The notes beneath the pieces are model-generated. The model was not told the DNA's origin. It was given only the letters and a program-made list of their open reading frames with translations, and made no database searches. Positions 1 to 64,000 of a stretch of 64,000 nt of DNA are shown here, piece after piece. The position numbers and the translations under genes are program-made. Positions within the stretch are counted from its first letter, which is position 1. Every line of letters begins with the position of its first letter. The stretch covers positions 1 to 64,000 of the IMG/VR virus record IMGVR_UViG_3300017763_000002; one strand, 5' to 3'.

Positions 1-174
1 GCAGATCCAATGTCCAAGGTTTGCCTTGACCAACACGAACTCCATCCCGACAAGTTTCCGCTCGGCAGTACTTTTGAGTCATTCGATGAAGTCTTAGATG
101 ACATCATTTCAGACTTGACAAGATTGCAAGATGAGCGTAGAATAGAGGCATCTTTTCAATCAGCACAACTATAA
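1..174 (+). CDS. partial hypothetical protein (5' end outside window)
   Basis: Frame 1 is open from base 1 to TAA at 172-174 (ADPMSKVCLDQHELHPDKFPLG...QSAQL) and is co-oriented with the next gene. Confidence 0.5.
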   Translation, partial: ADPMSKVCLDQHELHPDKFPLGSTFESFDEVLDDIISDLTRLQDERRIEASFQSAQL

Positions 175-185
175 CACAAAAAATT

Positions 186-389
186 ATGCAAGTATACGAC
201 ACACCCGAAGCAATTGATATGTTCAGATTAACCGCTCTTAAAGGAGCTTTAAAGATGGAGGTTCTTGGTATGACTCGAAGAGGTCAATCAGCTTATTCAA
301 TTGTAAAACAAGAGCTTGGACTTAAAGGCAACAAGAAATCTGTACTCACAAAACTAGAACAAATCATAGAGAACGCCAAAAATGGGTAA
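186..389 (+). CDS. small hypothetical phage protein, 67 aa
   Basis: ORF track; plausible amphipathic helical sequence within the early gene block. Confidence 0.7.
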   Translation: MQVYDTPEAIDMFRLTALKGALKMEVLGMTRRGQSAYSIVKQELGLKGNKKSVLTKLEQIIENAKNG

Positions 390-561
390 GAAAAACAGAG
401 AACGAGGAGTCCCAAGTCAAGAACAGCACTTGGATTTATATAAAAAAGCAAAGTTAAATTCTCACACAGGAGCTAAGCCCCTTGTGGCACACATTAACAA
501 CCCCAATGTCATGGTCACACAAAAGGTGAGAAAAGCACAAGAGGCACGAAAAAAGTCTTGA
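382..561 (+). CDS. basic hypothetical protein, 59 aa (not in ORF track)
   Basis: ATG 382 to TGA 559-561, MGKKNRERGVPSQEQHLDLYKK...QEARKKS; fills the gap between two genes; the stop lies inside the next -35 box. Confidence 0.55.
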   Translation: MGKKNRERGVPSQEQHLDLYKKAKLNSHTGAKPLVAHINNPNVMVTQKVRKAQEARKKS

Positions 562-586
562 CTTTACATACCACATTTGAGATAAT
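558..586 (+). promoter_or_regulatory. sigma70-type early promoter (leaderless)
   Basis: TTGACT-17nt-GATAAT with TG extension; ATG 593 is 6 nt downstream. Confidence 0.8.
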
Positions 587-592
587 TATATC

Positions 593-862
593 ATGTTAGA
601 TTATATTAGAGCAAACTGCGAGTTACCACCTCTTGAAGATCACCCCACTTACGACAAAGATTCTGATATGTGGGAGTTATACTTTGAAGAACTTTTACCT
701 TCTTGGTATGTAAAAAGTGAAGGAGAACATCCCGAACTAATTACCCTTCACTTTGAAACTGAGGGCGAAGCCGTAGAAATTTTACACCAACTACCAACAA
801 TCCAAAATGAAAGGATAGCTTATGAAACTACTGAGCAAAATCAAGAACCTGTTCTCTCCTAA
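593..862 (+). CDS. acidic hypothetical protein, 89 aa
   Basis: ORF track; own promoter; overlaps the next ORF. Confidence 0.7.
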   Translation: MLDYIRANCELPPLEDHPTYDKDSDMWELYFEELLPSWYVKSEGEHPELITLHFETEGEAVEILHQLPTIQNERIAYETTEQNQEPVLS

Positions 863-1052
863 GTACCAAGTGGTATATACCACTGAAGACGGAAGGACAG
901 AGCGTTATACCATCAATCGCCCGCAACACGATTACGAGTTTGGCAACAATACGGAAGGTCGTAATGTTGTTGGGTTTCGTGCTTTTTGTCATAACCGAGG
1001 AGGAATTCGTTCTTTTAGGTATGACCGAGTGAAAGCTTTAGCTAAGGTATAA
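822..1052 (+). CDS. stand-alone WYL-like domain protein, 76 aa
   Basis: C-terminal GFRAFCHNRGGIRSFRYDRV resembles the WYL signature (hxAhCxxRxxxRxFRhDRI). Confidence 0.55.
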   Translation: MKLLSKIKNLFSPKYQVVYTTEDGRTERYTINRPQHDYEFGNNTEGRNVVGFRAFCHNRGGIRSFRYDRVKALAKV

Positions 1053-1054
1053 CA

Positions 1055-1171
1055 ATGAAAACCACCGCACAAATCAAAGCTCGTATTCGTGAGCTAGGCT
1101 ATGAATTAATGCAAGCCGAAATTGCTGACAGCTATTGCGAAAATTTTGTATCGAAAAGACAGGAGCATAAC
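1055..1171 (+). CDS. 38-aa hypothetical protein (not in ORF track)
   Basis: ATG 2 nt after the upstream stop; MKTTAQIKARIRELGYELMQAEIADSYCEKFCIEKTGA. Confidence 0.45.
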
Positions 1172-1250
1172 TTGCTTCTCGAAAAGCTTTACAAGCTCGA
1201 AAAACGAGTGTTTTAAATACTTTCATAACTTGTTCGAACAAATGCAGCTC

Positions 1251-1289
1251 GCCCCCATCCTTATTGCTAGGGTGGGGGCTTTGTTGTTG
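1251..1289 (+). terminator. intrinsic terminator
   Basis: GCCCCCATCCT-7nt loop-AGGGTGGGGGC stem (one G-U pair) followed by TTTGTTGTT. Confidence 0.7.
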
Positions 1290-1356
1290 GTAGTCAAGGC
1301 TTTGTGAAATTTTCACCCTGCCGGATTTTTGCAAATCCTTGCCGGACAACGACTTA
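1280..1356. repeat. 77-bp double-dyad element, copy A
   Basis: Two YAA-N4-TTG-N5-CAA-N4-TTR dyads start at 1280 and 1332 (52 bp apart) around a 27-bp A-tract/GC core. Confidence 0.75.
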
Positions 1357-1393
1357 GGCACTGAAAAAAATGTATTTATTAGTCATTTTATGC

Positions 1394-1421
1394 TTGCACT
1401 TTGTTTGTCTTCTGTCATAAT
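1394..1421 (+). promoter_or_regulatory. sigma70-type early promoter (leaderless)
   Basis: TTGCAC-16nt-CATAAT with TG extension; ATG 1429 is 7 nt downstream. Confidence 0.7.
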
Positions 1422-1428
1422 TATATAC

Positions 1429-1662
1429 ATGAAGATTAATGATAACAATCCACCATTCGACCCAAACGCAGAAGATGCAGTGCATGCTATCTTGGATGTT
1501 CTTAACGAAATGTTTATTCAACCTGCCTACAACGCAGGCGAGATTGACTCAGAAGATGAAGAAGTTCTCTTCAACATTCTTGGTGCAATGAAGATCATCG
1601 GGCAAAAAGCAAGAGCTTACGAAATTATAGAAGATCAAGATTCTTCCCTTTATCGTAATTAA
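1429..1662 (+). CDS. acidic hypothetical protein, 77 aa (start refined from 1339)
   Basis: MKINDNNPPFDPNAEDAVHAIL...; the start fits the promoter position. Confidence 0.7.
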   Translation: MKINDNNPPFDPNAEDAVHAILDVLNEMFIQPAYNAGEIDSEDEEVLFNILGAMKIIGQKARAYEIIEDQDSSLYRN

Positions 1663-1666
1663 TTGC

Positions 1667-1695
1667 TTGACTTTTACTATATATTCACTTATACT
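1667..1695 (+). promoter_or_regulatory. sigma70-type promoter
   Basis: TTGACT-17nt-TATACT; A-rich leader without an SD to ATG 1735. Confidence 0.75.
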
Positions 1696-1734
1696 TATAT
1701 TATAACAATCGAAAATCCTAAACTTAAAAAAAAT

Positions 1735-2532
1735 ATGTTAGATACAACTCAAGAAACCCCTCGTCTTAACCTCCGCATTTGCGGTAATCGCTCATCCATT
1801 GTTGATATGGACGCTGTTCGCAGAGTACCAACTCCGCAACCAACCAACAGATGGAAACCAATCCCGCACTCAAAAGTTGTAGATGTTACTCGCAACAATC
1901 TTGAAGATAAAGGTTTTGAGATTCTCAATGAATGTCACAATGTCACCAAAGGCGGTGAGCATTACTTTGGAATGTTTCAAGTTAATCATGCAGACCTTTC
2001 CGACAATGGCGGTGAGCGTGGTTGTGTAGTTGGCATGAGAAATTCACATGACAAACTTTTCGCAGCAGGTTTGTGTGCAGGTGACGCTCCATTTATTTGC
2101 GACAATCTCATCTTTCACAATGAAGTTGTTTTCACTCGCAAGCATGTCGGAGATGTAAACAAAGAACTCGTAGATCGAGTGCAAAAGATCACCGAGTATC
2201 TCATCCCAATGTGGACTCGCCAAAACGATAGAGTTGCATCTTACAAAGAGGTGGCACTCAATGATCGTGAAGCCCAACATCTTATTTTCGATGTTTACGA
2301 GGCAGGAATCAAGACCAATCTTATTGGCAAATCCCTTCCTACCCAAGCGTGGGAGCAATGGAAAAGTTCCGATCACAAAGTCTTTCAAGATCGTAACCTC
2401 AATTCGCTTTACAACGCTTTTACCGAAGTGAGCAAAGGACGCAATGTCATGCACTTGCCCAAAAGATCAGAAATCTTTCACAATGCTTTTGATCCTGTAG
2501 CAGGAGTAGAGTCTTTCGAGCTTGTAGCTTAA
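1735..2532 (+). CDS. DUF932 family protein (start refined from 1663)
   Basis: PTPQPTNRWKPIPH and MRNSHDKLFAAGLCAGDAPFICDNL match the DUF932 NSHD...AG...VC.N pattern. Confidence 0.7.
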   Translation: MLDTTQETPRLNLRICGNRSSIVDMDAVRRVPTPQPTNRWKPIPHSKVVDVTRNNLEDKGFEILNECHNVTKGGEHYFGMFQVNHADLSDNGGERGCVVGMRNSHDKLFAAGLCAGDAPFICDNLIFHNEVVFTRKHVGDVNKELVDRVQKITEYLIPMWTRQNDRVASYKEVALNDREAQHLIFDVYEAGIKTNLIGKSLPTQAWEQWKSSDHKVFQDRNLNSLYNAFTEVSKGRNVMHLPKRSEIFHNAFDPVAGVESFELVA

Positions 2533-2562
2533 TTTTAACACTAAAAAAAGGAAATCATAATT

Positions 2563-2790
2563 ATGAAATGCCGTAATCTCAACGAAGTATTAGACTCACG
2601 CAAGGGACGATTTGTATCTGTCCTCCTTAAAAACGGACTAAAGCGAGAGCTTTATTCCGCTAAGGTTCACGATTACAACTCCAAGGTTGTCCGCTTCAAG
2701 GACACCAATGGAGGTGAGCGTAGGGTCAGCAGATCTAAGATTGTAAGGGTAAAGGTCGCAGAGCGTGCCTTTAAGCGTACAAGAGCTTAG
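2563..2790 (+). CDS. basic hypothetical protein, 75 aa (small beta-barrel-like)
   Basis: ORF track; followed by a terminator. Confidence 0.7.
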   Translation: MKCRNLNEVLDSRKGRFVSVLLKNGLKRELYSAKVHDYNSKVVRFKDTNGGERRVSRSKIVRVKVAERAFKRTRA

Positions 2791-2806
2791 GTCAAATACC
2801 TAACCT

Positions 2807-2839
2807 AAAAAGCCCCTTGTGAAAGCAAGGGGTTTTTTT
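2807..2839 (+). terminator. intrinsic terminator
   Basis: CCCCTTGT-GAAA-GCAAGGGG hairpin followed by T7, preceded by an A-run. Confidence 0.9.
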
Positions 2840-2840
2840 G

Positions 2841-2917
2841 TATCTTGTTGTCTTGGAGTGACTTGCGAAATTTCCGGCCCGTAAATTTTTCGCAAGTTAT
2901 TGATAGTGATAGGTTTA
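2841..2917. repeat. 77-bp double-dyad element, copy B
   Basis: Dyads start at 2841 and 2893 (52 bp apart); core CGAAATTTCCGGCCCGTAAATTTTTCG. Confidence 0.7.
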
Positions 2918-2934
2918 TGTGTGAAAAAAAAGTG

Positions 2935-2962
2935 TTGACACGCTCGGTCTATATGTTATTAT
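2935..2962 (+). promoter_or_regulatory. sigma70-type early promoter (leaderless)
   Basis: A-tract, then TTGACA-16nt-TATTAT with TG extension; ATG 2969 is 6 nt downstream. Confidence 0.8.
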
Positions 2963-2968
2963 ATAGAT

Positions 2969-3385
2969 ATGATTAGAACAAAACCAGACTCTCGCTACGA
3001 CATCGACTATGACCGAAAGGTGTTCGTATACAAAAACCTTCATAAGAATTGCTGGAGCGTTCGCCAGGACGGATTAGTCAAGGCTCATTCGGATGGATCT
3101 CCAATTTCTATATATTCAGCAACAATGAAGGTGAACCAAAAAGGTCGTGAGCGTGTGATTCGTGAAAAGAGCAAGAATGTTCATGCCGGTGTCTCAGGCT
3201 ATCTTCGCTTTTACCTAGACACTGTGTGGCACGGATGGGTTGACATGGTCGAGATAACATACAATCCTTACAAGTATGAGTCTTTTGTACATGTCCAAAA
3301 CAAAAAGCCAAGATGGTTTGCCAGTATTTGCAAACTTTATCAAGATAAAGTTCTAGTTGAGGCTATTCGGGGCTTGACAGATTAA
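2969..3385 (+). CDS. conserved phage hypothetical protein, 138 aa
   Basis: VYKNLHKNCWSVR...GRERVIREKSKNVHA, a motif I recall from a widespread uncharacterised phage family. Confidence 0.75.
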   Translation: MIRTKPDSRYDIDYDRKVFVYKNLHKNCWSVRQDGLVKAHSDGSPISIYSATMKVNQKGRERVIREKSKNVHAGVSGYLRFYLDTVWHGWVDMVEITYNPYKYESFVHVQNKKPRWFASICKLYQDKVLVEAIRGLTD

Positions 3386-3402
3386 TTTATTTTCATTAGT
3401 AT
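3374..3402 (+). promoter_or_regulatory. sigma70-type early promoter (leaderless)
   Basis: TTGACA-17nt-TAGTAT; ATG 3409 is 6 nt downstream; the -35 lies in the last codons of the upstream gene. Confidence 0.8.
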
Positions 3403-3408
3403 AGTATC

Positions 3409-4146
3409 ATGATTAAAACAACACTTCTCACATCAGGCAATCAAAAAATTCTCAAAGGAGAAAAAATGGGTTACATTACGAAAGGCATTCATCTTGCCCC
3501 AGCAAATCTTGCGGGCTACGAAGTTTGTCGTTGGCGTTCCAAAGGATGCACAATGTCTTGTCTTAACACAGCAGGTCGTGGTCAAATGAATAGCGTTCAG
3601 CAATCACGCATTGCAAAGACAAAGTTATTCTTTGAGCGTAAAGCTGAGTTTATGACTAAGCTATGCAAAGAGATTACAAGCACTTACCGCTCGGCTCTCA
3701 AGAAAGAAATGCAAGCTGTTTTCCGTCTCAATCTTACAAGTGACATTTCATGGGAAGATGTTCAGCTATTTAAAGGCTCAAACATTTTTAAGCACTTTGA
3801 GGGCATTCAGTTCTACGATTATACTAAGTCATTCAAAAGAATGTGTTCTTTCCTCGATAAGCCGTTCATCAAGGGCGAAGCAAAGTTTCCTTCCAATTAT
3901 CATTTAACCTTCTCTCGTAGTGAAAACAACGACAAGAAGTGTGAGATGGTTCTTGCTATGGGTGGCAATGTTGCGGTTGTATTTCGCAATCAGTTGCCTA
4001 AGACTTGGAAAGGTTACGAGGTTGTCAATGGTGATGATACTGACTTGCGTTTTCTTGACAGCCGTGGTGTTGTTGTTGGTCTTATTGAAAAGGGCATGGC
4101 AAAGAAAGATTCCACAGGCTTTGTGCAAGAAGGTATTGACTCCTAA
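3409..4146 (+). CDS. GP88 family phage protein (radical-SAM-like Cys triad)
   Basis: VCRWRSKGCTMSCLNTAGRG, FRLNLTSDI, FYDYTK, YHLTFS, GDDTDLRFLD and KGMAKKD motifs typical of GP88. Confidence 0.8.
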   Translation: MIKTTLLTSGNQKILKGEKMGYITKGIHLAPANLAGYEVCRWRSKGCTMSCLNTAGRGQMNSVQQSRIAKTKLFFERKAEFMTKLCKEITSTYRSALKKEMQAVFRLNLTSDISWEDVQLFKGSNIFKHFEGIQFYDYTKSFKRMCSFLDKPFIKGEAKFPSNYHLTFSRSENNDKKCEMVLAMGGNVAVVFRNQLPKTWKGYEVVNGDDTDLRFLDSRGVVVGLIEKGMAKKDSTGFVQEGIDS

Positions 4147-4163
4147 TCTCAATTTGATATAAT
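4136..4163 (+). promoter_or_regulatory. sigma70-type early promoter (leaderless)
   Basis: TTGACT-16nt-TATAAT; ATG 4170 is 6 nt downstream. Confidence 0.85.
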
Positions 4164-4169
4164 TAAGTT

Positions 4170-4379
4170 ATGAAAAAGACAAAATTTATCTTAACATTAT
4201 CTAACGATAGCATTCCCATCATAGCGGAGGTTTGTGCCTTGAGGGTATTAGAAAGTGATGAAAAAGTATTGGGAAGAGCTTGTGTTATGGAAAATGTAAA
4301 AAAGAAAAACTTTATCGACATAACAAGAAAAGCCAATTATAAAGAAGGAAAGTTATATGCCCAGGCAGACTATGTATAA
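4170..4379 (+). CDS. hypothetical protein, 69 aa
   Basis: ORF track; own promoter; last gene of the rightward early block. Confidence 0.7.
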   Translation: MKKTKFILTLSNDSIPIIAEVCALRVLESDEKVLGRACVMENVKKKNFIDITRKANYKEGKLYAQADYV

Positions 4380-4411
4380 ATAGCCAAATAGAGCAAATAA
4401 ATAGCCAAATA
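4378..4411. repeat. 13-bp direct repeat AAATAGCCAAATA x2
   Basis: Exact copies at 4378-4390 and 4399-4411, 21 bp apart. Confidence 0.7.
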
Positions 4412-4438
4412 CATTATTTTTTTAATCATATCAATCTG

Positions 4439-4515
4439 TAAGTCGTTGAAGTTCAATGGCTTGCAGATTTTTTGCCCCGTCAGTTTTTTGCAAACTGTTG
4501 GCTATCAGCGTTTTA
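4439..4515. repeat. 77-bp double-dyad element, copy C
   Basis: TAAGTCGTTG-AAGTT-CAATGGCTTG, 27-bp core, CAAACTGTTG-GCTAT-CAGCGTTTTA; sits at the convergence of the two early blocks. Confidence 0.8.
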
Positions 4516-4517
4516 GG

Positions 4518-4598
4518 TTAACGCTTTAGAGTAGGATAGAATAATTCTTTGATGCCACCGATCACGCACGAAACGAGAAAAATTGTAATCAATTCCAT
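4518..4598 (-). CDS. 26-aa hydrophobic micropeptide (not in ORF track)
   Basis: MELITIFLVSCVIGGIKELFYPTLKR; the start overlaps the upstream stop (TAATG). Confidence 0.55.
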   Translation of the reverse strand: MELITIFLVSCVIGGIKELFYPTLKR

Positions 4599-4813
4599 TA
4601 CTTAGATAGTTCTAGCTTGCGGTTGTCAAGGATGAATCCGATTACTTTATTGACTCTTTCGATTGACTTGTCAATGGTTCTTTGGGCGTGTTCGCTCGCT
4701 TCCATCTCCTGAAGTAGATTACGCAAGAACTTGAGTTCTCCGTTTGTCGTTGCTAATTCCATCGCTGTTTTGTCAACAAGCTTTGGATCTTCTAGTTTTT
4801 CGATTAATTCCAT
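4598..4813 (-). CDS. helical hypothetical protein, 71 aa
   Basis: ORF track; leaderless promoter upstream. Confidence 0.75.
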   Translation of the reverse strand: MELIEKLEDPKLVDKTAMELATTNGELKFLRNLLQEMEASEHAQRTIDKSIERVNKVIGFILDNRKLELSK

Positions 4814-4819
4814 GATATT

Positions 4820-4847
4820 ATTATGAATGAATGAGTTTAAAAGTCAA
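4820..4847 (-). promoter_or_regulatory. sigma70-type early promoter (leaderless)
   Basis: TTGACT-16nt-CATAAT; ATG 4813 is 6 nt downstream. Confidence 0.8.
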
Positions 4848-4850
4848 GAC

Positions 4851-5312
4851 TTATTTAAGCTCCCAAAGTTCGGGATGAGAATCCCAATGGAAGACAAACC
4901 TGCCTTGATTTTGTTGTGCAAAGTCAATCTCGAATTGAGAAGGCTCAACACCAAAACGCAAACGAAAGTTTGCTTCCGAAGCTGAAATGCCAAGCTCTTT
5001 TTTAAGCTTAACAACTTCGCCCATGCGTGGACGAGCAAGCTTATTTTTGAAAGTCTTTTCAAGCTTTGGAGCTTTTGGGGCAAAGGTTGTGGAGTCAACT
5101 TGGAAACGCTCAGGAGCAGATTCATTCCAAAGAGTAGCAACTTCGGCAGGGTCTTTGCCGTTTGCAACAAGCTTGTGAGCCATTGACTCAAGACGCTTTT
5201 GGGAGTCAACCCCACGAGTCCAAACTGAGTGGTCGTCAGCGTAGTTGTAGAACCAGTCATGTCCTTGCAAGGCGTTTATAAAGTTGGAGAGAGTATTATC
5301 AATTTTAATCAT
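4851..5312 (-). CDS. hypothetical protein, 153 aa
   Basis: ORF track; LQGHDWFYNYADDHSVWTRG resembles a recurrent phage motif (HDW.Y.YSDD..VW..G). Confidence 0.75.
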   Translation of the reverse strand: MIKIDNTLSNFINALQGHDWFYNYADDHSVWTRGVDSQKRLESMAHKLVANGKDPAEVATLWNESAPERFQVDSTTFAPKAPKLEKTFKNKLARPRMGEVVKLKKELGISASEANFRLRFGVEPSQFEIDFAQQNQGRFVFHWDSHPELWELK

Positions 5313-5318
5313 ATCTAT

Positions 5319-5346
5319 ATATTAACAAGTTAAGGGTGAAAGTCAA
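5319..5346 (-). promoter_or_regulatory. sigma70-type early promoter (leaderless)
   Basis: TTGACT-16nt-TAATAT; ATG 5312 is 6 nt downstream. Confidence 0.8.
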
Positions 5347-5420
5347 GCTTTATTTTTTAAAACAAAGGCTAAAAGTATTTTTTCTCTTTCTGTGAGTTGT
5401 GTTTTATTAATCTTAATCAT
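5343..5420 (-). CDS. 25-aa micropeptide, LTEREKIL family copy 1 (not in ORF track)
   Basis: MIKINKTQLTEREKILLAFVLKNKA; own leaderless promoter; paralog at 7442-7507. Confidence 0.65.
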   Translation of the reverse strand: MIKINKTQLTEREKILLAFVLKNKA

Positions 5421-5426
5421 ACATAC

Positions 5427-5455
5427 AATGTAGCACATAAAACCTCAAAAGTCAA
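5427..5455 (-). promoter_or_regulatory. sigma70-type early promoter (leaderless)
   Basis: TTGACT-17nt-TACATT; ATG 5420 is 6 nt downstream. Confidence 0.75.
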
Positions 5456-5468
5456 GAAAAACTTTAAA

Positions 5469-5537
5469 CTATTTTATTGCACAATCCTTTTTTTGACGGG
5501 GTATTTTTTTTGCAAACCCTTGCCAGTCAATGATTTA
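5469..5537. repeat. half element (one dyad) plus 29-bp repeat
   Basis: CTATTTTATTGCACAATCCTTTTTTTGAC at 5469-5497 is identical to 6641-6669; dyad CAAACCCTTG-CCAGT-CAATGATTTA at 5513-5537. Confidence 0.75.
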
Positions 5538-5621
5538 CCAAGGTTTTTCTTCGGTCATTATATCTTTCCACATGATGTAGAATACGATAATCCAAGGAGA
5601 GAATAGGATAAGTTCGATCAT
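5535..5621 (-). CDS. 28-aa single-TM micropeptide (not in ORF track)
   Basis: MIELILFSPWIIVFYIMWKDIMTEEKPW; starts 4 nt after the upstream stop; its TAA is the outer half-site of the dyad. Confidence 0.6.
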   Translation of the reverse strand: MIELILFSPWIIVFYIMWKDIMTEEKPW

Positions 5622-5625
5622 GATG

Positions 5626-5841
5626 TTATTTTTTGCGTTGTTCGTGCAGTATCACTTGAAACTTCTTGCGAGCTTCTTGCACTGCATTGAGAGCGTCAAG
5701 AATAGCCATTCCTTGCGTCATTGTGCCTTGCCATTCGGGCGAGTTTGATACTTCAGCTAAGAAGTTGAGGTTGCCCTCGGCTTTAGATAGAGCTAGACCC
5801 ATGTCTAGTTCTGGGAAGTCCATTGCTTTCGATTCGTTCAT
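5626..5841 (-). CDS. helical hypothetical protein, 71 aa
   Basis: ORF track; leaderless promoter upstream. Confidence 0.75.
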   Translation of the reverse strand: MNESKAMDFPELDMGLALSKAEGNLNFLAEVSNSPEWQGTMTQGMAILDALNAVQEARKKFQVILHEQRKK

Positions 5842-5847
5842 ATTATG

Positions 5848-5876
5848 AATATAGTTTAAAAGGTTTTAAAAGTCAA
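5848..5876 (-). promoter_or_regulatory. sigma70-type early promoter (leaderless)
   Basis: TTGACT-17nt-TATATT; ATG 5841 is 6 nt downstream. Confidence 0.75.
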
Positions 5877-6154
5877 GCTTTTATTTCTGTTATTCTGTTG
5901 ATGTACCATTCGGCATTATCGCCTTCTTTACCTATAACGCCACGCTTGAATTGGACTTTGGTTTGTAGCTTGTTTACGAGAGCCTTTACCTTTCTTCTTA
6001 CTTCGTGCTTGTCTTCAGCTTGAATTTCGAAGATGTTGTTTGTCATGTGCGTATCAATGAATGAATTTGTATTAGTGTTCCACAAAGGAAGTTTTTCCTC
6101 TCGTTCTATAGAGGAGACATGAACATTTGCGATGAATTTTTTATTCTTTAACAT
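5873..6154 (-). CDS. hypothetical protein, 93 aa (start refined from 6268)
   Basis: MLKNKKFIANVHV...EIKA; starts 4 nt after the stop of 6159-6359. Confidence 0.7.
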   Translation of the reverse strand: MLKNKKFIANVHVSSIEREEKLPLWNTNTNSFIDTHMTNNIFEIQAEDKHEVRRKVKALVNKLQTKVQFKRGVIGKEGDNAEWYINRITEIKA

Positions 6155-6158
6155 TTTA

Positions 6159-6359
6159 TTATTGAAAGATGACATTGAAACGAAACTGATTGAGACCTTC
6201 GTCTCGCATGATTCTATTGAGATGAGATTCGCTTGAAGCGGTGCGAACTCGTGGGCGATCGTTGCCATCTGAGTCGATGCCTTGATCGAAGATTTTGACA
6301 GCCCAATGGGTTGACCACTTTTTTATTCTTACTTGTGTAACTTTGTTATTCTTAATCAT
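6159..6359 (-). CDS. hypothetical protein, 66 aa
   Basis: ORF track; leaderless promoter upstream. Confidence 0.7.
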   Translation of the reverse strand: MIKNNKVTQVRIKKWSTHWAVKIFDQGIDSDGNDRPRVRTASSESHLNRIMRDEGLNQFRFNVIFQ

Positions 6360-6365
6360 ATTTAC

Positions 6366-6394
6366 AATCTAATCTATTTTTTACTAAAAGTCAA
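6366..6394 (-). promoter_or_regulatory. sigma70-type early promoter (leaderless)
   Basis: TTGACT-17nt-TAGATT; ATG 6359 is 6 nt downstream. Confidence 0.8.
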
Positions 6395-6582
6395 GCTTTT
6401 TTTACATTATTTTTCATTGCAATTTTGTTTTGCAAATCCCATTCGGAAAGCCATGCCTTATTTTGTTGCAACAAGCTTTCGGCTTGCTCGCGAACTACGG
6501 CATTTTTCTCGCTGAGAATGATATCAACTAGGTCGTTGATGTCGGCTTTAACTTTTTTGATGAGTTGAATTCCTTTATCCAT
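6391..6582 (-). CDS. hypothetical protein, 63 aa
   Basis: ORF track; own promoter; ends KKA-TGA inside the next -35 box. Confidence 0.65.
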   Translation of the reverse strand: MDKGIQLIKKVKADINDLVDIILSEKNAVVREQAESLLQQNKAWLSEWDLQNKIAMKNNVKKA

Positions 6583-6588
6583 ATATAT

Positions 6589-6617
6589 AATCTAAGGGAA
6601 AAACCGGAGTAAGTCAA
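6589..6617 (-). promoter_or_regulatory. sigma70-type early promoter (leaderless)
   Basis: TTGACT-17nt-TAGATT; ATG 6582 is 6 nt downstream. Confidence 0.8.
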
Positions 6618-6640
6618 CTTTTATTTCACTTACCTTTTAG

Positions 6641-6709
6641 CTATTTTATTGCACAATCCTTTTTTTGACCCTGTGGATTTTTTGCAAATCCTTGATTATG
6701 TGTTACTTA
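6641..6709. repeat. half element (one dyad) plus 29-bp repeat
   Basis: 29-bp exact repeat of 5469-5497; dyad CAAATCCTTG-ATTAT-GTGTTACTTA at 6685-6709, whose TTA is the stop of 6707-7015. Confidence 0.75.
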
Positions 6710-7015
6710 GAACACAAGTGATTCTATGTTTTGATTAGGCACGGCAAACCAGTCGGATGGTTGAATTTTATGACCATTTAAGACAGGCTCAAAGTTGACC
6801 TGATGAACTCCGGCATTGACTATTCCGTTTACTCGCTCGCGAGTGGTTGGTGTGTTCCAGCCAGCAAGTGACCATATGACGAAACCGCTTGCGTCTCGTT
6901 TCACAATGGCGTTGCCATGTAGCCAAACGGTGTTTCCGTCTGTGCGTGTGTTGCCAACGGTCAAAGGTTGGCGGGATTCAAAGGCTGATTTGATTTGTTG
7001 TGTTACTTTTCTCAT
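6707..7015 (-). CDS. conserved phage hypothetical protein, 102 aa
   Basis: VWLHGNAIV...SLAGWNTPTTRERVNGI resembles a recurrent phage early-protein motif (LHGN.IA...GW.T.TT..RLN). Confidence 0.75.
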   Translation of the reverse strand: MRKVTQQIKSAFESRQPLTVGNTRTDGNTVWLHGNAIVKRDASGFVIWSLAGWNTPTTRERVNGIVNAGVHQVNFEPVLNGHKIQPSDWFAVPNQNIESLVF

Positions 7016-7033
7016 TTTATATTTATTGAAGGT

Positions 7034-7219
7034 TTACATGTCGAATTGACTATGGTAGCCATAGTCGATATCCTCTTGATCGGGGAATTCATTTAAGGCA
7101 AGCAAATCGTCAAGTTCGATTTGGGCGTTTATTACTTCCTGCTGAGCTTGAACATGTCCAAGTTCGGCAATCGGCGTTTGAGTCTTGATGATCTCTTTTA
7201 GTTCTGTTATTCTATCCAT
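7034..7219 (-). CDS. hypothetical protein, 61 aa (start refined from 7279)
   Basis: MDRITELKEIIKTQTPIAELGHVQAQQEV...; the start overlaps the upstream stop. Confidence 0.65.
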   Translation of the reverse strand: MDRITELKEIIKTQTPIAELGHVQAQQEVINAQIELDDLLALNEFPDQEDIDYGYHSQFDM

Positions 7220-7409
7220 GATTTGAGATGATTGGCAATTCTGCTTGGCGAAGGTCGCTGGTCTTGTAATCCCAAACAACTTCGTTTTGTTGTATGTTGC
7301 GAGCGATCTCCATTGCTTGAGCGTGGGTCTTTGCGTTGTCTACGATTTTACCAAAGAGTCTTACATCGAACCAATTGGTAAAGTTTGGGTTTTTATCTAC
7401 ATTAATCAT
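7212..7409 (-). CDS. hypothetical protein, 65 aa
   Basis: ORF track; NPNFTNWFDVRLFGKIVDNAKT; promoter upstream. Confidence 0.7.
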   Translation of the reverse strand: MINVDKNPNFTNWFDVRLFGKIVDNAKTHAQAMEIARNIQQNEVVWDYKTSDLRQAELPIISNHG

Positions 7410-7417
7410 ATTAGTAT

Positions 7418-7445
7418 ATTCTATATATTAGAGGGTGAAAGTCAA
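7418..7445 (-). promoter_or_regulatory. sigma70-type early promoter (near-leaderless)
   Basis: TTGACT-16nt-TAGAAT; ATG 7409 is 8 nt downstream; shares TTGACTTTCACCCT with the promoter at 5346. Confidence 0.8.
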
Positions 7446-7507
7446 GCCTTTTTATTAAGGATTTTAGTGATGATGAGGATTTTTTCGCGTTCTGTGAGAT
7501 TTGTCAT
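7442..7507 (-). CDS. 21-aa micropeptide, LTEREKIL family copy 2 (not in ORF track)
   Basis: MTNLTEREKILIITKILNKKA; paralog of 5343-5420. Confidence 0.6.
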   Translation of the reverse strand: MTNLTEREKILIITKILNKKA

Positions 7508-7545
7508 TTTTATCTTTGTTATATTGTTTATCTTATTATGTATAC

Positions 7546-7574
7546 AACATACCACACCAATCGACAAAAGTCAA
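7546..7574 (-). promoter_or_regulatory. sigma70-type early promoter
   Basis: A-tracts, then TTGACT-17nt-TATGTT; A-rich leader to ATG 7507. Confidence 0.7.
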
Positions 7575-7613
7575 GTATTATTTTACTTTTTTTTACTTTT
7601 TTTTATTATTACC

Positions 7614-7690
7614 TAAGTCTTTGTGTATCCGGCACTTGTGGAAATTCGACAGGGCAAAAATCTTGCAAACTCTTGCCTATTAACGACTTA
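7614..7690. repeat. 77-bp double-dyad element, copy D
   Basis: TAAGTCTTTG-TGTAT-CCGGCACTTG, 27-bp core, CAAACTCTTG-CCTAT-TAACGACTTA; the terminal TTA is the stop of 7688-7912. Confidence 0.75.
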
Positions 7691-7912
7691 GAAGTCGTCC
7701 ATTAGTAGCTCGTCTAGTGCATAGGTGTCAAGCTCAGGGTCTTGGTAGTCTGCACCGTCGGGCGTGCTAGTAGTGCCGCATTCTACTAGATAGTTAGCTA
7801 GATCTTTATAGTGCACGAAACGCCTAGCAAGCTTGTATAAGCCTTCGTCGTTGCCTAGCCATAGGGCTACATTCCAAGTAACCCAGTTAGACCAACCATT
7901 ATACCCTTCCAT
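7688..7912 (-). CDS. conserved phage protein, 74 aa (YNGW.N..TWNVALW family)
   Basis: GYNGWSNWVTWNVALWLGNDEGLY is a recurrent phage motif. Confidence 0.8.
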   Translation of the reverse strand: MEGYNGWSNWVTWNVALWLGNDEGLYKLARRFVHYKDLANYLVECGTTSTPDGADYQDPELDTYALDELLMDDF

Positions 7913-8073
7913 TACTTCGAGGCGTTAACGGGGAAAAGACCATAACGACGAGAGCCGTCATTGTGTGCTATGCGAGAGCGTAGAAGTCGCTCGGCATCAC
8001 GCTGACGCATTGCTATGGATTCGACAACCCAAACGGCACCCGCTTGGTTGAGTATAGATTTAAGTATGTACAT
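7912..8073 (-). CDS. 53-aa hypothetical protein (not in ORF track)
   Basis: MYILKSILNQAGAVWVVESIAMRQRDAERLLRSRIAHNDGSRRYGLFPVNASK; TAATG coupling to the downstream gene. Confidence 0.55.
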   Translation of the reverse strand: MYILKSILNQAGAVWVVESIAMRQRDAERLLRSRIAHNDGSRRYGLFPVNASK

Positions 8074-8087
8074 TATTAGCCTTTCGT

Positions 8088-8384
8088 TTAGGATTCAAAG
8101 ATGTCACGCATTGCACCGCTTACGCAATTCATATCTGTTAGATTTTCGTCACTATCAAAGTCATCGTCTTCTTCTGCTTCGACTGCATCGAGAGATTCAA
8201 ACTCTCCTTCGATATCACGCTCGGATGCGTGTTGTATGCCATGCTCAAGAGTAAACTCCTCGTTTGCGATTTCTTCCTCAAGGTCATTGAGTAAGTCAGC
8301 AAACTTGCCTGTGAGTTTGTTGTTGTTCTCATTGGCGAGTTCAACGGCTTTAGCGATTAGAGAGATATTATTATCATTGTTCAT
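8088..8384 (-). CDS. very acidic hypothetical protein, 98 aa (start refined from 8420)
   Basis: D/E-rich (EAEEDDDFDSDE); the start fits the promoter at 8393-8420. Confidence 0.7.
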   Translation of the reverse strand: MNNDNNISLIAKAVELANENNNKLTGKFADLLNDLEEEIANEEFTLEHGIQHASERDIEGEFESLDAVEAEEDDDFDSDENLTDMNCVSGAMRDIFES

Positions 8385-8392
8385 AGTTATGT

Positions 8393-8420
8393 ATATTATA
8401 TTATATTGAAGTAATTGCAA
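8393..8420 (-). promoter_or_regulatory. sigma70-type early promoter (near-leaderless)
   Basis: TTGCAA-16nt-TAATAT; ATG 8384 is 8 nt downstream. Confidence 0.65.
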
Positions 8421-8433
8421 GAAAAAAGTGCGA

Positions 8434-8547
8434 TTATGCGAAAGTTTTTTTATGCTTTGCCTTGCGTGGAAGCATCTTATTCTTTAGCTTGTGAGGTCTT
8501 GCCTTAGTGAAGACCATCGGTATTCTAACTTTAATTTTCTTATTCAT
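8434..8547 (-). CDS. 37-aa very basic peptide (not in ORF track)
   Basis: MNKKIKVRIPMVFTKARPHKLKNKMLPRKAKHKKTFA; own leaderless promoter. Confidence 0.6.
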   Translation of the reverse strand: MNKKIKVRIPMVFTKARPHKLKNKMLPRKAKHKKTFA

Positions 8548-8553
8548 AGATAC

Positions 8554-8582
8554 AATCTATCAAACAAATGCCTAAAAGTCAA
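8554..8582 (-). promoter_or_regulatory. sigma70-type early promoter (leaderless)
   Basis: TTGACT-17nt-TAGATT; ATG 8547 is 6 nt downstream. Confidence 0.8.
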
Positions 8583-8613
8583 CAAAAACATTCAACTGTT
8601 TTACTGCACTATA

Positions 8614-8638
8614 CCCCCACCCCCGGTGACCCTACCCC
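8614..8638 (-). other. putative G-quadruplex motif at the early/late boundary
   Basis: The minus strand reads GGGG-TA-GGG-TCACC-GGGGG-T-GGGGG, four G-runs with short loops in an AT-rich genome. Confidence 0.6.
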
Positions 8639-8754
8639 TTTTGTGAATTAGAATCTCTAAACAGATCAGAAAATCCGGCGGGGGGTGGTATTTTTCAATA
8701 TCGAAAACAAAATTAAAATTATACAAATTAGCTTGGCCCAAAAAAATCCACGGG

Positions 8755-8759
8755 GTGTA
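8755..8759 (+). promoter_or_regulatory. GTGTA late-type promoter motif
   Basis: GTGTA-9nt-ATG 8769. Confidence 0.6.
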
Positions 8760-8768
8760 TTTACATAC

Positions 8769-9023
8769 ATGCCCGACGAACAAGACATGATATGGCTAAA
8801 AGGAATGCAATTAAAATTAAAAGGATGCGAGGCTAAAAACAGCGATATGAAATTTTTAATTAAATTAATGCAAGACGAATTAAACAAAACAAAACAATAC
8901 ATTCATTCAGAATGCCGCCGACCTGACTTTGAGTATTCAAAGCACGTTGACATGGCATTGTCGTGGACACCTAGAAAAAGAAAAAGAATAGTTACTCAAA
9001 TAAAAAATGAAATTAAAACGTAA
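8769..9023 (+). CDS. hypothetical protein, 84 aa (start refined from 8685)
   Basis: MPDEQDMIWLKG...; start placed by the GTGTA motif; overlaps the next gene. Confidence 0.55.
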   Translation: MPDEQDMIWLKGMQLKLKGCEAKNSDMKFLIKLMQDELNKTKQYIHSECRRPDFEYSKHVDMALSWTPRKRKRIVTQIKNEIKT

Positions 9024-9816
9024 AATATTGATTATGGGGTTGCCCGGTGCAGGTAAGACCTCTCTCGCTGAACTTTTAGTGCCTGCCTTAGGCGCTGTAT
9101 GGTTTAACGCTGACGCAATTCGTCAGGAAATACATAAAGATCTTGGATTTTCTGAGGAAGATAGAATAGAACACGCTCGTAGATTGGGAAAATTAAGTGA
9201 CTGGGCTGCCATGGGGGGTAACTTTGTGGTTTCAGATTTTTGCTGCCCAACAAAAGAAACTCGAGAAGTTTTTGAAGCTGATTTTACCATATGGGTGGAC
9301 AGGATTATGGAGGGCCGTTACGAAGATACAAACAAAATGTTTGAACGCCCTATGAATTACGACATTAGACTAACAGACGGCAGTCCAGAAGAATGGCTCG
9401 GAAAGGTTCTTAAAAAAATATACGAAACTGAAAAATGGGACAATCAAGCTCCGACAGCGCTTTTAATTGGAAGATACCAACCGTTTCACATTGGGCATAA
9501 AACGCTGGTTAATGAGGCTATTAAAAGAGTCGGTCAATGCTGTATTGCACTAAGAGATGTTGCAGGTACAGACGAAAGCAATCCTTATGATTTTGAAAAA
9601 GTTAAACTTGAAATCGAGAAAGCTTGCCTTGAGTTCGGAGATAAAATAAAAGTCGTTGAGCTTCCAAATATCACAGACGTATTTTATGGAAGGGGCGTAG
9701 GATATAATATCGAACAACTTGAACTTAGTAAAGAAATGCAGGATGTTTCAGCAACAAAGATTAGATCGGGACAAATTGGCCAAGACGGCAAACCTACTGG
9801 CAAGAGACCTGAGTAG
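9007..9816 (+). CDS. cysC: adenylylsulfate (APS) kinase fused to a HIGH-motif nucleotidyltransferase domain
   Basis: P-loop GLPGAGKT and DAIR...DLGFSEEDRIEHARR as in CysC; C-terminal IGRYQPFHIGH and VSATKIRS of the cytidylyltransferase/NMNAT-like fold. Confidence 0.85.
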   Translation: MKLKRKILIMGLPGAGKTSLAELLVPALGAVWFNADAIRQEIHKDLGFSEEDRIEHARRLGKLSDWAAMGGNFVVSDFCCPTKETREVFEADFTIWVDRIMEGRYEDTNKMFERPMNYDIRLTDGSPEEWLGKVLKKIYETEKWDNQAPTALLIGRYQPFHIGHKTLVNEAIKRVGQCCIALRDVAGTDESNPYDFEKVKLEIEKACLEFGDKIKVVELPNITDVFYGRGVGYNIEQLELSKEMQDVSATKIRSGQIGQDGKPTGKRPE

Positions 9817-9893
9817 TTTTGTCCCATTTTGGGCTGTAAGCCCTTTATTATTCATGTGTTTAATTGGCATAAAGATTGCAATACTATGTTTAT

Positions 9894-10265
9894 ATGAAAA
9901 ATTCACTAATAACTAACTTCTTGGGCGAGCCCAGCTTGCTCAGCGCGATGGATTCAATTATTGATTACAGTGTTGACTCCTATAAATATAGAACAACTCT
10001 AGAAAAAAAAGACAATGGGTATATCGTAACCGCTCAAGTTCCTGGAATGTCAAAAGAAGACATCTCTATTAAATTAGAAGATTCCGTGCTCAAAATAACT
10101 GGAGAAAAACAAGTTAATGAAAGCATGACTACATCTATTAATAAAGACTTCACTATAAGTAGTAGTATTAATACAAGCAAAATCGAAGCTAAGGTTGAAA
10201 ATGGTATACTTAACGTTTTTATTCCTCAAAAAGAAAATAAATCAAAAAAAATTCCAATTAATTGA
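9894..10265 (+). CDS. small heat shock protein (Hsp20/alpha-crystallin), start refined from 9876
   Basis: AQVPGMSKEDISIKLEDSVLKITGEK and IEAKVENGILNVFIP. Confidence 0.9.
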   Translation: MKNSLITNFLGEPSLLSAMDSIIDYSVDSYKYRTTLEKKDNGYIVTAQVPGMSKEDISIKLEDSVLKITGEKQVNESMTTSINKDFTISSSINTSKIEAKVENGILNVFIPQKENKSKKIPIN

Positions 10266-10398
10266 TCCAAGTATAGTTCTAGATCGTTATCTATCTCACT
10301 ATGCTATCTAATAAACAATGTTTGAATCTGGCCAAATTTATGGTTTCTGTAATTTTTACTGCAATCAGCTCAATGGTAACCTATTTGAATTCAATGGT

Positions 10399-11007
10399 TT
10401 AATCGTTTTTGTACATTAACGATTGATATTCAACCATAATTTCTCGATAACCATGCTTTTTTAGATAAGGAATACTGTAAGTACTCTTAGAATCTCCCTC
10501 TGGAGTGTGAACGTCGTCGTGAAGAATAAGCGATTCTTTAGAAAGTAAATCATTTTCTAAAGCGTACTTAACATCTTTCAAGTGTTCAAGGCAAGCTTCT
10601 TCTCCACTTTCTAGATGATCCATATATAACAAGTCAATCTGATTTGGTTTTGGAAGAGATTCAAGAAAAACTTCTGCTGTAGATTCATACAGAATAACAT
10701 TAGGATTATTTTCGCACATTTTTCTAGCAACAAATATTGCTTCAGGCAAAGGATCCACAGAATATATTGTGGCTTGAGGTAAATTGTCCGCAAAAACCTT
10801 AGTAAAGCATCCCGCGCCCCAGTCCCAAACTGAGGGATCTTCATCGTAATGCTCGATGTCGGTGGTAAATATTTGCTGTCTAAATGATCTCGTAGTCCCA
10901 AGTTCAACAATATTTAATTCCCCACGCGTATCCAATATTTCTTTGCATAATTCGAATGTCTTCTTAAATGTATTTCGTCTTCTTCCCAGAAACTCTTCGT
11001 ATTTCAT
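10399..11007 (-). CDS. class I SAM-dependent methyltransferase (Methyltransf_24-like)
   Basis: IVELGTTR, YSVDP, IDLLYMDH and LILHDD motifs. Confidence 0.7.
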   Translation of the reverse strand: MKYEEFLGRRRNTFKKTFELCKEILDTRGELNIVELGTTRSFRQQIFTTDIEHYDEDPSVWDWGAGCFTKVFADNLPQATIYSVDPLPEAIFVARKMCENNPNVILYESTAEVFLESLPKPNQIDLLYMDHLESGEEACLEHLKDVKYALENDLLSKESLILHDDVHTPEGDSKSTYSIPYLKKHGYREIMVEYQSLMYKND

Positions 11008-11009
11008 AA

Positions 11010-11591
11010 TTATTTTTTGTAGATTTGACCTATTCCTGTGTTTCTTGGGGTTTCCCAGGTTTCGCCATAAGGGTCACAAGCTTTTTTAACACCTGGGCAC
11101 TTATGAAAACCATAATCATGAGTCAATATCTTGCCTCCAGGAACTACTTTATCATAAAAATGATTTAAGCAAGCTTTAGTGGGTATATAATGATCTAAGT
11201 CTAACCATAAAACAGCAATATTATTTACGTTAACTGATTGTATTGTATTTTCATCTATAAACATTGGGTATGTTCGCGGCACTTTAATATTGTTTTTTGT
11301 AAAATTATCTATCCATTTATCCAGCCCTCCAGCGTTGAACTCTCCTGCAAAGCATGGGTTTTCACACATATCTTCTTCTGCTGGTGGCGCTAAACCTTCA
11401 AACGAATCAATAGCGTGGTATTCTCGTTCTGGAGAAGTTAAAGTCATTGACATTACATCTCCTCCTAAATATGTGCCAGCAATAACAACATTACCTTGAG
11501 GAGCGAAAGCAACAGTATTAATTAGATGATTGATTTCATATACAGTAAGAGCAGTATATTCTTTAATTTGATTATATATATTGTTTGTCAT
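11010..11591 (-). CDS. TylF/MycF-like sugar O-methyltransferase (start refined from 11624)
   Basis: GNVVIAGTYLGG, IDSFEGL, LWLDLDHYIPTK and PGGKILTHDYG motifs; ATGA overlap with the upstream gene. Confidence 0.8.
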   Translation of the reverse strand: MTNNIYNQIKEYTALTVYEINHLINTVAFAPQGNVVIAGTYLGGDVMSMTLTSPEREYHAIDSFEGLAPPAEEDMCENPCFAGEFNAGGLDKWIDNFTKNNIKVPRTYPMFIDENTIQSVNVNNIAVLWLDLDHYIPTKACLNHFYDKVVPGGKILTHDYGFHKCPGVKKACDPYGETWETPRNTGIGQIYKK

Positions 11592-12397
11592 AATTTTTCT
11601 ATAAAAATTCCTATTGAAGTGCATGTAAACCCTTCGAATGATAACTTTAGGTGTGGGTCTTGAGTATAAGGGGGTACATCTATGTATCCATCATAAACTA
11701 AATCGCCTGAAGAAAAATCCATTTCACAAGCTTTATATCCCATTTGATTTGCAGTGTTTATTAATCTTTCAATATCCTGGCGGCGGTATATACAGGTTGA
11801 TGGATGTTCTAAAGTTTCTTGATTTGATGAAACGTTGTACTCTGTTGTATGTACAGCTATACCTCCTTTTTTTAAAGTTTTCATGCTATTAAGTATAAAA
11901 TCTATACCTTTCTGTAATGATCCTAAATGCTCTAGACTACATGCACTCCAATTAAAGTCAAAACTATCATTAAATTCATCTTGTATATTATTCATATCTA
12001 TACATCTATATTGTACATAATTATAAAAAGTGTCTCTATCGCAGAACTTTGGCAGCCATTTCTCAAAGGAGCTCAATGAATCAGAGTGTTGATCTGTGGC
12101 TATCCACCCACTTTTCTCGGCGGCTTCTTTATCCTGATCACTAGCAACTATATCCACTCCCTCAGTAGCTAATGCAGGAACTAAATATTCTTCTCCACAT
12201 CCAAACCCCAACCCTTTCTTACCAGGCTTCAGCATTCCCTTTTGTTCTAATACATTATATATCCATATCATCTCCCATACTTTACGATGATAATATACTT
12301 CTTGATCAAACTTATTTCTATTTATTCTTACAGAAGATACTGAATCTAAATGTGACTGCTTACATAAACTACCAATTAAATCAATATTTTTATTCAT
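11588..12397 (-). CDS. class I SAM-dependent methyltransferase
   Basis: KGLGFGCGEE, VASD, SFDFNWSACSLEHLG and LKKGGIAVHTTEY motifs. Confidence 0.8.
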   Translation of the reverse strand: MNKNIDLIGSLCKQSHLDSVSSVRINRNKFDQEVYYHRKVWEMIWIYNVLEQKGMLKPGKKGLGFGCGEEYLVPALATEGVDIVASDQDKEAAEKSGWIATDQHSDSLSSFEKWLPKFCDRDTFYNYVQYRCIDMNNIQDEFNDSFDFNWSACSLEHLGSLQKGIDFILNSMKTLKKGGIAVHTTEYNVSSNQETLEHPSTCIYRRQDIERLINTANQMGYKACEMDFSSGDLVYDGYIDVPPYTQDPHLKLSFEGFTCTSIGIFIEKL

Positions 12398-12570
12398 TGC
12401 TTATTATAATAACTTTCGGGGCTCTGTCGTAGACTGTAAAAACGTTGTTTTACATACTTCAAACCCCCACAACTTACTTATTTTATTCTGCCTTTTATGC
12501 ATATAGTATAATAACATTTTTTTAACAAAACAGCTAATATAATTTTTTTTATTTTGCTATAATGCCCTTC

Positions 12571-12644
12571 AGGCGATTCCGGCGTCAGCCGATACTATTA
12601 TAATTATTTATAAATTAATATTATTTATTGAATTGATATCGCCT
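12571..12644 (+). ncRNA. candidate small structured RNA
   Basis: TG-extended TATAAT at 12555-12563; 7-bp terminal stem AGGCGAT/ATCGCCT; internal CGGC-GTCA-GCCG hairpin; no ORF. Confidence 0.3.
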
Positions 12645-12665
12645 CAAACTGATAGGCATATAATT

Positions 12666-13394
12666 TTATAACATTCGCTTTATGACGTCCTCATTATCTA
12701 TTAAAATATAGTCTTGGGCTTTATTTCTTTCTGCAGTATTTGGTAGAAATTGTCCAAGAACTTCCAAAAACCTTCCGTTCCATTCTGCTCCCATGTTTTT
12801 CTTAGCCAAAAATTCCATATGATTTTTTACATCATGAATACTGTAACCCATGAAATGAATCAAGAAGTCCCCAGCTTTAAATTCAGATGGGTATTGATTG
12901 AACATTTTCCTAGGCCACGCCTCAAAGGGGTCTTCTTCTTTTTGAAGCAAGTTGATTAAAGGCGTTTGATCTCCGCCGTTCACCCTCCATTCTGGATCTA
13001 AGGTTTTAGGTAAAGAATCCCACCACTTCCAGAGAAGGTCGATTCCTCGGTATGAATTCTTCCAAATTAAAACTCCAGCATTTAGAGGCCAACTTCCTAC
13101 ATCATCAGCATAGTATACGTCTTTTGATAAGTCTTTTCTAATTATATCTTCAAGCAAAATATCATCATTTACAAAACAAGCATCTAAATCCATAAACACC
13201 ACGTAATCATATTTGTAAATATGTTTTAAAACAATGTATGGCTTTTGATTTGTTGGATTTACATCTGGAAAAGCAGATTCTTCTGCGATGTGATCGTATC
13301 CATGCTTCTCGCAATATAAAGAATTCATGTGCATGCACCCTATCATATTATTAGCGAAAGCTTTATCTCCTAATTGAACTACAGCAATTTTCAT
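12666..13394 (-). CDS. GT34/MNN10-like glycosyltransferase (start refined from 13487)
   Basis: YDYVVFMDLDA (DxD), LNAGVLIW, GDQT and FLIHFMG motifs. Confidence 0.8.
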   Translation of the reverse strand: MKIAVVQLGDKAFANNMIGCMHMNSLYCEKHGYDHIAEESAFPDVNPTNQKPYIVLKHIYKYDYVVFMDLDACFVNDDILLEDIIRKDLSKDVYYADDVGSWPLNAGVLIWKNSYRGIDLLWKWWDSLPKTLDPEWRVNGGDQTPLINLLQKEEDPFEAWPRKMFNQYPSEFKAGDFLIHFMGYSIHDVKNHMEFLAKKNMGAEWNGRFLEVLGQFLPNTAERNKAQDYILIDNEDVIKRML

Positions 13395-13404
13395 TACTAT
13401 AATA

Positions 13405-13428
13405 TACACATGCAAAATTAATAGTGTA
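13405..13428. promoter_or_regulatory. divergent pair of GTGTA motifs
   Basis: Minus strand GTGTA(13409-13405)-10nt-ATG 13394; plus strand GTGTA(13424-13428)-11nt-ATG 13440. Confidence 0.65.
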
Positions 13429-13439
13429 AAATATATTAT

Positions 13440-14495
13440 ATGCAAGTACCGTCTATTGATATACTTACTGTGGTTTGCGGTAAGCAAGCAGTCTTAAGTA
13501 TGTGGGCAAAATTTTTATTTACCGCAGGAAATTCTGTGCTTAATGTAAATCTTAAAATCGTAGACAATAGTAACAGCGAAATATTTAGAAAAACTTTAAT
13601 TTCCACCCTTAAGCTCAATAATGTATATAGCGCATTTAATGACGTGCAAATTATAGAATGTCACGCAGGGGTGCCTTCATTATTCGAAACGGCTAGAGAG
13701 AGCGCTAACGCTCAAAAGAAGCATCAATCTACTGCAGACGCATTTACTGCAGGGTTCAGACAATGCAATGCAGATTATATATTTACTGTAGACGATGATG
13801 TAGTCTGCCCATCTCACATTGTTAGCTCTTTTGCGGAAAAGATGTCAGCAGACCAATCAATAGGTTGCGTTACAGGGTATTATTTTACAAATCCGAATTG
13901 GGCGCATAATCCAGAAAAAGCCAACCAAAGAGAAACCTCTGTAGCTAAAGATATGGATAACCGCGCGCTCTCGGGAGTATATGAAATATGGGGAGAACCA
14001 AACTGTAAAATTAGGCATTGTGGTACTGGCTGCGCCCTCTGGAGGGCCAGCGATGTCAAGCAATGTCTACCTCTTAGAGTAGAGTCTCCTAGCGATTCAG
14101 ATTTATTTTTTTTAGGCCCAGATGTTTGTCTTTGTGATGATATAAATAAATTAGGTAAATCAATTATTTTAGATACAAAAATGATATGTCAACATTTAGA
14201 TCATAACGGCAATGAGGTTGGATTAGGTGTAAAAAACTTTTTTGAAGAATATCAAAAGCAAACACAACGTATGAGTCAAGCAGAAATAGCATATTATCTA
14301 CAAGTTAAATTAAATAATTTAAATTCTTTAATGCTAGAATCTATAACGGAATTAATTGAGGGCAAACCGACATCAATAGCACTACAGCATAAAATTAAGA
14401 CCGACCTAGAAAATCTTTTTGAGAAAAGTCAGGATCCAAATAGGCAAAAAATAATCAAAAATATTATCAAATACATATTAATCACCGATAATTAA
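13440..14495 (+). CDS. GT-A fold (GT2-like) glycosyltransferase
   Basis: IVDNS, YIFTVDDDVV, GTGCALWR and DVCLC..INKLGKSIILDTKMICQHL motifs. Confidence 0.75.
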   Translation: MQVPSIDILTVVCGKQAVLSMWAKFLFTAGNSVLNVNLKIVDNSNSEIFRKTLISTLKLNNVYSAFNDVQIIECHAGVPSLFETARESANAQKKHQSTADAFTAGFRQCNADYIFTVDDDVVCPSHIVSSFAEKMSADQSIGCVTGYYFTNPNWAHNPEKANQRETSVAKDMDNRALSGVYEIWGEPNCKIRHCGTGCALWRASDVKQCLPLRVESPSDSDLFFLGPDVCLCDDINKLGKSIILDTKMICQHLDHNGNEVGLGVKNFFEEYQKQTQRMSQAEIAYYLQVKLNNLNSLMLESITELIEGKPTSIALQHKIKTDLENLFEKSQDPNRQKIIKNIIKYILITDN

Positions 14496-14496
14496 A

Positions 14497-15309
14497 ATGA
14501 GACTTCCAGACTTTATTATTCCAGGGTTTCAAAAATGTGGAACTACAGCTCTAAGGCAAAATTTAAATCAACATCCCGAAATATATATGCCTAAGTGCGA
14601 TGACATACTCTGCAATACCGACCAAGAAATGAATTTTTTTGTAAAACACGCAAACTTTCACAAAATGCCGGCGGACGAAGCCTTGCTTTGGTATAAATCT
14701 CGATTCAAAACCGACGCTAAGTTTTGCGGAGAAAAATCTCCTAATTATACTCTAATTCCTGAATTTTCTGCGGCAAGAATGCACGAAATAGTACCTAATA
14801 TAAAGTTAATATTTAGTTTCAGAAACCCAATAGATAGATGTTATTCTGCATACAATCACTACTCCCAAGCTTTTAACGATAAACAAGACTGGGTTGATAA
14901 CGTGGATTGGAGTCCAGATAAAAGTTTTTTATGGAATTTAGAAAATAAAAAAGGCATAAAAGAAAATACAAATTACGCTGAAACTCTAAAAACCTATGCA
15001 AAGTTTTTTAGTTCGGATAAAACGCTGCTTATTATCCAAGAAAGATTGCAAAAACCAGCGTATGAAATAAAGTCGGACTATAAAAACAATGAGATAATAA
15101 ATGAAGGTCAAGAAGAGTACGATAGGATATTTAATTTTCTTGGAGCGTCAAGTTTTAAAATTAAAAATAGAATCGTCCACGCCCGCTCAAAAAAGCAACT
15201 ATCTTCAATAGAGCGTGAGGCCGCTTACCGAATTTTATCGAAAGAGTTTGAGGCATTTTTTGAGATATACGGCCAGACTGTTCCGGAATGGAAGCAAGAC
15301 TTAAATTAA
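14497..15309 (+). CDS. PAPS-dependent sulfotransferase (heparan sulfate 3-O-sulfotransferase-like)
   Basis: LPDFIIPGFQKCGTTAL (5'-PSB loop), GEKSPNY and FRNPIDRCYSAYNH (3'-PB motif). Confidence 0.9.
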   Translation: MRLPDFIIPGFQKCGTTALRQNLNQHPEIYMPKCDDILCNTDQEMNFFVKHANFHKMPADEALLWYKSRFKTDAKFCGEKSPNYTLIPEFSAARMHEIVPNIKLIFSFRNPIDRCYSAYNHYSQAFNDKQDWVDNVDWSPDKSFLWNLENKKGIKENTNYAETLKTYAKFFSSDKTLLIIQERLQKPAYEIKSDYKNNEIINEGQEEYDRIFNFLGASSFKIKNRIVHARSKKQLSSIEREAAYRILSKEFEAFFEIYGQTVPEWKQDLN

Positions 15310-16254
15310 TTTATAGATCTCTGAATTTTTAATTTGTTTAAATAAATTACCCCTGTGTACGGCGAGCCTCCTTCTTTCGATCAAGTATCTGTGCGCTCTA
15401 GCAATTATATAATCTCTCTTGATGAGTTTATTGGCCTCTTGCATGCTTGAATAATATAATGGATAGTTATGCCCTAAATATTCGCACGCCGACTCGCTTT
15501 TATTAATTAATATAGGAGTACAGCAATCTATACAATCTAGTATAGTATTATTAGCAACACAATCAAATAAACATAAAAAGAATATATTATTCTCGTATAA
15601 TTTATAATAATTTTCATTACTTAATTTATTTATTTTATTTATATTATCTAGCGTGCCTTTATTAAATTGATTATACATTGATTCTGTTACCTCGTTCCAT
15701 GGTATAATATTTTTTGTATAGTTTGTTGGAGTCTCTAGCTCTAGTAGGCCGGCGGGATTTCGGAGGTGCATGCCTGGAGAGTATATATTTCTATTTTTAG
15801 ATTTATTAAAAGATTTTAAATCAAAAACTAATGGTAAATATTTTATTGGATGGTATATAGTTTCACAGGGCACATTAATACCTTTCGATTCAAAAAACGT
15901 TTTAAATTTATTAGCTTCATATTGAGACATAAAATATAAACCCAAACATTGGTTTTGTATAATTTCTAGAACGCAATCAGGATAAGGTTGTATTTTATTT
16001 ATGTATAAATGAGCATCAAATGGATCGTGAATAATTGCAATAAATGGTTCTACAGGAATGCTTTTGAGGGCTTCGTCGATGTGTTTAAGATTATTCTGAG
16101 TAAACCAACCAAAATGCGACTCAAAGAAAGTTAAAAGATTGACGTTGCCCCTGTAAAGCTTACTCTGCGCCTCAAGATATTTACAGGCCAAGTCCCAGCC
16201 TTCGTGAATCATTTCATGGTTTGGGGATATAATGTGTTTAAATTTCACACCCAA
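15301..16254 (-). CDS. putative GT-B-like glycosyltransferase
   Basis: C-terminal FLCLFDCVANNTILDCIDCCTPILIN...EYLGHNYPLYY resembles GT-B C-lobes seen in large-virus glyco clusters; cluster context. Confidence 0.5.
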   Translation of the reverse strand: MGVKFKHIISPNHEMIHEGWDLACKYLEAQSKLYRGNVNLLTFFESHFGWFTQNNLKHIDEALKSIPVEPFIAIIHDPFDAHLYINKIQPYPDCVLEIIQNQCLGLYFMSQYEANKFKTFFESKGINVPCETIYHPIKYLPLVFDLKSFNKSKNRNIYSPGMHLRNPAGLLELETPTNYTKNIIPWNEVTESMYNQFNKGTLDNINKINKLSNENYYKLYENNIFFLCLFDCVANNTILDCIDCCTPILINKSESACEYLGHNYPLYYSSMQEANKLIKRDYIIARAHRYLIERRRLAVHRGNLFKQIKNSEIYKLI

Positions 16255-17063
16255 GTCCTTGATGATTCATGAGTAAAATAAGAGTCTGGCAGTAAAGATT
16301 CTACGAGATATTGCTTAGGAATGTGTTGCCATGGCCCGTCAGTTGTATTGCTTTTTTCGAACAAACTTGATACGTTAAATTTATTAAACAAAACCAACTC
16401 CCCCTCGTTTTTTCCTGGCAATGATGTTGGGTTAGTATAAAAATAAGGTAACACGCACAATGAATGATTACTGCTCGCCTGAATTTGACTAGCAACTGCA
16501 GCGCTAATTAGTTGAGGTCCAGTGCTCCAAAATACTTTAGACTGTTTTTGCATATCGCGCTTACATTTTAATTCAAGAGCTCTTTGCTGCATCATGTATG
16601 CCGCAAGAATCCAAAATCTTGAGTTAGGCTCTGAGGCCATAATGGCATTGTATATGGAGTTTTGTAGATTATAAGCATTTGGGTACTCTTCGAATAAGAG
16701 CACCTGTCGATTATGCGAGCAATTTAACAGAAACTGACAATCATTATGCTCAATTTGGTCTATCATTTCGTCCATAGGCTTCAGCGACAACATGTCTAGA
16801 TCTAAGTAAACTCCGCCGTATTTGTGCATATAAAACACTCTGGACGCGTCTGCACGCTGTATTGGCCACTCGTACGACTCGTAAGTATCTAAAAACCAAG
16901 GGTAATAGTCTGCGATTAAATTAAAGTTATCTTCGTCGGTCCAGTACTTATATTCCCATTCTGGATGGTTTTTTAATAGCACATTTCTGATGCTACTCTC
17001 TTTGGCTGGCAAGTCTTTTGCCTTGCTTTTCCAGCTTTGATGGATTATTTTAGGGATTTTCAT
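16245..17063 (-). CDS. GT32 (Och1/Sur1-like) DxD glycosyltransferase
   Basis: IPKIIHQSWKS, HPEWEYKYWTDED and RADASRVFYMHKYGGVYLDLD motifs. Confidence 0.9.
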   Translation of the reverse strand: MKIPKIIHQSWKSKAKDLPAKESSIRNVLLKNHPEWEYKYWTDEDNFNLIADYYPWFLDTYESYEWPIQRADASRVFYMHKYGGVYLDLDMLSLKPMDEMIDQIEHNDCQFLLNCSHNRQVLLFEEYPNAYNLQNSIYNAIMASEPNSRFWILAAYMMQQRALELKCKRDMQKQSKVFWSTGPQLISAAVASQIQASSNHSLCVLPYFYTNPTSLPGKNEGELVLFNKFNVSSLFEKSNTTDGPWQHIPKQYLVESLLPDSYFTHESSRTWV

Positions 17064-17069
17064 AGCTCC

Positions 17070-17090
17070 TGTGTAAATCTATATTACACA
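17070..17090. promoter_or_regulatory. overlapping face-to-face GTGTA motifs (palindrome TGTGTAA-N7-TTACACA)
   Basis: Sits in the 31-bp gap between divergent starts 17063(-) and 17095(+). Confidence 0.6.
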
Positions 17091-17094
17091 AGAC

Positions 17095-18150
17095 ATGAGA
17101 ATTTTTATTACTTCCGATTTATCAAAATCACCCTGGAAAGATTCTTCAGTTCAAGCCTCGATTTTTCTATATGAATCTATACAATCTACTGGAGCTGAGG
17201 TGTTTATGCTAAACGTTGCTAGTTCAGAGGCTTTTACTGAAAGAAAAAATAAATTTTATAATATGAGTCAGATTGGTGACCCAAATTTTCCCTCGATAGA
17301 CGTTTTAATTATATGCGGCGCAAAAGTTTCTTTAACCCAACAAGAGTCTATCAAAAGCAGGTTTGGCGCTAAAATTATACTTTATCAACATTACTTTGTT
17401 TCTGCAATACATCAGGAAAATTTTGCCCACAACAAGCCGCTCCCTTGCTCGGAGCCTTTGGTTGACGAAATTTGGGTCCCCGAGCATCATAGCAAAAGCA
17501 TGCAGTATGTTAGTTTATTCTATAACCCGAAAGCATCAATTAAGTCGGTTCCTTATTTGTGGGATTCAAGTTTTATAAATTCTGAAAACAAAAGGGGTAG
17601 AATAAATTTTGAAAAAGAAGAAAAAAAGTCTATTGTGATATTTGAGGATAATAAATATTCTTTCAAAACTTGCTTGATGCCGATTATGATCTGCGAAAAA
17701 GCTAATCAATTAAATCCAAAAGCCATTGACGCAGTGAGCGCAATGAATACGTCTAATGCAAAAAAGAATCTATCTTTCATGAACTTTTCTAGCGATTTAA
17801 CTTTAAATAAACAAAACAAATTACATCTGAGCGGCGCATGGAACTTTAGTAGTGCTATATCTAAAATTGGTAAATATATATTATCATATCAAGAGAATAA
17901 TCATTTAAATTATTTATTTTTGGAAGCTTTGTATTTAGGGCTACCTCTTATACATAATTCCGAATACATTAAGGAGTATGGTTATTACTTTAATAGTATG
18001 GATTTAAATTGGGCTGCGAATCAAGTTTTAAATGCTCTCTCTAATCACGAAGAAAATTTAGAAGTTTATAGAGAACAGAATAAATTTCTAATCAAAAGCT
18101 ATCACCCTAAAAATCATAAAAATAAAGCCTTTTTTAATTCTTGCTTTTAA
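17095..18150 (+). CDS. DUF2827 family protein (putative glycosyltransferase-like)
   Basis: VPYLWDSSFI, KTCLMPIMICE and QENNHLNYLFLEALYLGLPLIHNSEYIKEYGYYF motifs. Confidence 0.75.
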   Translation: MRIFITSDLSKSPWKDSSVQASIFLYESIQSTGAEVFMLNVASSEAFTERKNKFYNMSQIGDPNFPSIDVLIICGAKVSLTQQESIKSRFGAKIILYQHYFVSAIHQENFAHNKPLPCSEPLVDEIWVPEHHSKSMQYVSLFYNPKASIKSVPYLWDSSFINSENKRGRINFEKEEKKSIVIFEDNKYSFKTCLMPIMICEKANQLNPKAIDAVSAMNTSNAKKNLSFMNFSSDLTLNKQNKLHLSGAWNFSSAISKIGKYILSYQENNHLNYLFLEALYLGLPLIHNSEYIKEYGYYFNSMDLNWAANQVLNALSNHEENLEVYREQNKFLIKSYHPKNHKNKAFFNSCF

Positions 18151-18189
18151 CTACTAGTGTTTGGTGTATATAATATGTAAGGTTAAAGG

Positions 18190-18726
18190 ATGAAAATTTT
18201 AGGCAAAAACGGTTATGTTAGAGATGTTACGGACGCTGATGTTTTAGAGCTTTCGGCTCATCCACGAGACGTAGACCAAAGGCATTCTCAGTATTTAGGC
18301 TGGGAAAATTACCACGAGCACATAATTAATACTTTTCATTCTTCTAAGCGGAGTTTAGCCTTTTGTTTCAGCGATGGAACTTTAGTCGGATGTACAGGAG
18401 TGCACGACTCCCCACACGCCCGAGTCGGAGGCGTCTGGGCATTAGGAACTAAAAACTCTTTAGATATTCTAGACTTCAAAGGCAGCTTAAAAAAAAGTTA
18501 TGGCAATTTAAAGTCTATTTTAGGTGTTTATGAATTTATGAAAATATCCAGGGAGCATTTCGATTGGCTTTTCGGAGAAGATTTTGATGTTTTGTTAAAC
18601 ATTGTTGAAAAAAATAACAAATTAGGACAGAGATGGTTGCGTTTTTTGGGAGCAGAAATCACGCCTAAAGACGACCGCTTTTGTCAAGTAACATTTTATA
18701 AAAATGGGCGGCGGAGTACATATTGA
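18190..18726 (+). CDS. GNAT-fold protein similar to T7 gp13/DUF2833
   Basis: LLNIVEKNNKLGQRWLRFLGAEI matches the N.V...N....RWL..LG.F pattern; GTGTA at 18164. Confidence 0.55.
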   Translation: MKILGKNGYVRDVTDADVLELSAHPRDVDQRHSQYLGWENYHEHIINTFHSSKRSLAFCFSDGTLVGCTGVHDSPHARVGGVWALGTKNSLDILDFKGSLKKSYGNLKSILGVYEFMKISREHFDWLFGEDFDVLLNIVEKNNKLGQRWLRFLGAEITPKDDRFCQVTFYKNGRRSTY

Positions 18727-21700
18727 TTTTAATCTAGATTTCTTATCTGCAGATCCTACATCCAACTCTGCCAAAAGAACATTATTCGGACACTCCAGGG
18801 CTGCCATGCCAGGAGCAATGCCGACATGGTACGGCCGTTTCAGGCAGTATGCGGTTTACGAAGTTGGGCATTTAGTTTTGCACGCGGATGACGCTGATGA
18901 TTTCTTGGCAAGAAATGAGAGGTCAGCGCCTTCTTTATCTAATTTATATGTATGCGTAAATACTAATAGAGCCGGAGATTTTCCGCCTCCTTCCTCAACC
19001 TCATGGAGATCATTGGCGGATTTGTCTAATGATTATGATACCGGAGCAAGATCAGTTCCTAGGGCTACTTTTTTAACTTCAGGAAGAATGTCTGATAATG
19101 AAATATGTTTAAATTTATTTGAATTTATTGATTTAAATTTTGTAATTTGTAATTCTACTTTCACCCCACTAAATAGCGGTTTAGACCCTATTGCTATTAA
19201 GCCTAGGGTTGGAGCCTCATTTGGAGGAGGGGTTACAAGGACTAGAAGAGAAGTGGATTTAAATTCATCGCAAGGCGGAAACTTAGAAAGGTTTACCGTG
19301 GATTATCCAGAGTATGCTATTTCGGGCACAGGGCAGATTCCCTTGCCTAGTAGAAAATTTGGTTTTGCGGCAACTTCTTTAAATGCACAAATGGGTTCAG
19401 AAATTGAAGCTCTTAATCCAACGAATGACCCGCTAGATCCAGATTTGACTGCAAATTCTTTTGACTCTTCTGTGGTTTATGAAGTTGGAAGCGTAGTGAA
19501 TTATTTTCCAATAGCTGATAATCAAAGCTTAGAGTCTGAAGTTTTTGATACGACTAACCACCCAAAGCTATCTGTGTGTATTAAAAATCTAGAATCTCCA
19601 GCAAGAGATCAAAACGGAACTTATGATACAAGCAAGCTCCCCTGGAATCAAAATTCGACTTACTGGAGGTCATATACATCTGCGGCGAACCGACCAAATT
19701 CATCATTAAGTTCTGTTTATGAATATTTAGTTAATAAAAAAAATAGATTTCCTGCATTTACAGTTAATCCTGACCCGGTAAAAAATCTATCTAACCAAAC
19801 AGTTATCAGGAATAAATCTAGAATTCGTATGAATGATTTTGGTGGCACCTCAAATATTTATGGGCACTTTTTTGTGCATTGGGCTACCGCATTACAACCT
19901 TATAGCAGGAGTAAATGCAGAACCTGGTACTCTGGGGCGTCATCGCAATCTGGCCCACATCAAGATGGGCAATATGATATTTTTATATATACTAAAAATT
20001 TGAAAAAAGACCACGGCGGCCAACCCAGGTTAGCTGTAACTTTCGGAAAAACTACTGCTATTAAATTTTTATCTGTTAGCGGAGTCTCTACATTTTCTAC
20101 AGGCACTATAAGTTCAAATACAATAAATAAATATTTAAAAGATGATAATTTTAACTCGTCAATGATTCAAGAGGTTAGTTCTGAGGCAGATATAATGCAT
20201 TATCAATATAGTAATCTCGTTCCCTCTTACTACATGGGAAGAGGTTACGTTCATGCAAGAAGAAGGGGCGGAGTTCATCCTGGCTCTAGCAAGGGCGATC
20301 GAAATTTAGGTAAATTTATATTGTTTATCGAAGATTTATTGTCTCGCCAAAGAATTGAAATGGTAACTCCTCAAATATTTTCTAATGGGAATCCCAGGCT
20401 TGGTCTTCATGGCCACTCAATTCCAACTCAAGACTGGGGAGAAACTGGGGCCACAAGAAATTATCAATATACAAAAGAAATTGTAGATGGCGGGGGTTTA
20501 ACAGATTTATTATCCACAAAAACAACTGCCACGACAGCGGCACAACCAATGCATTACTTAATAGTAGGCAACGCTTTAAGCGCAACAGACCAAGTAGCGA
20601 ATCAAGGAATAAGCTTTCAAAATCGTTTCGTAGATAGGGCTTTCAGGCCAATTATGCTGAGGACTGATGCGTTAAGCGAAGAAAGATTTTTTCATATACT
20701 TGGCTTGATGCAAACTGGATTCGTCGGGGTTGACGCCGAACTTTTTAAAAATATTACGGACCAAAATATCGACAACTTATCTGGTATAGAGAACAAAATA
20801 TGGATGGATCTTGGGGAGACGTTCCATGGCTCCCAAGGGAACCCTTTATTTAAATCAATCGCCTCTAAAATAGGCTCTTTTAAAGAAAACACACTTACGA
20901 ATCTAAACGATTTAGCTAGCTGGAGTTCATCTTCACAGTACTCTCCGCAGCAAATCACTAAAATTACCCATTCAGATTATTGGACTGCAGGAGGTGACCA
21001 GGGGAGTGCTAATTTTGTCGGACCTTGGTATTATGATGTGCAATATAATTCTGGGAGCGTTGTTTATTTGTGGCAAGACGGACAAAAAACTTATTATACC
21101 GCAGCAGCGAGTTCTAAGTCTGTTTCTCCAAAAGAATTTTTTACTTTTTACAGGGCGTCAGTGGCAAACTCAAATAAAACTCCTATCTACAATTCCAGTA
21201 TCTGGAAAAGAGTGTCAATACCTAAGGGTAATATCGGTTTCCTTAAAGGTTTTGTTTCGACTATAAACCCTTATACTTCATTGCAAGTTTTAGCTAATTC
21301 TAACCTATGGCCTCCAAGCGGAAGGCGCGCATCTAAAATTGGATTTGGCTGGAAGAGGACTTTATCTGAAGAGGGAATATTAAATCAAATCACAGAAAGC
21401 AATCAAGAGTCATATTTATCAAGCTGGACTGAAGGCGCAGAATACCAAGCGGGAGATATTATTACCGTGCAATCTGGTCCAATCGTCGCCCTTGCTCCAG
21501 ACGGAGAATACTATACTTACGAACAGTGGGTGTCTCGTTTTAATTTAAGCTCCCAAGAAGAAGAGGAAGTTTCTTTGCTGTTTTCAGAAGCAGAGGCAGT
21601 TAACCCGCTTTATGCTTTTAAGTGCTTAAAAAATACGTCTGAGGCGGATGTCAACGACCCTAAATCTTATGTAGGATTAATTCCTGGTTTTATTCCAAAT

Positions 21701-24700
21701 GAGACTTCGTCTGAAGTTTATTACTTACTGTCAAACCTAGACTCCGAGCAAGATTCAAACGATGTTATTTCAGAAAACATTGTATCTCAAACAATGTGGA
21801 AAGATATTTCAGCAGCTGAATGGAATAACGGTTCAATAACAACCAGTAAACTGGCGCACTATGGCCTGCTCCCTACGGGTCAATTTAATAAAAGAGACGT
21901 TTTCGGCGCAGGAACATATGCTTATGACCTTTCTTTTGAACCTTATTACAAAGTTGGTGATGCAGTTGTAATGAGGCAATCTGGCGTTGATGTATATAGG
22001 CTTAAAATCAAAGCATTTCACTTGATTGATTTTTCTTTAATTCCTGCCAGCTATACTGATGGAGGTAGTCTAGAATCTGCTAGCAGGATAAAACCAGATT
22101 ATTATTATTCTTCAAACATAAATTTAACAGGATCTTCGGTGCAAAACTATAGTTCTACCACCAGCTTCCACGGGCTAATTAGATCTCAGTGGTGGCAGCC
22201 TGTCGCGAAAAGAACAGGGGCTTTAGAAAGGGGATACCCCGATATATACGGAAACACAGGCTCTTACTTCGTGGTTCCAAAAAGCTTTGATTTCCTTCAT
22301 CTAGAAGATGGAATTGCCGAAGTGGCTCAACAAGCCACAGTCGACTCTACTATTAAAGTATACTTTGATGAGGTTAAAACTTTCGACTTGAGGGGTACGC
22401 AATACTACTGGACAAATGAAGTTAAAAATATTAGCTCAAATATGATTAATGCTTTGCCAAGTTATGGAAACGAAACGGAATTAGAGCCAAATTTAGTCGC
22501 AGAGCTTGAGCACCCTTATATTGATTTTGATGTTTTTGGGGCAAGTTGGGATGACGGCGGAACGACATCTCCGAATTTACTACAAACATCCACAACTGGG
22601 CATGAAGCTGTAGAGTATTTTAAAAGCTGGCTATATTCAAGTTTTGACGTTCAGCTAGCCAGAGACTTTGGAGAGCCTAAAGGTAGCAGCGTGAACCTTG
22701 ACGCTATATTGTCAAGTAAGTTTGAATTTGTAAAATACTACAGTTTTTATAATCCCACAGTTACTTTAAAGTATCAAATATGCGACGCATCTAATAATCC
22801 TATTGGTAGCGAAATTGATTATGTTGAAGGGAGTGAAATAGAAATCGAAAAGGGGCAGAGGATAAAATTAATCCCAAAATTAATTAAAGATGATAATAGT
22901 GAAATTAGTACTTTTTCATTGATGTGCAATTCTTTTGCAAAAAATAATACTATTGGACTTTTTCTAAGAACCCCTTTGGATAGCAATTATAAAGAAGTAG
23001 ATTTTTCTTATACTCATGTATCATCTTCTGTATCCGAGCCGCCTATTGATTCTGATGGAATAAGGGTTCCATATTATACGAACAAAGAAATTACTAGTGG
23101 GCAATTGGCTTTTCCCGCGCAAACCGGAGGCGCATATAGCGTTACTGCAGACCAAGCTAAAACCTATGCGAATGGAAATATTGTATCTTATGGGGCAAAA
23201 ACTTATGAATTTTATGTAGATGATGCTGATTGGCAATTTGACGCAGACATTGAAAATAATCCTGAAATAGCTCCAGGCAGATGGCACAGAAGATCCTGGA
23301 AAAATCCAGTGACATTGACCTACGGGGGAATTGCTCCTGAAAATACTCACTATAGAAGTTCTGGAGAATTTTTCCGCACGACAGAACAAGGCGGGGTGCG
23401 GGCTTCGGCGGAAACAATAACCCCCACATTTTCCAGTTCAGCTTTCACCCTAACTACCAACTTGCAAAATCTACTATTCGATTCTGCTATTGCATTTGGA
23501 CCTTATGGTCAAAATCTTTTACTATCTACCATAGATCAAGCTTATGAGGAAGTGGCCATAAAAGAAACTCTATTGAGTAGGTTTTATAAGTCTCAAACAT
23601 TGCACGATCAATACGGAGAAACTGGATCTGCAGAAGAAAAACTATTATCATCCGCACCAAAATGGAGGAACGTTTCAGGGCCAGAAGGCTCAATCACTGA
23701 GAACGAGATTCTTGGAATTGAGTGGTCTGCAAATAATGTTTACGCTCAGGGAGAAATTGTTGAATTTGGAAATAAATTATATATTTCTACCAAAATTAAT
23801 TCGTCTGTAGACCCTGCTTCTGAGCCGTCAGAGTGGAAAATTGTTCAACCTTGGCACCAAGACAACCATTACATTCCCGGGGATTTTGTTTATATATTTG
23901 AAGATGAGCTTGTTTTATCTTCTGATTCTAACGGAAACCCTCTTCCAACCTTAAGAGAAAACATTCAATTAAAAGGCCCTAGCTCAGGAGGAAATAATTC
24001 CTTTATTTATCCTTCTTGGTCAAAACACAAATACTATCATATAGGAGAAAAAGTTATTAAAAATTCAGCAATATACATATGTATCGCTGCAGGTATTGCG
24101 TCAACAGAATTAGAATTTAATCAAACTTTTCAATTAACTGCGGAAGCGGTTCCTGCACATCCTAATTATGGAGGTAAATATGCTTTCTTCGTTTGTGAAA
24201 AAAATATTTCTCCTGGGAGCGGAGGGCATGACCCGAGAAGATTGAACGTTCTAACTTCCATGCACGGAGATGATGACATTTTAATTAGGGCTAGCGATAA
24301 TTTATCTAAAGCTTTTAATCAAAATGACGATATATATTTAGATTTTACATATCAGAACGGGGATGCATTTAAGGTTAGCACAAAAAATATTAGCCTGTCT
24401 TTGTTCGGTTATAATTCTGCATCAAATATAGACGAAAGAGATTTTTTAACTCAAATTAATGCAAAACCAGAAATTGCAGAAGCGCATGCATCAACCTTAT
24501 CTGCGTGGTCTACTGGGTCTGAGGGGGAGGGTTTTATTTCAACTGGAACATTGAATATAAAAATAAAAGTTACTAATCCAAATCCATCAAGCGTAATTGA
24601 TAGAACTTTTACTCCCGCTACGCCACCTTCAGATTCTACCTGTCAAACATTTACTTCATATTCTAACTTGTTATGTAGTAATAAATTTTTCATTAATAAT

Positions 24701-27700
24701 GGAAAATTATATGCTTCTGGTTTAGATAGTGGTGAGTTAGGTTTTATTGGATTAATGGATAATTCAGAATTTCAAAATACGGTGTTAGGTAATAGTACCG
24801 AAGGTTCTCAGCACAGATCGTATAATAAATTTTGGGCGCTGGAAGGAATAGGAACTGATACTGAAAATCATAGGGTAAAGATTTTTGAAAATGGTAGTGG
24901 CGGCATTAGTAGTTCAGACCAAAATGAAACCATATCTAATGATCAATCAACTTTTGTAAATTCTGAAGGAGGAAACACAGTATTTATTTGCGGAGGAAAA
25001 CTTTATGGAATGGGTCACAATCAGGGTTATTCTTTAGGGTTGTGCGCTACTTCATCAAGCACATTTGGATTAGGTAACCGATCTCAAGGCTACAGAAAAG
25101 ACGGTAATGATGATCTTGATAAACAGAGAAAGAGCGAAGCTGTGCAAGACTTTTTTGAAGCATCCTTGCATTTCGATTCAGATTATTATATTAATCTACA
25201 AGTCAATCCTGGCAGCACAATCTATAGCCTTGGAGACAGTCAGCAACAATTTAGTACAGATATGAGCACAGATCTTGTTGCGTGGAACCATTTCACTAAA
25301 AAAGGTTTTTATCAATCAATTAATGACGAATGGTCTTTAATAGGATATACTAAAAAAGATGCGAACTTCTGGGGTAGTACGTCAAATCAAATATCCCAAC
25401 TTACAAGCGATTGGTATTTTGTTGAACCTTATAATTCTAGCTCTTGGATATCTCATCCAGGATCAATGGAAGCGACAGCTTTATTTACTCCTAATTATAT
25501 GCCTTCTGATTTTTGGCAGACAGGAGGAATACACGCATACAATTTAGACCAAAAGACACCTGCAGGTAGTTGGGGCGTAATGAATCTAGCAAACCTTGAC
25601 GCTTACTTTGAGTCGAGTATTTTTGAAAGGATGGATAAGCTTATTGAAGACGAAGATTATTTTAATGCCTGGAAGAACAATATGGCTCAATATAAATATG
25701 TTGAAAATTCAAGCGTTTATCATGGAACAGTTGATACATCTTCTGGATCTCAACCTAGGCTGGGCTGGAACGGTATACTCATAAATGAAAATTCTTTAAA
25801 ACGTTTTTATGACATGGGCGACTTCGTGACTTCATCAACATGGATGAGCCAAATGAGGATCGGAAGAACAGTTGCTATTTCTGGTGAAATTGATGGATCT
25901 GATTCGGGCTTTAAGCTGGCTACGTCTCATGAAAATGGAGTTGCTAGCCTAAATCCAGTATCAAGCCCAGATTATAGTTACTATAATAATTCCCAAACTT
26001 ATGGTTATGACGGGAGCATGGGAAAATGGGCTAAGGTATTCACTCATAATAAATCACTTTATATTAACGGCAAACCCTTTTGGGATCCAGTGCTGGGAGA
26101 ATCAGAGCACATCGTGATTGATACTATAACTGGAGAATATAATGCAGGAAATTCTGGTTCCGATAACCGAGCGACTCCCCTAGGTATTTATAAATTAAAT
26201 TCTGAAAAAAATATTTCGTTCGGGAATTACCCTAGAAATACCAGGCTAGAATCAGATTTACAAATAATTATTCCAAACAATTTAGGAATTAGTAATTTAC
26301 CTGGAGGAAAAAGAAATATTGATGGTCTTGGTAACGCAAGCAAGGAAATTATTCCTGCGAGAACATATGTTCCGTACGCGACTAAATTAACGGACGAAGA
26401 TGTAACTTGGGCTGCGACAAACAAGTATTCTACATTTTACATTAACCCCCAAGGGCAAGTAAAAGCTTTAGGTTCAGTCTGCGCTTGTCCTTTTTATAAA
26501 ATACAAGGATTAAGCGTTCCGCAATCTTTTGAGTTAACTCCTGGCGGAGACTTCGGCGGTTTGATGGGCGTAGAGGGTAACTATTCGTCTCCAGCTGTAT
26601 CTATAAATTCATTTGATGCTTTTGGCTCACTTACAATTACTGCAGATGACGCAAGCCCTGTGTTTAAAAATGATAATTGGGCTTTAATTCTTTCTGCGGC
26701 GGGAACTACCTCTAGTAGTAATTTACAAACTCATGCAGCTGATGTATTTAGTGGAGATGACATTTATTTCGGATCAGATTCTAGCGAATATATATTTAGA
26801 GATCAAATATCCCAGGAAATTATTATTGAATCTCAAATTACTGCGTCTTTATATGGTCAAAATTTGCTAAAAGTTATGTATGATGATAGCAGCTATAAAG
26901 TTGCAGCCAATAGTTGGATGATAAGATTTACAGAGAAAGGGGCGGGATTAAATGGCAGTGATATAGTTTCAGACTTGAGATGGTACGCAACTAGTTACAA
27001 TCATTCTATTTTAGTTAGAGCTGTTTATTTATTAGTATTAAGGAGAGAGGCTGATTCTCTTGGACTCAGTCATTTTTCTGGACAAAACCACTATGGAGTT
27101 AATATGACTCTTTATCAGCTGATTGGAGCATTAATGTTAAGCGAAGAATTTATAAGTAATGATGCTGCTAGTTTAACTAAACGATATGTAATAGATGCTA
27201 ACCCAGAATCTCCGCAGATTTCAAACGATCCCAGGGATTGTTTTCCGGCAATGAAAAAAATGATGAAGATATGGAATCATTATGGAAATACTTCGTTTCA
27301 ATATTGGGATGGAGATTCAAACATGAGCACTTCTCACATGCTGCGGATTTCTAGTGAATACATAGGAGCTATCGTAATTAATAACTGCGAACGAGAAGAA
27401 GTCAACGGTATATATCGCCCGTCAAAAGGATGGGATGATAATGATTTTAATAGTACTGCAGATAGATCTTGGTACGAGCACGCTCATAATCAAGGAGGTA
27501 GGGATGATGATAAAGGTATATACGTAAGCGATAAAAACACTCAATACGGAAAAATCTTAATTTATTGGGATGCTAATCTTGATATTTGGAGAATGCAGTA
27601 CTCTGATTTTTGGCTGCAGGATACTACAGGAGATGGACTCAGGGCTCAAAGATTAATTGGAATGCAAAAACATTATTACAACGCCAATGGAGATTTGGTT

Positions 27701-30700
27701 AGATCCATTAAGAGTAATATCGGAACCCCGCAAGATGTTGATGAATGGTACATCGGCACAGGAGAATGGCTTACATCTACAGAGCCTGAAACTGTTGATG
27801 TATTTAGTCAACCTAATGATTTCATTGATTCAACCAGGGTAATCTATGCGCCACCAGAAAACTCATTTATTAATAATCTCCATGGGCCTACCAGAATGTC
27901 TATTGTGCCTAAGCTACTAAATAAAACTCCAGGATCTGCGGATCCAGATGCAATTTTCGACAACATGAATTACGCTCAACAATTCAATAATTTTGGATCT
28001 CAAATTCCTGATCGAAACGGCGGGCCTAGCGCTTTCGTTAACGATGATTTATACCAACTGGACCAACAGATTTATCGCTTAGTAAAAAGGTTTACTGATG
28101 ATGGCCGAGCATTTTCTCCAGTTCATTTTGCAGATAGATTTGCATCAAGGACTAGGCCTGGGGGGTTAGAAGCTCTAAGGCCTGATAATAACGAAGTTTA
28201 TCCACGCATCGGTGCGGGGCTTGATTGGAATTTGTGGCCAGAAGATGTAGATTTTGTAAACGAATTTTCTCTTAATGAACAAGCTATAGGTGATCTACTG
28301 CACTTTCAAGGCGGAGCGCTAAAAGAAACTTTAATATATACTTCTTTAGATACAAAAGCCGACGCAAATATTACTAACGATGGATTAGATCTATGGCGAT
28401 TAAATTTAACACAAAATTCCAATATAACTTTTAAATCTAAAATATTAAAAAATTCTGGAAATTTTAGTGATCCTTCAAAAGTAAAATTTGGAATGTATAT
28501 ATTTAAGGACATGGGTTATGGTTACGTTAATGTTGCTGATTTTCAGATGCAGTGGCCCAATAATGGGCTGCCTAGTGGAGGTTATGGCGAATGGGCTCCT
28601 GTGAACACATATATAACACCTGATAGGTATTCTACTTTTATTGGCGGTGGAGAAACCGCAGCGCTAGCTGACTATTCAGATTTATTTACCGATCAATACT
28701 CTCTAGTAAAAGCTTTTTTTGCAAGATATTATAGGCCTGATAATTATGTATATTCCGACGCAGATCCTAATTACAATGCAACTGGGACCAGTGGGTCACT
28801 ATGGACGATTAATGGAGATATAATAACAAATCGCGGCTTGAATTGGACTCAGATGATCGACGTCCGAACTACTCTGAGAAACGCAGATGATCATTTTTTC
28901 GATAGGGTTATGAGTAGAAGTTTTGAAAACAGACCTATATTTCCAGGAGTGTCAGCTAACAGTTTTAACATGGGAACGCAAAATCCTTCTGGTGGATCGT
29001 ACGTAAGTCTTGATGCAAATAGTTTTGTAGATAACGAGCTAGTTTTAGATGTTAGCATTAACAACGCAGCCGCTGGAGGATATTATGTTTTACTTGTAGC
29101 TGAACATGCTTTTGATGCACCTGTACAAGATTTGCAATTAATTCAATCACAATACAATATTAATACAACTGCTGTGGCTACTTCAGGAACTTCAGAGCCA
29201 ATGTTTGTTAGCGAAGCAACAACCGAACATATCAACGGACAAGATGCTGAAACTAATGAACCTATAACTAATGGAGATACCCAGGCATTCACTAAAGATC
29301 CTTTGAAATATATAGCGAGAAATTCTTGGAGTTATAACGATTATAGTGCCTTTGTTAGTATGCTGGACGTTTACGATTGGCACGCAGACTTAACAGATTG
29401 GCAGTACTATTTTGATACTCAAGAAGCAGGCCTAGAGCAAGCTTTGAGAGATCGTCCCAGCAGGTTAAATATGAACCAAGCTAATCTTGGCCTGGCGCAT
29501 TGGAATAGTACTCTTAGTCTCGAGGACCGAAAAAAAAGATCAGAGCACATAAGGGGCTTGTTTGAGAAAAGGTTTAGCGCTAAAGCTACTTACTTTAGAG
29601 GTTTTGAGTCGATGAATCATAATGCAGATTGGGTTTACGATGAAATATTTGGATGGTCTACAAAAGCAATAGGAACTCATTCTCCTGCTAATAATGGCGT
29701 TTCTAACATTTATACAAGCTCTGCTGGATATTATTTTAGTAGTAGATATAATAATTGGTTTGAATTATCTAGTGCAGATAAAACAAAAAGAGATAATGGA
29801 GAGGCATTTGCTGTTAAATTTCTTAATCATGATTTTAATTTTAATTTATTTATTGAAGGGCAATCTGAATTTAATTTAGTATGGCCAGAGTCAAATTCTG
29901 CGACCTTTACTTATTTTGGTGCAAACGGACAAATGAACACTACTACAGGATTACGAAAGCCAGTAAGTAATACATATTCTCAATTAGATCAATATTCATA
30001 CAATACAGGTGATGTTGCAAAAATTGAATTAGCAGAAGGTAATGATCTCTTTAGGACTTTATATTTTGTGTCATTAAAAGATAATAACACTTCTTCATTA
30101 GGTTTCCTGGACAGTTTAGTTCAAGACGAAATCAAGGAGATGAATATTCCCGCGAGAAAAGGATTGTGCCAGAGATATGCTGTAGAGACTCATACGCTGT
30201 CTAGCGACTCCAGCTTGTCTGGGCCAATAACTATTTACAATCCAGCAGATTACAGCAACGACAAAGCTGTAAGGGTGGATATGGGTGAGTCTCACGCAAT
30301 AATTCTCACAGAGTCAGGAAAAGCGTACGGGGTTGGAGATAATTCCCAAAAACAAATAGACAAAATTTTTGAAAGATCAGATCAATTTAGCGGCGTCAAC
30401 CAAGACTCAGCTTTTGGTCCCAGTGATTATGATAATTGCTTATATCTCGTAGCAAATAAATCTAATCCAATTAGCCCTTATTTATCAAGAAGTGATTGGG
30501 ATGCAATCGAAAAGCCTGCGTTTCCTCTGGAGCGTTGGAAATACGGTCAGTCTTATAGTAGTGGAGAGAAAGTTTTCATTAAAAACGAAACATATAGTGC
30601 TATTTCAGCAGATGATTATGAAGTTTCAGAATCAAAGAAATCAAATGTTTTATTAAATGGCTTTTCTGGGTCTCCTTATTTAATCGACCATGAAAGATTT

Positions 30701-33700
30701 TTTGATTCTGGTGAATCTAGAATAAGAAATGAAACTATCTTTGCAAATACAATAGGAGAGCTATTTAAAAGAAATTGGAAAAATGGAAGAAATGCAGTGG
30801 GCGGCGGGGGCAACAGGGTGGCGGTTTATTGCGGGAAAATTGACGGAATAACTCACGACACATCTTTAAAAAATCATTACAGAGAATCGAGGGGAGACGG
30901 TTTCTTTTTAACTCAAGACTGTTACCTAAAGCCTCATGAAATTAAAAGCTTTTTTAAACAAGGCTCTGTGGTAAATAATTTATTTATAAAAAATATTAAA
31001 TGCTCTGGATATGGTTCGTTATTCCTTGACGCCTCAAATAATATGTATGGAATTGGAAACAATGAAATATCAAAATCAAATCAATCTCAATATACTGGAG
31101 GAGAAAGTATTGGGACTGTTTTTGGTTTAAATTCAGACTTTGATTACGGCCCTGAGTTTATTAAAGAGTCAGTATCTTTTATGCATAAGGCTGGAGATTT
31201 AGTTTCGTATATTTCACATGGATATTCTTACAAAGCTGGAGGTCAAAATTTATATCCCTACTTCGAAAATTATCAAAACGCGGGAGCAGAAGCGATCATG
31301 CTAGATTCTAGTGGGAATCCTATTTCGGCAAAAATGGTTTTCCTAGAAGGCCCTAGGTTTTGGGATAATAGGGACTGGTTTTTAAAAAGAAGTTTGTCTC
31401 AAAAAATAAATAATAATTTTTATTTAAAGGATGAACACTATCGGCCCGTGGACCTAGAAAGATGCACCCCGCACACAAGAAAAGGGCAGTTTACATCTAA
31501 TGTATTTGGATTACCTGTAATTAATGATTTTATACCTGAATGGAAAGACGAAGGGCAGTACCACGAGCTTATAAAAGGGGGTCAAATTATGGGCTCAGAT
31601 AAAAATTATTTACAAAATGACCGAGAAGATGATCCAACTTGGTTTAAATCTGTAGAAACTTACGGAGCTTTGTCTAGCGCTTTTGAATCCAAGCAACCAA
31701 GCCTTGTGACTTATCAAGGCAAAATATATCAATGTATACAAAGACACGGTCACGTATTTGGAGACGAAGCAAGCGACAAAATTCCATACGATAAAAACTT
31801 AAGCAAAAAATTTACTGTTGATTCTGAAGGAGTTTATACCGCAAGAGGCAGAGTCGGGGCGGGAATAATCCCTGGAGAATCGGGATCTGAACTTTATTGG
31901 CAGGAGGTATCTGATTTATCAAATAAAAATATGATTCAATTTTTAACTCAAAGATTAAAAATATTTAACTTAAGTTCAATGATTGTTGTTTCAGAAGATA
32001 ACAGTTTATACATCAAGGGGTTTAATTTTGGTTTATCTAAAGAGGCTGACGGAACTTGTTCTGGTATAAAAGATAACTCTGAATTAATTGCTTTTGAAAG
32101 AGGCGCGGATGTAGGCTCTAATTCTCCGGAGCAAAGACTGATTATAGAAAAATATTTTAAGGATAAGTATTTATATACAGATTTAACTCCGTTCAATACG
32201 TCTATAGATACTAGGCCCACCGTGCCAAAATGGAAAAGTTTTATAAATTTGATGTCTGAAAAAATTGAAGGATGGACGCATCCGAATCCAGTAAATGAAA
32301 CAGGACAATCTACTTTGTCAGGGGGAAGATCTTTGTCCCCTTTTGACTTTTTAGGCAATAATAGAAAAAGAGGTCAGTATTTTGTGGGGATTGATCCCAG
32401 CGAATATATCGATGTAGAAAATTTATCTTTAGAATTAAATCCCACATCTCCAATGCTATCCTGGGGAGAAACAAATTCAGCGCTGAATAATTTATTGTCA
32501 AATAATGTATTCGGGTTTCTCGAAAGTTGGACAGAGATTTTTAGAGCGATGGAAGATTGGAAACAAGGCGTTTCCGCCCACTATAGACAACCAAGACCGT
32601 TTATGTTTGACGGCTCTTTCTCTGAGTGTTTGAATCTTTCCTGGACAACTGTTGACCCATTTGCAAACTCTTTATTTTTAGCATACAGAGGGGCTTATCA
32701 GCCACCTGTAGAAATATCAGGAACCGAGACTGATTGGCTTTATCATCATTCTATAGTATTACCAAGTTCAATTGATTTGTCGACCTTATCAATTAATGTT
32801 AATACCAGGAATAGTATAACAAGTTTGGAACCAAATCAAAGAAACGGCGGATCTATAATGGAAATAAACACAGATTTATCTGACGCGCGTTACAACAGTT
32901 TTTATCCAGAACTTTTAAGATCTCCAAACCCAACATTATTTAATTGGTGGGACTTAATCAGAGACGCTGGGTCAAAAATAAAATACACAGCTTCATTTAA
33001 TACGGACGAAGCAGTAGAAAATCCATCTGCAGAATTTTCATTCATGGAGTTATTTTTCTCTCAACATAGCCCTAGCTCATTTCCCGTAAGTGATTCGGCC
33101 GAATTCTCCGCAAAACCACATATATCTGAGTCGGACAACCCTTGGAACGATAGAAACTCTAGTTCGTTTTACAATCCCTGGGGAAGCTGTAATTTTGTGA
33201 ACAATATATCAAATCAAACCCAGTGGCACATACAAGACGACGCGCCTACTCTTCAATCTTTTTCTGTATGGAATGCCAGGACAAATAGCATTCATACTCC
33301 GACTCTTAGGGCAGATGCAGATTCTCTTCAGAGCATTCTTAATTACAACTACAATCAAAGTTTATACGTTGATTTCTACAGTACTTACCTTAATGCGGCA
33401 AATAATAATAGCACTGATCCTGAGCTACCTAAATTCGTAGAGCTTACCGAAGCTTTCAAGCAGTTACAGTTTTTTGATACCGCGTCGCATTACGCTTTCT
33501 TTGTTAATTCTTATTTGCTAGATCCAGCGTCTTTACCTTTTGGAGGCACAATACCTAAATTTGGATATCAGAATAACAGCGGGTCAATAACATCCGCAGC
33601 ATCGTATAATACTGGAGAAAGAGTGTTCCATAAGGGATTCGCTTTTACGTCTTTAATAGATTCAAATAACTCAACGCCATCTTTTGGTGACGTATATTGC

Positions 33701-36391
33701 GCAAATCCTATTAGTGACAATAATTGGAAATACGAAGAGCCCATGGATTTACACAGATTTAGATCGCAAATTGGCATTGCACACGGAATTTCTATATCTA
33801 GATTAATCATGAACAAAAGAAACGATGAAGACCCTTACTTTCGGGCCGGATTTATATCGCAGCAAACAATAGGTCATTCTCAGATTGATTTTAGCTTTGT
33901 ATCTAAAAACCCTTCAATGACAAATTTTCATAATTTTAAAAATTTAAATTTATTAAGAAGGGCAGATTGGGAGCAAACAGATGAAAACAATAAACTTCCG
34001 TACGAGCATTTAGAAAACAAAACTCATCCGCTTGCAGAAGGAGAAGACGTAAATGCAGATCCTTTATTATCTCAATCTGCAAATAAAAAAGGTTTTAATT
34101 TACCCGACTGGTTTAGGGTAAGGTCCGAGCATATTAGTGATCAAGTAGCGGTTTTACAGGCGGCAATCGACGCAGCCGAAGCCAGCCAAGGAGGAAGTTG
34201 GGCAGGCAACTTTTACTTGAAACTATGGGTTAATACTGTAATAGAAAAGTTCATGAAGGCCTACGGATATAAAGACCAACGCTTAATTAGTAGACCCGAT
34301 CTTTCATTATCTGGAGTCGGAGAAAGCATTAATTGGGATTCAAGCCAAGCAACATCTGATGATCATTTTGATTTTGTAACAGACGAGGTTGGGCCATATC
34401 CTGTTTTTGATTTTACTCCAGATTTAGCCAACGGGGAGCTCGGGGGCTTTGCTATACCCGATGGGTTTGGAGACATTCCTTTCATTATTGACGGCAATCT
34501 TCGTCGAGGAATTGCGTCCACAGAAGACAACTTAGCTAATAGCGTTAGCTCTGTGGTTCCAACCTCAAATGGCGTAGATTATGGAACCTTGGGTCAAGCT
34601 TATAACGCTGCCTTTAAGGGTTATGACGAGGCTAACAATTTTTATGAAACCTCGGTGCCAAATACAGTTATAAAAAATGTATACTATAAGTTTGCTAAGC
34701 CTGCGTTTCCAGCTTTATATGGAAACGTAACAGACTACATGGAAGCAATATCTGAAATGCATAAATACGGATTTTCAAACTTTACAAGCGGATCAGAATT
34801 AACAAATACAATATGGGGAAGGGAAATTAATCATGATTTTTATTGTTCGTCAAAAATAAATTCTCAATTTTATGCTTCAAATATACCAAACTATTTAGAA
34901 GACAAAACTCCTTCAGGAGGCGCCTCGAGATTTGACTGTGATGACAATTATATTACTGAGAGCGAAGATGATTATGATGCTGCTTTTGAGGCTGGAAAGT
35001 GTTATTTTAGTATTAACGCTAATTATAGTGGATTTTCTTTAGTAAGTGATGCTGGTGGCAATGATAATTCAATATATATTAGAAATAGAAAAGAGTTTTT
35101 TGAGAGCACATCTTCGGCTTCTTCATACAATTCGAACGGAGAACCCGAAAGAAGTACTCACTTAGAAGTTCCTTACAAATACTTTAATTGGTTAGGAATA
35201 ATTTATGAAATCGGCGGCGTAAAACAGCAAAAAATAGTATTCCACATTGATGACATGAATTCTTATTCATTTGAAGCTGGATACCCATATTTAATCTTTA
35301 ATCAAATTTATTTTTGCAAAAAGGATTTTGACGCAGGATCGAGCACGACGCCAATAAACGAAAGGGTGCCCCGCCCTGGAGAGAGTAATGATGCATTTGA
35401 ATTTGTCGTCTCACTTCAACCCACTTCGCCGACGGTTCCTTCTCAGAAATTGTATGATAAGAATTTAAATGAAATTAACGACAAATGGTATTACTTTGAA
35501 GACTTCCCTCATGCAGTAAAAAACTTAAGGCATTTAAGATTTGAGGTTAGGAAAATTTACCCAACTTCTACAAATATTCATGGTGAAGATCAATTATTCC
35601 CTGATGTTAATACTCCAGATGCCAACGGCAATCCTATATCTATTCTTCACCAAGGTTTTTTAAATCATGGATCAAACGAAACTTTGGGTAATCACGCATA
35701 TGTTTTAAGCGGTGGGTTAGCGGGGCTTGTATTTAGCGACTATTTTGACGCTTTTAAAGAAGGTTCTTCTTTTTATGGAAACAGAGCTTATCGTAGTAAA
35801 TTTAAATTAGGAGATGAAAATACTTCTGTTCATACATCTGCTATACCTTTTTCAATACCGCTACAAGACGAAGATGCTTACTTTGTTTCAGAGCAACAAG
35901 CGAAAGATGCCGCAGAAAAATATGTAATTTATTTAGCAAAAGAAAGAGAAGGTTTAGATTATGTTTGGTTTGACCTGCGAAGTGAGCGCTGGGTAGTCGG
36001 AAGAAATTGGATTCATGAAAAAATAGAAACAAATTTTGACTCTGAATCTGAGGCAAGATCCCGAGCACAGGTCCTAGGTTATTCAGATCAAAGTTTAATA
36101 TGCTGGGAAAAAGAATATTTTCCGTGCGTATACAAGGAGGCTGGTGGGGCAATAAATAAAGATCTAGATAAATTTATAGAACATGATGTAATATACATTG
36201 GCGGAAAGGAGCACCATCAGTGCTTAGCGAGAATTCATGGCGTTACTGAAAAATGGAAACAAGAGATTGAATCCAACAATCCAGGTTTTATAGAAATTAA
36301 TAATGGACAATTATTTTTCGCTTTGTTAGGAACTCTTACTCCTGTGAGTGATTGGACTATATTGACAAATATTACTTTCGATATAAGTTAG
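18704..36391 (+). CDS. giant 5,895-aa putative virion fibre/adhesin with CBM5/12-like, RCC1-like and DUF4214-like segments
   Basis: Uninterrupted 17.7-kb ORF; about ten W-x4-Y-xx-G-x2-V repeats; RCC1-like VDMGESHAIILTESGKAYGVGDNSQKQ; DUF4214-like VRAVYLLVLRREADSLGLSHF. Confidence 0.8.
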   Translation: MGGGVHIDFNLDFLSADPTSNSAKRTLFGHSRAAMPGAMPTWYGRFRQYAVYEVGHLVLHADDADDFLARNERSAPSLSNLYVCVNTNRAGDFPPPSSTSWRSLADLSNDYDTGARSVPRATFLTSGRMSDNEICLNLFEFIDLNFVICNSTFTPLNSGLDPIAIKPRVGASFGGGVTRTRREVDLNSSQGGNLERFTVDYPEYAISGTGQIPLPSRKFGFAATSLNAQMGSEIEALNPTNDPLDPDLTANSFDSSVVYEVGSVVNYFPIADNQSLESEVFDTTNHPKLSVCIKNLESPARDQNGTYDTSKLPWNQNSTYWRSYTSAANRPNSSLSSVYEYLVNKKNRFPAFTVNPDPVKNLSNQTVIRNKSRIRMNDFGGTSNIYGHFFVHWATALQPYSRSKCRTWYSGASSQSGPHQDGQYDIFIYTKNLKKDHGGQPRLAVTFGKTTAIKFLSVSGVSTFSTGTISSNTINKYLKDDNFNSSMIQEVSSEADIMHYQYSNLVPSYYMGRGYVHARRRGGVHPGSSKGDRNLGKFILFIEDLLSRQRIEMVTPQIFSNGNPRLGLHGHSIPTQDWGETGATRNYQYTKEIVDGGGLTDLLSTKTTATTAAQPMHYLIVGNALSATDQVANQGISFQNRFVDRAFRPIMLRTDALSEERFFHILGLMQTGFVGVDAELFKNITDQNIDNLSGIENKIWMDLGETFHGSQGNPLFKSIASKIGSFKENTLTNLNDLASWSSSSQYSPQQITKITHSDYWTAGGDQGSANFVGPWYYDVQYNSGSVVYLWQDGQKTYYTAAASSKSVSPKEFFTFYRASVANSNKTPIYNSSIWKRVSIPKGNIGFLKGFVSTINPYTSLQVLANSNLWPPSGRRASKIGFGWKRTLSEEGILNQITESNQESYLSSWTEGAEYQAGDIITVQSGPIVALAPDGEYYTYEQWVSRFNLSSQEEEEVSLLFSEAEAVNPLYAFKCLKNTSEADVNDPKSYVGLIPGFIPNETSSEVYYLLSNLDSEQDSNDVISENIVSQTMWKDISAAEWNNGSITTSKLAHYGLLPTGQFNKRDVFGAGTYAYDLSFEPYYKVGDAVVMRQSGVDVYRLKIKAFHLIDFSLIPASYTDGGSLESASRIKPDYYYSSNINLTGSSVQNYSSTTSFHGLIRSQWWQPVAKRTGALERGYPDIYGNTGSYFVVPKSFDFLHLEDGIAEVAQQATVDSTIKVYFDEVKTFDLRGTQYYWTNEVKNISSNMINALPSYGNETELEPNLVAELEHPYIDFDVFGASWDDGGTTSPNLLQTSTTGHEAVEYFKSWLYSSFDVQLARDFGEPKGSSVNLDAILSSKFEFVKYYSFYNPTVTLKYQICDASNNPIGSEIDYVEGSEIEIEKGQRIKLIPKLIKDDNSEISTFSLMCNSFAKNNTIGLFLRTPLDSNYKEVDFSYTHVSSSVSEPPIDSDGIRVPYYTNKEITSGQLAFPAQTGGAYSVTADQAKTYANGNIVSYGAKTYEFYVDDADWQFDADIENNPEIAPGRWHRRSWKNPVTLTYGGIAPENTHYRSSGEFFRTTEQGGVRASAETITPTFSSSAFTLTTNLQNLLFDSAIAFGPYGQNLLLSTIDQAYEEVAIKETLLSRFYKSQTLHDQYGETGSAEEKLLSSAPKWRNVSGPEGSITENEILGIEWSANNVYAQGEIVEFGNKLYISTKINSSVDPASEPSEWKIVQPWHQDNHYIPGDFVYIFEDELVLSSDSNGNPLPTLRENIQLKGPSSGGNNSFIYPSWSKHKYYHIGEKVIKNSAIYICIAAGIASTELEFNQTFQLTAEAVPAHPNYGGKYAFFVCEKNISPGSGGHDPRRLNVLTSMHGDDDILIRASDNLSKAFNQNDDIYLDFTYQNGDAFKVSTKNISLSLFGYNSASNIDERDFLTQINAKPEIAEAHASTLSAWSTGSEGEGFISTGTLNIKIKVTNPNPSSVIDRTFTPATPPSDSTCQTFTSYSNLLCSNKFFINNGKLYASGLDSGELGFIGLMDNSEFQNTVLGNSTEGSQHRSYNKFWALEGIGTDTENHRVKIFENGSGGISSSDQNETISNDQSTFVNSEGGNTVFICGGKLYGMGHNQGYSLGLCATSSSTFGLGNRSQGYRKDGNDDLDKQRKSEAVQDFFEASLHFDSDYYINLQVNPGSTIYSLGDSQQQFSTDMSTDLVAWNHFTKKGFYQSINDEWSLIGYTKKDANFWGSTSNQISQLTSDWYFVEPYNSSSWISHPGSMEATALFTPNYMPSDFWQTGGIHAYNLDQKTPAGSWGVMNLANLDAYFESSIFERMDKLIEDEDYFNAWKNNMAQYKYVENSSVYHGTVDTSSGSQPRLGWNGILINENSLKRFYDMGDFVTSSTWMSQMRIGRTVAISGEIDGSDSGFKLATSHENGVASLNPVSSPDYSYYNNSQTYGYDGSMGKWAKVFTHNKSLYINGKPFWDPVLGESEHIVIDTITGEYNAGNSGSDNRATPLGIYKLNSEKNISFGNYPRNTRLESDLQIIIPNNLGISNLPGGKRNIDGLGNASKEIIPARTYVPYATKLTDEDVTWAATNKYSTFYINPQGQVKALGSVCACPFYKIQGLSVPQSFELTPGGDFGGLMGVEGNYSSPAVSINSFDAFGSLTITADDASPVFKNDNWALILSAAGTTSSSNLQTHAADVFSGDDIYFGSDSSEYIFRDQISQEIIIESQITASLYGQNLLKVMYDDSSYKVAANSWMIRFTEKGAGLNGSDIVSDLRWYATSYNHSILVRAVYLLVLRREADSLGLSHFSGQNHYGVNMTLYQLIGALMLSEEFISNDAASLTKRYVIDANPESPQISNDPRDCFPAMKKMMKIWNHYGNTSFQYWDGDSNMSTSHMLRISSEYIGAIVINNCEREEVNGIYRPSKGWDDNDFNSTADRSWYEHAHNQGGRDDDKGIYVSDKNTQYGKILIYWDANLDIWRMQYSDFWLQDTTGDGLRAQRLIGMQKHYYNANGDLVRSIKSNIGTPQDVDEWYIGTGEWLTSTEPETVDVFSQPNDFIDSTRVIYAPPENSFINNLHGPTRMSIVPKLLNKTPGSADPDAIFDNMNYAQQFNNFGSQIPDRNGGPSAFVNDDLYQLDQQIYRLVKRFTDDGRAFSPVHFADRFASRTRPGGLEALRPDNNEVYPRIGAGLDWNLWPEDVDFVNEFSLNEQAIGDLLHFQGGALKETLIYTSLDTKADANITNDGLDLWRLNLTQNSNITFKSKILKNSGNFSDPSKVKFGMYIFKDMGYGYVNVADFQMQWPNNGLPSGGYGEWAPVNTYITPDRYSTFIGGGETAALADYSDLFTDQYSLVKAFFARYYRPDNYVYSDADPNYNATGTSGSLWTINGDIITNRGLNWTQMIDVRTTLRNADDHFFDRVMSRSFENRPIFPGVSANSFNMGTQNPSGGSYVSLDANSFVDNELVLDVSINNAAAGGYYVLLVAEHAFDAPVQDLQLIQSQYNINTTAVATSGTSEPMFVSEATTEHINGQDAETNEPITNGDTQAFTKDPLKYIARNSWSYNDYSAFVSMLDVYDWHADLTDWQYYFDTQEAGLEQALRDRPSRLNMNQANLGLAHWNSTLSLEDRKKRSEHIRGLFEKRFSAKATYFRGFESMNHNADWVYDEIFGWSTKAIGTHSPANNGVSNIYTSSAGYYFSSRYNNWFELSSADKTKRDNGEAFAVKFLNHDFNFNLFIEGQSEFNLVWPESNSATFTYFGANGQMNTTTGLRKPVSNTYSQLDQYSYNTGDVAKIELAEGNDLFRTLYFVSLKDNNTSSLGFLDSLVQDEIKEMNIPARKGLCQRYAVETHTLSSDSSLSGPITIYNPADYSNDKAVRVDMGESHAIILTESGKAYGVGDNSQKQIDKIFERSDQFSGVNQDSAFGPSDYDNCLYLVANKSNPISPYLSRSDWDAIEKPAFPLERWKYGQSYSSGEKVFIKNETYSAISADDYEVSESKKSNVLLNGFSGSPYLIDHERFFDSGESRIRNETIFANTIGELFKRNWKNGRNAVGGGGNRVAVYCGKIDGITHDTSLKNHYRESRGDGFFLTQDCYLKPHEIKSFFKQGSVVNNLFIKNIKCSGYGSLFLDASNNMYGIGNNEISKSNQSQYTGGESIGTVFGLNSDFDYGPEFIKESVSFMHKAGDLVSYISHGYSYKAGGQNLYPYFENYQNAGAEAIMLDSSGNPISAKMVFLEGPRFWDNRDWFLKRSLSQKINNNFYLKDEHYRPVDLERCTPHTRKGQFTSNVFGLPVINDFIPEWKDEGQYHELIKGGQIMGSDKNYLQNDREDDPTWFKSVETYGALSSAFESKQPSLVTYQGKIYQCIQRHGHVFGDEASDKIPYDKNLSKKFTVDSEGVYTARGRVGAGIIPGESGSELYWQEVSDLSNKNMIQFLTQRLKIFNLSSMIVVSEDNSLYIKGFNFGLSKEADGTCSGIKDNSELIAFERGADVGSNSPEQRLIIEKYFKDKYLYTDLTPFNTSIDTRPTVPKWKSFINLMSEKIEGWTHPNPVNETGQSTLSGGRSLSPFDFLGNNRKRGQYFVGIDPSEYIDVENLSLELNPTSPMLSWGETNSALNNLLSNNVFGFLESWTEIFRAMEDWKQGVSAHYRQPRPFMFDGSFSECLNLSWTTVDPFANSLFLAYRGAYQPPVEISGTETDWLYHHSIVLPSSIDLSTLSINVNTRNSITSLEPNQRNGGSIMEINTDLSDARYNSFYPELLRSPNPTLFNWWDLIRDAGSKIKYTASFNTDEAVENPSAEFSFMELFFSQHSPSSFPVSDSAEFSAKPHISESDNPWNDRNSSSFYNPWGSCNFVNNISNQTQWHIQDDAPTLQSFSVWNARTNSIHTPTLRADADSLQSILNYNYNQSLYVDFYSTYLNAANNNSTDPELPKFVELTEAFKQLQFFDTASHYAFFVNSYLLDPASLPFGGTIPKFGYQNNSGSITSAASYNTGERVFHKGFAFTSLIDSNNSTPSFGDVYCANPISDNNWKYEEPMDLHRFRSQIGIAHGISISRLIMNKRNDEDPYFRAGFISQQTIGHSQIDFSFVSKNPSMTNFHNFKNLNLLRRADWEQTDENNKLPYEHLENKTHPLAEGEDVNADPLLSQSANKKGFNLPDWFRVRSEHISDQVAVLQAAIDAAEASQGGSWAGNFYLKLWVNTVIEKFMKAYGYKDQRLISRPDLSLSGVGESINWDSSQATSDDHFDFVTDEVGPYPVFDFTPDLANGELGGFAIPDGFGDIPFIIDGNLRRGIASTEDNLANSVSSVVPTSNGVDYGTLGQAYNAAFKGYDEANNFYETSVPNTVIKNVYYKFAKPAFPALYGNVTDYMEAISEMHKYGFSNFTSGSELTNTIWGREINHDFYCSSKINSQFYASNIPNYLEDKTPSGGASRFDCDDNYITESEDDYDAAFEAGKCYFSINANYSGFSLVSDAGGNDNSIYIRNRKEFFESTSSASSYNSNGEPERSTHLEVPYKYFNWLGIIYEIGGVKQQKIVFHIDDMNSYSFEAGYPYLIFNQIYFCKKDFDAGSSTTPINERVPRPGESNDAFEFVVSLQPTSPTVPSQKLYDKNLNEINDKWYYFEDFPHAVKNLRHLRFEVRKIYPTSTNIHGEDQLFPDVNTPDANGNPISILHQGFLNHGSNETLGNHAYVLSGGLAGLVFSDYFDAFKEGSSFYGNRAYRSKFKLGDENTSVHTSAIPFSIPLQDEDAYFVSEQQAKDAAEKYVIYLAKEREGLDYVWFDLRSERWVVGRNWIHEKIETNFDSESEARSRAQVLGYSDQSLICWEKEYFPCVYKEAGGAINKDLDKFIEHDVIYIGGKEHHQCLARIHGVTEKWKQEIESNNPGFIEINNGQLFFALLGTLTPVSDWTILTNITFDIS

Positions 36392-36410
36392 TTTTTAATA
36401 TAATTAAGTT

Positions 36411-37151
36411 ATGGATGATGTATTATATGGCGCAGTATGTAATAATGTTGTAGTTATAAAGTATTTGTCTGACGCAGGATTTATTACAAGAGGATTGTTT
36501 TCTAATAATAGAGCCTATATACCAGATAAATTTTTAATTTATAAACCTAACTTTTATTTTGAATGTTATGAATTTTTTAGAAATAAAAAAGTCAGAATTA
36601 AAGATCAGTCTAAGGTACTCTCAGCCTCTTTTGATTCTCCGCAAAATGTTCGCGCTGGGCAAATAATATATGGAGAATGCCAGCCAACAAAAAACTTTAT
36701 AGAAGAAAAAATTAAACAATTTCCAGAACTAAGACTTCCTTTTGAACGTGGAAACATTAAAAATATATCACCTCAGGCTAAAGCTAACGCCCTAGGGTTC
36801 TTTACGGGTTGCGAATTTAAAGAAAAAGATAGGAACTTGAATAAATTTATAGATGATTTAATATGTAGTGAAATTTTTACAAGAGTTCCAATGGAAGAAA
36901 TGTTTGTTGAATTTATATCTAAAGGAGATTCTCCTCAGTCTCAATGGAAAAAAATAATAGATTTATATATAGAGCTCTCTATACAGGAGATTAAGTCTGA
37001 TAAAAAAATGCGTCAATCAGAGAAAGAAAGTTTAGTCTCATCGGTTCGGAGCGCTCGAGACGTAAGAATAGAAAATATGTCTTCTTTGAGTTCTGCTACC
37101 TGGCCAAAGCAATTGATGCCCCGCCCTAATTGGTTTTCTTACGAGATTTAA
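36411..37151 (+). CDS. hypothetical protein, possible fibre assembly chaperone
   Basis: Directly follows the giant gene; C-terminal LSSATWPKQLMPRPNW recalls the WP..P ends of tail-fibre assembly proteins; TATAAT-6nt-ATG. Confidence 0.5.
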   Translation: MDDVLYGAVCNNVVVIKYLSDAGFITRGLFSNNRAYIPDKFLIYKPNFYFECYEFFRNKKVRIKDQSKVLSASFDSPQNVRAGQIIYGECQPTKNFIEEKIKQFPELRLPFERGNIKNISPQAKANALGFFTGCEFKEKDRNLNKFIDDLICSEIFTRVPMEEMFVEFISKGDSPQSQWKKIIDLYIELSIQEIKSDKKMRQSEKESLVSSVRSARDVRIENMSSLSSATWPKQLMPRPNWFSYEI

Positions 37152-37326
37152 TTCTTTTAATTTCTTCAGGCAAAATCCTTTGAACGTCAGAAGCTTTACC
37201 TTCTAACATGCATTCTGCAGGAGTCTGACCGTTTAACAATTTATTCTCTGACTTCAACCAACAGGTTGATTCGTATCCGTTGAGGCTTTTACTTAATGTT
37301 CTAAGTATATTATGGCTATTTTTCAT
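37126..37326 (-). CDS. MbcA/ParS/Xre antitoxin C-terminal domain-like protein (start refined from 37398)
   Basis: CWLKSENKLLNGQTPAECMLEGKASDVQRIL matches W-L-xx-(P)N-xx-L-x-G-x-TP...G...V; GTGTA 15 nt upstream. Confidence 0.7.
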   Translation of the reverse strand: MKNSHNILRTLSKSLNGYESTCWLKSENKLLNGQTPAECMLEGKASDVQRILPEEIKRIKSRKKTN

Positions 37327-37341
37327 ATTATATATTATATA

Positions 37342-37360
37342 TACACTTAATTGACGTGTA
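37342..37360. promoter_or_regulatory. divergent pair of GTGTA motifs
   Basis: Each GTGTA lies 15 nt before its start codon (37326 minus, 37376 plus). Confidence 0.6.
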
Positions 37361-37375
37361 TAATACATTATAGAC

Positions 37376-38098
37376 ATGACCTTAAAAAAGTCCAACAAAG
37401 AGCGGGGTGATTTTGTAATCCCTCAGTTAAAACAAAAAATTGCAGTAAATTCGTTGAAATTAACAGACAAGCAAAAGAAATTTTTGTCTTTAGCGTTTGA
37501 CAGTAAAACAAAAATTATGTTTATCGCTGGCCCCGCTGGTTCAACTAAAACCTATATGGCAGTTTATTCTGCTCTTAGACTACTGAGCGCGTACGACGAA
37601 CTAGACTTGCTTTATGTTCGAACTGTCATTGAAAGTGCAGAAAAAGGATTGGGGGCACTGCCAGGAGATATAGATGAAAAGTTTAATCCTTATATGGCTC
37701 CCTTAGAAGATAAGCTTTATGAAATGTTGCCAAAAACAAATACGGCAAAAAAAGAGATGTTGGATAGCGGAAGAATTTCTGCCATGCCAATAAATTACTT
37801 ACGGGGATCAAGCTGGAAGGATAAAATTGTAGTGGCGGACGAAGCTCAAAATTTTACATATAAAGAGTTAACGACACTAATAACTCGGATCGGAGAAAAC
37901 TGTAAGCTTTTTATCTGTGGAGACTTTATGCAAAGCGATATAAACGGCAAAAGCGGATTCGCTCCAATGTTTGATCTATTTAAAGATCAAGCAAGCAGGG
38001 ACAATGGAATACATTCATTTAAATTCAACAAGGACGATATCCTTCGCAGTGAAATTTTGAAATTTATTATATCTAAACTCGACACAAAAAACGTGTAA
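37376..38098 (+). CDS. phoH: PhoH family ATPase
   Basis: GPAGSTKTYMAV, LGALPGDIDEK, PINYLRG, DEAQN and GDFMQSDI motifs. Confidence 0.95.
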   Translation: MTLKKSNKERGDFVIPQLKQKIAVNSLKLTDKQKKFLSLAFDSKTKIMFIAGPAGSTKTYMAVYSALRLLSAYDELDLLYVRTVIESAEKGLGALPGDIDEKFNPYMAPLEDKLYEMLPKTNTAKKEMLDSGRISAMPINYLRGSSWKDKIVVADEAQNFTYKELTTLITRIGENCKLFICGDFMQSDINGKSGFAPMFDLFKDQASRDNGIHSFKFNKDDILRSEILKFIISKLDTKNV

Positions 38099-38106
38099 TA
38101 TATTTT

Positions 38107-39246
38107 ATGGACGGAAAAATTTATTTACCTAAAATAGAAATTAATGAAACTTTAAACTCGTTAAGTCAAGTTGTAGACTGGGGCCTTAGACAGTCTAACG
38201 TTCCTGAAACATGGAAGGTTACCAGGGGAGAGGGCATTAGCGTTTTAGTGATCGATACAGGCTATCCTGAGCATAAAGACATTGGAGATAACGCTACCCG
38301 TGGCAAAAATTTTATTTCAGGAGAGCCTATAGAAGATGAAAATGGGCATCAAACACACTGCGTGGGAATAATATGCGCAAAAGATAATGGGATTGGAATG
38401 GTTGGCGTTGCTCCAAAAGCTAAGGCCATATGCGTAAAAGCTTTGTCAAAATCTGGATCTGGCAGTTATATTGGTTTGGCTAAAGCTTTGGATTATGCTA
38501 TTGAGGTTAAGCCAGATATTGTGTCGATGAGCTTGGGAGGTTCTGTTGCCAGTCCAATACTTGAATCTAAGATTAAAAAATTATATGAAATGAATATTCC
38601 AGTAATATGCGCTGCAGGAAACACAGGAGAAGGAGGGGTTAATTGGCCAGCCGCTTACGATCAAACTATAGCTGTTGCAGCTCACGATAAGTATGGTAAA
38701 ATAGCAAAATTCTCTTCTCGCGGAAACAAAGTAGAATGGGCTGCGCCAGGAGTAAACATATATAGCTCCTTCTTAGGCAACACCTACGCCAGTTTAAACG
38801 GAACTTCTATGGCATGTCCTTTTATCGCTGGAGTGGTAGCTCTCATGCTGGCTAAACACAAAAAACAAGAAAGAGAAACGGGGAAAAATGACTGTAAGAC
38901 AGTAGCTCAAATTAGAGAACACTTACTTAAGTATACTAAAGATCGAGGCTCTTTAGGAAAGGATAACGACTGGGGTTACGGGGTGATCGACGTAGAAAAA
39001 TTGATCGGGACAGAGCCAGAGCCTACGCCAGAGCCTAAGCCTGAGCCTAAGCCTGAGCCTACGCCAGAGCCTAAGCCTGAGCCTGATACTCCCGAAGAAG
39101 ATGCAGAGCAGTGGAGAAAAGTTTTAATTGGAGTAGGGGTTATATTAATGGCTGTGCTAAGCTTTTTCTCTCTGGGTGAGTGCTCAGAAGAAGAGGTTGA
39201 CTGGGATGATAAATATCAAAAAGAAATAAATGGAGAAAATATGTGA
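38107..39246 (+). CDS. subtilisin-family (S8) serine protease with Pro-rich linker and C-terminal TM helix
   Basis: Catalytic triad motifs VIDTG, NGHQTHCVGII and GTSMACP; PEPK repeats; VLIGVGVILMAVLSFFSL; GTGTA-9nt-ATG. Confidence 0.92.
   Translation: MDGKIYLPKIEINETLNSLSQVVDWGLRQSNVPETWKVTRGEGISVLVIDTGYPEHKDIGDNATRGKNFISGEPIEDENGHQTHCVGIICAKDNGIGMVGVAPKAKAICVKALSKSGSGSYIGLAKALDYAIEVKPDIVSMSLGGSVASPILESKIKKLYEMNIPVICAAGNTGEGGVNWPAAYDQTIAVAAHDKYGKIAKFSSRGNKVEWAAPGVNIYSSFLGNTYASLNGTSMACPFIAGVVALMLAKHKKQERETGKNDCKTVAQIREHLLKYTKDRGSLGKDNDWGYGVIDVEKLIGTEPEPTPEPKPEPKPEPTPEPKPEPDTPEEDAEQWRKVLIGVGVILMAVLSFFSLGECSEEEVDWDDKYQKEINGENM
39013..39085 (+). repeat. coding tandem repeat (EP[T/K]P)n
   Basis: 12-nt units GAGCCTAAGCCT/GAGCCTACGCCA; one 30-nt block repeated at 39019 and 39055. 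Confidence 0.9.
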
Positions 39247-39434
39247 TGGAAGAAAAACAATTTTGGAAAAGCAAAAAATTCTGGGCTGCGTGCATTGCAG
39301 TTATGGTTCCAATGATGAATCATTTTATGAATTGGAATATGGATCATGAAGCCGTAACAACCATGATGACTCCAATGTTGGCTTATGTAGTCGGGCAAGG
39401 CATGGCGGATCTTGGGAAAAACTCTAAAAAATGA
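39243..39434 (+). CDS. small two-TM holin-like protein
   Basis: FWKSKKFWAACIAV...MLAYVVGQGMADLGK matches the KSRKFW...AYI.G.G.AD holin-like pattern. Confidence 0.6.
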   Translation: MMEEKQFWKSKKFWAACIAVMVPMMNHFMNWNMDHEAVTTMMTPMLAYVVGQGMADLGKNSKK

Positions 39435-39868
39435 TGGGCCCAATATTAAATACAATACTTGGCGCGGGAATAAAGATAGGGGCTAACTTGGTAAATGCTT
39501 GGCTTGAGCAAAAAAGACAAGATCAGCTGGCATTAGCCGCAAGAGATCAGGAGACGTTAAGGGCCTTGATAGAGAATCAAAAAGCTCAAGCTTCGGACGG
39601 CTTTGTTCAGGCAACTAGAAGAGTTCTGTTTCTTTCTATTACTTTCACTTTATGCTACCTTATGATTTACTACGCACATAATCCGGAGGTCAGCTATGAT
39701 ATGATTGTGCCTAAGGGAGATAATTCTAGGTGGGGTATATTTTCTTGGTTTCTAGGGGGCACAGACTTTCATGTGGTTACTCTTACTGGAGGGCTTATGC
39801 TTTCTTCTTTTATGGATTTATGCTTTATGGTCGTAGGGTTCTATGCAATACCAAGTAAAAAACGATGA
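39431..39868 (+). CDS. membrane protein, 3TM-holin-like
   Basis: N-terminal amphipathic helix, coiled segment, then two hydrophobic helices ending VVGFY...KKR. Confidence 0.5.
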   Translation: MMGPILNTILGAGIKIGANLVNAWLEQKRQDQLALAARDQETLRALIENQKAQASDGFVQATRRVLFLSITFTLCYLMIYYAHNPEVSYDMIVPKGDNSRWGIFSWFLGGTDFHVVTLTGGLMLSSFMDLCFMVVGFYAIPSKKR

Positions 39869-40131
39869 GGGTTTTATTTATATTAATATTCTTTTTATCT
39901 GGGTGCGTTTCAACTAAAATAAGTACAAAAGATAAAACTGGTCAGACTAACATTTTACAAAATGATTTTAATAGTATTGATGTTGATTCTACAGGCACAA
40001 TAGACAGGGTGGAGTTTTATGAGTCTGTATCAGAAATAAATGCTCAAGAGCCTATTTTCGTATTAATGATAATTATTTTTGCTGTGTTCTTATGCTGCGC
40101 GGTAACTTTTAAATTTTCAAGAAAAAAATAA
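39865..40131 (+). CDS. lipoprotein with EF-hand-like loop and C-terminal TM helix
   Basis: Lipobox FLSG-C; DVDSTGTIDRVE fits the 12-residue EF-hand loop; hydrophobic C-terminus. Confidence 0.65.
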   Translation: MRVLFILIFFLSGCVSTKISTKDKTGQTNILQNDFNSIDVDSTGTIDRVEFYESVSEINAQEPIFVLMIIIFAVFLCCAVTFKFSRKK

Positions 40132-40146
40132 CGTGTACTATAAGTT

Positions 40147-40743
40147 ATGAATGATCCTTTTGCCGTATTAATTGCATCAGCAGTTTCCATTCTGGGAACT
40201 CTAGCCAGCGTTTGGTTAAAAAATAAATTGGAATACAAAAAAGAAAACTGCCTAGAATCTAGGTCGAAGGCGGGCTCAAATGTATACCAAGCTTTAAAAT
40301 TTGTACAATCACAAACAGACTGCGATAGAGCTTATGTTTTTGAATTTCATAACGGAGAACATTTTTTCTCAGGAAAAGGGCAGCAAAAGTTTAGTTGCAC
40401 TTATGAATTTGTTAAACCTGGCGTGAGTAGTGAAGCTTCAAATTCTCAAAACCATCGAGTCTCTAACTTTAGCGTCTTCATGGACAGCATAATTTGTCAA
40501 GAGGTGTTTGACTGCTTGGACACATCTTTGTTGGAAGATCCAGCCTTTCAAAGCATACTTCGCAGTAAAGGTGTGGAGTCTGTTGTGAACGTTCCTTTGA
40601 AAACTTTAAATGGAAATATTATCGGGATTTTAGGTATTGAGTATCTAGATAAAGTTGATGATATCCGAGTTGATAATAAAGAAACAAATTATATAGAATT
40701 TTTAAAACGACAATCAAGGCTAGTCGCTGGATATTTAGCTTAG
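40147..40743 (+). CDS. N-terminal TM plus GAF domain protein
   Basis: TM residues 5-24; DRAYVFEFHNG, TYEFVKPGVS and SVVNVPLKTLNGNIIGILGIEY are GAF-like; GTGTA-9nt-ATG. Confidence 0.7.
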   Translation: MNDPFAVLIASAVSILGTLASVWLKNKLEYKKENCLESRSKAGSNVYQALKFVQSQTDCDRAYVFEFHNGEHFFSGKGQQKFSCTYEFVKPGVSSEASNSQNHRVSNFSVFMDSIICQEVFDCLDTSLLEDPAFQSILRSKGVESVVNVPLKTLNGNIIGILGIEYLDKVDDIRVDNKETNYIEFLKRQSRLVAGYLA

Positions 40744-40772
40744 TTGATATTCTGTAAATATTTATATATAAT
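40744..40772 (+). promoter_or_regulatory. sigma70-type promoter for the Zn-ribbon/sigma-factor operon
   Basis: TTGATA-17nt-TATAAT; ATG 40781 is 8 nt downstream. Confidence 0.8.
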
Positions 40773-40780
40773 ACGTTTGT

Positions 40781-41161
40781 ATGCTATATAATTATTGTAA
40801 ATGCTGCGGCGCTAAAAATTATTACGCTTTATCACCGCCTCAGTTTTGCTCCAACTGCGGGAGCTCATTTGGGGCTAATTCGGTTGCAAGTGAAGCTCAA
40901 GTCAAAAAATCTGAAGTAGCTTCTAAAAAAACAACAAGAGTGCGTAGGAGAAGGTTGCATGATGAACCTGAAGAAGATGGTTTGGATATAGACTCTATTC
41001 CAAAGGTAAGCAAATTAAAATATAATACCTCTCAGGGAGGAATCGGGGGCAGAGTTATGTCCTTGGAATCTCTTTTGCCTGAGCCGGAGAAAGAAAATAT
41101 TGAAAAAACCAAAACAGCAAAACCCAAAAGAAAAAGAGGAAGACCAAGAAAAGAAAAGTAA
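40781..41161 (+). CDS. zinc-ribbon protein with basic tail
   Basis: CKCCG...PQFCSNCG; C-terminal KRKRGRPRK (AT-hook-like GRP). Confidence 0.75.
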   Translation: MLYNYCKCCGAKNYYALSPPQFCSNCGSSFGANSVASEAQVKKSEVASKKTTRVRRRRLHDEPEEDGLDIDSIPKVSKLKYNTSQGGIGGRVMSLESLLPEPEKENIEKTKTAKPKRKRGRPRKEK

Positions 41162-41909
41162 TTACTCTTTTGAGGAACAGTATGAAACAATAAATAAAGA
41201 AGTCAAAAAACGCAGAAATAAATGGTTTTTAGACTCTCTGGCGTGGTTTGATTTTGAAGATGTTGAGCAAATAATAAAAGCTCACATATATAAAAAATGG
41301 GATCAATGGGATCAATCCCGACCTTTGGGGCCGTGGATAAATAAAATTATTACTAACCAGATGAAGAATATCTTGCGTAATAATTATAGTAATTTTGTCA
41401 GACCCTGCTTGAACTGTCCTTTTAATCAATCTAAAACAAGTATGGATCCTGGAATTAGCTCCGGGTCTTTGTGTGGATTCACTAGAACGGGTTTGCAAGA
41501 TTCAGAATGCCCTTTATATGCGAAATGGGAAAAAACTAAAAAATCAGCTTATGATATTAAAATGGCCGTTACAATGGAAAACCATACAGGAGAAGTTTCA
41601 GTAATGGAGAATTCTCAATTAGACATTGATGAAGCGATCAAAAAATTATCAAAAGAAATGAAAAAACATCTTCCTGAAAAACAATACAAAGTATACAAAA
41701 TGCTTTATGTAGAACACAAAAGCGAAGAAGAGGTTGCTAAAATCATGGGGTATAAAACTAGTGAGACGGGGCGCAAGGCTGGATACAAGCAATTAAAAAA
41801 TTTAACGAAAATTTTTAAAGAAAAAGCAGTATCAATCTTAAAGAAAGGAGAAATAATCGCTTATGAAGAAGCTACTTCAGCTTACACAAGAGCAAAAAGA
41901 TCTTATTGA
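41100..41909 (+). CDS. phage sigma70/ECF-like sigma factor with Cys4 insertion
   Basis: Region 2-like EDVEQII..HIYKKWDQWDQSRPLGPWINKIITNQMKNILRN; CLNC...C...C insert; region 4 HTH LPEKQYKVYKMLYVEHKSEEEVAKIMG. Confidence 0.8.
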   Translation: MKKPKQQNPKEKEEDQEKKSNYSFEEQYETINKEVKKRRNKWFLDSLAWFDFEDVEQIIKAHIYKKWDQWDQSRPLGPWINKIITNQMKNILRNNYSNFVRPCLNCPFNQSKTSMDPGISSGSLCGFTRTGLQDSECPLYAKWEKTKKSAYDIKMAVTMENHTGEVSVMENSQLDIDEAIKKLSKEMKKHLPEKQYKVYKMLYVEHKSEEEVAKIMGYKTSETGRKAGYKQLKNLTKIFKEKAVSILKKGEIIAYEEATSAYTRAKRSY

Positions 41910-42921
41910 TTCTAAGGGAATTAACATTACCGATCTCTCAGCTTTAACTCGAGAGGTTTTTGGTGATGAAAAGTTAGACGGAAGAACAAAAGAAGGGCGA
42001 GCGGTAAGAGAATATCTTGCTGAAAAAGAAATCGCATACCAAACAAAACATATAGACAAAAAAGAAGATGTTGAGTTGACTGAAGAGCAAAAGGAATTTA
42101 TAGCTAATAACTGCTCACCCACAATTAGTAGTTTAGAGCTAGCTAAATTAGTTTTTTCTGACGGCTCAATCAAAAATATGAGCAAAGAGTTTTGGGCGGT
42201 ACATGATTATATTAAGAATAATAAGTTAAATATATTCTCCGAAGAAACAGCTTTAAACGTAAAATACACACCACCTAGAGCAGATAGTAAGGTTGTTAAG
42301 AAAATTAATGACTGTGTCGGCGAGGATATTGACTTAGAAAAATTAAATGTACAACAAAAACGATGCATAGAATCATTAAAAAAATTTATGTCGGCGCCTA
42401 GATTTTTACAGGTAATATCTACATACTGCAATCTCGAAGATAGGGATTTGTTTGAAGCTGAATTTGTGCGCGCAAGCTGGGATAAACCCGACTTAACTAC
42501 AGATGAAATTAATTTATATATTAATGTTTGCATGGATTATATTCACCTTAAGAGGATTCAGAGCGCTATGGATAAACTAAATAGAATGTTCGATGAGGCT
42601 CAAGACCAGCAAGACCTCACTGTTAGGCTGGCTGAGTTATTAAAAACAAAAAGCGAAGAATACAATCAATGCGAAAAAAGAATGGAATCTTTAATATCAA
42701 AACTACAAGGAGACCGCTCAAAAAGAATAGCCTCCCAGGTCGAAAAAAACGCCAGCATACTCAACCTGGTTCAATTATTCCAAGAAGAAGAGGAGCGAAA
42801 AATAATGGTAAAAATGGCGGAAATGCAAAAAAAATTAATCGCAGAAGAGGTGGATGTTTTAGAAAAAATGCCAGACTGGAAGTCTAGGGTTTTAGGCATA
42901 TCCAAAAGAGATGTTATTTAA
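41863..42921 (+). CDS. hypothetical helical/coiled-coil protein (possible packaging accessory)
   Basis: ORF track; C-terminal coiled coil; three genes upstream of TerL. Confidence 0.7.
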   Translation: MKKLLQLTQEQKDLIDSKGINITDLSALTREVFGDEKLDGRTKEGRAVREYLAEKEIAYQTKHIDKKEDVELTEEQKEFIANNCSPTISSLELAKLVFSDGSIKNMSKEFWAVHDYIKNNKLNIFSEETALNVKYTPPRADSKVVKKINDCVGEDIDLEKLNVQQKRCIESLKKFMSAPRFLQVISTYCNLEDRDLFEAEFVRASWDKPDLTTDEINLYINVCMDYIHLKRIQSAMDKLNRMFDEAQDQQDLTVRLAELLKTKSEEYNQCEKRMESLISKLQGDRSKRIASQVEKNASILNLVQLFQEEEERKIMVKMAEMQKKLIAEEVDVLEKMPDWKSRVLGISKRDVI

Positions 42922-43589
42922 TGCAAGAAATATTAATAGAAAATCAAAACTTTATTGCGAAAGAAAAGTATCAAGATAAATTCAAAGGCTCTTGTGCGCT
43001 AGGAATATCTTGGAGACCAGGGCAGGAAGAGAAGTCTTATGAAATTAAAAATTGCATTATAGACGGAGCAGGATCTTCAGAGGGCTTAAAGATGTCTTTT
43101 TGTTATAATGTACATGTCGAGTCTTGTAAAATTTATGGAGGCGTAGAGGACTGCGTTGATATTGTAAGAGGCGGAAATATAACTTTCGCGAACTGCTCTT
43201 TTATATCTAACAATACTAAGCAACATATTACCATAAAGGGTGGCGCAAAAAACATTAAAATCATTAACTGTAATTTTATTAAACCTTATAAGAGCAGGTT
43301 CAACGGAGCTTGCATAGACCTTGGAAATTGGACGGACTATGATGATGTAAATAGGCCTCGAGTAAGAAACGTTGAAATTAAAAACTGCAGGATTATAGAC
43401 TCTGAAAGGTCTATTCTTTGTAGGGTTCTTTATTCCGATGATCCTGCTTTAGATTTTTCATTCGGTAAAGTCTTTAAAGTCCCGCGTTTTTTACTAGCTA
43501 TCTTTTGGCTTGGACAAAGACTGGGGGTGCTTGGCAAGCGCAGGAGATTTACAAAAGATCTTTTAGAGATATATGATATAGAGTTATGA
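42921..43589 (+). CDS. right-handed beta-helix (pectin lyase-like) protein
   Basis: Repeated I-x-N/S-C-x-I/F units (IKNCII, VESCKI, FANCSF, IINCNF, IKNCRI) and EDCVDIVRG. Confidence 0.75.
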   Translation: MQEILIENQNFIAKEKYQDKFKGSCALGISWRPGQEEKSYEIKNCIIDGAGSSEGLKMSFCYNVHVESCKIYGGVEDCVDIVRGGNITFANCSFISNNTKQHITIKGGAKNIKIINCNFIKPYKSRFNGACIDLGNWTDYDDVNRPRVRNVEIKNCRIIDSERSILCRVLYSDDPALDFSFGKVFKVPRFLLAIFWLGQRLGVLGKRRRFTKDLLEIYDIEL

Positions 43590-44542
43590 ATTATAATAAA
43601 TGTAAAGTATGCGGAAAAGAATTCGAAAGCAAGCGGGGTTTACACTGCCACCTTAAAGAGCACGGAATTTACGTGGCGGAATATTACACGACATATTATC
43701 CAAAATTAAGCAAGCTTAATCAAACTCCAATACCTTTTAAAAAAGGAATGAATAGGGATGAATATTTTAATCAAGACTTTATAGATAAAAAGGAAATGAA
43801 CCAATGGCTCAGTCAGGGCCAAAAAGACGAGGTAAAAGAATATATTCTTAAGTCATTTAAAAAAAGAATAAAAGAAAAATCTCTCAAAGTTATGCCAAGC
43901 CATGTCGAGGGCTTAATACATAGGCTTCCATCAATAGATTACTGCATTGAACATTTTGGGTCATACTCCGCGTTAGCCGAAATCTTAAACGTTGAGCCTA
44001 TGTTTTCCAAACGATTGCCTAAAGCTTTCTGGGAAAAGGAGCCAGATATTAAAATTTTCATAGACACGAGAGAGCAACAGCCGCTATCCTTTAGTAAACA
44101 AGAAAGTATGAAGCTTGATTTTGGAGATTATACAGCCGCAGGAGAAAACTATTCTTATACTTATGTTGACAGAAAAAGCGCAAACGACTTTATCGGTACT
44201 CTAAGTTTAAAAAGTCTGGATAGATTCAAGAGAGAAATTGAAAGGGCTAGACAAGCAGACTCTTATATTTTTATTGTTATTGAGTCTGATCTAGTAGGAT
44301 TAGAGGCTTACATGCGATCTGCTAAAAGAAATAATTTTGGACCAAGTAAAACAAATCTTAATTTTATATATCACAACATGAGAGAAATATCTCATGAGTT
44401 TAGCGACGTTTGCCAGTTCGTGTTTACTGGTAGCAGGGAAAATTCAGAAAGAATAATAGAAAAAATATTGTACTTTGGCGAGTCTCTTTGGAATGTAGAT
44501 TTACAATATTACTTAGATAACTATGAGCTGGGAAAAAGGTAA
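43586..44542 (+). CDS. C2H2 zinc finger plus ERCC4/XPF-family nuclease
   Basis: CKVCGKEFESKRGLHCHLKEH; IFIDTREQQP, LDFGDY, VDRKSANDF and RFKREIERA motifs. Confidence 0.85.
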   Translation: MNYNKCKVCGKEFESKRGLHCHLKEHGIYVAEYYTTYYPKLSKLNQTPIPFKKGMNRDEYFNQDFIDKKEMNQWLSQGQKDEVKEYILKSFKKRIKEKSLKVMPSHVEGLIHRLPSIDYCIEHFGSYSALAEILNVEPMFSKRLPKAFWEKEPDIKIFIDTREQQPLSFSKQESMKLDFGDYTAAGENYSYTYVDRKSANDFIGTLSLKSLDRFKREIERARQADSYIFIVIESDLVGLEAYMRSAKRNNFGPSKTNLNFIYHNMREISHEFSDVCQFVFTGSRENSERIIEKILYFGESLWNVDLQYYLDNYELGKR

Positions 44543-46391
44543 TCAAAATAATAAAAATATAGAAGATATAAATTCATATATCATGAGTTTAGAAGGTTTT
44601 GTAGACGAACGAGAATCTAAGCTTTTATTGTATAAATTTTTAAGAGAGAATCCGACTTTTACAACAGAATTAATATCAGGTATAAAGTTATTTCCATTTC
44701 AACACATGGCTATTAAGTCGATGTTTAATACAGATTACTTTATGGGGGTGTGGAGTCGGGGTATGTCAAAATCATTCACTACTGGAATTTATGCTTTCCT
44801 GGACGCTATACTTCATCAAGGTGTTGAGATAGGTATATTGTCTAAGTCTTTTCGTCAAGCAAAAATGATATTTAAAAAAATTGAAGATATTGCCGCCAAA
44901 CCAGAAGCTGCATTCTTGGCTCAATGTATAACAAAAAAATCCAAGAGCAATGATGAATGGCTGATGGAGATCGGGCAATCAAGGATTCGAGCCCTACCTC
45001 TTGGTGACGGCGAAAAGCTTCGTGGTTTCAGATTTCATAGAATTATTATCGATGAGTTTTTATTGATGCCTGAAAGAATTTATAATGAGGTTATTGTACC
45101 CTTCTTGTCTGTTGTGGAAAATCCAACCCAACGAGAAGATTTATATAATCTAGAAACTAAGTTAATTGCAGAAGGCAAAATGACAGAAGAAGAAAGATAT
45201 AAATGGCCAAATAATAAATTGATAATGCTATCTTCTGCTAGTTATAAATTCGAATATATGTATAAGCTGTATAGTCAGTTCGAAGGTTTGATCGTTAATC
45301 CAAGCGAAAAACAAGATGATGCAAACAGGGTGATCATGCAATTTAGCTACGACTGCGCTCCTAGGCAACTTTATGATCAGAATCTTATAGATCAAGCTAA
45401 AGCCACTATGAGCCAAAGCCAGTTTGAGCGAGAGTTTGGGGCAATATTTACAGATGATAGTAGTGGGTATTTTAAGACTTCCAGAATGGCAGCATGCTCA
45501 ATTCAGCCTGGAGAAGGTCAGTCTGTGGAAGTAAAAGGAGAAGTGGGAGCCAAATATATATTGGCTTTTGATCCGAGTTGGGCAGAGTCAGAAAGCTCAG
45601 ATGATTTTGCCATGTCTGTTTTTAAAATCGCAGAAAAAACTGGACAAGGGATACTAGTTCACTCTTACGCTATGTCAGGAACTAACTTAAGACATCATAT
45701 GGATTATTTTTATTATTTATTAACTAATTTTAATATTGTATCTATAGTTGGCGATTATAATGGCGGTGTTCAATTCATTAACGCTGTAAATCAAAGCGCA
45801 TTATTCAAGAAAAATAATATAAAAATAGAGACTATAACCTCAGCGTTTGATAAGCCAGAAGACTATAAAAAAGATTTACTAACAGCTAGAAGAGAGTACG
45901 ACAGGAACACTTGGAAGATATGCATACTAAGGAAGCCTACTTCTTCTTGGATTAGAATTGCAAATGAATTACTACAAGCTAATTTCGATCATAAGAGAAT
46001 TTGGTTTGCCTCTAGGGCTACGAATGATGAATATAAGGAACAGACTAAAAAGAAAATACCGATTGAAAAATTAAAATTCTTAAGGACCGTGGAATCGTAC
46101 CATAAGGAATCTAAGACAGCCAAAATGATTGACTTTGTGGAAAATCAATATGATTTAATAGAGTCAACCAAAGGTCAATGTGCTTTAATACAAATTAAAA
46201 CATCTCCTCAAGGAACTCAAACTTTTGATCTCCCGGATAATTTAAAAAGACAAACCGGCCCAGACAAAGCAAGAAAAGATAGTTATTCTGCATTAGTACT
46301 TGGTAATTGGATGATTAAGATACATAATGATATGATGAACGTTAATTTAGATAATGTACAAACCACTTTTACTCCGATGTTTATAGGATAA
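44523..46391 (+). CDS. terL: terminase large subunit
   Basis: Walker A SRGMSKS, Walker B IIIDEF, QFEREFGAIF, and RNase H-like AFDPS...DDFA...DSYSAL motifs. Confidence 0.9.
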   Translation: MSWEKGNQNNKNIEDINSYIMSLEGFVDERESKLLLYKFLRENPTFTTELISGIKLFPFQHMAIKSMFNTDYFMGVWSRGMSKSFTTGIYAFLDAILHQGVEIGILSKSFRQAKMIFKKIEDIAAKPEAAFLAQCITKKSKSNDEWLMEIGQSRIRALPLGDGEKLRGFRFHRIIIDEFLLMPERIYNEVIVPFLSVVENPTQREDLYNLETKLIAEGKMTEEERYKWPNNKLIMLSSASYKFEYMYKLYSQFEGLIVNPSEKQDDANRVIMQFSYDCAPRQLYDQNLIDQAKATMSQSQFEREFGAIFTDDSSGYFKTSRMAACSIQPGEGQSVEVKGEVGAKYILAFDPSWAESESSDDFAMSVFKIAEKTGQGILVHSYAMSGTNLRHHMDYFYYLLTNFNIVSIVGDYNGGVQFINAVNQSALFKKNNIKIETITSAFDKPEDYKKDLLTARREYDRNTWKICILRKPTSSWIRIANELLQANFDHKRIWFASRATNDEYKEQTKKKIPIEKLKFLRTVESYHKESKTAKMIDFVENQYDLIESTKGQCALIQIKTSPQGTQTFDLPDNLKRQTGPDKARKDSYSALVLGNWMIKIHNDMMNVNLDNVQTTFTPMFIG

Positions 46392-46404
46392 ACAATTGTT
46401 TTGT

Positions 46405-46409
46405 GTGTA
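46405..46409 (+). promoter_or_regulatory. GTGTA motif for the head operon
   Basis: GTGTA-15nt-GTG 46425. Confidence 0.6.
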
Positions 46410-46424
46410 CTCTAAAATAGTATT

Positions 46425-47981
46425 GTGAAAAAATATAAATATACCGCAACATTTGCAAGCGAAGTTAAAGCCTCAGAAGAGGCCACAAATTCTATGTTTT
46501 CTGCAGCGTCCCTTGACTCTCTTAAGGATTTAGTTCCTGATGAAATAGATCTAGATAAAAACATTGACTTAATAGGCGTAGCTTTTAACGCTGCTGTTGC
46601 AAATACATTTAACAAAAATGGAGATGGAATAAATACAGAATCTGCTCTTGCTATTTCAGATTACTTTATTCATAAACCTTGCAATGTAGAGCACCAAAAG
46701 AGTAATATTGTAGGACACGTTGTTTCCGCTGGGTTTTCAGAGTACGGACACAACAATCAATTTAAAAAAATAAATGCTGACTATAAAGAACCTTTTAATA
46801 TATGTCTAGGTGCTGTAGTTTATAGAACAGTCGCTCAAGAGTTTTCAGAAATGCTTCTTGATTCATCTGACCCAGATTCTGAAAATTATAATTCAATATC
46901 TGCTAGCTGGGAAGTTGGGTTTAATGATTATAATGTTGCTGTTGGCTCTGGAGAAAACATGCGCATTGTAACCGACAAAGAAGAAATTAAATCCATGGCA
47001 AAAGATCTTAAAGCTTTTGGAGGTGAAGGGGTTAACGATGAAGGCGAACCTGTTAATAGATTAATCGTTGGAGATATTTTTCCTTTGGGAATAGGCTTCA
47101 CAAATAATCCCGCTGCAGATGTTCAGGGTATAACAATAAAAGAAAAAGCAGGTCACAACGAATCAAAAACAACTGAAGGTCAAGGCATTAAAACAAATAA
47201 AACTTCAAAAGAAAAAAGTTCTCATTTAGATAATGAGGCTGTAATACAAGAAGAAGAACAATTTTTCTCTCAAATTATGGAAAAAACAGAAATACTAAAA
47301 GATATCGAACAGCTCCTTTCTGAAAAGGCGGCTGCGAAAGACTTTTCGGATGAAGCCATCGCTAACATTACTAAGGTTTTTCATGACGCTATTCGTGAAA
47401 AGAGCGAAGAGTATGTCAATGAAATCGAAAAAGTGAAGGCAGAGAAATCCGAGGCGCAAAGCGCGAAAGAAGAGTTAACTCAAACACTCTCCGATTTACA
47501 AGAAAAACTAAACGACGCAGAATCAAAACTTGAAGGTCTTGAAGAAGAAAAATCCGAAAGACAAGCTCAAGCTAGATTTAATGCACGCATGAGTTTGCTT
47601 GAAGATTCTTATGAGTTTGATGAAGATGATCGTAAAATCATCGCTACAGAAATTTCTGAGCTAGACGAAACCGAAGAGGCTTTCGCCCAGTATCAAGAAA
47701 AAGTTTCTGTTGTTTTCAAAAACAAAAATAAAGAATTCTTACAAAAATTGGCAGATGAAATGGAAGCTAAAATTCAGGAAGAAGTAGAAAAACGTCTATC
47801 TGATACTGCTGAAGCAAGTGCAACCGAGACTACGGAAGAAGTAGAATCCACAGATCTTGGTGAAACTGTTGAAGAAGAAGCTACAATTTCTAACAACAAT
47901 GGAGAAACTATTGAAACCGAACAGAGTCTTAAGGAGCGTTTTGAACAAGCGTTTAAGGATTCTGTAAAAGTTAACTACTAA
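46425..47981 (+). CDS. prohead protease with C-terminal coiled-coil scaffold
   Basis: N-domain with KPCNVEH, IVGHV, SASWEVGF and GIGFTNNPAADV (HK97-type protease-like); acidic coiled-coil C-half; directly upstream of the capsid genes. Confidence 0.75.
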   Translation: MKKYKYTATFASEVKASEEATNSMFSAASLDSLKDLVPDEIDLDKNIDLIGVAFNAAVANTFNKNGDGINTESALAISDYFIHKPCNVEHQKSNIVGHVVSAGFSEYGHNNQFKKINADYKEPFNICLGAVVYRTVAQEFSEMLLDSSDPDSENYNSISASWEVGFNDYNVAVGSGENMRIVTDKEEIKSMAKDLKAFGGEGVNDEGEPVNRLIVGDIFPLGIGFTNNPAADVQGITIKEKAGHNESKTTEGQGIKTNKTSKEKSSHLDNEAVIQEEEQFFSQIMEKTEILKDIEQLLSEKAAAKDFSDEAIANITKVFHDAIREKSEEYVNEIEKVKAEKSEAQSAKEELTQTLSDLQEKLNDAESKLEGLEEEKSERQAQARFNARMSLLEDSYEFDEDDRKIIATEISELDETEEAFAQYQEKVSVVFKNKNKEFLQKLADEMEAKIQEEVEKRLSDTAEASATETTEEVESTDLGETVEEEATISNNNGETIETEQSLKERFEQAFKDSVKVNY

Positions 47982-47993
47982 GGAATTTATATT

Positions 47994-48635
47994 ATGGCTA
48001 CAAGATTAGAACCATATAGAGATTACAGTGAGCACGAAGTTATTAATTTGTACTCGCTGAAGGTTGAAGCTGCAGATGTTCTTACGAGCATGAAAGCTGG
48101 AACCTCCGGTAAATATGATGCAGGGTGCGTCGTTGCTCTAGGTGACACTACGTTACCGGGTGATCTCCCTGGATTTGCTGCCGCAGGATCAAACCTAAGG
48201 AAATACTTAGGAGCAGAAATTACATCCGGTCACGTCGGAGTAAATGCTATGCCCTTTGTAGAAACAACTGTCGTGCCAGCATTGGATGGAACATCTGGAG
48301 CTGCTATCGGCATTACATTGAAGCAAACACTTGCTTATGATGAAAACGATGAAAATCTTCTTCGTTACCCTCTTAAGAAAGACGAGCTTCAGTGCGTAAC
48401 ACCAGGTCAAGCAGTACCAATTTTGACACGAGGACTTGTACTTCTTAATACAAGCGCGTTTGAAACCGATCCTGCTGCAGGAGATGTTATTACAGTCGCT
48501 GGGACAGCAGGTTCCGAAGGACTTCTTGACAAAGACGATGCTTCGGGAAATCAAGTTGTTGGGCGATGCCTTGCAACTGGTAGTTCCGATGGAGGAACAA
48601 CAACAGATAAGTTTCTTTGCAAACTTTCATTCTAA
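47994..48635 (+). CDS. capsid decoration/cement-like protein
   Basis: Ala/Gly/Thr-rich, between scaffold and MCP; GQAVPILTRG and VVGRCLATG beta motifs. Confidence 0.6.
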   Translation: MATRLEPYRDYSEHEVINLYSLKVEAADVLTSMKAGTSGKYDAGCVVALGDTTLPGDLPGFAAAGSNLRKYLGAEITSGHVGVNAMPFVETTVVPALDGTSGAAIGITLKQTLAYDENDENLLRYPLKKDELQCVTPGQAVPILTRGLVLLNTSAFETDPAAGDVITVAGTAGSEGLLDKDDASGNQVVGRCLATGSSDGGTTTDKFLCKLSF

Positions 48636-48652
48636 TAGGAGAATAAACGAAA

Positions 48653-49792
48653 ATGGAAATTAAAATTGAAAGAACTCCAGAGCAGGTCGAGCTAGTAAAA
48701 GCTATGGCCTCAAAGAACCGTGAAGTTGCTTATGAAGCTCAAGCTGCGCTTGGGGATTTCATCGGACCAGTATTGGCCGAAGTTGTTAATCAAGCTCCTA
48801 CGGTAAGTAACTTGTTTACTAGCCTTCAGTTTAACTCTGAAGATAACGCAAGCATTCCTTTGGACCTTTATCACGATATTACTGATGAAGATTACGTTCA
48901 AATTTGGAGTCAGAACACCCCAGGTGGCCTGCCTACCAATCATGTTGCACCAGTACAACAAGAAATGAAATTTACCACCTATCGCCTTGATAGCGCTGTT
49001 TCCTTTGATAAAAGGTTCGCATCGCGCTCTCGCATGGACGTGGTAAGTAAAACTTTCACAAGAATTGCACAAGAGATTCTTTTGAAACAAGAAAAAACAT
49101 CCGCTACAATGATTATGACAGCATTAGCTAACGCCAGCACAAATGGCAAAGAGCATGTTGTTCGTTCTCATACAGCAGATCGTTTTCTTTTGGCTGACCT
49201 TAATGCTTTGTTTACTCTTGCAAAAAGAGTCAACAGCGCCTGGACAGGTGGAACACCTACCGAGCGTCGTGGACGAGGCATCACAGACCTTCTTGTTTCT
49301 CCGGAAATCGTAGAAGAACTTAGAGGTATGGCTTATAACCCAATCAATACTAAGGCTAGCCCTATCGCTGCTAACTCAACTGGAGAAGGAATTCCTGCTA
49401 CGGACGAACTTCGTAACTCAGTTTTTAATAGCGCTGGTATTCCTGAATTTTATGGAGTTTCTATTATGGAGCTCAATGAAATGGGTATTGGTCAAAAATT
49501 CAACAAGGTTTTTGACACTGTCGCTAGCGGAACAAGCTTTGCCAATCACGTTGGCGCTGCTGCCGGAACAGCTGGATTCACAGAAACTGATGAAGAAATT
49601 ATAGTGGGTGCAGATCTCTCTAGAGAGTCTCTGCTTCGCGCTGTTGCTACAGATTCAGAATCTGGTTCAGAATTCGACTTGGTTGTTGATGATCAGTGGG
49701 TTAGCCGTTCCGCAAAGATTGGCTACTATGGATCTCTTGAAGAAGGACGAATGATCGTTGACGATCGCGTTCTTACAGGAATTATTGTTTAA
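48653..49792 (+). CDS. major capsid protein (HK97 fold, inferred)
   Basis: 379 aa after protease and decoration genes; AGGAG SD; ITDLLVSPE...LR and PEFYGVSIMEL motifs; strong terminator follows. Confidence 0.8.
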   Translation: MEIKIERTPEQVELVKAMASKNREVAYEAQAALGDFIGPVLAEVVNQAPTVSNLFTSLQFNSEDNASIPLDLYHDITDEDYVQIWSQNTPGGLPTNHVAPVQQEMKFTTYRLDSAVSFDKRFASRSRMDVVSKTFTRIAQEILLKQEKTSATMIMTALANASTNGKEHVVRSHTADRFLLADLNALFTLAKRVNSAWTGGTPTERRGRGITDLLVSPEIVEELRGMAYNPINTKASPIAANSTGEGIPATDELRNSVFNSAGIPEFYGVSIMELNEMGIGQKFNKVFDTVASGTSFANHVGAAAGTAGFTETDEEIIVGADLSRESLLRAVATDSESGSEFDLVVDDQWVSRSAKIGYYGSLEEGRMIVDDRVLTGIIV

Positions 49793-49813
49793 GATTTAAT
49801 CTTAAGTAAATTT

Positions 49814-49846
49814 AAAAAAATCCACCATTTGGTGGATTTTTTTTTG
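49814..49846. terminator. bidirectional intrinsic terminator
   Basis: AAAAAATCCACC-ATTT-GGTGGATTTTTTTT. Confidence 0.9.
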
Positions 49847-49883
49847 TTCTAGTACATAATATATGTGTGTACCATATAAAGAT

Positions 49884-50306
49884 ATGAGTCAAAAAAAAGT
49901 AACTAAAAAGAGCGCTCGAACTCGTAAGCCTAAGACTTCAAAAGCTAAAAAATTAGATCAATTAAGTCAGACGAACGGAAAGGCATACGATAATGAAGAC
50001 ACCTCCCAAGTGAGGAAACTAGAAGAAATTTTAGAAGTTTCTGTAACAAATCCTTTTGGAACTTCTAGCGGTAAGGTTTTTGAAGAAAATCTTGCAGAAA
50101 TGAATTTATCTCAAATGCAAGAAGTTGCAGTAAGAGCTGGAATATTTCCCTCAGGAAATCAAACAATGCTTAAAAATAAATTAAAAAAAGCTTTTAAATC
50201 ATCATACCCAGATCAACTACAAGTGATTGTTGACAAAGGATCTCCAATTGAATTAGACCCTGCCAACCCAAAGCATAAAGAATTAATTGATTATTTAAAT
50301 AGTTAA
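49884..50306 (+). CDS. hypothetical protein, 140 aa (start refined from 49863)
   Basis: GTGTA(49867)-12nt-ATG; basic N-terminus. Confidence 0.7.
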   Translation: MSQKKVTKKSARTRKPKTSKAKKLDQLSQTNGKAYDNEDTSQVRKLEEILEVSVTNPFGTSSGKVFEENLAEMNLSQMQEVAVRAGIFPSGNQTMLKNKLKKAFKSSYPDQLQVIVDKGSPIELDPANPKHKELIDYLNS

Positions 50307-50307
50307 A

Positions 50308-50784
50308 ATGCACGCCAATTACAGTCTAACTAATTTAGCTTCTCAAATATATGACTCAGAGTTAGATATTGGCGGTACTGCTGCTGAGCGGGATGCTGAA
50401 ATAATTATCATAAGATCTTGGTTGGCCGCGCATGTTGGTGAAGTTAATACGCTCCTTAATACTTCGTTTGAGGTAAGCGGAGAAGATGTTGTTGGGTTTC
50501 ACGAAGAAGAGGCTGGAATATTAAGAGAGTTGTATGTAATACAATATTATAAAAAACAAACCAGAAGCGTTCTAAAGCAAGCTGATAATTCTGCTAATTC
50601 TCTAGACTTTTCTGAGTTACGAGAAGGAGACTCGGTTGTGAAAAGATCTTCTAAGCGAGATCATCTAAAAGATTACAAAAGTTTAATTATGCATTCTCAG
50701 CAGATTCTAGATAAATTAATAGCTAATTATAATACCTATCAATCTCCACCTTCTCAGGTTGTAGAAAAAGATTCTTATAACTAA
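50308..50784 (+). CDS. hypothetical protein, possible head-tail adaptor
   Basis: 158 aa helical protein after the MCP; SELREGDSVVKR recalls the C-terminal beta hairpin of adaptor proteins. Confidence 0.5.
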   Translation: MHANYSLTNLASQIYDSELDIGGTAAERDAEIIIIRSWLAAHVGEVNTLLNTSFEVSGEDVVGFHEEEAGILRELYVIQYYKKQTRSVLKQADNSANSLDFSELREGDSVVKRSSKRDHLKDYKSLIMHSQQILDKLIANYNTYQSPPSQVVEKDSYN

Positions 50785-50808
50785 AGTTTGAGTGTAAATA
50801 ATTTAATC

Positions 50809-51345
50809 ATGGATGAGTACAAAGATTTAAAATTTATTAACGACGCGCAAGACACAAGCGAAGCGTTAAGAATGTATAAGTCACAATTATATAAAATGGC
50901 GCAATGCGCTCAAAAAATATTCGAATCCTTGAATTCTGGAGATGAAATTGAAGAATGGATGAAATCGTCGATTCTACGCGCATACAATGGCCTAGAAGAG
51001 GTTTCTAGTTATATAGACTATAATTCATCATTTCCTAAGGTAGAAGACCCTCTAGAGCCCTTAGAGGACGATCCAAGGAAAAACAATAATTATTTAACCA
51101 ACGAAGACAAGCGTTTTCCTGTGCCCCAAGAAGCTGAAGGTGGCGATGATTTTGTTGGAAGGTGTATCTCAGACCCAGCAATGAAGGGAAGATACCCCCA
51201 ACAATCTGATAGATTTATGGCGTGCTTGTTAATATATAATAAAAATATTGAAAACGCAGCAGATAATCCTGGAGTTCCTTTTGAAGATCCAATGGAAAAG
51301 AAAGATGAAACTCAAATGGATCCAGAAAAGCCTATTTTACCTTAA
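50809..51345 (+). CDS. hypothetical protein (start refined from 50788)
   Basis: GTGTA(50792)-12nt-ATG; MYKSQL...EEWMKS and P.P...E..DDFVGRC motifs recurrent in phage head-region proteins. Confidence 0.65.
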   Translation: MDEYKDLKFINDAQDTSEALRMYKSQLYKMAQCAQKIFESLNSGDEIEEWMKSSILRAYNGLEEVSSYIDYNSSFPKVEDPLEPLEDDPRKNNNYLTNEDKRFPVPQEAEGGDDFVGRCISDPAMKGRYPQQSDRFMACLLIYNKNIENAADNPGVPFEDPMEKKDETQMDPEKPILP

Positions 51346-53791
51346 GTTTTAATTTTCCTTTTTCAAAAACTAGCGAAGTCTTTGTTCCGTCGCCAATTTC
51401 TTTTTTAATAATTAATTCAGATAGAGGGTCTTCAATTTCTTTTTCAATCATTCTTGCTACCGGCCTAGCTCCAAAATTTTGATTGGCAATATGCTCACTG
51501 ATATATTTCTTAGCAGAAGCTGATAATGAAAAGGATATGTTCATTTCTTTTAATTTATTTTTTAAAGGTCTAAGTTCAATATTAAATATTTTAATTATAT
51601 CTTCCTCATTCAAGTTTTGATATACTAATACTTCTGATATTCTGTTCACGAATTCTGGACGAAGCATTTCGCAAGCTTTTTGTATAATTTTTTCTTTCTT
51701 CTTATCTTCATTGTCTACCGAGTTAAATCCAATGCCACCTCCTTTGTGAGATATTTCAGATCCTATATTGCCTGTGATAATTATTACAGAGTTAGAAAAG
51801 TCTCCAACTCTTCCTAGTCCGTCGGTCAATCTACCTTCATCCATAATTTGCAGTAAACATTGAATTGCATCAGGGTGAGACTTTTCTATTTCATCAAATA
51901 ATATAACGCTATATGGATTTTTACTTATTTTATCTATTAAAAAAGAACCCTCTTCATACCCTACATAACCCGGCGAAGCTCCAGACAATTTATTGCTGGA
52001 AGTTTTATCTGAAAACTCTGACATATCAACTCTAATAATTTCTGAGTTTTTGCCAACCAAGAATTGAGAGAGTATTTTCGCTGTATGTGTTTTGCCAAGT
52101 CCTGTTTGCCCTAGTATTAGGAAACTAGCAATTGGCTTTCGCCTTTCTCTTAAACCAGATTTTGATCTTAATATGGCTTTCGAAATAGATTCTACAGCAT
52201 CGTCTTGTCCTACAATATGGTTTTTGAGTTTTTTCTCCAGAGATAAATATATTTCTGCATCACTTTTAGATAGCTCCGACATCGGTATTTTTGTGGATTG
52301 CGACACCGTTCTGTAAATGTCTTGAGGGGTTATTTTCTTTTTGTTGCTGAATTTTCTTTTTGCCCAAGAGTTTAAACTTTTTTTATACTTGTCTAATAGC
52401 TCGTCTTGAGCTCGTAATATTTCTTTTGTATCCTTAAAGTTACTAGTCAGTTCGTCTTCTTGGTTCATTAAAATTTCAAGCTGCTTTTCCATCTCTACAG
52501 TAGACTTCGGTCTTTTGAAAGATTTGATTTTTACTTTTGCGCCTGTCTGGTCTAATATATCTATAGCTTTATCCGGAAAGTTTTTAGAAGGTATATATCT
52601 TGCGGATAGCTCTACAATAATTTCAAGGCATTCATCTGGGAATTCTACATAATGAAACTCTTGGTACTTATCTTTTATACCTTTTAATATTTCTAATGTT
52701 TCTTCTTTTGAAGGGGCTCTGCAGCGCACAGCTTGAAATCTGCGATCAAGGGCTCCATCTTTGAGTATAGTCTTTTTATATTCTCCATCTGTAGTCGCCC
52801 CTATGCATCTGATATTGCCTCTTGCTAAGGCAGGCTTTAGCATGTTAGCTGCGTCCATGCTACCCTCCGCGCTACCCGCTCCAACCAAAGTGTGAATTTC
52901 ATCTATGAAAAGTATCTTATTATCATCTTGAGAAACTTCTTCAATAACCGATTTTAGACGCTCTTCAAATTGCCCCCTATACTTTGTTCCAGCAATCATA
53001 GACCCAAGATCTAAGCCGAAAATAATTTTATTTAAGAGCGGTTCTGGGCAATGCCCTGAATATATAGAGTTGGCCAAGCCTTCAATAATAGCCGTTTTTC
53101 CAACTCCTGGGTCACCAATAAGAACCGGGTTATTCTTGGTTCTTCTTGATAAAATCTCGCAAACCTCTAAAATCTCTTCGTCTTTGCCTATGATTTTATC
53201 TAGTTTTTCTTGTTGAGCTAAATCATTATAGTTAATGCAGAACTTTTCTATTGATGATGATTTTTTAGAAGGAGCTTGCTGCGCTTCTCTCGGAGTTTCT
53301 TGTGACGGAGAGATAAAAAATGGAGTGAAATTGGGAGAACTTACATTTTCTGAAGACAACTGAAAGTAGTTCTTGATTTCATCAATAATTAAATCTTCTG
53401 GAATTTGCATTGATTTAAAATATTTTGATACAGGAGATCCATCATACTTAAGTAGAGACAGTAGTATGTGTTCTATACCTACATAATCGTGCCCAAAGTT
53501 GGCGCTAATTACGGAAGAGATTTCAAGCACCTGCTTGAACTTAGAAGAAAACTCTAATTTGGGATCTTTACTATTGTTTTTTTTGCTAGGAGGTTTCATG
53601 GAGGAGGTTAATTTTAATGGGTCAATTCCCATAGAAGTTAAAACTTCATGAACGATTCCAGCTTTCAACTGCAATATGCCTAGGAATAACTCCTCTAAAC
53701 AAACTTTTGACTTTTTATTTTCCTTAGCTATTTTTCTTGAAATTTCTATTGCTCTTTGAGCTCTTGGTGTAAAATTTGGTTTTGGTTGCAT
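51332..53791 (-). CDS. clpC: ClpC/ClpA-type AAA+ unfoldase (start refined from 53806)
   Basis: Clp-N repeats (FTPRAQRAI, YVGIEHILLSLL); NBD1 GDPGVGKT/FIDEIH; NBD2 GQTGLGKT/FDEIEK; ClpP-docking IGF loop (GGIGFN); GTGTA-10nt-ATG. Confidence 0.9.
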   Translation of the reverse strand: MQPKPNFTPRAQRAIEISRKIAKENKKSKVCLEELFLGILQLKAGIVHEVLTSMGIDPLKLTSSMKPPSKKNNSKDPKLEFSSKFKQVLEISSVISANFGHDYVGIEHILLSLLKYDGSPVSKYFKSMQIPEDLIIDEIKNYFQLSSENVSSPNFTPFFISPSQETPREAQQAPSKKSSSIEKFCINYNDLAQQEKLDKIIGKDEEILEVCEILSRRTKNNPVLIGDPGVGKTAIIEGLANSIYSGHCPEPLLNKIIFGLDLGSMIAGTKYRGQFEERLKSVIEEVSQDDNKILFIDEIHTLVGAGSAEGSMDAANMLKPALARGNIRCIGATTDGEYKKTILKDGALDRRFQAVRCRAPSKEETLEILKGIKDKYQEFHYVEFPDECLEIIVELSARYIPSKNFPDKAIDILDQTGAKVKIKSFKRPKSTVEMEKQLEILMNQEDELTSNFKDTKEILRAQDELLDKYKKSLNSWAKRKFSNKKKITPQDIYRTVSQSTKIPMSELSKSDAEIYLSLEKKLKNHIVGQDDAVESISKAILRSKSGLRERRKPIASFLILGQTGLGKTHTAKILSQFLVGKNSEIIRVDMSEFSDKTSSNKLSGASPGYVGYEEGSFLIDKISKNPYSVILFDEIEKSHPDAIQCLLQIMDEGRLTDGLGRVGDFSNSVIIITGNIGSEISHKGGGIGFNSVDNEDKKKEKIIQKACEMLRPEFVNRISEVLVYQNLNEEDIIKIFNIELRPLKNKLKEMNISFSLSASAKKYISEHIANQNFGARPVARMIEKEIEDPLSELIIKKEIGDGTKTSLVFEKGKLKLKVK

Positions 53792-53805
53792 CATAGTAAT
53801 ATACA

Positions 53806-56385
53806 CTACTTTAGGTCAGCGAGTTTCATATATATATTCTCCTTTAAAACATTAATGTTGTTCACAAAGAATATATCGTCAGCTTTAGACCCATAGGTCA
53901 CAATTATTGAGTTTTTTTCTGGAGCTTCATTTATATTTAAAAATTCATCAAGTTTGTTTTCTTTTGAATTATTGCAAAGCATGCAGTTTAGAGATCCAAA
54001 TTCATCTGCTATTTCTAGTTTCATGTATTTATTTCCAGATCTACTAATTCTAGTAAAGCAATCTAATACAATTCCTATCACGCTAAGGTTTGAGTTTTTT
54101 CTTTTTTCTTTATATTCTTTTAGATTTGTTAGTTTTAGCCCAGGCTTGCCAAATATATTTCTTAAGTCTTCGCTATAAGAATAGCCTAGCAGTTGATTCT
54201 CGAAGTACCAATTAGCAAAGCTGCTGGATTTGCTATTTTGCATATATATATTTTTATAAGGTTCGTATTTTTTCTTAAAGGTTTGAAATCTAGATTCCTT
54301 GAATAAAGGCCTTCCATCATCTCCCACTAAATTATTATCTCTAGCACTAACAATCGCATCTAGCAACTTGTAATTAAACTTTTCGCCCAACTGAATAAAA
54401 TTTCTTTTCTCGCGATCCGTAAGAACATTAAACACTTGAGCCTCTAGAACTAACAAGGGTCTGCTGCCTTCAAAATTAGAAAGCGCTCCTGCTTGTATTA
54501 AAGCGCACAGTGTGCCGATGTGTAATCCAGCTTGCTTGGCAGATATAAACATTTCATATTTTGTGTCTCCTGATTGAGATCTGAATTCTATTAATGATTT
54601 TAAAGCTTTTTCAGAAATACCTTTGATGGAGTTTAATCCGTACCTGATGTCGTTGCCTTCAATGGAGAAATCCATCTCTGATTTAGATAAATTGGGGGGC
54701 AAAAGTTTTATTCCGAAATAAGATAATTCTTTACTTATTTTACCCACTTCTTCTTGAGGAGAAGGTTCAAACTTTGTCATATTAAGCAAGGATAAGAAAA
54801 AATGTATTGGATACTTAAATTTTAGATAAGTTGTCCACGCGGCTAATGTAGAATACGCAATAGAATGGCTTTTATTGAAAGAGTAGTTAGCGCTATCCTC
54901 CGCCACCCTCCAAAGCACTTCTCCGGCATCCGCTCCTTCTCTGTTCAAGTCTTTGTTGGTTAGCTTGTTGTCTTCAATTTTTTGGAATATTCTCTGCTTC
55001 CATTCTGCCATTTTTTCTACTTTCTTCTTGCCAACAATTCTTCTGAGCTGTTCAGACTCATCTAAGGTGAAACCTACTTTAACGGCCATCTTCATCAGCT
55101 GTTCTTGGTACAAAGGAATACCTCCAGTATAGTCTAATATGTCATCAAAGATGGGATGAACACTCTGGAAATTTCCTGTTTCAACATAAGTCTCATAGTT
55201 AGATAAAAAATCTAAAGCTCCAGGTCTGGCGATAGCTAGCACGGCGCTTAGCTCTTCTATATTTTTAGGCTTGATTTTTCTGCATACTTTAAAATCTGTT
55301 TCCGCTTCAATTTGGAACAATCCTCTAGGACAAATAAGGTTTTGTAGGTTTGAGTATATATCACCAGAATGAACATCTATCTCTTCTAAATCAATGCCTA
55401 CTAAATTTGCGGTATTATGTAGCACGCTTAAAGTTCTTAAACCTAAAATGTCGAACTTCACCATTAGCTCCGCAACCCAATTCATATCATACCCTGTGAT
55501 TTTTTGCCCGTCTGAATTTATAGAAACAGGACAAACTTCAGATATAGGTCTATGTGAAATAGCTATACCAGAAGGATGCACACCAGTGTTTTTGTTAAGG
55601 TTTTGAATTTTTTTGGCGATTAGTACGATTTCTTCGTTATCTTTACTCCACTCTCTGAAGTCTTCGCTTTCTTCTAGAGAGACCTCTATAGACGCAACCT
55701 TTCCAAATTTCTTTGGAATCATGTCGCTAACCCTGTTTGCATCTTGCTCGCTTTGGTCTCCTACTATTTTAATGCATTCTTTTAGGCATAGCTTACTGCT
55801 TAAGGTGTTCAGTGTTAGTATTTTAGCTGTTCTTCCGGGGTGTTTTTTCTCAATATAATCTACAACTAAGTGGCGATATTCATAAGCTATATCGTTATCA
55901 ACGTCAGCAAGTAAACTTCCGTCTAGGTATGTTTCTCCTTCGCTTTCTATTTTTCTCGCTCTACTTTTAGACACAAACCTTTCAAAGAACAATTCATTTT
56001 CAATAGGGTCTATCTTAGTTACATTGATTAAGAATAAAACTAAAGAGCCTGCAGCACTGCCTCTTCCTGGCCCTGTTGGTATTCCGTTTTCATGACAGAA
56101 ATTAATAATATCCCAATTTAATAAAATATAATCTGTAAATCCTAATTCTTCTAATATGTTTAATTCATCATTTAGTCTTTTGATATATTGTTTATGATTA
56201 TCTTTTTTATTTAATTCTTTAGACAGTAAGCCTTTGTTACATATTTTAGTTAGAAATTCAAAATTAGATACATCGTTTTCTATTCCTAGCTCTCTGTAAA
56301 ATCTAGAATCTATTTTAAGCTGAGGCAGTTTTACGCCAGGCTCCATAGCTTTATTATAAGTGGAGAAAGAATCTAAAAAACTCAT
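53806..56385 (-). CDS. dnaE: DNA polymerase III alpha catalytic core, lacking the PHP domain
   Basis: GPGRGSAAGSLV, LLADVDNDI, HPSGI, KFDILGL, YQEQLM, YSFNKSHS, IRYGLNSIKGI and a C-terminal OB fold. Confidence 0.95.
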   Translation of the reverse strand: MSFLDSFSTYNKAMEPGVKLPQLKIDSRFYRELGIENDVSNFEFLTKICNKGLLSKELNKKDNHKQYIKRLNDELNILEELGFTDYILLNWDIINFCHENGIPTGPGRGSAAGSLVLFLINVTKIDPIENELFFERFVSKSRARKIESEGETYLDGSLLADVDNDIAYEYRHLVVDYIEKKHPGRTAKILTLNTLSSKLCLKECIKIVGDQSEQDANRVSDMIPKKFGKVASIEVSLEESEDFREWSKDNEEIVLIAKKIQNLNKNTGVHPSGIAISHRPISEVCPVSINSDGQKITGYDMNWVAELMVKFDILGLRTLSVLHNTANLVGIDLEEIDVHSGDIYSNLQNLICPRGLFQIEAETDFKVCRKIKPKNIEELSAVLAIARPGALDFLSNYETYVETGNFQSVHPIFDDILDYTGGIPLYQEQLMKMAVKVGFTLDESEQLRRIVGKKKVEKMAEWKQRIFQKIEDNKLTNKDLNREGADAGEVLWRVAEDSANYSFNKSHSIAYSTLAAWTTYLKFKYPIHFFLSLLNMTKFEPSPQEEVGKISKELSYFGIKLLPPNLSKSEMDFSIEGNDIRYGLNSIKGISEKALKSLIEFRSQSGDTKYEMFISAKQAGLHIGTLCALIQAGALSNFEGSRPLLVLEAQVFNVLTDREKRNFIQLGEKFNYKLLDAIVSARDNNLVGDDGRPLFKESRFQTFKKKYEPYKNIYMQNSKSSSFANWYFENQLLGYSYSEDLRNIFGKPGLKLTNLKEYKEKRKNSNLSVIGIVLDCFTRISRSGNKYMKLEIADEFGSLNCMLCNNSKENKLDEFLNINEAPEKNSIIVTYGSKADDIFFVNNINVLKENIYMKLADLK

Positions 56386-57023
56386 ACTTCTACCTCCCAG
56401 AGCATTTTTTGAAAAACATCCATATTCTTTTGAATATCATACATTGCGTCATGCAGTTTACTGGGGTCAAAATCTATATCGTAATCCCTGCAGCATTGCT
56501 GCAGATTTACTTTTAAGCCTTTTTCCCTGAAATTTAAAAGCTTATACATCCACGCGATCCTTTCAGAGTTATTCTTCTTTTTAATATCTTTTTTAATTGA
56601 CCTTGCTAGGCAAACTGTGTCTATTGATCTATTAATGTAAGAGTAATCTGCGCTTTTATTTAAAAGCTTTCTGTGGATATTATGTATATAAACATCAAAC
56701 CCTAAAATGTTGTGGCCTAAAGGTATGATTTTTTCATCATACAGGTATTTTTCAAAATGTTCCAAAGCTTTTTCTGGGCAAGATTTTCTTTTATTATACA
56801 TGGATTTTGTGAAACCAGTAATCCTGGCAGCTTCTTTCGAGACTTGTAAATTCTTCCAGTCTAATATATAATCCCCTTGATCTAATATTTTATCTCCCTG
56901 AAAAAGCATGAAGGCTAATTGCCAAGGTTTATTTTTGGTTGATATTAAATTCAGATTACATGTTTCATAATCAAATATTATATACTTTTGGTTTTTATTA
57001 AACCTTAATAATTCTTCTTTCAT
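56382..57023 (-). CDS. DEDDh 3'-5' exonuclease (DnaQ/epsilon-like)
   Basis: IIFDYET, GHNILGFDV and LHDAMYDI motifs. Confidence 0.9.
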   Translation of the reverse strand: MKEELLRFNKNQKYIIFDYETCNLNLISTKNKPWQLAFMLFQGDKILDQGDYILDWKNLQVSKEAARITGFTKSMYNKRKSCPEKALEHFEKYLYDEKIIPLGHNILGFDVYIHNIHRKLLNKSADYSYINRSIDTVCLARSIKKDIKKKNNSERIAWMYKLLNFREKGLKVNLQQCCRDYDIDFDPSKLHDAMYDIQKNMDVFQKMLWEVEV

Positions 57024-57026
57024 ATT

Positions 57027-57755
57027 TTAAAATGGTTGTTGTTGATGTTCTAGAAATGATTCGAAGCAAAATTCATCGCTGCCAAAATGGTCTAGACCTG
57101 GATTGCCTAAGTTTCTTTGTCCAAATTTTCTACTACAGATGCATTGATATGTTTGAAAAGCTTCGATGTCTTTCCTGCTTTTATATTTTACAGACTTAAC
57201 CTCTTGTGTTATATAGTTATTAATGTCACAGTATTCTAATAATTTAGACCTAATAACAGAATCAAAGGGTAGCCCGTTGTGTTCCATGAAAAAAGTAGGA
57301 TTAAAATGTTTTAGATTAGGAGTGCAGTTTTCAAACTCCATGAGATTTTTATGCAAAAAAGAATCGTAAAAAGGTATCACCATGGTTAAATCGTTCGACC
57401 AATACTTCTTTATTACTTCTAAACTTATTGAATTAGTTTCTGGGTCTTTTTGGCTAAAGATGATGTTTAGCTTTTTGCACCCCTGACTATTATTTGCAAA
57501 TATAACCAGTTTATGTTTTTGAGAATCACATAAAAAAGATAACCCAAAGACTAAGTCTATTTCATTTTCAATAGAAGTTGACAATGCTTGAGGAAAACCT
57601 GTTAAGCTGTTTTCAACTAAAACAATTTTATCTAAATTGTTTTCTTTTGCAATATCAAAAATACTATCCGAAGTATTTTCTTTTTCACCCCCAGGTGCGG
57701 CGAGCGTTAATATGCTTTTTCCAATGCTATAGTGAGAAGTGAATATAGGAATCAT
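57027..57755 (-). CDS. stand-alone PHP domain of DnaE, metal ligands degenerate (start refined from 57794)
   Basis: IFTSHYSIGKSIL, IVLVENSLTGF, LVFGLSF and KLVIFANNSQGCKKLN parallel the DnaE N-terminal PHP motifs (H.YS..D, DH, AKN..GY.NL). Confidence 0.8.
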   Translation of the reverse strand: MIPIFTSHYSIGKSILTLAAPGGEKENTSDSIFDIAKENNLDKIVLVENSLTGFPQALSTSIENEIDLVFGLSFLCDSQKHKLVIFANNSQGCKKLNIIFSQKDPETNSISLEVIKKYWSNDLTMVIPFYDSFLHKNLMEFENCTPNLKHFNPTFFMEHNGLPFDSVIRSKLLEYCDINNYITQEVKSVKYKSRKDIEAFQTYQCICSRKFGQRNLGNPGLDHFGSDEFCFESFLEHQQQPF

Positions 57756-57764
57756 TATGGTAGA

Positions 57765-57794
57765 AGTATACCATAATAATACGCATATTGTCAA
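57765..57794 (-). promoter_or_regulatory. sigma70-type promoter for the polymerase operon
   Basis: TTGACA-18nt-TATACT with TG extension; ATG 57755 is 9 nt downstream. Confidence 0.75.
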
Positions 57795-57802
57795 GAATTA
57801 AC

Positions 57803-58621
57803 TCAGTACTTTTTACTGGCTGCAGAAGGTTTTTTGTGGGTGTATCCCATTTTTTTATACTTCAAGTGATCGGAGTAAGTTTTAGCTTGGAAAGCCTTAC
57901 CCGACTTGTCGTACATAGTATGCGGTTTAAAATCTTTTTCGCCTTCTTCAGCTTTAGATTTTTTCTTTTTGTTTAAAATTGCTTTTTTGACAGCATCTGG
58001 TAATTTTTTTTGTTGATCAGTCAGCTTGGAATTATCTTCTTTCTTATCTTCTGCCTTTGATTTTTTCTTAGGCTTTTGAGCTTTTTTCCAAGATTTAGAA
58101 TCAGGTCGATCTTTATCTCCGGGTTTTGCTGGTCGGTAATTTTTACCTTCACGTTTTTTCTTGTCTCGTATGTTGTCCCAAAGTCCACGTTTGCTTTCTG
58201 AAACCTCCGACTCATCTAACATTTCAAGAATTTCCTCTTCAAAGTCAACGCTACTGGTAACTTTGCTAACTGGTTTCTTACTCCACATTTTACAAGACCA
58301 ATATTTAGCTTTGGTTTTTGGTCCTGGGCTGTCACAATTATGTCTAGCTCTAAAAGACTTTCTTCTTGAGGGGCTATCTCGTTTAATTTCCATGTTCGGG
58401 TCTCCGAAATTAACTTTAACAACGTTACCCTTTTCGTTTTTAACATAAACTGAAAACTTCTTCGGTCCCCCTGAAGTTCTAAATGGTTTATTTAACTTTT
58501 TGCCTTTATTTTTCTCCTCGGCAAAAACTTCTTCAGAAACAGCTTCCTCAAATCCCTGTTCGTCTAAGAGCGCAGCTCTAATTTCTTCTGTTAAATCAAT
58601 GTTTTTAATATATTTTTTCAT
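57803..58621 (-). CDS. Lys-rich mosaic hypothetical protein (possible virion core protein)
   Basis: LNKPFRTSGGPKKFSVYVK...VNFGDPNMEIKRD...RKSFRARHNC...YWSC, a module I recall from large-phage DUF6321-like proteins; GLWDNIRDKK module. Confidence 0.7.
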   Translation of the reverse strand: MKKYIKNIDLTEEIRAALLDEQGFEEAVSEEVFAEEKNKGKKLNKPFRTSGGPKKFSVYVKNEKGNVVKVNFGDPNMEIKRDSPSRRKSFRARHNCDSPGPKTKAKYWSCKMWSKKPVSKVTSSVDFEEEILEMLDESEVSESKRGLWDNIRDKKKREGKNYRPAKPGDKDRPDSKSWKKAQKPKKKSKAEDKKEDNSKLTDQQKKLPDAVKKAILNKKKKSKAEEGEKDFKPHTMYDKSGKAFQAKTYSDHLKYKKMGYTHKKPSAASKKY

Positions 58622-59889
58622 TATGATAAAAGTTCTCGTATAATTTTCCCATCGTGCGCAACCTTAAACGGTCTGCCGCTTGGAGAAAAAGTTATTTTTC
58701 TTGTGTCTAATCCCATCGCATATGCTATAGTTGCATTTAGATCTTCCATGCCAACCCCGCCTTCTTCTACGTAGTGGGCTCGTTCATCAGAGGCTCCATG
58801 TACAAACCCAGACTTAATCCCACCGCCTGCAAGTAGGGCGCTAAATGAAGAGGGGTGATGGTCTCTGCCAATTCTTCCAGGTTTTACTTCAGGAGTCCTG
58901 CCAAATTCACTTGCGACAACAACCATAGTTTCAGATAATAACCCTCTTACGTCTAGATCTTCTAGTAATGTAGAAAGCGCTTGGTCTAAAGTCGCTCCAC
59001 GAGTTTCCATAGCGCCAAAAACGTCATTATGCATATCCCAACCGCCGAGTATTACTTCAATAAATCTTACATTATTTTCAACTAATCTTCTAGCTAAAAG
59101 ACAACCCTGTCCAAAGTTGTTATCTCCATAAGATTCTCTAGTTTTTTCGTTTTCCTTTGTCAAGTCAAAAGCTTCTAAATCTTTGCTCTGCATTAACTTG
59201 ACTGCATCATCGTATAGATCTGTATAAGCTCTAACTCTTTTTTGTGGAAAGTCAGATAAAAAATCATCGTTAAATGCTTTAGCAACATCTAGTCTTTGGT
59301 TGTATAAGTTTTGATCTAAATAGTCAGATTTTTGTACATTTTGTATGCCTGCGCTAGGATTTCCTAGCGGAAGCGGCCCGTATCTTTTTTCGAAATATCC
59401 TGCGCCTAAAATATTGCTTCCACCATTAACTCTAACATTAGCTGGTAAATTGGCGTTTGCGTTCCCTCTCATTTTTGTAATCCAGCTTCCAAGAGTTGGG
59501 TGAATTATAGTTCCTCTTTTTTGGTAGCTTGTGTGAAGTAAATAATTAGCCTGTTCGTGAGCGCCCTGGTTTGTATTGAGAGATCGAAGCAAGGAAGCTC
59601 TATGCATTTGAGAAGCGGTTTTTGGCAGCCAATGCCCAAGCTGTATTCCATGAGCAGAAGAGTCGATTGCATTTGTTTCTCCCATAACATCTGAATTTTC
59701 GGGCTTAGGGTCAAAAGTGTCAATGTGCGTCATCCCTCCTCCCATATATAAGAATATTACGCTTTTCGCTTTGGGTATAACGTCAGGTGTATTTAGCGCT
59801 AATAGTTCTTTTGAGCCAATTATAGCATTAACACCTAACAAGCCTTTGGCGAGGCCAGCGACAAAACTTCTTCTACTTATATCGTTCAT
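58621..59889 (-). CDS. DUF1501 family protein with Tat-like signal
   Basis: ISRRSFVAGL, AKSVIFLYMGGGMTHIDTFDPKP, FGQGCLLARRLVENNVRFIEV, GWDMH, LLEDLDVRGLL, SEFGRTP, GRDHHP and GGIKSG motifs; GTGTA-11nt-ATG. Confidence 0.92.
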   Translation of the reverse strand: MNDISRRSFVAGLAKGLLGVNAIIGSKELLALNTPDVIPKAKSVIFLYMGGGMTHIDTFDPKPENSDVMGETNAIDSSAHGIQLGHWLPKTASQMHRASLLRSLNTNQGAHEQANYLLHTSYQKRGTIIHPTLGSWITKMRGNANANLPANVRVNGGSNILGAGYFEKRYGPLPLGNPSAGIQNVQKSDYLDQNLYNQRLDVAKAFNDDFLSDFPQKRVRAYTDLYDDAVKLMQSKDLEAFDLTKENEKTRESYGDNNFGQGCLLARRLVENNVRFIEVILGGWDMHNDVFGAMETRGATLDQALSTLLEDLDVRGLLSETMVVVASEFGRTPEVKPGRIGRDHHPSSFSALLAGGGIKSGFVHGASDERAHYVEEGGVGMEDLNATIAYAMGLDTRKITFSPSGRPFKVAHDGKIIRELLS

Positions 59890-59905
59890 AACATATTATA
59901 TACAC

Positions 59906-61948
59906 TTATTTAATAAAAATAAACTCATGAGAATTCAATAAAATCCAAGATACATGCTTGAATCCATCTGGTTTTTCAATGATATTTTTTAAAGCATTAA
60001 ATTCTCTAGTCGTTGGTTTTCTGGCTAATATCGAAAGAAAAACGCTTTCAATCTGTTTATTTTTTGATTTTTCTGATTGCATTTGCTCCATAAAATCTGC
60101 GTCTTTTTTACGTAAGATGTTTGTCTCCACGAAGCCATTCAGCAGACTTAAAACCTGCGGGGTATTTGGCTCTTTACTGCTATTATCTATCTGCTCTCTA
60201 TCTGAACCGCCAAACTGCCGTATAAGGTGCCCTCCTGGGGCTGGAGAGCTAAGGTAGCTACTTCTCACTAGCTGGCGGTCGGGGAATTTATTATTAGAAT
60301 ACTGATGTTCGTCTATTAGTTTTATAAAATTTCTTTCTCCGGGGTTTTCGTCAGCGAGTTTTTTGATATCTTGATAAATTTCTTGACCCGACATGTCTTT
60401 ATACCTATTGAATATTGGTGAATAGTCAGGTTGATTATGAAGGTAAAATCTTTTTTGACTGTCGATATCATTGTAAACTAGAGTAACTAAAGAGTCCCAT
60501 AACTGCTCTCCTGTCATGCGTCTGAGTATTGGCCCTTCAAAATTATATTCTTCTAGACTTTTGTAGTCAGCTTTTTTTGACTGTCTTTGGAAAAGTTTTG
60601 TATTAAGTAAAATTTTTTGGTATTCTCTGATGTCGTAGTTCACACTAACAAAAATGCGCTCTAAGTATTTCATGAGAGTTTCATTACTCGAAAGAGTTTT
60701 ATCTGACATTGTATCTATTGGTTCGATTAGTCCTGCGCCAAAAATTTGCTTCCATATTCTATTTGCAATCATGGTGGTGAACCTTGGGTTATCTTTGCTT
60801 GTTATCCATTCTGCTAAAATTTTTCTGCTTTTAGGGTCAGACGCTTTAGGGTCAAATATAGGTTTGGGGGTAAAAATCGCTTTAGCATAAACTGTATCAC
60901 CAGGTTTGCCATTTGATTCCGCAAAATCTCTGGGCAGTTTTATTTGGCCAGTGCCATTACTTTCTATCCCAAATATTAAAGAGTCTCTGATTTGGTTTCT
61001 CCAGTTATTGAATAAACCCGCCCTTGAATCTGCATCCTTATTGATCTCAGAACTTAACTTGCCGATTTCTCTACCAGCAGAATTAACTCTTACATTGCCA
61101 ATGCCAGAGGTGAATGCTGTCATTTCATAAAATTCTTTTTGTGTCCAGCGGTCAAAAGGATGGTCATGGCACATAGCACACTGCAGTCTTGTCCCTAAAA
61201 ATATTCTTATGGTGTGGGAAAGATTGTCGGCTTGCATGCCTCTATCTCTTAAGAAGTAACTAACTGCTGCGCTTTCTTTTGTTTCGAATATTCTACCTGT
61301 ACTTGACACTAATTCTGTAACAATTTGATCGTAGGTTTTGCCTTCTCTTAAAGATTCTCTTAACCATTTTCTATAAACCGCTCCAACGTTAATATTAGTT
61401 CCGTTTACTCTATCTTTTATCCTGAGCATGTCGCTCCACCAATTCATTTGATGGCTCACATAACCTTCAGAGTTAAGTAATTTTAAAACGAGGCTTTGTC
61501 GAGGATTAGGCGTTCTGTCGCTTTCAAATTCTTCTATCTCTTTTTGTGTGGGGATTCTACCTATTAAAGTAAGATAAGTACGTCTAATATATACCGAGTC
61601 TTCTATGTCTTTAGTTTTTTGAATTCTTTTTTCTCGTAAGTTTTGCTCGATTAAAGAGTCAATGTATGATGAATAAATTTTTAAAGTCTTATTATCTAAT
61701 GGGGTTTTAACTTGAGGTATTTGGCTGTACCTATTTTCTGAATGATAAAGCTCAATTTGTTTTTGAGTGTCTTGTGTTAACATTGACGTTTTGAATCTAA
61801 ATTGTTGAAGATCTTCAGCTCTCTGTATGATTACATGAGTTTCATTAGCTTCTAATATTTTTGCGTCAAGACTTTTGCCATTATTGAAATATAATTTATC
61901 AGCAAAACAAAAAGATGTAGATAGTAATAATAGTATTGATATTTTCAT
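59906..61948 (-). CDS. secreted SHD1-like + DUF1549 + DUF1553 (PSD1-type) protein
   Basis: Signal peptide; YIRRTYLTLIGRIPT, LQCAMCHDHPFDRWTQKEFY, LAEWITSKDNPRFTTMIANRIWKQIFGAGLIEPID, RRMTGEQLWDSL and SWILLNSHEFIF motifs. Confidence 0.9.
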   Translation of the reverse strand: MKISILLLLSTSFCFADKLYFNNGKSLDAKILEANETHVIIQRAEDLQQFRFKTSMLTQDTQKQIELYHSENRYSQIPQVKTPLDNKTLKIYSSYIDSLIEQNLREKRIQKTKDIEDSVYIRRTYLTLIGRIPTQKEIEEFESDRTPNPRQSLVLKLLNSEGYVSHQMNWWSDMLRIKDRVNGTNINVGAVYRKWLRESLREGKTYDQIVTELVSSTGRIFETKESAAVSYFLRDRGMQADNLSHTIRIFLGTRLQCAMCHDHPFDRWTQKEFYEMTAFTSGIGNVRVNSAGREIGKLSSEINKDADSRAGLFNNWRNQIRDSLIFGIESNGTGQIKLPRDFAESNGKPGDTVYAKAIFTPKPIFDPKASDPKSRKILAEWITSKDNPRFTTMIANRIWKQIFGAGLIEPIDTMSDKTLSSNETLMKYLERIFVSVNYDIREYQKILLNTKLFQRQSKKADYKSLEEYNFEGPILRRMTGEQLWDSLVTLVYNDIDSQKRFYLHNQPDYSPIFNRYKDMSGQEIYQDIKKLADENPGERNFIKLIDEHQYSNNKFPDRQLVRSSYLSSPAPGGHLIRQFGGSDREQIDNSSKEPNTPQVLSLLNGFVETNILRKKDADFMEQMQSEKSKNKQIESVFLSILARKPTTREFNALKNIIEKPDGFKHVSWILLNSHEFIFIK

Positions 61949-62397
61949 AGTTTTTTTATAATGTTTACGATCTCTTCATCCATTGGTGTTGGTAGGGTAT
62001 CTATGTATTGGCTTTTAAAATACCCGCATTCAGTGTGCTCGTAATCTAAATTGATAGTTTCCATTCTTTCTAGTGGATATTCAAATAGCGACAAGTCTCT
62101 AATTCTTGACAAAATTTTTAATTTATTTTCATCTATAATTAAACCTGTCTCTTCTAAAACTTCCCTGCATGCCGCTTTCTCGAGAGATTCTCCAGCTTCT
62201 ACTGCTCCACAAAATGGAGACCAGTAACCTCCGAATGGAACTTTAAAATTATTATGTGGGCATACTTCAATTCTCTTAGCTAAAACCACTAACTGACCAA
62301 GCCTTAGAATAACCCCTACATTAGTTGATGATCTAAAGTTCGAAGTCGTTATGTCTGCACTGGAATGATGGGCATCCGCTATATTGTCTTTTTTCAA
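61945..62397 (-). CDS. NUDIX hydrolase (start uncertain)
   Basis: Nudix box GAVEAGESLEKAACREVLEETGL. Confidence 0.9.
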   Translation of the reverse strand: MKKDNIADAHHSSADITTSNFRSSTNVGVILRLGQLVVLAKRIEVCPHNNFKVPFGGYWSPFCGAVEAGESLEKAACREVLEETGLIIDENKLKILSRIRDLSLFEYPLERMETINLDYEHTECGYFKSQYIDTLPTPMDEEIVNIIKKL

Positions 62398-63406
62398 TTG
62401 TAAATCCTTTCTCTAATTTTTGATCTAATGAATCTTTGTCTTCTGGGTATACACTTTTTTTGATGCTTCCCTCTTCATCCAAAAGCACATAGTACTCAAA
62501 AGGTTTACGGAACTGACATATGTAGGCTTTGATTGGGCTTCCATCTTTATCTAAAACTTCCTTACCCTTAGACATCTTGTAGCCATCTTTACCGCAAGAC
62601 AAAGGCCCTCCAAATGTGCCGTCTTTAGGGTAAGACTGATCTGAAGCAAAATTGGATTTTGCATTATTTTCTGAAAAATTTTCTAAATAATTCTGTACGC
62701 CAGACAGCTCATACTCAAACCCCTCAAGAACATCATCTGATAATTCTTTCATTTTTATTACTCCTGGGCCAGATTCACCCAGCATATCTTTTTCTAGAAC
62801 AAATTTTAAAAACAAAAACTCACTAATACTTTTATACTTTGGGTATAATTTTTTAATCGCTAGACAATACATTAAGTCTTGCATGTTGTCGCTGATTTCC
62901 TTGCCTTTAAATTTTTGCTTGCTTGATTTGAAGTCTCTTATTATTGCGGATCCGTCTGCGTAAAGAAATAATTTATCGATAAACCCTCTTATGTTATATC
63001 TTTTTTCTCCTTCTTCAATCTGTAAATTAAACTCTTTTTCGGAGAAAGACTTGTCGAGTTTTCCTGGGTCTTTTCCGAAAAAATCGTAGTTTAAACCGTT
63101 GACTACCATTTTGTTTATGTCATCTAGGCTTTCTTGGTTAAAAACGCTTAAGCGCTTTGCATGTTTGTGTACCATTTTTTCGATAGAAGGAACGCACCAA
63201 ATAGTTTGCTCTTTGATTATTAAATCAAAATATTTTTTCCTTCTTACGTTTCCAAGCACTTCAAAAATAAGGTGACATATCCATCCTTTTGATGCGCCAT
63301 CATTGCTTTTGTCTGGAAGTTTTAATACGTACTTGGCCCAATATAACCAAGAACATTGTTGCGCAGTTTTAATTCTGCTGGCGGATAGGAAAATGGGTTT
63401 TTTCAT
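62333..63406 (-). CDS. PD-(D/E)xK nuclease (RecB/Cas4-like exonuclease)
   Basis: LSASRIKT...C, GWICH, RGFIDKL and IIRDFKSSK motifs; C-terminal cysteines. Confidence 0.85.
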   Translation of the reverse strand: MKKPIFLSASRIKTAQQCSWLYWAKYVLKLPDKSNDGASKGWICHLIFEVLGNVRRKKYFDLIIKEQTIWCVPSIEKMVHKHAKRLSVFNQESLDDINKMVVNGLNYDFFGKDPGKLDKSFSEKEFNLQIEEGEKRYNIRGFIDKLFLYADGSAIIRDFKSSKQKFKGKEISDNMQDLMYCLAIKKLYPKYKSISEFLFLKFVLEKDMLGESGPGVIKMKELSDDVLEGFEYELSGVQNYLENFSENNAKSNFASDQSYPKDGTFGGPLSCGKDGYKMSKGKEVLDKDGSPIKAYICQFRKPFEYYVLLDEEGSIKKSVYPEDKDSLDQKLEKGFTIEKRQYSGCPSFQCRHNDFEL

Positions 63407-63999
63407 AAAATTGATTTAATGTTTTTTGATAGATTAGCGCTAAGCTTTCCGCTTCGCGACATTTGTTTACAAGCAGATTTTATTTCAGACAAAGAATCGT
63501 ATTGAATACAAGATTGCAAGTTGTCTTTCCAGCTGATAAATTCATTAGAATTCATATCTCCAAAATCATTTTGTAATGGTTGGTGAATTTTAATTTTACT
63601 TGGCATAAATAAATGAGATATCATTTTTAAAAAATTCTTATAGGAGGCTTCTAGGCCTCGATTATCTTTAGATAAAGCGTCATTATTAAGCGATAATACT
63701 ATGTGGCTAGGGTTAATAAATGTTAGATAATTTAATAGTTTCTTAGAAAGATCTAGCCCGAAAGAAACTAAAACGTTATGTATTCCGTGCGTTTTTAAAT
63801 TTAATAAATCCCCAATACTTTCTACGATAATTACATGCCCGCAATCGCTGATTGATTGTTCTGTTAAAGGGTCTGCGAAAGCAGGATAAACCCAATTGCT
63901 TTTTCTACCTATGTGCTTCCATTTGGGTCTGCTGTCATTGTTATAAATATCTCTGCCAGAAAAACCATGTATTTGTTTATTTTCATTAAAAATTGGAAA
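63403..63999 (-). CDS. dnaG: DnaG-like primase, C-terminal part (5' end outside window)
   Basis: The frame is open to the window edge: PIFNENKQIHGFSGR, KWKHIG, TOPRIM IIVESIGD, LSLNND and NDFGDM; the ORF track shows only the last 73 aa. Confidence 0.85.
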   Translation of the reverse strand, partial: FPIFNENKQIHGFSGRDIYNNDSRPKWKHIGRKSNWVYPAFADPLTEQSISDCGHVIIVESIGDLLNLKTHGIHNVLVSFGLDLSKKLLNYLTFINPSHIVLSLNNDALSKDNRGLEASYKNFLKMISHLFMPSKIKIHQPLQNDFGDMNSNEFISWKDNLQSCIQYDSLSEIKSACKQMSRSGKLSANLSKNIKSIL

Positions 64000-64000
64000 C

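What the first reader, a model, noticed from the sequence alone, without database searches (positions are those of the whole stretch)
5343..7507. Two paralogous LTEREKIL micropeptides hidden below the ORF cutoff
Seen in sequence: MIKINKTQLTEREKILLAFVLKNKA (5343-5420) and MTNLTEREKILIITKILNKKA (7442-7507). Over the shared octapeptide every nucleotide difference is synonymous (CTC ACA GAA AGA GAA AAA ATA CTT vs CTC ACA GAA CGC GAA AAA ATC CTC), which indicates selection on the peptide. Each has its own promoter, follows a dyad element, and ends in a promoter beginning TTGACTTTCACCCT. Inference: a short amphipathic helix that binds a host target. L(T/S)xRE motifs open many sigma region 4 and LuxR HTH helices, so mimicry of a transcription-factor helix is one testable idea.
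Basis: partly seen in the sequence, partly recalled or inferred. Interest (0 to 1): 0.7.

Follow-up and report, generated by a model that had tools for sequence, protein, structure and literature searches.

The report
Conserved early micropeptides of marine phages
The two tiny ORFs are real members of a previously undescribed family of 20-31-residue peptides with an almost invariant LT(E/Q/P)REKIL core, encoded behind strong early promoters in a group of ~200-kb uncultured marine phages; selection clearly acts on the peptide, but its target is still unknown.

Summary
Both ORFs exist as described, on the minus strand (5343-5420, 7442-7507). They are the only two LTEREKIL sites in all six frames of the 204,906-bp phage genome. 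Relatives found through a neighbouring gene or through the promoter alone, without using the motif, carry the same peptides. I collected 25 distinct short-ORF DNA versions. Synonymous sites in the octapeptide are near saturation (pS 0.59) and replacements almost absent (pN 0.05). All four complete relatives tested keep one or two copies.

An exhaustive profile search of 1.84 billion proteins returned ten hits. All are 25-44-aa members of this family, unnamed, with no larger domain.

ORF1 has the layout of the phage's other early genes: TTGACT-N17-TAnnTT-N6-ATG, so its mRNA is predicted to be leaderless. ORF2 is an old paralogue with the ATG moved and a ~32-nt A-rich leader.

The peptide models as one helix that starts after the LT. 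It is not amphipathic. The Lys-rich tail is largely read-through into the A-rich element of the next promoter.

The sigma region 4 / LuxR mimicry idea got no support from any profile test.

Best reading: a translated, trans-acting early peptide that docks on a conserved target. Function and expression are untested.

The parts
5343..5420 (-). Micropeptide gene mp1 (25 aa, MIKINKTQLTEREKILLAFVLKNKA), stop included. Its TGA lies inside the -35 of the next promoter.
   Evidence: Orthologue at 95% identity in L027/L032. Family alignments A1 and A3.
5427..5455 (-). Promoter of mp1: TTGACT-N17-TACATT. The ATG at 5420 starts 7 nt after the -10, so a leaderless mRNA is predicted.
   Evidence: The same geometry occurs at 24 of 74 promoter-like sites genome-wide, against a 4.5% background.
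5456..5485 (-). Conserved upstream element ATTGTGCAATAAAATAGTTTAAAGTTTTTC, abutting the -35.
   Evidence: Conserved in W, L001, L003, L004, L033, L035, L042 and others. Also found at 6640-6670.
5494..5525 (-). Weak dyad upstream of the mp1 promoter.
   Evidence: z 0.33, not distinctive.
5319..5346 (-). Next promoter (TTGACT-16-TAATAT). It drives the leaderless 153-aa gene 4851-5312 and overlaps the stop of mp1.
7442..7507 (-). Micropeptide gene mp2 (21 aa, MTNLTEREKILIITKILNKKA), stop included.
   Evidence: Orthologues in L001, L002, L036, L052 and L064.
7508..7539 (-). Predicted A-rich 5' leader of mp2, about 32 nt, without a Shine-Dalgarno sequence. It holds the former start (ATG now ATA) and a 17-nt insertion.
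   Evidence: Alignment A4. The leader is conserved in L001 and L064.
7546..7574 (-). Promoter of mp2: TTGACT-N17-TATGTT.
7653..7677 (-). Hairpin GGCAAGAGTTTGCAAGATTTTTGCC upstream of the mp2 promoter.
   Evidence: z -1.15.
7418..7445 (-). Next promoter (TTGACT-16-TAGAAT). It drives the 65-aa gene 7212-7409 and overlaps the stop of mp2.
5626..5841 (-). 71-aa early gene. Its homologue in L001 carries the LTEREKIL module fused to its N-terminus.
   Evidence: 67% identity over 48 aa.

Best explanation
mp1 and mp2 are two old paralogues of a phage gene family that encodes 20-31-residue peptides.

Shown:
- The core L-T-(E/Q/P)-R-E-K-I-L is held by purifying selection on the amino acids.
- The family is restricted to a group of uncultured marine phages of about 130-205 kb.
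- It has no detectable relative among longer proteins.

Inferred from sequence geometry:
- The genes sit first behind the strongest, most conserved sigma-70-like early promoter type of these phages. In most members, including mp1, the ATG is at the predicted transcription start, so the mRNA would be leaderless.
- mp2-type copies have lost that ATG and start five codons later behind a short A-rich leader.

Inferred mechanism: right after infection the peptide is made in quantity. It folds, probably on binding, into a single helix capped by the Thr. It uses the invariant charged turn plus the adjacent 5-7-residue hydrophobic block as a short docking motif on a highly conserved partner. That partner is most likely a host protein or RNA-protein machine, as with other early host-takeover or anti-defence peptides. 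The Lys-rich tail is mostly a by-product of reading into the A-rich upstream element of the next promoter. It adds positive charge but not specificity.
For: Reality and selection:
- Motif-independent ascertainment through the neighbour gene found 5 further copies in 4 loci, all exactly LTEREKIL with different codons.
- Ascertainment through the promoter alone found leaderless ORFs of 31 aa or less. Apart from two on unrelated contigs, all carry LTEREKIL.
- Across 25 distinct DNA versions, pS is 0.59 and pN 0.05 in the octapeptide, against 0.68 and 0.49 in the next six codons. Second codon positions vary in only one copy, the LTPREKIL variant.
- With that copy set aside, 11 variable sites avoid all 8 second positions with p=0.0017.
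- N-terminal length differences are always whole codons.
- All four relatives rated 95-100% complete keep 1-2 copies.
- A profile search over 46,256 stop-to-stop frames of the loci finds no degraded copies.

Gene-like context:
- mp1 has the same TTGACT-N17-TAnnTT-N6-ATG layout as 24 other sites in the genome.

A module that works as protein:
- Natural in-frame fusions place it at the N-terminus of an 80-aa protein (L001) and at the C-terminus of a 65-aa ORF (L038).

Structure:
- AlphaFold2 predicts a single helix starting after LT.
- There is no conserved RNA structure.

Orphan status.
Against: - There is no direct evidence of transcription start, translation or peptide. The four metatranscriptome runs laid on the region have only scattered contigs, and none covers either ORF.
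- No partner is identified. Co-folding with the 71-aa protein suggested by the fusion gave no answer.
- Part of the family set was found with a back-translated motif, so those members cannot count towards conservation. The unbiased subsets carry the argument.
- The host is unknown.
- Eight consecutive invariant residues could also reflect a constraint acting in the ribosome rather than on a partner.
Confidence: 0.6

Rival explanations
1. Cis-acting regulatory leader peptide. The nascent LTEREKIL chain acts inside the ribosome, alone or with the following run of AAA Lys codons, to stall or slide it. That would control read-through, mRNA stability or re-initiation at the gene that starts 33-36 nt downstream on the transcript from the upstream promoter.
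For: - The ORF is very short and lies between tandem promoters upstream of another gene in about 20 of 26 versions.
- The conserved core sits 6-7 residues before an AAA-rich Lys run. This resembles known arrest peptides, where the conserved residues lie in the exit tunnel (established knowledge for TnaC, SecM and ErmCL).
- Invariance on all helix faces fits a tunnel constraint.
Against: - The downstream gene differs between loci: 153-aa, 65-aa, 66-aa, g62-type or g71-type.
- Four versions have no downstream promoter.
- The distance from core to stop varies from 9 to 21 residues.
- In L001 the core is followed by 67 more codons of a normal protein.
- Most downstream genes have their own promoter and a leaderless start, so they need no coupling.
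Confidence: 0.15
2. One reading: the peptide mimics helix 1 of a LuxR/GerE helix-turn-helix or of sigma-70 region 4, and so interferes with a transcription factor, sigma or anti-sigma factor.
For: - L-T-x-R-E followed by hydrophobic residues resembles the start of those helices (recalled from memory).
- The one natural variant at position 3 is Pro, giving LTPRE. Gln also occurs there.
- The gene is early, when transcription take-over is expected.
Against: - No Pfam match at E<=10.
- GerE and Sigma70_r4 profiles scanned over the six-frame genome miss both ORFs at E<=1.
- The family profile finds no HTH or sigma chain in the PDB.
- It finds only micropeptides among 1.84 billion proteins.
- T-x-x-E is a generic helix cap, which is enough to explain the resemblance.
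- The power of these tests is low for a 14-residue overlap.
Confidence: 0.07
3. A membrane-active or toxic small peptide, comparable to type I toxins or membrane-targeting sequences. The hydrophobic block inserts into the inner leaflet and the Lys tail binds anionic lipids.
For: - A hydrophobic block is flanked by charge, with net charge +3 to +9.
- The module works at either end of a fusion protein, as targeting sequences do.
- Small one-pass membrane ORFs are neighbours: 5535-5621 and 4518-4598.
Against: - The hydrophobic block is only 5-7 residues, far too short to span a membrane.
- The helix is not amphipathic.
- Membrane-targeting sequences are not conserved residue by residue, whereas LTEREKIL is invariant and charged.
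Confidence: 0.1
4. Not a gene. The similarity would be a duplicated promoter-spacer or RNA element, and the ORFs would be accidental.
For: - The ORFs sit between promoters.
- Their 3' ends are promoter sequence.
- The region is A-rich and has few stops.
Against: - Variation is confined to silent positions, including two-step Leu (CTC/TTA/TTG) and Arg (AGA/CGC/CGA) changes.
- The other two frames are not conserved. For example, TTAACC puts a stop in frame 2.
- RNAalifold finds no structure: energy -0.04 and no compensatory pairs.
- In-frame fusions exist.
Confidence: 0.03

Closest known systems
T4 Stp, the 26-residue early polypeptide that inhibits type Ic restriction (EcoprrI) and thereby triggers PrrC (PMC3014915)
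   Same: Both are phage-encoded peptides of about 25 residues, expressed early, with no recognisable domain. In Stp the functionally important residues lie in the N-proximal part, and 8 C-terminal codons can be deleted with only a moderate loss of activity. Both act, or are proposed to act, by binding a host complex.
   Different: There is no sequence similarity. Stp's target and phenotype are known, and nothing is known here. Stp is not described as leaderless. The LTEREKIL family occurs in unrelated marine phages and is often present in two copies.
Small early host-takeover proteins such as lambda Kil (FtsZ), T7 Gp0.4 (FtsZ) and T7 Gp4.5 (Lon) (review PMC11323111)
   Same: They are small phage proteins with no enzymatic domain that bind one conserved host protein.
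   Different: From my own knowledge, those proteins are about two to four times longer than these peptides. None shares the motif. No target has been tested here.
Leaderless phage mRNAs, e.g. lambda cI transcribed from PRM (textbook knowledge)
   Same: The start codon sits at the transcription start, with no Shine-Dalgarno sequence.
   Different: In lambda this is one special transcript. Here it appears to be the rule for the first genes of early units, and apparently of later units too. It is predicted, not mapped.
Helix 1 of LuxR/GerE HTH domains and of sigma-70 region 4
   Same: A local L-T-x-R-E plus hydrophobic pattern at the start of a helix.
   Different: The profiles do not match. The peptide lacks the other helices of the domain. 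The resemblance is explained by a common helix-capping motif.
Ribosome arrest / leader peptides (TnaC, ErmCL, SecM)
   Same: Similar size, a conserved internal residue string, and a position upstream of another gene.
   Different: The spacing to the stop is variable, the downstream genes vary, and the motif survives in fusion proteins.

Membership tests
LuxR/GerE-type HTH (PF00196) | Match to the family profile over the helix-turn-helix domain | tested here: not met
   The six-frame genome scan with PF00196 gave no match at E<=1. hmmscan of both peptides at E<=10 found 0 families.
Sigma-70 region 4 (PF04545) | Match to the region 4 profile | tested here: not met
   The only weak genome hit is at 41667-41753, not at the ORFs. 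The PDB profile search returns no sigma chain.
Protein-coding gene under purifying selection | An excess of silent over replacement change, and an open frame kept across indels in diverged relatives | tested here: met
   pS 0.59 against pN 0.05 in the core. Length differences are whole codons. No degraded copies. In-frame fusions exist.
Leaderless gene | Start codon at the transcription start site | tested here: inconclusive
   The geometry is met for mp1 (ATG begins 7 nt after the -10) and is enriched genome-wide. No 5'-end data exist, and RNA contigs do not cover the ORFs. mp2 is predicted to have a ~32-nt leader.
Phage early small host-interacting peptide (Stp-like in kind, not homology) | Expressed early and binds a host target | not testable with these tools
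   Early timing is inferred only from sigma-70-like promoters and position in a block of small genes. No host, no expression data and no binding data are available.
Phage early small host-interacting peptide (Stp-like in kind, not homology) | Sequence homology to Stp or another described small phage protein | tested here: not met
   No tblastn match in 50,697 GenBank phage records at E<=10. The ten database relatives carry no functional name: one is labelled 'hypothetical protein' and the rest have no name. PHROGs was run only on the neighbouring genes, not on the peptides.
Amphipathic helix peptide | High helical hydrophobic moment | tested here: not met
   muH is 0.02-0.31, at or below that of shuffled sequences for all 27 members.
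Ribosome arrest peptide | Fixed spacing between the conserved residues and the stall or stop site | tested here: not met
   The distance from core to stop is 9-21 residues, and 67 in the L001 fusion. Spacing to the first Lys run is fairly constant, so a stall there is not excluded.
Type I toxin / transmembrane micropeptide | A hydrophobic stretch long enough to span a membrane (about 15 residues or more) | tested here: not met
   The hydrophobic block is 5-7 residues.

The most novel reading that the evidence does not exclude
The peptide is a dedicated take-over factor for translation. This phage appears to start nearly all of its transcription units at the ATG and hardly uses Shine-Dalgarno sequences. 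Its first, massively transcribed product could bind the ribosome or an initiation factor that discriminates against leaderless mRNAs, and so shift the host's translation capacity to phage messages. The invariance of eight residues would then reflect the conservation of the translation machinery.
Probability: 0.05. Interest if true: 0.9.

Novelty: new member of a known kind. Interest (0 to 1): 0.55.

Why it matters
Peptides of 20-30 residues fall below normal gene-calling cut-offs, and only ten relatives exist among 1.84 billion catalogued protein representatives. Yet this family is kept, often in two copies, in every complete genome of the group that was tested, and its core is more conserved than any neighbouring early protein.

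It is a clean, testable case of a phage micropeptide with a short invariant docking motif. The peptide can be made synthetically. If a partner is found, it would point to a host function that large marine phages must neutralise first.

The surrounding finding also matters. A whole phage genome seems organised around leaderless, Shine-Dalgarno-free starts, with two promoter classes placed a fixed distance from the ATG. That bears on gene prediction in uncultured phages and on how translation starts in their hosts.

Tried and rejected
- Near-identity and protein searches of GenBank phages found nothing for the region or for the peptide. Only distant terminase matches came up.
- The search for homologous proteins refuses queries under 40 aa.
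- Pfam on the peptides and on six neighbouring small proteins found no families at E<=10. PHROGs gave only 'unknown function' families for three neighbours.
- The ESM Atlas look-alike search had a best score of 0.62, which is uninformative.
- A full-text search for the motif found no paper.
- RNA evidence: four metatranscriptome runs hold pieces of the region, but none covers either ORF, and there are no 5' ends.
- 'Rosetta-stone' test: co-folding mp1 with the 71-aa protein to which the module is fused in L001 scored 0.01. The tool's verdict is 'no answer', so this counts neither way.
- The dyads as terminators or structured RNAs were rejected. They are not terminator-like and their z-scores are not distinctive.
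- A conserved RNA structure in the ORF was rejected.
- I looked for divergent family members, including the 36-39-aa K-rich peptides with a 'QFTKRAKLL'-like string seen in L003, L033 and L035. The family profile does not detect them.
The DUF1501 gene is only about 50% identical to Verrucomicrobiota MAG genes, which is a weak hint. The Shine-Dalgarno-poor style fits Bacteroidota, some Verrucomicrobiota or Prochlorococcus (PMC10783764).
Full report
**1. What is in the sequence**

The window is the first 64 kb of a single 204,906-bp contig (GC 35.8%) that IMG/VR holds as a complete linear virus record. It encodes a terminase, a PolIII alpha subunit and a 5,895-aa ORF. It has no close relative among GenBank phages.

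They share LTEREKIL. The four base differences in those 24 bases are all silent, which happens by chance with probability 0.0018. No other L[TS]ERE site exists in any frame of the genome.

**2. The context is a block of leaderless early minigenes**

Between about 4.5 and 8.6 kb the minus strand carries a dozen ORFs of 21-153 codons. Almost every one has its own CTTGACTTT-N17-TAnnTT promoter.

The start codon begins 6-7 nt after the -10 hexamer, which is where transcription should start. Genome-wide, 24 of 74 TTGACN-N16-18-TAnnnT sites have an ATG 5-7 nt after the -10. The background for any TAnnnT is 4.5%.

Shine-Dalgarno-like 4-mers precede only 25 of 136 long ORFs, against an 11% background. 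A second motif, GTGTA followed by an ATG exactly 9 nt later, precedes many other genes.

mp1 has exactly the early layout: TTGACT-17-TACATT-GTATGT-ATG. The longer ORFs that a mechanical ORF finder reports (31 aa from ATG 5438, 41 aa from TTG 7567) start inside the promoter spacers.

**3. Relatives**

*Found through a neighbour.* Searching IMG/VR with the 153-aa gene downstream of mp1 gave loci at 36-89% identity. The four closest (61-89%) carry five LTEREKIL ORFs with different codons.

*Found through the promoter.* Searching with the promoter string alone gave 39 promoters with an ATG within a few bases of the expected position, 34-41 nt after the start of TTGACT. Apart from two on unrelated contigs, every ORF of 31 aa or less behind them is an LTEREKIL peptide.

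*Found through the motif.* A back-translated motif scan added more members. These are biased for the motif and I use them only for flanks and context.

*Tally.* There are 24 distinct exact-motif peptides, including the two fusions described in section 6, from 26 DNA versions. One further short-ORF variant, LTPREKIL, also exists.

*Exhaustive search.* A profile search of 1.84 billion representative proteins found ten hits at E<=1e-3. All are 25-44 aa, all belong to this family, two have LTQREKIL, and none has a functional name.

*Retention and limits.* All four relatives rated 95-100% complete have one or two copies. A profile scan of every stop-to-stop frame in 1.2 Mb of loci finds no degraded or divergent copies.

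**4. Selection**

In 25 distinct short-ORF DNA versions the octapeptide has pS 0.59 and pN 0.05. The pN value comes from averaging over pathways for two-step Leu and Arg changes, plus one Glu-to-Pro change. The next six codons have pS 0.68 and pN 0.49.

The codons used are:
- Leu: TTA, TTG, CTA, CTC
- Thr: all four
- Arg: AGA, CGC, CGA
- Ile: all three
- final Leu: five codons

Only the LTPREKIL copy varies at a second codon position. Length differences before the core are whole codons. There is no conserved RNA structure. The peptide, not the nucleic acid, is what is conserved.

**5. Two old subfamilies**

Alignment A4 shows that mp2-type genes are mp1-type genes with three changes:
- the leaderless ATG became ATA;
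- the sixth codon became ATG, in the same frame;
- 17 nt were inserted after the -10.

The result is an A-rich leader of about 32 nt. That leader is conserved in L001 and L064. It resembles the A-rich, Shine-Dalgarno-free regions in front of internal genes of this genome.

The window and L001 each carry an mp2-type copy plus a second LTEREKIL copy, and L033 carries three copies, one with an mp2-like leader. The duplication therefore predates their divergence.

**6. Anatomy of the peptide**

The layout is M, then 1-8 variable residues, then LT(E/Q/P)REKIL, then a 5-7-residue mostly hydrophobic block, then Lys-rich residues.

AlphaFold2 with the family alignment gives one helix that starts right after the LT (mean pLDDT 83; 93 over residues 11-20). 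This fits a T-x-x-E capping box.

The helix is not amphipathic. Net charge is +3 to +9.

The tail aligns at DNA level with the A-rich element upstream of the next -35. The stop is either an early TAA or the TGA inside TTGACT. Tail length is therefore largely incidental. Other genes that abut such promoters also end in K-A-stop.

Two natural in-frame fusions show the core working as part of larger proteins:
- at the N-terminus of an 80-aa homologue of the window's 71-aa protein;
- at the C-terminus of a 65-aa ORF.

**7. What it is not**

There is no Pfam match. The GerE and Sigma70_r4 profiles do not detect it. A PDB profile search gives one chance-level hit. There are no GenBank phage matches, no paper with the motif, and the Atlas look-alikes are uninformative.

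**8. Mechanism**

The evidence supports a translated peptide whose invariant core is a docking motif. Several points favour action in trans on a conserved partner over cis regulation:
- the position directly behind the most conserved early promoter type;
- retention in all complete relatives;
- survival of the core in fusions;
- variable downstream genes.

The arrest-peptide rival keeps some weight, because the core lies a fairly constant 6-7 residues before a run of AAA Lys codons.

Nothing here identifies the partner. Co-folding with the fusion-suggested 71-aa protein gave no answer. RNA data do not cover the ORFs.

The host is unknown. Two weak hints are a DUF1501 gene about 50% identical to Verrucomicrobiota genes and the Shine-Dalgarno-poor style (PMC10783764).

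**9. Comparison and novelty**

In kind, this resembles T4 Stp: 26 residues, with function resting mainly on the N-proximal part (PMC3014915). It also resembles other small early phage proteins (PMC11323111). It is not homologous to any of them. I rate it a new member of a known kind, namely phage early micropeptides.

The genome-wide leaderless organisation is a separate and possibly more unusual observation. It still needs mapping of 5' ends.

Noticed in passing
whole genome; e.g. window 2969+, 3409+, 4170+, 5312-, 5841-, 6359-, 6582-, 7409-, 8547-: Early promoters of the form TTGACT-N17-TAnnTT place the ATG 6-7 nt after the -10. This holds at 24 of 74 sites, against a 4.5% background, so first genes of early units are predicted to be leaderless. 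Shine-Dalgarno-like motifs are close to background level (25 of 136 ORFs against 11%).
   Followed up: partly
window 13394-, 13440+, 38107+, 40147+; genome 71966-, 74601-, 81089+, 159134- and others: A second motif class: GTGTA followed by an ATG exactly 9 nt later, at 14 of 76 GTGTA sites. It sits in front of many larger genes. It may be a middle or late promoter that also gives leaderless or near-leaderless starts.
   Followed up: partly
window 8434-8547 (-): A 37-aa Lys/Arg-rich ORF (MNKKIKVRIPMVFTKARPHKLKNKMLPRKAKHKKTFA) with the leaderless promoter layout. It is conserved at 50-88% identity in more than 15 related loci, so it is a second micropeptide family below normal ORF cut-offs.
   Followed up: partly
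window 5535-5621 (-) and 4518-4598 (-): Two ORFs of 28 and 26 aa, each with one hydrophobic stretch (MIELILFSPWIIVFYIMW..., MELITIFLVSCVIGGI...). The first has homologues at 42-68% identity in about ten related loci.
   Followed up: partly
L001:4856-5095 (+) and L038:2879-3073 (-): Natural fusions of the LTEREKIL module. One is at the N-terminus of a homologue of the window's 71-aa protein (5626-5841). The other is at the C-terminus of a 65-aa ORF.
   Followed up: yes
L003:4829.., L033:6490.., L035 (minus strand, about 7072): Leaderless 36-39-aa Lys-rich ORFs (e.g. MKLRKNKLTKVAKLMKAKGKKNILLTLSKIIEKKVK) that faintly resemble the LTEREKIL peptides. The family profile does not detect them.
   Followed up: partly
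window 5456-5485, about 6640-6670 and about 8590-8615 (-): A conserved element ATTGTGCAATAAAATAGTT(T/G)AAAGTTTTT directly upstream of some -35 hexamers. It is shared with many related phages. It could be an UP element or a regulator site.
   Followed up: partly
window 4500-8700 and loci L001-L065: The early region is a mosaic of the same dozen small gene families, in shuffled order and copy number between related phages.
   Followed up: partly
window 18704-36391 (+): A single ORF of 5,895 codons.
   Followed up: no
window 58621-61948 (-): A DUF1549/DUF1553 gene and a DUF1501 gene lie side by side in a phage. The DUF1501 gene is 44-54% identical to genes of Verrucomicrobiota and Planctomycetota MAGs, which is a possible host hint.
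   Followed up: partly
window 9007-9816 (+) and 9876-10265 (+): An APS-kinase-like P-loop domain fused to a cytidylyltransferase-like domain, with an Hsp20 gene next to it.
   Followed up: no
L001 about 4330-4376, L004, L030, L064 (downstream of the micropeptide): A conserved ~40-nt leader containing AAGAAAACCTAAC precedes the MTKSEML... gene. It lies behind a promoter where the usual ATG position reads ATA.
   Followed up: no

What the first reader, a model, noticed from the sequence alone, without database searches (positions are those of the whole stretch)
8600..8768. G-quadruplex-like, GC-run-rich boundary where the promoter class switches
Seen in sequence: the minus strand has GGGG-TA-GGG-TCACC-GGGGG-T-GGGGG (8614-8638); the plus strand has CCGGCGGGGGTGG near 8676 and CCACGGGG near 8748. 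These lie in a noncoding, otherwise AT-rich gap, exactly where leftward sigma70 early genes diverge from rightward GTGTA-driven genes. Inference: a packaging (pac/terminus) site, terminal-repeat boundary or replication origin, possibly structure-based.
Basis: partly seen in the sequence, partly recalled or inferred. Interest (0 to 1): 0.6.

Follow-up and report, generated by a model that had tools for sequence, protein, structure and literature searches.

The report
Conserved phage intergenic control module
The G/C-run cluster is this phage's copy of a single-copy, about 165-base non-coding module shared by many uncultured marine large phages; it most likely controls or insulates transcription at the edge of the early-gene array, and I found no sign that it is a genome end or packaging site.

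Summary
The runs are at the stated coordinates. The minus-strand motif at 8614-8638 is the only canonical G-quadruplex motif in the 204,906-bp genome. Within-genome statistics are weak: 10% of simulated genomes hold one such motif, and 20% reach the same run density. The feature is real because it is conserved.

Four blocks align without indels in 23 diverse marine phage sequences: a C-run with a T-run (8629-8649), a G-run followed by TGGTATTTTTCAATAT (8675-8702), an A-rich stretch, and an A-run with a GC block (8730-8754). A sequence model finds exactly one copy in each of five complete relatives. No copy of the module turned up in about 185,000 bacterial and archaeal genomes.

The module usually lies between leftward leaderless early-gene cassettes and a rightward gene whose identity varies. 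Mosaic homology breaks at its edges.

G-quadruplex potential is in 2 of 24 members. No RNA structure, covariation or open reading frame is conserved. There is no terminal repeat, the element's position in contigs varies, and GC-skew extremes lie elsewhere.

Best reading (about 0.4): a composite transcription-control and insulator cassette that also marks a recombination junction, closest to the PeSL cassettes of T4-type phages. A replication origin is not excluded (about 0.15).

The parts
8434..8547 (-). 37-aa basic peptide ORF, the first gene of the leftward early array. Its ATG lies 6 nt after the -10 hexamer, the leaderless layout.
   Evidence: Translation. Promoter-to-ATG spacing. A homologous start is seen in L089/L090. 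RNA-library contigs reach 8532.
8554..8582 (-). Leftward sigma70-type promoter: TTGACT, 17 nt, TAGATT, preceded by TG.
   Evidence: Consensus scan. It belongs to the genome-wide set of 40 TTGAC(A/T)-N16-18-TAnnnT sites, 23 of which have an ATG 6-7 nt downstream.
8530..8612 (.). One copy of a repeated early-promoter cassette, with a second copy at 5407-5488. The cassette is multi-copy in relatives.
   Evidence: L109 holds at least six copies within 8.5 kb, and L002 and L214 hold several.
8611..8626 (+). Block b1: two C5 runs, complementary to block b3. It is variable among relatives: C-rich, G-rich or absent.
   Evidence: Inverted repeat 8617-8624 / 8681-8688. Duplex energy b1:b3 is -21.2 kcal/mol against a control mean of -9.5, reached by 0.7% of controls.
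8614..8638 (-). Canonical G-quadruplex motif (four G3+ runs with loops of 2, 5 and 1 nt), formed by b1 plus the C-run of b2.
   Evidence: Only such motif in the genome. Present in 2 of 24 family members.
8629..8649 (+). Block b2: ACCCTACCCC followed by TTTTGTGAATT.
   Evidence: Conserved block with pairwise identity 0.64, against 0.32 for the spacers. Homology with the closest relative starts exactly at 8629.
8650..8674 (.). Spacer of fixed length and free sequence between b2 and b3.
   Evidence: No indels in 23 sequences; identity 0.32.
8675..8702 (+). Block b3: CCGGC, G6, then TGGTATTTTTCAATATC. This is the most conserved part of the module.
   Evidence: Pairwise identity 0.88; 18 invariant columns in A3. 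Diverged versions were found by the model in G003 and G004.
8703..8729 (+). A-rich stretch (GC 0.11) of fixed length between b3 and b4.
8730..8754 (+). Block b4: a -35-like GCTTGG/GCTTGAC, an A7-9 run, then a GC-rich segment ending in GGGG.
   Evidence: A129-A134 are invariant in A2. GCTTGAC is a 13-fold enriched upstream 7-mer in this genome.
8755..8771 (+). GTGTA-N9-ATG: the phage-specific promoter-like motif at its usual fixed distance from a start codon.
   Evidence: GTGTA is 10-fold enriched upstream of ORFs and 4-fold depleted genome-wide; 14 of 39 sites have exactly this spacing.
8769..9023 (+). 84-aa ORF of unknown function, the first rightward gene. Relatives have a PhoH-like gene, methyltransferases, a glycosyltransferase or a lectin-like gene in this position.
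   Evidence: No Pfam hit. Neighbourhood comparison.

Best explanation
The G/C runs belong to a conserved, single-copy, fixed-geometry non-coding module of about 165 bp, made of blocks b2, b3, an A-rich stretch and b4, with a variable block b1 in front. It caps the array of small early-gene cassettes and lies directly in front of the next gene module. In most members the early genes run leftward, away from it.

I read it as a composite transcription-control cassette that works at the DNA level. GC tracts, each followed by a T or A tract, are set about 50 bp apart. An AT-rich stretch and a promoter follow; in this window the promoter is the GTGTA-N9-ATG start of the 84-aa ORF. On this reading the GC/T-tract units act as an insulator or attenuator, or as binding sites for a conserved factor, keeping the early array and the neighbouring module transcriptionally separate.

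Because the module is conserved while both flanks are swapped, it also serves as a recombination linker at a mosaic junction.

Shown: conservation, copy number, geometry, gene context, mosaic breakpoints, and absence of coding or conserved RNA structure. Inferred: the insulator or factor-binding role and the linker role. The G-quadruplex motif in this genome is a by-product of b1 and b2 both being C-rich here.
For: - Conservation without indels across 23 sequences, with identity 0.88 (b3), 0.64 (b2) and 0.63 (b4) against 0.32 in the spacers.
- One significant model hit in each of five complete relatives, including two where a search allowing 3 mismatches had failed.
- Only chance matches to the 20-nt b3 core, in unrelated contexts and without the other blocks, in about 185,000 bacterial and archaeal genomes.
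- The element sits between shuffled small early genes and a right-hand gene that differs between relatives: an 84-aa ORF, PhoH, FkbM methyltransferases, a GT25 glycosyltransferase or a LamG-like protein.
- Homology with the closest relative breaks at 8539 and resumes exactly at 8629.
- The adjoining early-promoter cassette is multi-copy.
- b4 carries the -35-like GCTTGAC motif typical of this genome's promoters, and the GTGTA start follows it.
[quoted passage not shown] They sit at plastic regions and mediate modular shuffling (PMC2839356, PMC4122927).
- In relatives of the L098 type, b1 and b2 form exactly such a G-run/loop/C-run hairpin, at -15 to -23 kcal/mol with 0 of about 300 controls as stable.
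Against: - No function was measured.
- The module is single-copy, whereas PeSLs are multi-copy.
- In this window there is no compact hairpin, and the terminator scan found none.
- Fold energies of the b1-b3 segment are no better than dinucleotide shuffles (median z -0.3).
- The b2:b3 helix shows no covariation.
- b3 read as an extended -10 promoter scores below all 25 training promoters.
- A near-invariant 20-nt core is more conservation than a simple terminator or GC clamp needs, so a specific unknown factor or another function such as an origin may be involved.
- In L167 and L186 the flanking genes converge on the element, so a promoter role cannot be universal.
Confidence: 0.4

Rival explanations
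1. Replication origin. The A-rich 27-bp stretch (GC 0.11), bracketed by GC blocks with T/A tracts, would be an unwinding element. The G-rich motif copies (b3 forward; b2 and b1 reversed) would be initiator sites. The divergent promoters would provide transcriptional activation.
For: Single copy in every complete genome. Fixed geometry and strong block conservation independent of the flanking genes. An AT-rich core between GC-rich blocks. Location between divergent promoters.
Against: Cumulative GC skew has its minimum at 159,087 and maximum at 86,602, with no inflection at 8.6 kb, although skew here largely follows gene strand. The DnaE-type polymerase, clamp-loader/Lon and exonuclease genes lie at 51-63 kb. 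No recognisable initiator gene is adjacent. b1 is absent in about a quarter of members, and b2 loses its C-run in G004.
Confidence: 0.15
2. Cis-acting RNA. A rightward transcript would fold the C-run (b1 or b2) onto the G-run of b3, followed by the U-tract. This would give a long-stem intrinsic terminator or attenuator, or a small RNA.
For: The b3 G-run is always followed by T(A)TTTTT. In 13 of 22 members the minimum-energy fold pairs it with an upstream C-run. b1:b3 or b1:b2 complementarity is far beyond controls in 16 of 22. In G002, L167 and L186 the left-hand genes point towards the element, where a terminator would make sense. The minus-strand fold of 8600-8700 has z -2.8.
Against: No consensus structure. 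No covariation in the b2:b3 helix, with 321 of 500 shuffles as good. Fold energies are not below shuffles (plus strand z -1.5). The loop is about 45-56 nt. G004 and L087 have no C-run partner. No Rfam family matches. No RNA-library contig crosses 8533-8830, though depth was very low and only contigs were available.
Confidence: 0.15
3. Non-B DNA element. A G-quadruplex or i-motif on the b1+b2 strand would act as a supercoil sensor or polymerase barrier between the divergent promoters.
For: It is the only canonical motif in the genome. A G4-aware fold of the isolated minus strand prefers a quadruplex (-19.9 against -3.1 kcal/mol, rough parameters).
Against: A canonical motif is present in 2 of 24 members, and a relaxed one (loops up to 12) in 5. 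The closest relative (L083) has only three runs. In L098-type relatives the runs lie on opposite strands and form a hairpin instead. One such motif per genome arises in 10% of simulated genomes.
Confidence: 0.05
4. Packaging (pac) site, physical terminus or terminal-repeat boundary.
For: Single copy and strongly conserved. Many metagenome contigs end within a few hundred bases of it.
Against: No terminal or long direct repeat. The element's position and orientation relative to contig ends differ in seven complete records. Contig ends near it fall at varying offsets (about 110-220 nt upstream, about 50-590 nt downstream), next to low-complexity T-runs and strain-variable flanks, as expected for assembly-graph branching. 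The terminase is 36 kb away and of the T4-like N-terminal type.
Confidence: 0.03

Closest known systems
PeSL (promoter-early stem-loop) composite promoter-terminator cassettes of T4-type phages (Arbiol et al. 2010, PMC2839356; Comeau et al. 2014, PMC4122927)
   Same: An intergenic element of about 100 bp or more in the early, hyperplastic part of a large lytic phage genome. It combines a sigma70-like promoter, an AT-rich stretch upstream of the -35, and poly-G/poly-C tracts able to pair. It sits at junctions where neighbouring small genes are inserted, deleted or replaced between relatives.
   Different: - The b2-b4 module is single-copy per genome; only the adjoining promoter cassette is repeated.
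- It has three blocks at fixed spacing of about 50 bp, with a near-invariant 20-nt core.
- The compact G-loop-C hairpin exists only in one subgroup of relatives and not in this window.
- The phage is not T4-type: it has a DnaE-type polymerase, its own sigma factors and leaderless genes.
- Terminator and promoter activity are untested here.
   Same: A stretch of about 200 bp between divergent early and late promoters. Phased A/T tracts and repeated sites build a nucleoprotein switch.
   Different: No binding protein is known here. The motifs are unrelated. In some relatives the right-hand promoter is not of the GTGTA class, or the flanking genes converge.
Transcription-activated phage origins (T4 oriF/oriG, the T7 primary origin, lambda ori); from my own knowledge
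   Same: A promoter next to an AT-rich unwinding stretch, repeated motifs, single or few copies, intergenic.
   Different: No skew inflection, no adjacent replication gene, no recognisable iteron array. Not tested experimentally.
Canonical G-quadruplex motifs, such as the mitochondrial CSBII G-run followed by T-rich sequence
   Same: Four G3+ runs with short loops on one strand, plus a separate G-run followed by a T-tract (b3).
   Different: The four-run arrangement is not conserved among relatives. The conserved G-run (b3) is a single run interrupted by one T.

Membership tests
Canonical G-quadruplex-forming sequence | Four runs of at least three G separated by loops of 1-7 nt on one strand | tested here: met
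   Minus strand 8614-8638; the only instance in the genome.
Canonical G-quadruplex-forming sequence | The motif is retained in homologous elements, as expected if the structure is the function | tested here: not met
   2 of 24 members with loops up to 7 nt, 5 of 24 with loops up to 12 nt.
Canonical G-quadruplex-forming sequence | Quadruplex forms in K+ (circular dichroism, polymerase stop) | not testable with these tools
   Only an in-silico fold with rough parameters.
Intrinsic (Rho-independent) terminator | GC-rich hairpin with a short loop, directly followed by a U-tract | tested here: not met
   The scan of 8300-8900 found none. The b1:b3 arms are 56 nt apart. The U-tract after b3 is present.
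Intrinsic (Rho-independent) terminator | Structure more stable than composition predicts, or supported by covariation | tested here: not met
   Median z -0.3 over 22 members. No covariation in b2:b3. No alifold consensus.
PeSL composite promoter-terminator cassette | [quoted passage not shown] | tested here: met
   Leftward TTGACT-17-TAGATT with an AT-rich upstream cassette. b4 has a GCTTGAC-like -35 preceded by the A-rich stretch.
PeSL composite promoter-terminator cassette | Stem-loop built from a poly-G and a poly-C tract | tested here: inconclusive
   Compact G-loop-C hairpin in L098-type relatives. In this window the complementarity is only long-range (b1:b3).
PeSL composite promoter-terminator cassette | Many copies per genome in hyperplastic regions | tested here: not met
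   The b2-b4 module has one copy per genome. The adjoining promoter cassette is repeated.
PeSL composite promoter-terminator cassette | Located at junctions of inserted, deleted or replaced genes between relatives | tested here: met
   Homology breakpoints at 8539/8629; different right-hand genes; shuffled left-hand genes.
PeSL composite promoter-terminator cassette | Measured promoter and terminator activity | not testable with these tools
   Needs reporter assays.
pac/cos site or terminal-repeat boundary | Coincides with physical DNA ends or a direct terminal repeat | tested here: not met
   No end repeat. The element lies at seven different distances from contig ends in complete records.
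pac/cos site or terminal-repeat boundary | Read-start pile-up or coverage step in virion DNA | not testable with these tools
   All 24 runs offered are kept as assembled contigs.
Replication origin | AT-rich unwinding stretch next to repeated motifs | tested here: inconclusive
   8703-8729 has GC 0.11, flanked by GC blocks. There are two or three G-rich motif copies, but b1 is optional and b2 is not always C-rich.
Replication origin | Strand-composition (GC-skew) inflection at the site | tested here: not met
   Minimum at 159,087, maximum at 86,602. Skew here tracks gene strand, so this is weak evidence.
Described RNA family (Rfam 15) | Covariance-model match | tested here: not met
   Nothing at the element at E up to 1, nor in five related loci at gathering scores.
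Sigma70 extended -10 promoter at b3 (TGGTATTTT) | TGnTAnnnT geometry | tested here: met
   8686-8694. These columns are invariant or nearly so.
Sigma70 extended -10 promoter at b3 (TGGTATTTT) | Resembles this phage's own early -10 regions; the key A is retained in relatives | tested here: not met
   Weight-matrix score 1.2 against 3.7-12.0 for 25 training promoters. The A is lost in L214, G003 and G004.

The most novel reading that the evidence does not exclude
The module could be a previously undescribed, unique cis-acting genome element of a broad clade of uncultured marine large phages. Examples would be their replication origin, or a nucleoprotein switch scaffold read by one conserved host or phage factor. 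The near-invariant 20-nt b3 core would then be the recognition site.
Probability: 0.25. Interest if true: 0.65.

Novelty: new variant of a known kind. Interest (0 to 1): 0.45.

Why it matters
These phages of roughly 130-215 kb are known only from marine metagenomes. They have almost no annotated regulation. A single-copy non-coding module that stays fixed in length and keeps a 20-nt core while the proteins around it diverge to about 40% identity gives a concrete handle on how such phages organise early and late expression, or replication. It also marks where their variable host-interaction gene islands (PhoH, Hsp20, sugar- and methyl-transferases) are exchanged. It can further serve as a sequence tag for finding this clade in metagenomes. 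If it proves to be an ordinary promoter/insulator cassette, the finding is modest. If it is an origin or a switch scaffold, it opens an experimental route into an uncultured lineage.

Tried and rejected
- Protein-coding: every one of the six frames has stops in at least 17 of 23 members.
- tRNA or tmRNA: none in the window.
- Rfam: no match at the element.
- Host-derived or attachment-site core: the 20-mer occurs in five bacterial or archaeal contigs, all in unrelated contexts without the other blocks.
- Promoter class: the G-run is not part of the GTGTA promoter motif, since no upstream conservation appears in 39 sites. No second b3-like or b2-like site exists in the genome.
- b3 as an early promoter: low weight-matrix score.
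- Candidate sigma70 sites at 8626-8654 and 8692-8719 from the scan are not conserved in the family.
- Palindromic operator in b3: natural variants show no compensating changes (read).
- Short leader peptide on the minus strand: G-run length varies by one or two without frame compensation.
- NtcA-like (GTA-N8-TAT), CRP-like, DnaA-box, IHF and Pho-box readings were considered by eye only and dropped as inconsistent across members.
- Nucleotide search of cultured phages: no match. Terminase and polymerase have only distant cultured relatives.
- Literature: no hit for the GTGTA motif or the b3 core in a phage context. The 'moraphage' paper (PMC12619734) did not obviously describe this lineage, and I read only its outline.
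- RNA libraries: fragments on both flanks but none across 8533-8830. Depth is too low and only contigs were available, so this is uninformative.

Full report
**What is there**

The window is the first 64 kb of a 204,906-bp IMG/VR virus record, rated 100% complete, linear, with GC 35.8%. The quoted strings are in the sequence:
- On the + strand, 8614-8638 reads C5-A-C5-GGTGA-CCC-TA-CCCC.
- 8675-8688 reads CCGGC-G6-TGG.
- 8748-8755 reads CCACGGGG and runs into GTGTA-N9-ATG of the 84-aa ORF at 8769-9023.

The gap 8548-8768 is non-coding. On its left is a 37-aa basic-peptide ORF on the minus strand (8434-8547). That ORF is driven by TTGACT-17-TAGATT with a TG extension.

**Is it more than chance?**

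The minus-strand string is the only canonical G-quadruplex motif on either strand of the genome, and the region has the highest density of G/C runs. However, 10% of first-order Markov genomes contain at least one such motif, and 20% reach five runs in 160 nt. Composition alone is therefore not convincing. Conservation is what makes the feature real.

**Promoter context**

GTGTA is 10-fold enriched in the 60 nt upstream of ORFs and about 4-fold depleted genome-wide (107 found, about 434 expected). It sits at a fixed GTGTA-N9-ATG distance, or about 20-22 nt upstream when an AAGG-like ribosome site intervenes. It has no conserved -35 and no G-run upstream.

Forty TTGAC(A/T)-N16-18-TAnnnT sites were found, and 23 of them have an ATG 6-7 nt after the hexamer. 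Most early genes therefore look leaderless.

The genome encodes two sigma70-family proteins. One of them plausibly reads GTGTA; this is an inference.

GTGTA starts dominate from 8.7 to 159 kb. Sigma70-type starts dominate from 159 kb through the contig ends to 8.5 kb.

**Relatives**

The neighbouring APS-kinase-like gene has 140 confirmed relatives in viral contigs, 80 of which were fetched. Only the closest (L002) keeps this upstream DNA.

Exact and gapped pattern scans then found the element in other viral contigs and in marine metagenome contigs. Twenty of the 17-mer hits in metagenomes carry the other blocks as well.

The 23 sequences align over 164 nt with essentially no indels (A2). The layout is:
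- b1: variable.
- b2: ACCCTACCCC followed by TTTTGTGAATT.
- A 25-nt spacer of free sequence.
- b3: a G5-7 run followed by TGGTATTTTTCAATAT.
- An A-rich stretch of about 30 nt.
- b4: a -35-like GCTTGAC, an A7-9 run, then TCGGCG-like GC.
- The start of the right-hand gene.

Pairwise identity is 0.88 in b3, 0.64 in b2 and 0.63 in b4, against 0.32 in the spacer.

A sequence-only model (R1) found exactly one significant hit in each of five complete relatives. These include G003 and G004, where a search allowing 3 mismatches had failed.

The 20-nt core occurs in representative bacterial and archaeal genomes only as chance matches in unrelated contexts.

**What it is not**

- It is not coding, and not a tRNA or a known RNA family.
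- No conserved RNA structure was found. RNAalifold finds none on either strand. The only pairing possible in nearly all members, b2 with b3, is 84% paired but shows no covariation. Fold energies of the b1-b3 segment equal those of shuffles, with median z -0.3.
- b1 is complementary to b3 in about nine members, including this window (-21 kcal/mol). It is complementary to b2 in about eight, where it forms a compact G-run/loop/C-run hairpin. It is absent in about six.
- In G004 and L087 the b2 position carries a G-run rather than a C-run.
- The quadruplex motif survives in 2 of 24 members.

What is conserved is therefore a set of duplex GC tracts, each abutting a T or A tract at fixed spacing, plus the b3 core. 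A particular folded strand is not conserved.

**Terminus, packaging and origin**

There is no terminal repeat and no long direct repeat outside genes. In seven complete records the element lies at about 8.7, 114, 152, 24, 17, 182 and 1.8 kb, in both orientations.

Many metagenome contigs end within a few hundred bases of the element, but at different offsets. These ends lie beside low-complexity T-runs and strain-variable flanks, which is the pattern expected from assembly-graph branching.

Cumulative GC skew has its minimum at 159,087 and its maximum at 86,602, and it follows gene strand.

Only assembled contigs of public runs were available, so read starts could not be examined. I laid 5,001 letters, within the limit the operators set.

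RNA-library contigs cover the left genes up to 8532 and the right genes from 8831. None crosses the element, but depth is minimal.

**Context and mosaicism**

In most loci, small early genes run leftward from the element and a rightward gene follows it. That rightward gene may be the 84-aa ORF, a PhoH-like protein, FkbM-type methyltransferases, a GT25 glycosyltransferase or a LamG-like protein.

In G002 the left-hand genes point towards the element. In L167 and L186 both flanks converge on it.

Homology with the closest relative stops at 8539 and resumes exactly at 8629.

The promoter cassette just left of b1 (8530-8612) is a repeat. It has a second copy at 5407-5488 and at least six copies within 8.5 kb of L109.

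**Interpretation**

The closest described system is the PeSL cassette of T4-type phages. A PeSL combines a sigma70-like promoter, an AT-rich upstream region and a poly-G/poly-C stem-loop. PeSLs sit in hyperplastic regions and mediate modular shuffling.

The element shares the composition, the position and the mosaic junctions of a PeSL. It differs in several ways:
- It is single-copy.
- It has three blocks in fixed geometry.
- It lacks a compact hairpin in this genome.
- It belongs to a non-T4 lineage with a DnaE-type polymerase.

I therefore file it as working like a composite control/insulator cassette and recombination linker, with confidence about 0.4. I do not file it as a PeSL family member.

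A replication origin (0.15) and a cis-acting RNA terminator or attenuator (0.15) remain open. A quadruplex-based role (0.05) and a packaging or terminus role (0.03) are unlikely.

The near-invariant 20-nt core of b3 is not explained by any of these readings and suggests a specific, still unknown binding partner.

Noticed in passing
whole genome; e.g. window 2935-2975, 5346-5310, 8582-8545: Most predicted early promoters (TTGAC(A/T)-N17-TAnnnT) are followed by an ATG exactly 6-7 nt after the -10 hexamer (23 of 40). The early genes therefore appear to be leaderless.
   Followed up: partly
whole genome; window examples 13409/13424, 17071/17089, 38093, 40133: GTGTA is a phage-specific promoter-like motif. 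It is 10-fold enriched upstream of ORFs, 4-fold depleted overall, at fixed GTGTA-N9-ATG spacing, with no -35. It often occurs in back-to-back divergent pairs.
   Followed up: yes
window 41100-41909 (+); G000 about 92.3-92.9 kb (-): Two sigma70-family (region 2) proteins are encoded by the phage. They are candidates for reading the GTGTA class.
   Followed up: no
window 18704-36391 (+): A single open reading frame of 5,895 aa. Not analysed.
   Followed up: no
window 5407-5488 and 8530-8612; L109, L002, L214: A repeated early-promoter cassette of about 80 bp, consisting of an AT-rich upstream block, TTGACT, a -10 hexamer and a leaderless ATG. It is multi-copy in relatives and behaves like the PeSL cassettes of T4-type phages.
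   Followed up: partly
L193, L202, L166, L140, L126: about 100-130 nt upstream of b3: In one subgroup of relatives a conserved TGGCAGG-N4-(G/A)TGCC lies just upstream of the G-run hairpin. Its GG and GC are spaced as in sigma54 -24/-12 promoters, and the N4 varies. It could equally be a small GGCA/TGCC hairpin.
   Followed up: no
G000 177,646-177,900 and 181,789-182,250 (outside the window): Tandem and dispersed copies of a repeat of about 69 bp containing ATAAGCCCCCGTTTCTCGTCTTGCG, near what look like tRNA genes.
   Followed up: no
window 9007-12397: Right of the element lies an island of host-interaction-type genes: a fusion of an APS-kinase-like and a cytidylyltransferase-like domain (9007-9816), Hsp20 (9876-10265), and three methyltransferase-like genes on the minus strand (10399-12397).
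   Followed up: partly
window 1247-1290; G000 71,980-72,010; window about 49,830-49,860: Compact GC hairpins followed by T-runs, the ordinary intrinsic-terminator look. One lies directly upstream of a GTGTA start. They show what this phage's usual terminators look like, which is unlike the 8614-8690 arrangement.
   Followed up: no
window 51332-56385 (-): A Lon-like ATP-dependent protease with a clamp-loader-like ATPase region lies next to a DnaE-type DNA polymerase III alpha homologue. There are no close cultured relatives.
   Followed up: no
L099 3004-3158 and 8443-8510: A related phage contig carries two tRNA genes and a tmRNA-like gene fragment match.
   Followed up: no

Follow-up and report, generated by a model that had tools for sequence, protein, structure and literature searches.

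The kinase–nucleotidyltransferase locus

The window is the 64-kb stretch of DNA analyzed here, and it comprises the first 64 kb of a viral record of 204,906 bp. Genes for a terminase, a DNA polymerase, a ClpB-like ATPase and PhoH in the window indicate that the record belongs to a large tailed phage. The subject of this report is a gene whose product, designated P0001, joins a kinase to a very small nucleotidyltransferase (mini-NT), and which lies upstream of a set of glycan-modification genes. The relevant features are as follows:

9007..9816, + strand: kinase and mini-NT fusion (P0001), an ORF of 269 aa with an ATG start and no internal stop
9007..9426, + strand: N-domain (residues 1–140), a lid-less, APS-kinase-like P-loop kinase (Pfam APS_kinase)
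9037–9060, + strand: P-loop GLPGAGKT (residues 11–18)
Within the N-domain, + strand: APS-site block NADAIR...GFSEEDRIEHARR
9448..9780, + strand: C-domain (residues 148–258), a ~115-aa HIGH nucleotidyltransferase and, by inference, a candidate sulfate adenylyltransferase
9469–9498, + strand: GRYQPFHIGH (residues 155–164)
9685–9705, + strand: YGRGVGY, in the C-domain
9748–9765, + strand: SATKIR, the second superfamily motif (residues 248–253)
10399..18150: glycan-modification island around the sulfotransferase, from Pfam scans
10399–12397, − strand: three methyltransferases of the island
12666–13487, − strand: GT34-like gene of the island
13440–14495: GT2 gene of the island
14497–15309, + strand: sulfotransferase, the presumed PAPS consumer (Sulfotransfer_3, 5e-11; Sulfotransfer_1, 8e-10)
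15301–16254, − strand: unknown gene of the island
16245–17063, − strand: DXD glycosyltransferase of the island
17095–18150: DUF2827 gene of the island

The original prediction, made from the sequence alone, described a CysC-like kinase at the N-terminus and a GRYQPFHIGH domain at the C-terminus, and this is borne out by the ORF, the Pfam matches and the motifs. Residues 7–88 match Pfam APS_kinase (E 4.9e-12; 46.6 bits, cut-off 21.1), and residues 153–178 match CTP_transf_like (E 6.6e-6; 26.8 bits, cut-off 21). NCBIfam models assign the N-terminal half to adenylyl-sulfate kinases and the C-terminal half to NMN adenylyltransferases (NMNATs), with all scores far under the curated cut-offs.

The fusion is real and not an artefact. 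P0001 matches PHROG 10255 (“kinase”) with an E value of 4.4e-49, residues 6–254 aligning to profile positions 3–226 of 230; a word search recovered 3469 relatives; and the AlphaFold model of the full protein has a mean pLDDT of 92.8. Since the PHROG spans the whole of P0001, the fusion constitutes an established phage family, albeit one without a defined function. The family is nearly all viral and very abundant in marine metagenomes. Its database names disagree with one another (adenylylsulfate kinase, PPAT, shikimate kinase, NR kinase and Kti12), and no description of the fusion, or of a new type of ATP sulfurylase, was found in the literature searched.

The sulfotransferase had been placed 4.7 kb from the fusion, and it does lie 4681 bp downstream, where it is the genome’s only Sulfotransfer_3 match. 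Both PAPS-binding motifs (5′-PSB and 3′-PB) can be read from its translation as QKCGTT and RNPIDRCYS. By direct BLAST against related loci, the genes of the surrounding island are shared only with the nearest relative of this phage (L004), a result that first looked like a lack of co-occurrence until the neighboring genes were clustered and scanned. A gene for a 5895-aa RCC1/CBM protein comes after the island. Neither a NADAR gene nor an inorganic pyrophosphatase gene was found in the genome to which the window belongs.

The N-terminal domain is a lid-less member of the APS-kinase clade

Conservation was assessed in an alignment of 51 diverse, full-length homologues that are 33–49% identical to P0001. 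In the N-domain, K17 and R39 are invariant, while G11, G16, T18, D36, F48, R53, Q56 and P81 are nearly so. These conserved positions make up the P-loop and the APS-binding site known from solved APS kinases. The Asp and Arg of the APS-site motif DGDxxR are present, as are the Phe and Arg of GFSxxDR, and His or Gln stands in place of the Asn.

With a profile of the N-domain family, E values for solved APS kinases range from 1.7e-19 to 1e-12, and the families that rank next reach only about 1e-5. Likewise, Foldseek searches with the full model return APS kinase domains and PAPSS1 at the top of the list, the latter by way of its kinase domain. The domain is nonetheless reduced relative to canonical CysC, from which it differs by the deletion of ~28 residues of the lid. 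Its Pfam match is limited to model positions 5–91 of 152, and it scores 46 bits with TIGR00455 against a cut-off of 138.7. The N-domain can thus be placed specifically in the APS-kinase clade, with its APS-site residues kept; the corresponding reaction (APS + ATP to PAPS + ADP) is inferred.

The C-terminal domain is a minimal HIGH nucleotidyltransferase

CTP_transf_like matches the C-domain in all 50 family members searched. Residues G155, R156, Q158, H161, H164, G228, R229, G232 and R253 are invariant, corresponding to the motifs G-R-x-Q-P-x-H-x-G-H and Y-G-R-x-V-G and to the Arg of I-S-A-T-x-x-R. The best matches to a C-domain profile are archaeal NMNAT (1f9a, 1.2e-11) and NadM (2e-10), and no ATP sulfurylase (Sat) appears among its matches up to an E value of 10. 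Only 5 of 50 C-domains match the canonical sulfurylase model PF01747, all below threshold (best, 2.3e-4). When the C-domain profile was compared by hhalign with Sat profiles (Neobacillus Sat; a 14-sequence alignment of low diversity, with 87–94% identity to its first sequence), the HxxH region alone was aligned, at 1.4% probability, with Q158 paired to the Sat Gln across a 3-residue gap. The QxRN loop of Sat is not found in the C-domain, and G-R-x-Q-P precedes its HxGH instead.

The predicted structure of the C-domain (pLDDT 93.8) has only three clear β-strands. In VIA-align comparisons, PPAT scores highest (Z 10.9), followed by NadM (10.7) and NMNAT (10.5); HldC- and TagD-type enzymes are also listed, and Thermus ATP sulfurylase (1v47) has a Z of 8.9 with 113 of 116 residues aligned. 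Since this is the generic fold of HIGH nucleotidyltransferases, the fold does not decide specificity. It is nevertheless clear that the C-domain is not a member of the ATP-sulfurylase (PF01747) family and that archaeal or NadM-type NMNATs and PPAT are its closest relatives. The caution in the original prediction that GR(F/Y)QPFH is typical of NMNATs was therefore justified, as the nearest relatives in both sequence and structure include these enzymes.

This kinship is the starting point for the first rival explanation, in which the kinase half alone serves sulfation by converting host APS to PAPS, while the C-domain, acting separately, adenylylates NMN/NaMN to salvage or repair NAD in the infected cell. 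Archaeal and NadM-type NMNATs are indeed the closest sequence and structure relatives. However, alignments of the C-domain with 1f9a and 1ej2 break at profile positions 80–81, after β3, and pick up again about 33 NMNAT residues further on; the C-domain is short of about 26 residues here. In archaeal NMNATs, the helix after β3 bears the Trp that stacks against nicotinamide, and the missing stretch includes this helix. Relative to NMNAT, the C-domain has also gained the Y-G-R-x-V-G motif after β4 and a near-invariant Arg after β2. Every curated NMNAT cut-off is missed by far (for example, 25.9 bits against 181 with TIGR01527), and the C-domain profile separates bimodally, with 144–171 bits on family members and 37–54 bits on NMNAT-type genes. 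These features speak against an NMNAT assignment, as does the gene context described below.

The C-domain may also bear a limited resemblance to Sat at the substrate site. In published structures of Sat, the QxRN loop binds sulfate through its Gln and Arg, together with a backbone NH two residues past the GRD motif (PMC3779200; PMC11697783). In the C-domain model, Y-G-R-(D/G)-V-G follows β4 and is invariant at G, R and G; the Asp of this GRD-like motif is not conserved and is Gly in P0001. By analogy, the Arg and Gln before HxGH, together with G-R-x-x-G after β4, form a possible parallel to the sulfate site of Sat, suggestive only and without a residue-level superposition, and their equivalence is undemonstrated.

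Association with sulfotransferases among phages

Eighty viral loci with 92–37% identity to P0001 were compared. When genes near the fusion were clustered, the commonest neighbor was a ~210-aa Sulfotransfer_2 protein, followed by GDP-mannose-type epimerases/dehydratases, inorganic pyrophosphatase, the C-terminal domain of mannose-6-P isomerase, UDP-galactopyranose mutase and GT2. When whole records were scanned, 25 of the 45 related viral records proved to encode Sulfotransfer_2 (9 of the 11 that are ≥90% complete), a single record having as many as 11 such genes; the family was absent from all 14 control bacteria. Sulfotransfer_3 was present in 6 further records, at 1–5 kb from the fusion, so that sulfotransferases of two families occur in 31 of the 45 records as well as in the window’s own genome.

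Custom HMMs built from the phage proteins gave a similar picture, with a sulfotransferase of one of two families within 10 kb of the fusion (≤10 kb) at 37 of 83 loci. The gap between the two genes is only 0–38 bp at L007, L008, L012, L050, L052–56 and L072, which represent several sequence-distinct groups. Phage sulfotransferases are otherwise rare. Among 50,697 reference phage records, there were just two matches, Stenotrophomonas phage DLP_6 and megaphage LR756500.1, each of which belongs to the 17 reference records that have a fusion or APS-kinase match. DLP_6 encodes the full fusion, and the megaphage encodes a canonical CysC. The original prediction would have been refuted had the fusion failed to co-occur with phage sulfotransferases; the two do co-occur.

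A canonical ATP sulfurylase was found in none of 50 phage records, in which the only PF01747 matches were sub-threshold and inside the C-domain itself. Of these 50 records, 16 encode an inorganic pyrophosphatase, and all 16 belong to the close marine lineage.

The association is not universal. No Pfam-detectable sulfotransferase was found with the Casjensviridae copies or in viral lineages L046–49, L057, L073–74 and L080–83. In Casjensviridae, a NADAR gene lies directly upstream of the fusion, a link for which a role in PAPS supply offers no explanation. One protein of this family (P0436) possibly has sulfotransferase-like motifs, by reading of its sequence only. Unknown ORFs of 208–216 aa upstream of the fusion at L074 and L075 were considered and are not sulfotransferase-like. 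At L080–82, a TET-associated glycosyltransferase (TAGT) protein follows the fusion, which hints at uses beyond surface glycans. The lid-less kinase also occurs in Ralstonia jumbo phages (phiRSL1 ORF238 and RsoM2USA_247/248), where no mini-NT was detectable. The megaphage has the gene order NADAR, unknown ORF and canonical CysC, and the intervening ORF (144 aa) is unrelated to the C-domain.

Some of these observations favor the NAD-salvage rival. NADAR is associated with NAD/ADP-ribose metabolism, and the megaphage, which has a sulfotransferase and a canonical CysC with no ATP sulfurylase, indicates that a phage can rely on host APS. Against this rival, NAD genes are not recurrent among the clustered neighbors of the fusion.

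A second set of observations could be taken to support a different product. In this rival, the protein makes another 3′-phosphorylated adenylyl compound, following the logic of CoA synthase (a PPAT-like domain plus a 3′-kinase), or else a nucleotide sugar for neighboring glycosyltransferases, following the logic of HldE. PPAT is the top VIA-align match, the HldC- and TagD-type enzymes are on the same list, the fusion is often found among genes for GT2, GDP-mannose dehydratase and UDP-Galp mutase, and the TAGT glycosyltransferase follows it at L080–82. However, the kinase retains the phosphosulfate and adenine site of APS kinases and not a sugar or pantetheine site. Moreover, the link with sulfotransferases is rare and specific, whereas glycosyltransferases are common in phages, and in the bacterial contexts described below the genes are those for CysH, sulfite reductase and CysQ rather than genes of CoA or LPS synthesis. 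We therefore consider this explanation very unlikely.

Split modules and bacterial genomes

Searches with the C-domain alone revealed standalone mini-NT proteins of 114–133 aa. In every context examined, the mini-NT gene came directly after an APS-kinase-type gene and overlapped its end. Such split, adjacent and overlapping pairs were seen at L169, L170, L173–L179, L182–184 and L202–L204. For instance, on two short contigs (L169 and L170), the kinase and mini-NT are in different frames with overlapping stop and start codons. At L173–175, the pair follows CbiX, TP_methylase, sulfite reductase, CysH and DUF2061; at L176–179, the order is CysQ-like PAP phosphatase, APS kinase and mini-NT; and at L182–184, the pair is clustered with two sulfotransferases, a halogenase, a carbamoyltransferase and 2OG oxygenases.

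A search of 401 Alphaproteobacteria with the C-domain profile yielded 10 strong matches, in the 144–171-bit range given above, while the NMNAT-type matches (37–54 bits) were weak and partial; nothing was found in five unrelated control genomes. Local HMMs confirmed the bacterial copies of the module, three of them split and seven fused. The partner kinases in bacteria have the same lid deletion as the phage domain, indicating that the kinase and mini-NT are one conserved module that is fused in phages and some bacteria.

The most informative bacteria belong to an alphaproteobacterial order (here termed the G369 order) that is represented by 11 genomes of 0.6–1.2 Mb, all of them small drafts without a reported completeness. 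Ten of the 11 carry the mini-NT. In the annotated regions of G369 and G237, it ends an operon of the order (CbiX)-TP_methylase-sulfite reductase-CysH-DUF2061-kinase-mini-NT, with siroheme genes at the start. In 9 of the 11 genomes, CysH and the mini-NT share a contig, with CysH ~1.3 kb upstream. All 11 have exactly one strong PAPS_reduct match, which is CysH, and hence no CysD. Sat occurs in one genome only (G237), leaving 10 of 11 with neither Sat nor CysD. These sulfate-assimilation operons would thus lack any known ATP sulfurylase, a gap that the mini-NT is proposed to fill.

Five further bacteria have the module without Sat and CysD, and four of these carry sulfotransferases; in one (G201), the sulfotransferase gene starts 12 bp past the stop of the fusion. 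On the other hand, the module is not always the sole possible route, since Sat is encoded alongside it in G237, as are CysH + CysD pairs in G290, G448 and G294.

The bacterial data bear on two rivals. With respect to the NAD-salvage rival, the C-domain is always fused with or beside an APS kinase, and it occurs in operons for sulfate assimilation and with CysQ. The loss of the NMN-binding helix, the clean separation of profile scores and the constant presence of an APS kinase in sulfate-assimilation or PAPS operons together disfavor the alternatives in the original prediction of a coupled PAPS/NAD or sugar-nucleotide enzyme, and we regard NAD salvage as an unlikely role.

In the remaining rival, the C-domain is a partner in the PAPS pathway that is not a sulfurylase (for instance, an APS/PAPS-binding or -channeling subunit, or a protein that regulates the kinase) and does not transfer an adenylyl group to sulfate. 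It is known from fungal ATP sulfurylase that a domain of this pathway can turn purely regulatory, which provides a precedent, and the C-domain is very small, with its three clear strands and no QxRN loop. Against this, phage and bacterial members alike retain, without exception, the catalytic histidines of HxGH, the arginine of ISxTxxR and additional arginines, and the sulfate-assimilation operon would still be without an ATP sulfurylase in 10 of 11 genomes. This rival, too, seems improbable to us.

Proposed function and significance

Taken together, the module most likely makes PAPS (sulfate + 2 ATP to PAPS), a reading to which we assign a probability of roughly 0.65. What has been shown is the arrangement of the domains, the conservation of catalytic and APS-site residues and the associations between genes; the two activities, the sequence of the steps and the identity of the acceptor are inferred. 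The idea in the original prediction of a one-gene PAPS supply for the sulfotransferase is supported in this sense, through comparative genomics and not through homology to ATP sulfurylase. That is, the reading rests on co-occurrence with PAPS consumers and on the absence of any other ATP sulfurylase. Against it stand the lack of biochemical evidence, the greater proximity of the C-domain to NMNAT and PPAT than to ATP sulfurylase in sequence and fold, and the missing QxRN loop.

According to this model, the C-terminal mini-NT would adenylylate sulfate (ATP + sulfate to APS + PPi), and the lid-less APS kinase would phosphorylate the 3′-OH of APS to yield PAPS, thereby pulling the unfavorable first step forward. 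The formation of APS is very unfavorable and must be pulled forward, and fusion or translational coupling of the two domains makes sense for this reason. The phage sulfotransferase or sulfotransferases would then use PAPS to sulfate glycans of the neighboring glycosyltransferase/methyltransferase island, with the 5895-aa RCC1/CBM protein as one candidate acceptor.

If the mini-domain activates sulfate, it would be the smallest known ATP sulfurylase and a case in which one HIGH-family enzyme has replaced another within the superfamily. A broader proposal, which we consider slightly more likely than not, is that this ~115-aa, NMNAT-derived domain represents a third, unrecognised class of ATP sulfurylase, the split form assimilating sulfate in abundant, small-genome marine Alphaproteobacteria and the fused form supplying PAPS to the expanded sulfotransferase sets of a large, abundant group of marine phages. 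Marine lineages scored as lacking Sat or CysDN might then still assimilate sulfate or make PAPS, and genome-based calls of “no sulfate activation” would miss the mini-NT. It would also follow that an abundant group of marine phages invests in its own supply of sulfate donor, with up to 11 sulfotransferases per genome. The phage sulfotransferases point to sulfated glycans, on the virion or the surface of the host, as an aspect of infection that has yet to be explored. A 269-aa, single-chain generator of PAPS, if confirmed, could be useful for sulfation in biotechnology.

Comparison with known systems

Canonical CysC (PF01583/TIGR00455) shares with the phage kinase the P-loop, D-x-x-R, the F-S-x-x-(D/G)-R-x-x-(N/Q/H)-x-R-R block and the (I/C)-(S/C)-P loop. 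The phage kinase differs in lacking the ~28 lid residues and in being fused, or translationally coupled, to a mini-NT.

Archaeal and NadM-type NMNATs resemble the C-domain in the GRFQPFHxGH and ISxTxxR motifs, and are its best sequence matches and among its best fold matches. In contrast to these enzymes, the C-domain has lost the stacking helix, has the new Y-G-R-x-V-G motif and the Arg after β2, and scores far below the family cut-offs. It is also never found in a NAD context, except beside NADAR in Casjensviridae.

Sat (PF01747) belongs to the same HIGH superfamily, and the G-R-x-x-G loop after β4 of the C-domain appears to sit topologically where the GRD-H-A loop of Sat does, the backbone of which binds sulfate (PMC3779200). 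However, the C-domain is without the QxRN loop, the GxxKxxD mobile loop and the N-terminal PUA-like domain of Sat, and profile comparison of the two is not significant. Known ATP sulfurylases are also much larger than ~115 aa.

The closest parallel in overall design is with animal PAPSS1/2, in which a single polypeptide likewise has an N-terminal APS kinase and a C-terminal HIGH adenylyltransferase, and for which the chemistry is the same as that proposed here. PAPSS is ~620 aa long, with a canonical ATP-sulfurylase domain of ~400 aa that includes QxRNPxHxGH, the GRD loop and a PUA-like domain. In the phage protein, by comparison, the second domain is ~115 aa, NMNAT-like and without a PF01747 match, and the kinase has no lid. 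What appears to be new, with its function inferred, is a bifunctional PAPS synthase that would use a minimal, NMNAT-like sulfurylase half instead of Sat or CysDN.

NADAR genes beside APS kinases

An association between NADAR and APS kinase genes recurs in Casjensviridae phages and in the megaphage LR756500.1, and is without explanation. In the Casjensviridae, the start of the gene for the fusion of a kinase and a mini-nucleotidyltransferase (mini-NT) is overlapped by a NADAR gene. In the megaphage, NADAR is followed by an unknown 144-aa ORF and then by a canonical CysC; upstream there is also a gene resembling PNK phosphatase. Two genes upstream of the fusion in the Casjensviridae locus L001 is Bhz60_00032, which contains LPRSRSAW and HRPAREVAHS, sequences similar to the 5′-PSB and 3′-PB motifs of sulfotransferases. 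Statistical support for this likeness rests solely on a weak match to Sulfotransfer_3 (E 0.0077).

NADAR/APS kinase neighbourhoods and the neighbouring gene in compared loci
L001 5565-6741, L002 5565-6741 and L086 3080-4507: NADAR and APS kinase
L001 4978-5556: Bhz60_00032, 192 aa

Sulfotransferases in related phages and outside the window

Sulfotransfer_2 genes number 9–11 per record in the phage relatives G011, G013, G015 and G022 (the viral records of loci L021, L023, L025 and L038), and some of them are arranged in tandem arrays. The PAPS-binding motifs PKxGGxS and RNPxDRxVS are retained in their products. In the window's own phage genome, a second, weaker Sulfotransfer_1-like frame is located outside the window (G000:C1:174933-175640), with a match (E 2.3e-5) that falls short of the cut-off.

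Phage neighbours of the fusion and possible targets

Immediately downstream of the fusion in the window is an HSP20 gene, and further genes of the window encode PhoH, a subtilase, the terminase large subunit, a ClpB-like ATPase and a DNA polymerase. PHROG gives no match for many of the window's large ORFs (46425-47981, 48653-49792, 58621-61948). Immediately past the glycan island is a giant ORF with RCC1-repeat and CBM5/12 matches, and large proteins also follow the fusion in loci L062 and L078. It is conceivable that these large proteins are the glycosylated or sulfated targets.

Other phage loci place different genes beside the fusion. In one lineage (L074, L073, L071 and L057), to which a 349-kb record belongs, the fusion closes a run whose other genes encode a TctC-family solute-binding protein and two unknown proteins, each of ~210 aa. 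A sulfotransferase was not detected in this lineage.

Genes of the window, and genes near the fusion in other loci
Window 9876-10265, 37376-39246, 44523-46391, 51332-56385: HSP20, PhoH, subtilase, terminase large subunit, ClpB-like ATPase, DNA polymerase
Window 18704-36391, + strand: giant ORF, 5895 aa
L062 10888-12615: RCC1/Ig protein, after the fusion
L078 10873-17445: 2190-aa ORF, after the fusion
L080 10786-12324 (also L081, L082): protein of 512 aa carrying a TET-associated glycosyltransferase domain, after the fusion
L077 2212-3306: SAM synthetase, after the fusion
L083 7192-9904: two radical-SAM/SPASM proteins, before the fusion
L074 7772-10004 (also L073, L071, L057): run ending in the fusion
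L046 11291-12835: halogenase, neighbour of the fusion

Apparent tailoring cluster, domain variants and bacterial operon

A gene cluster in loci L182-L184 (115-8345) combines a carbamoyltransferase and two sulfotransferases with several 2OG-Fe(II) oxygenases, a cupin/JmjC protein and a Trp-halogenase-like enzyme, the last of which is followed by a split mini-kinase and mini-NT. The cluster appears to tailor small molecules or peptides and to supply its own PAPS. An N-terminal DUF4118 membrane domain precedes the kinase in some metagenome relatives (proteins P0165, P0233 and P0236), whether or not the mini-NT is also present. In the bacterial sulfate-assimilation operon, CysH and the kinase are always separated by a small DUF2061 protein of 88–97 aa (L173 5210-5476; L202 3487-3780; L203 9854-10126).
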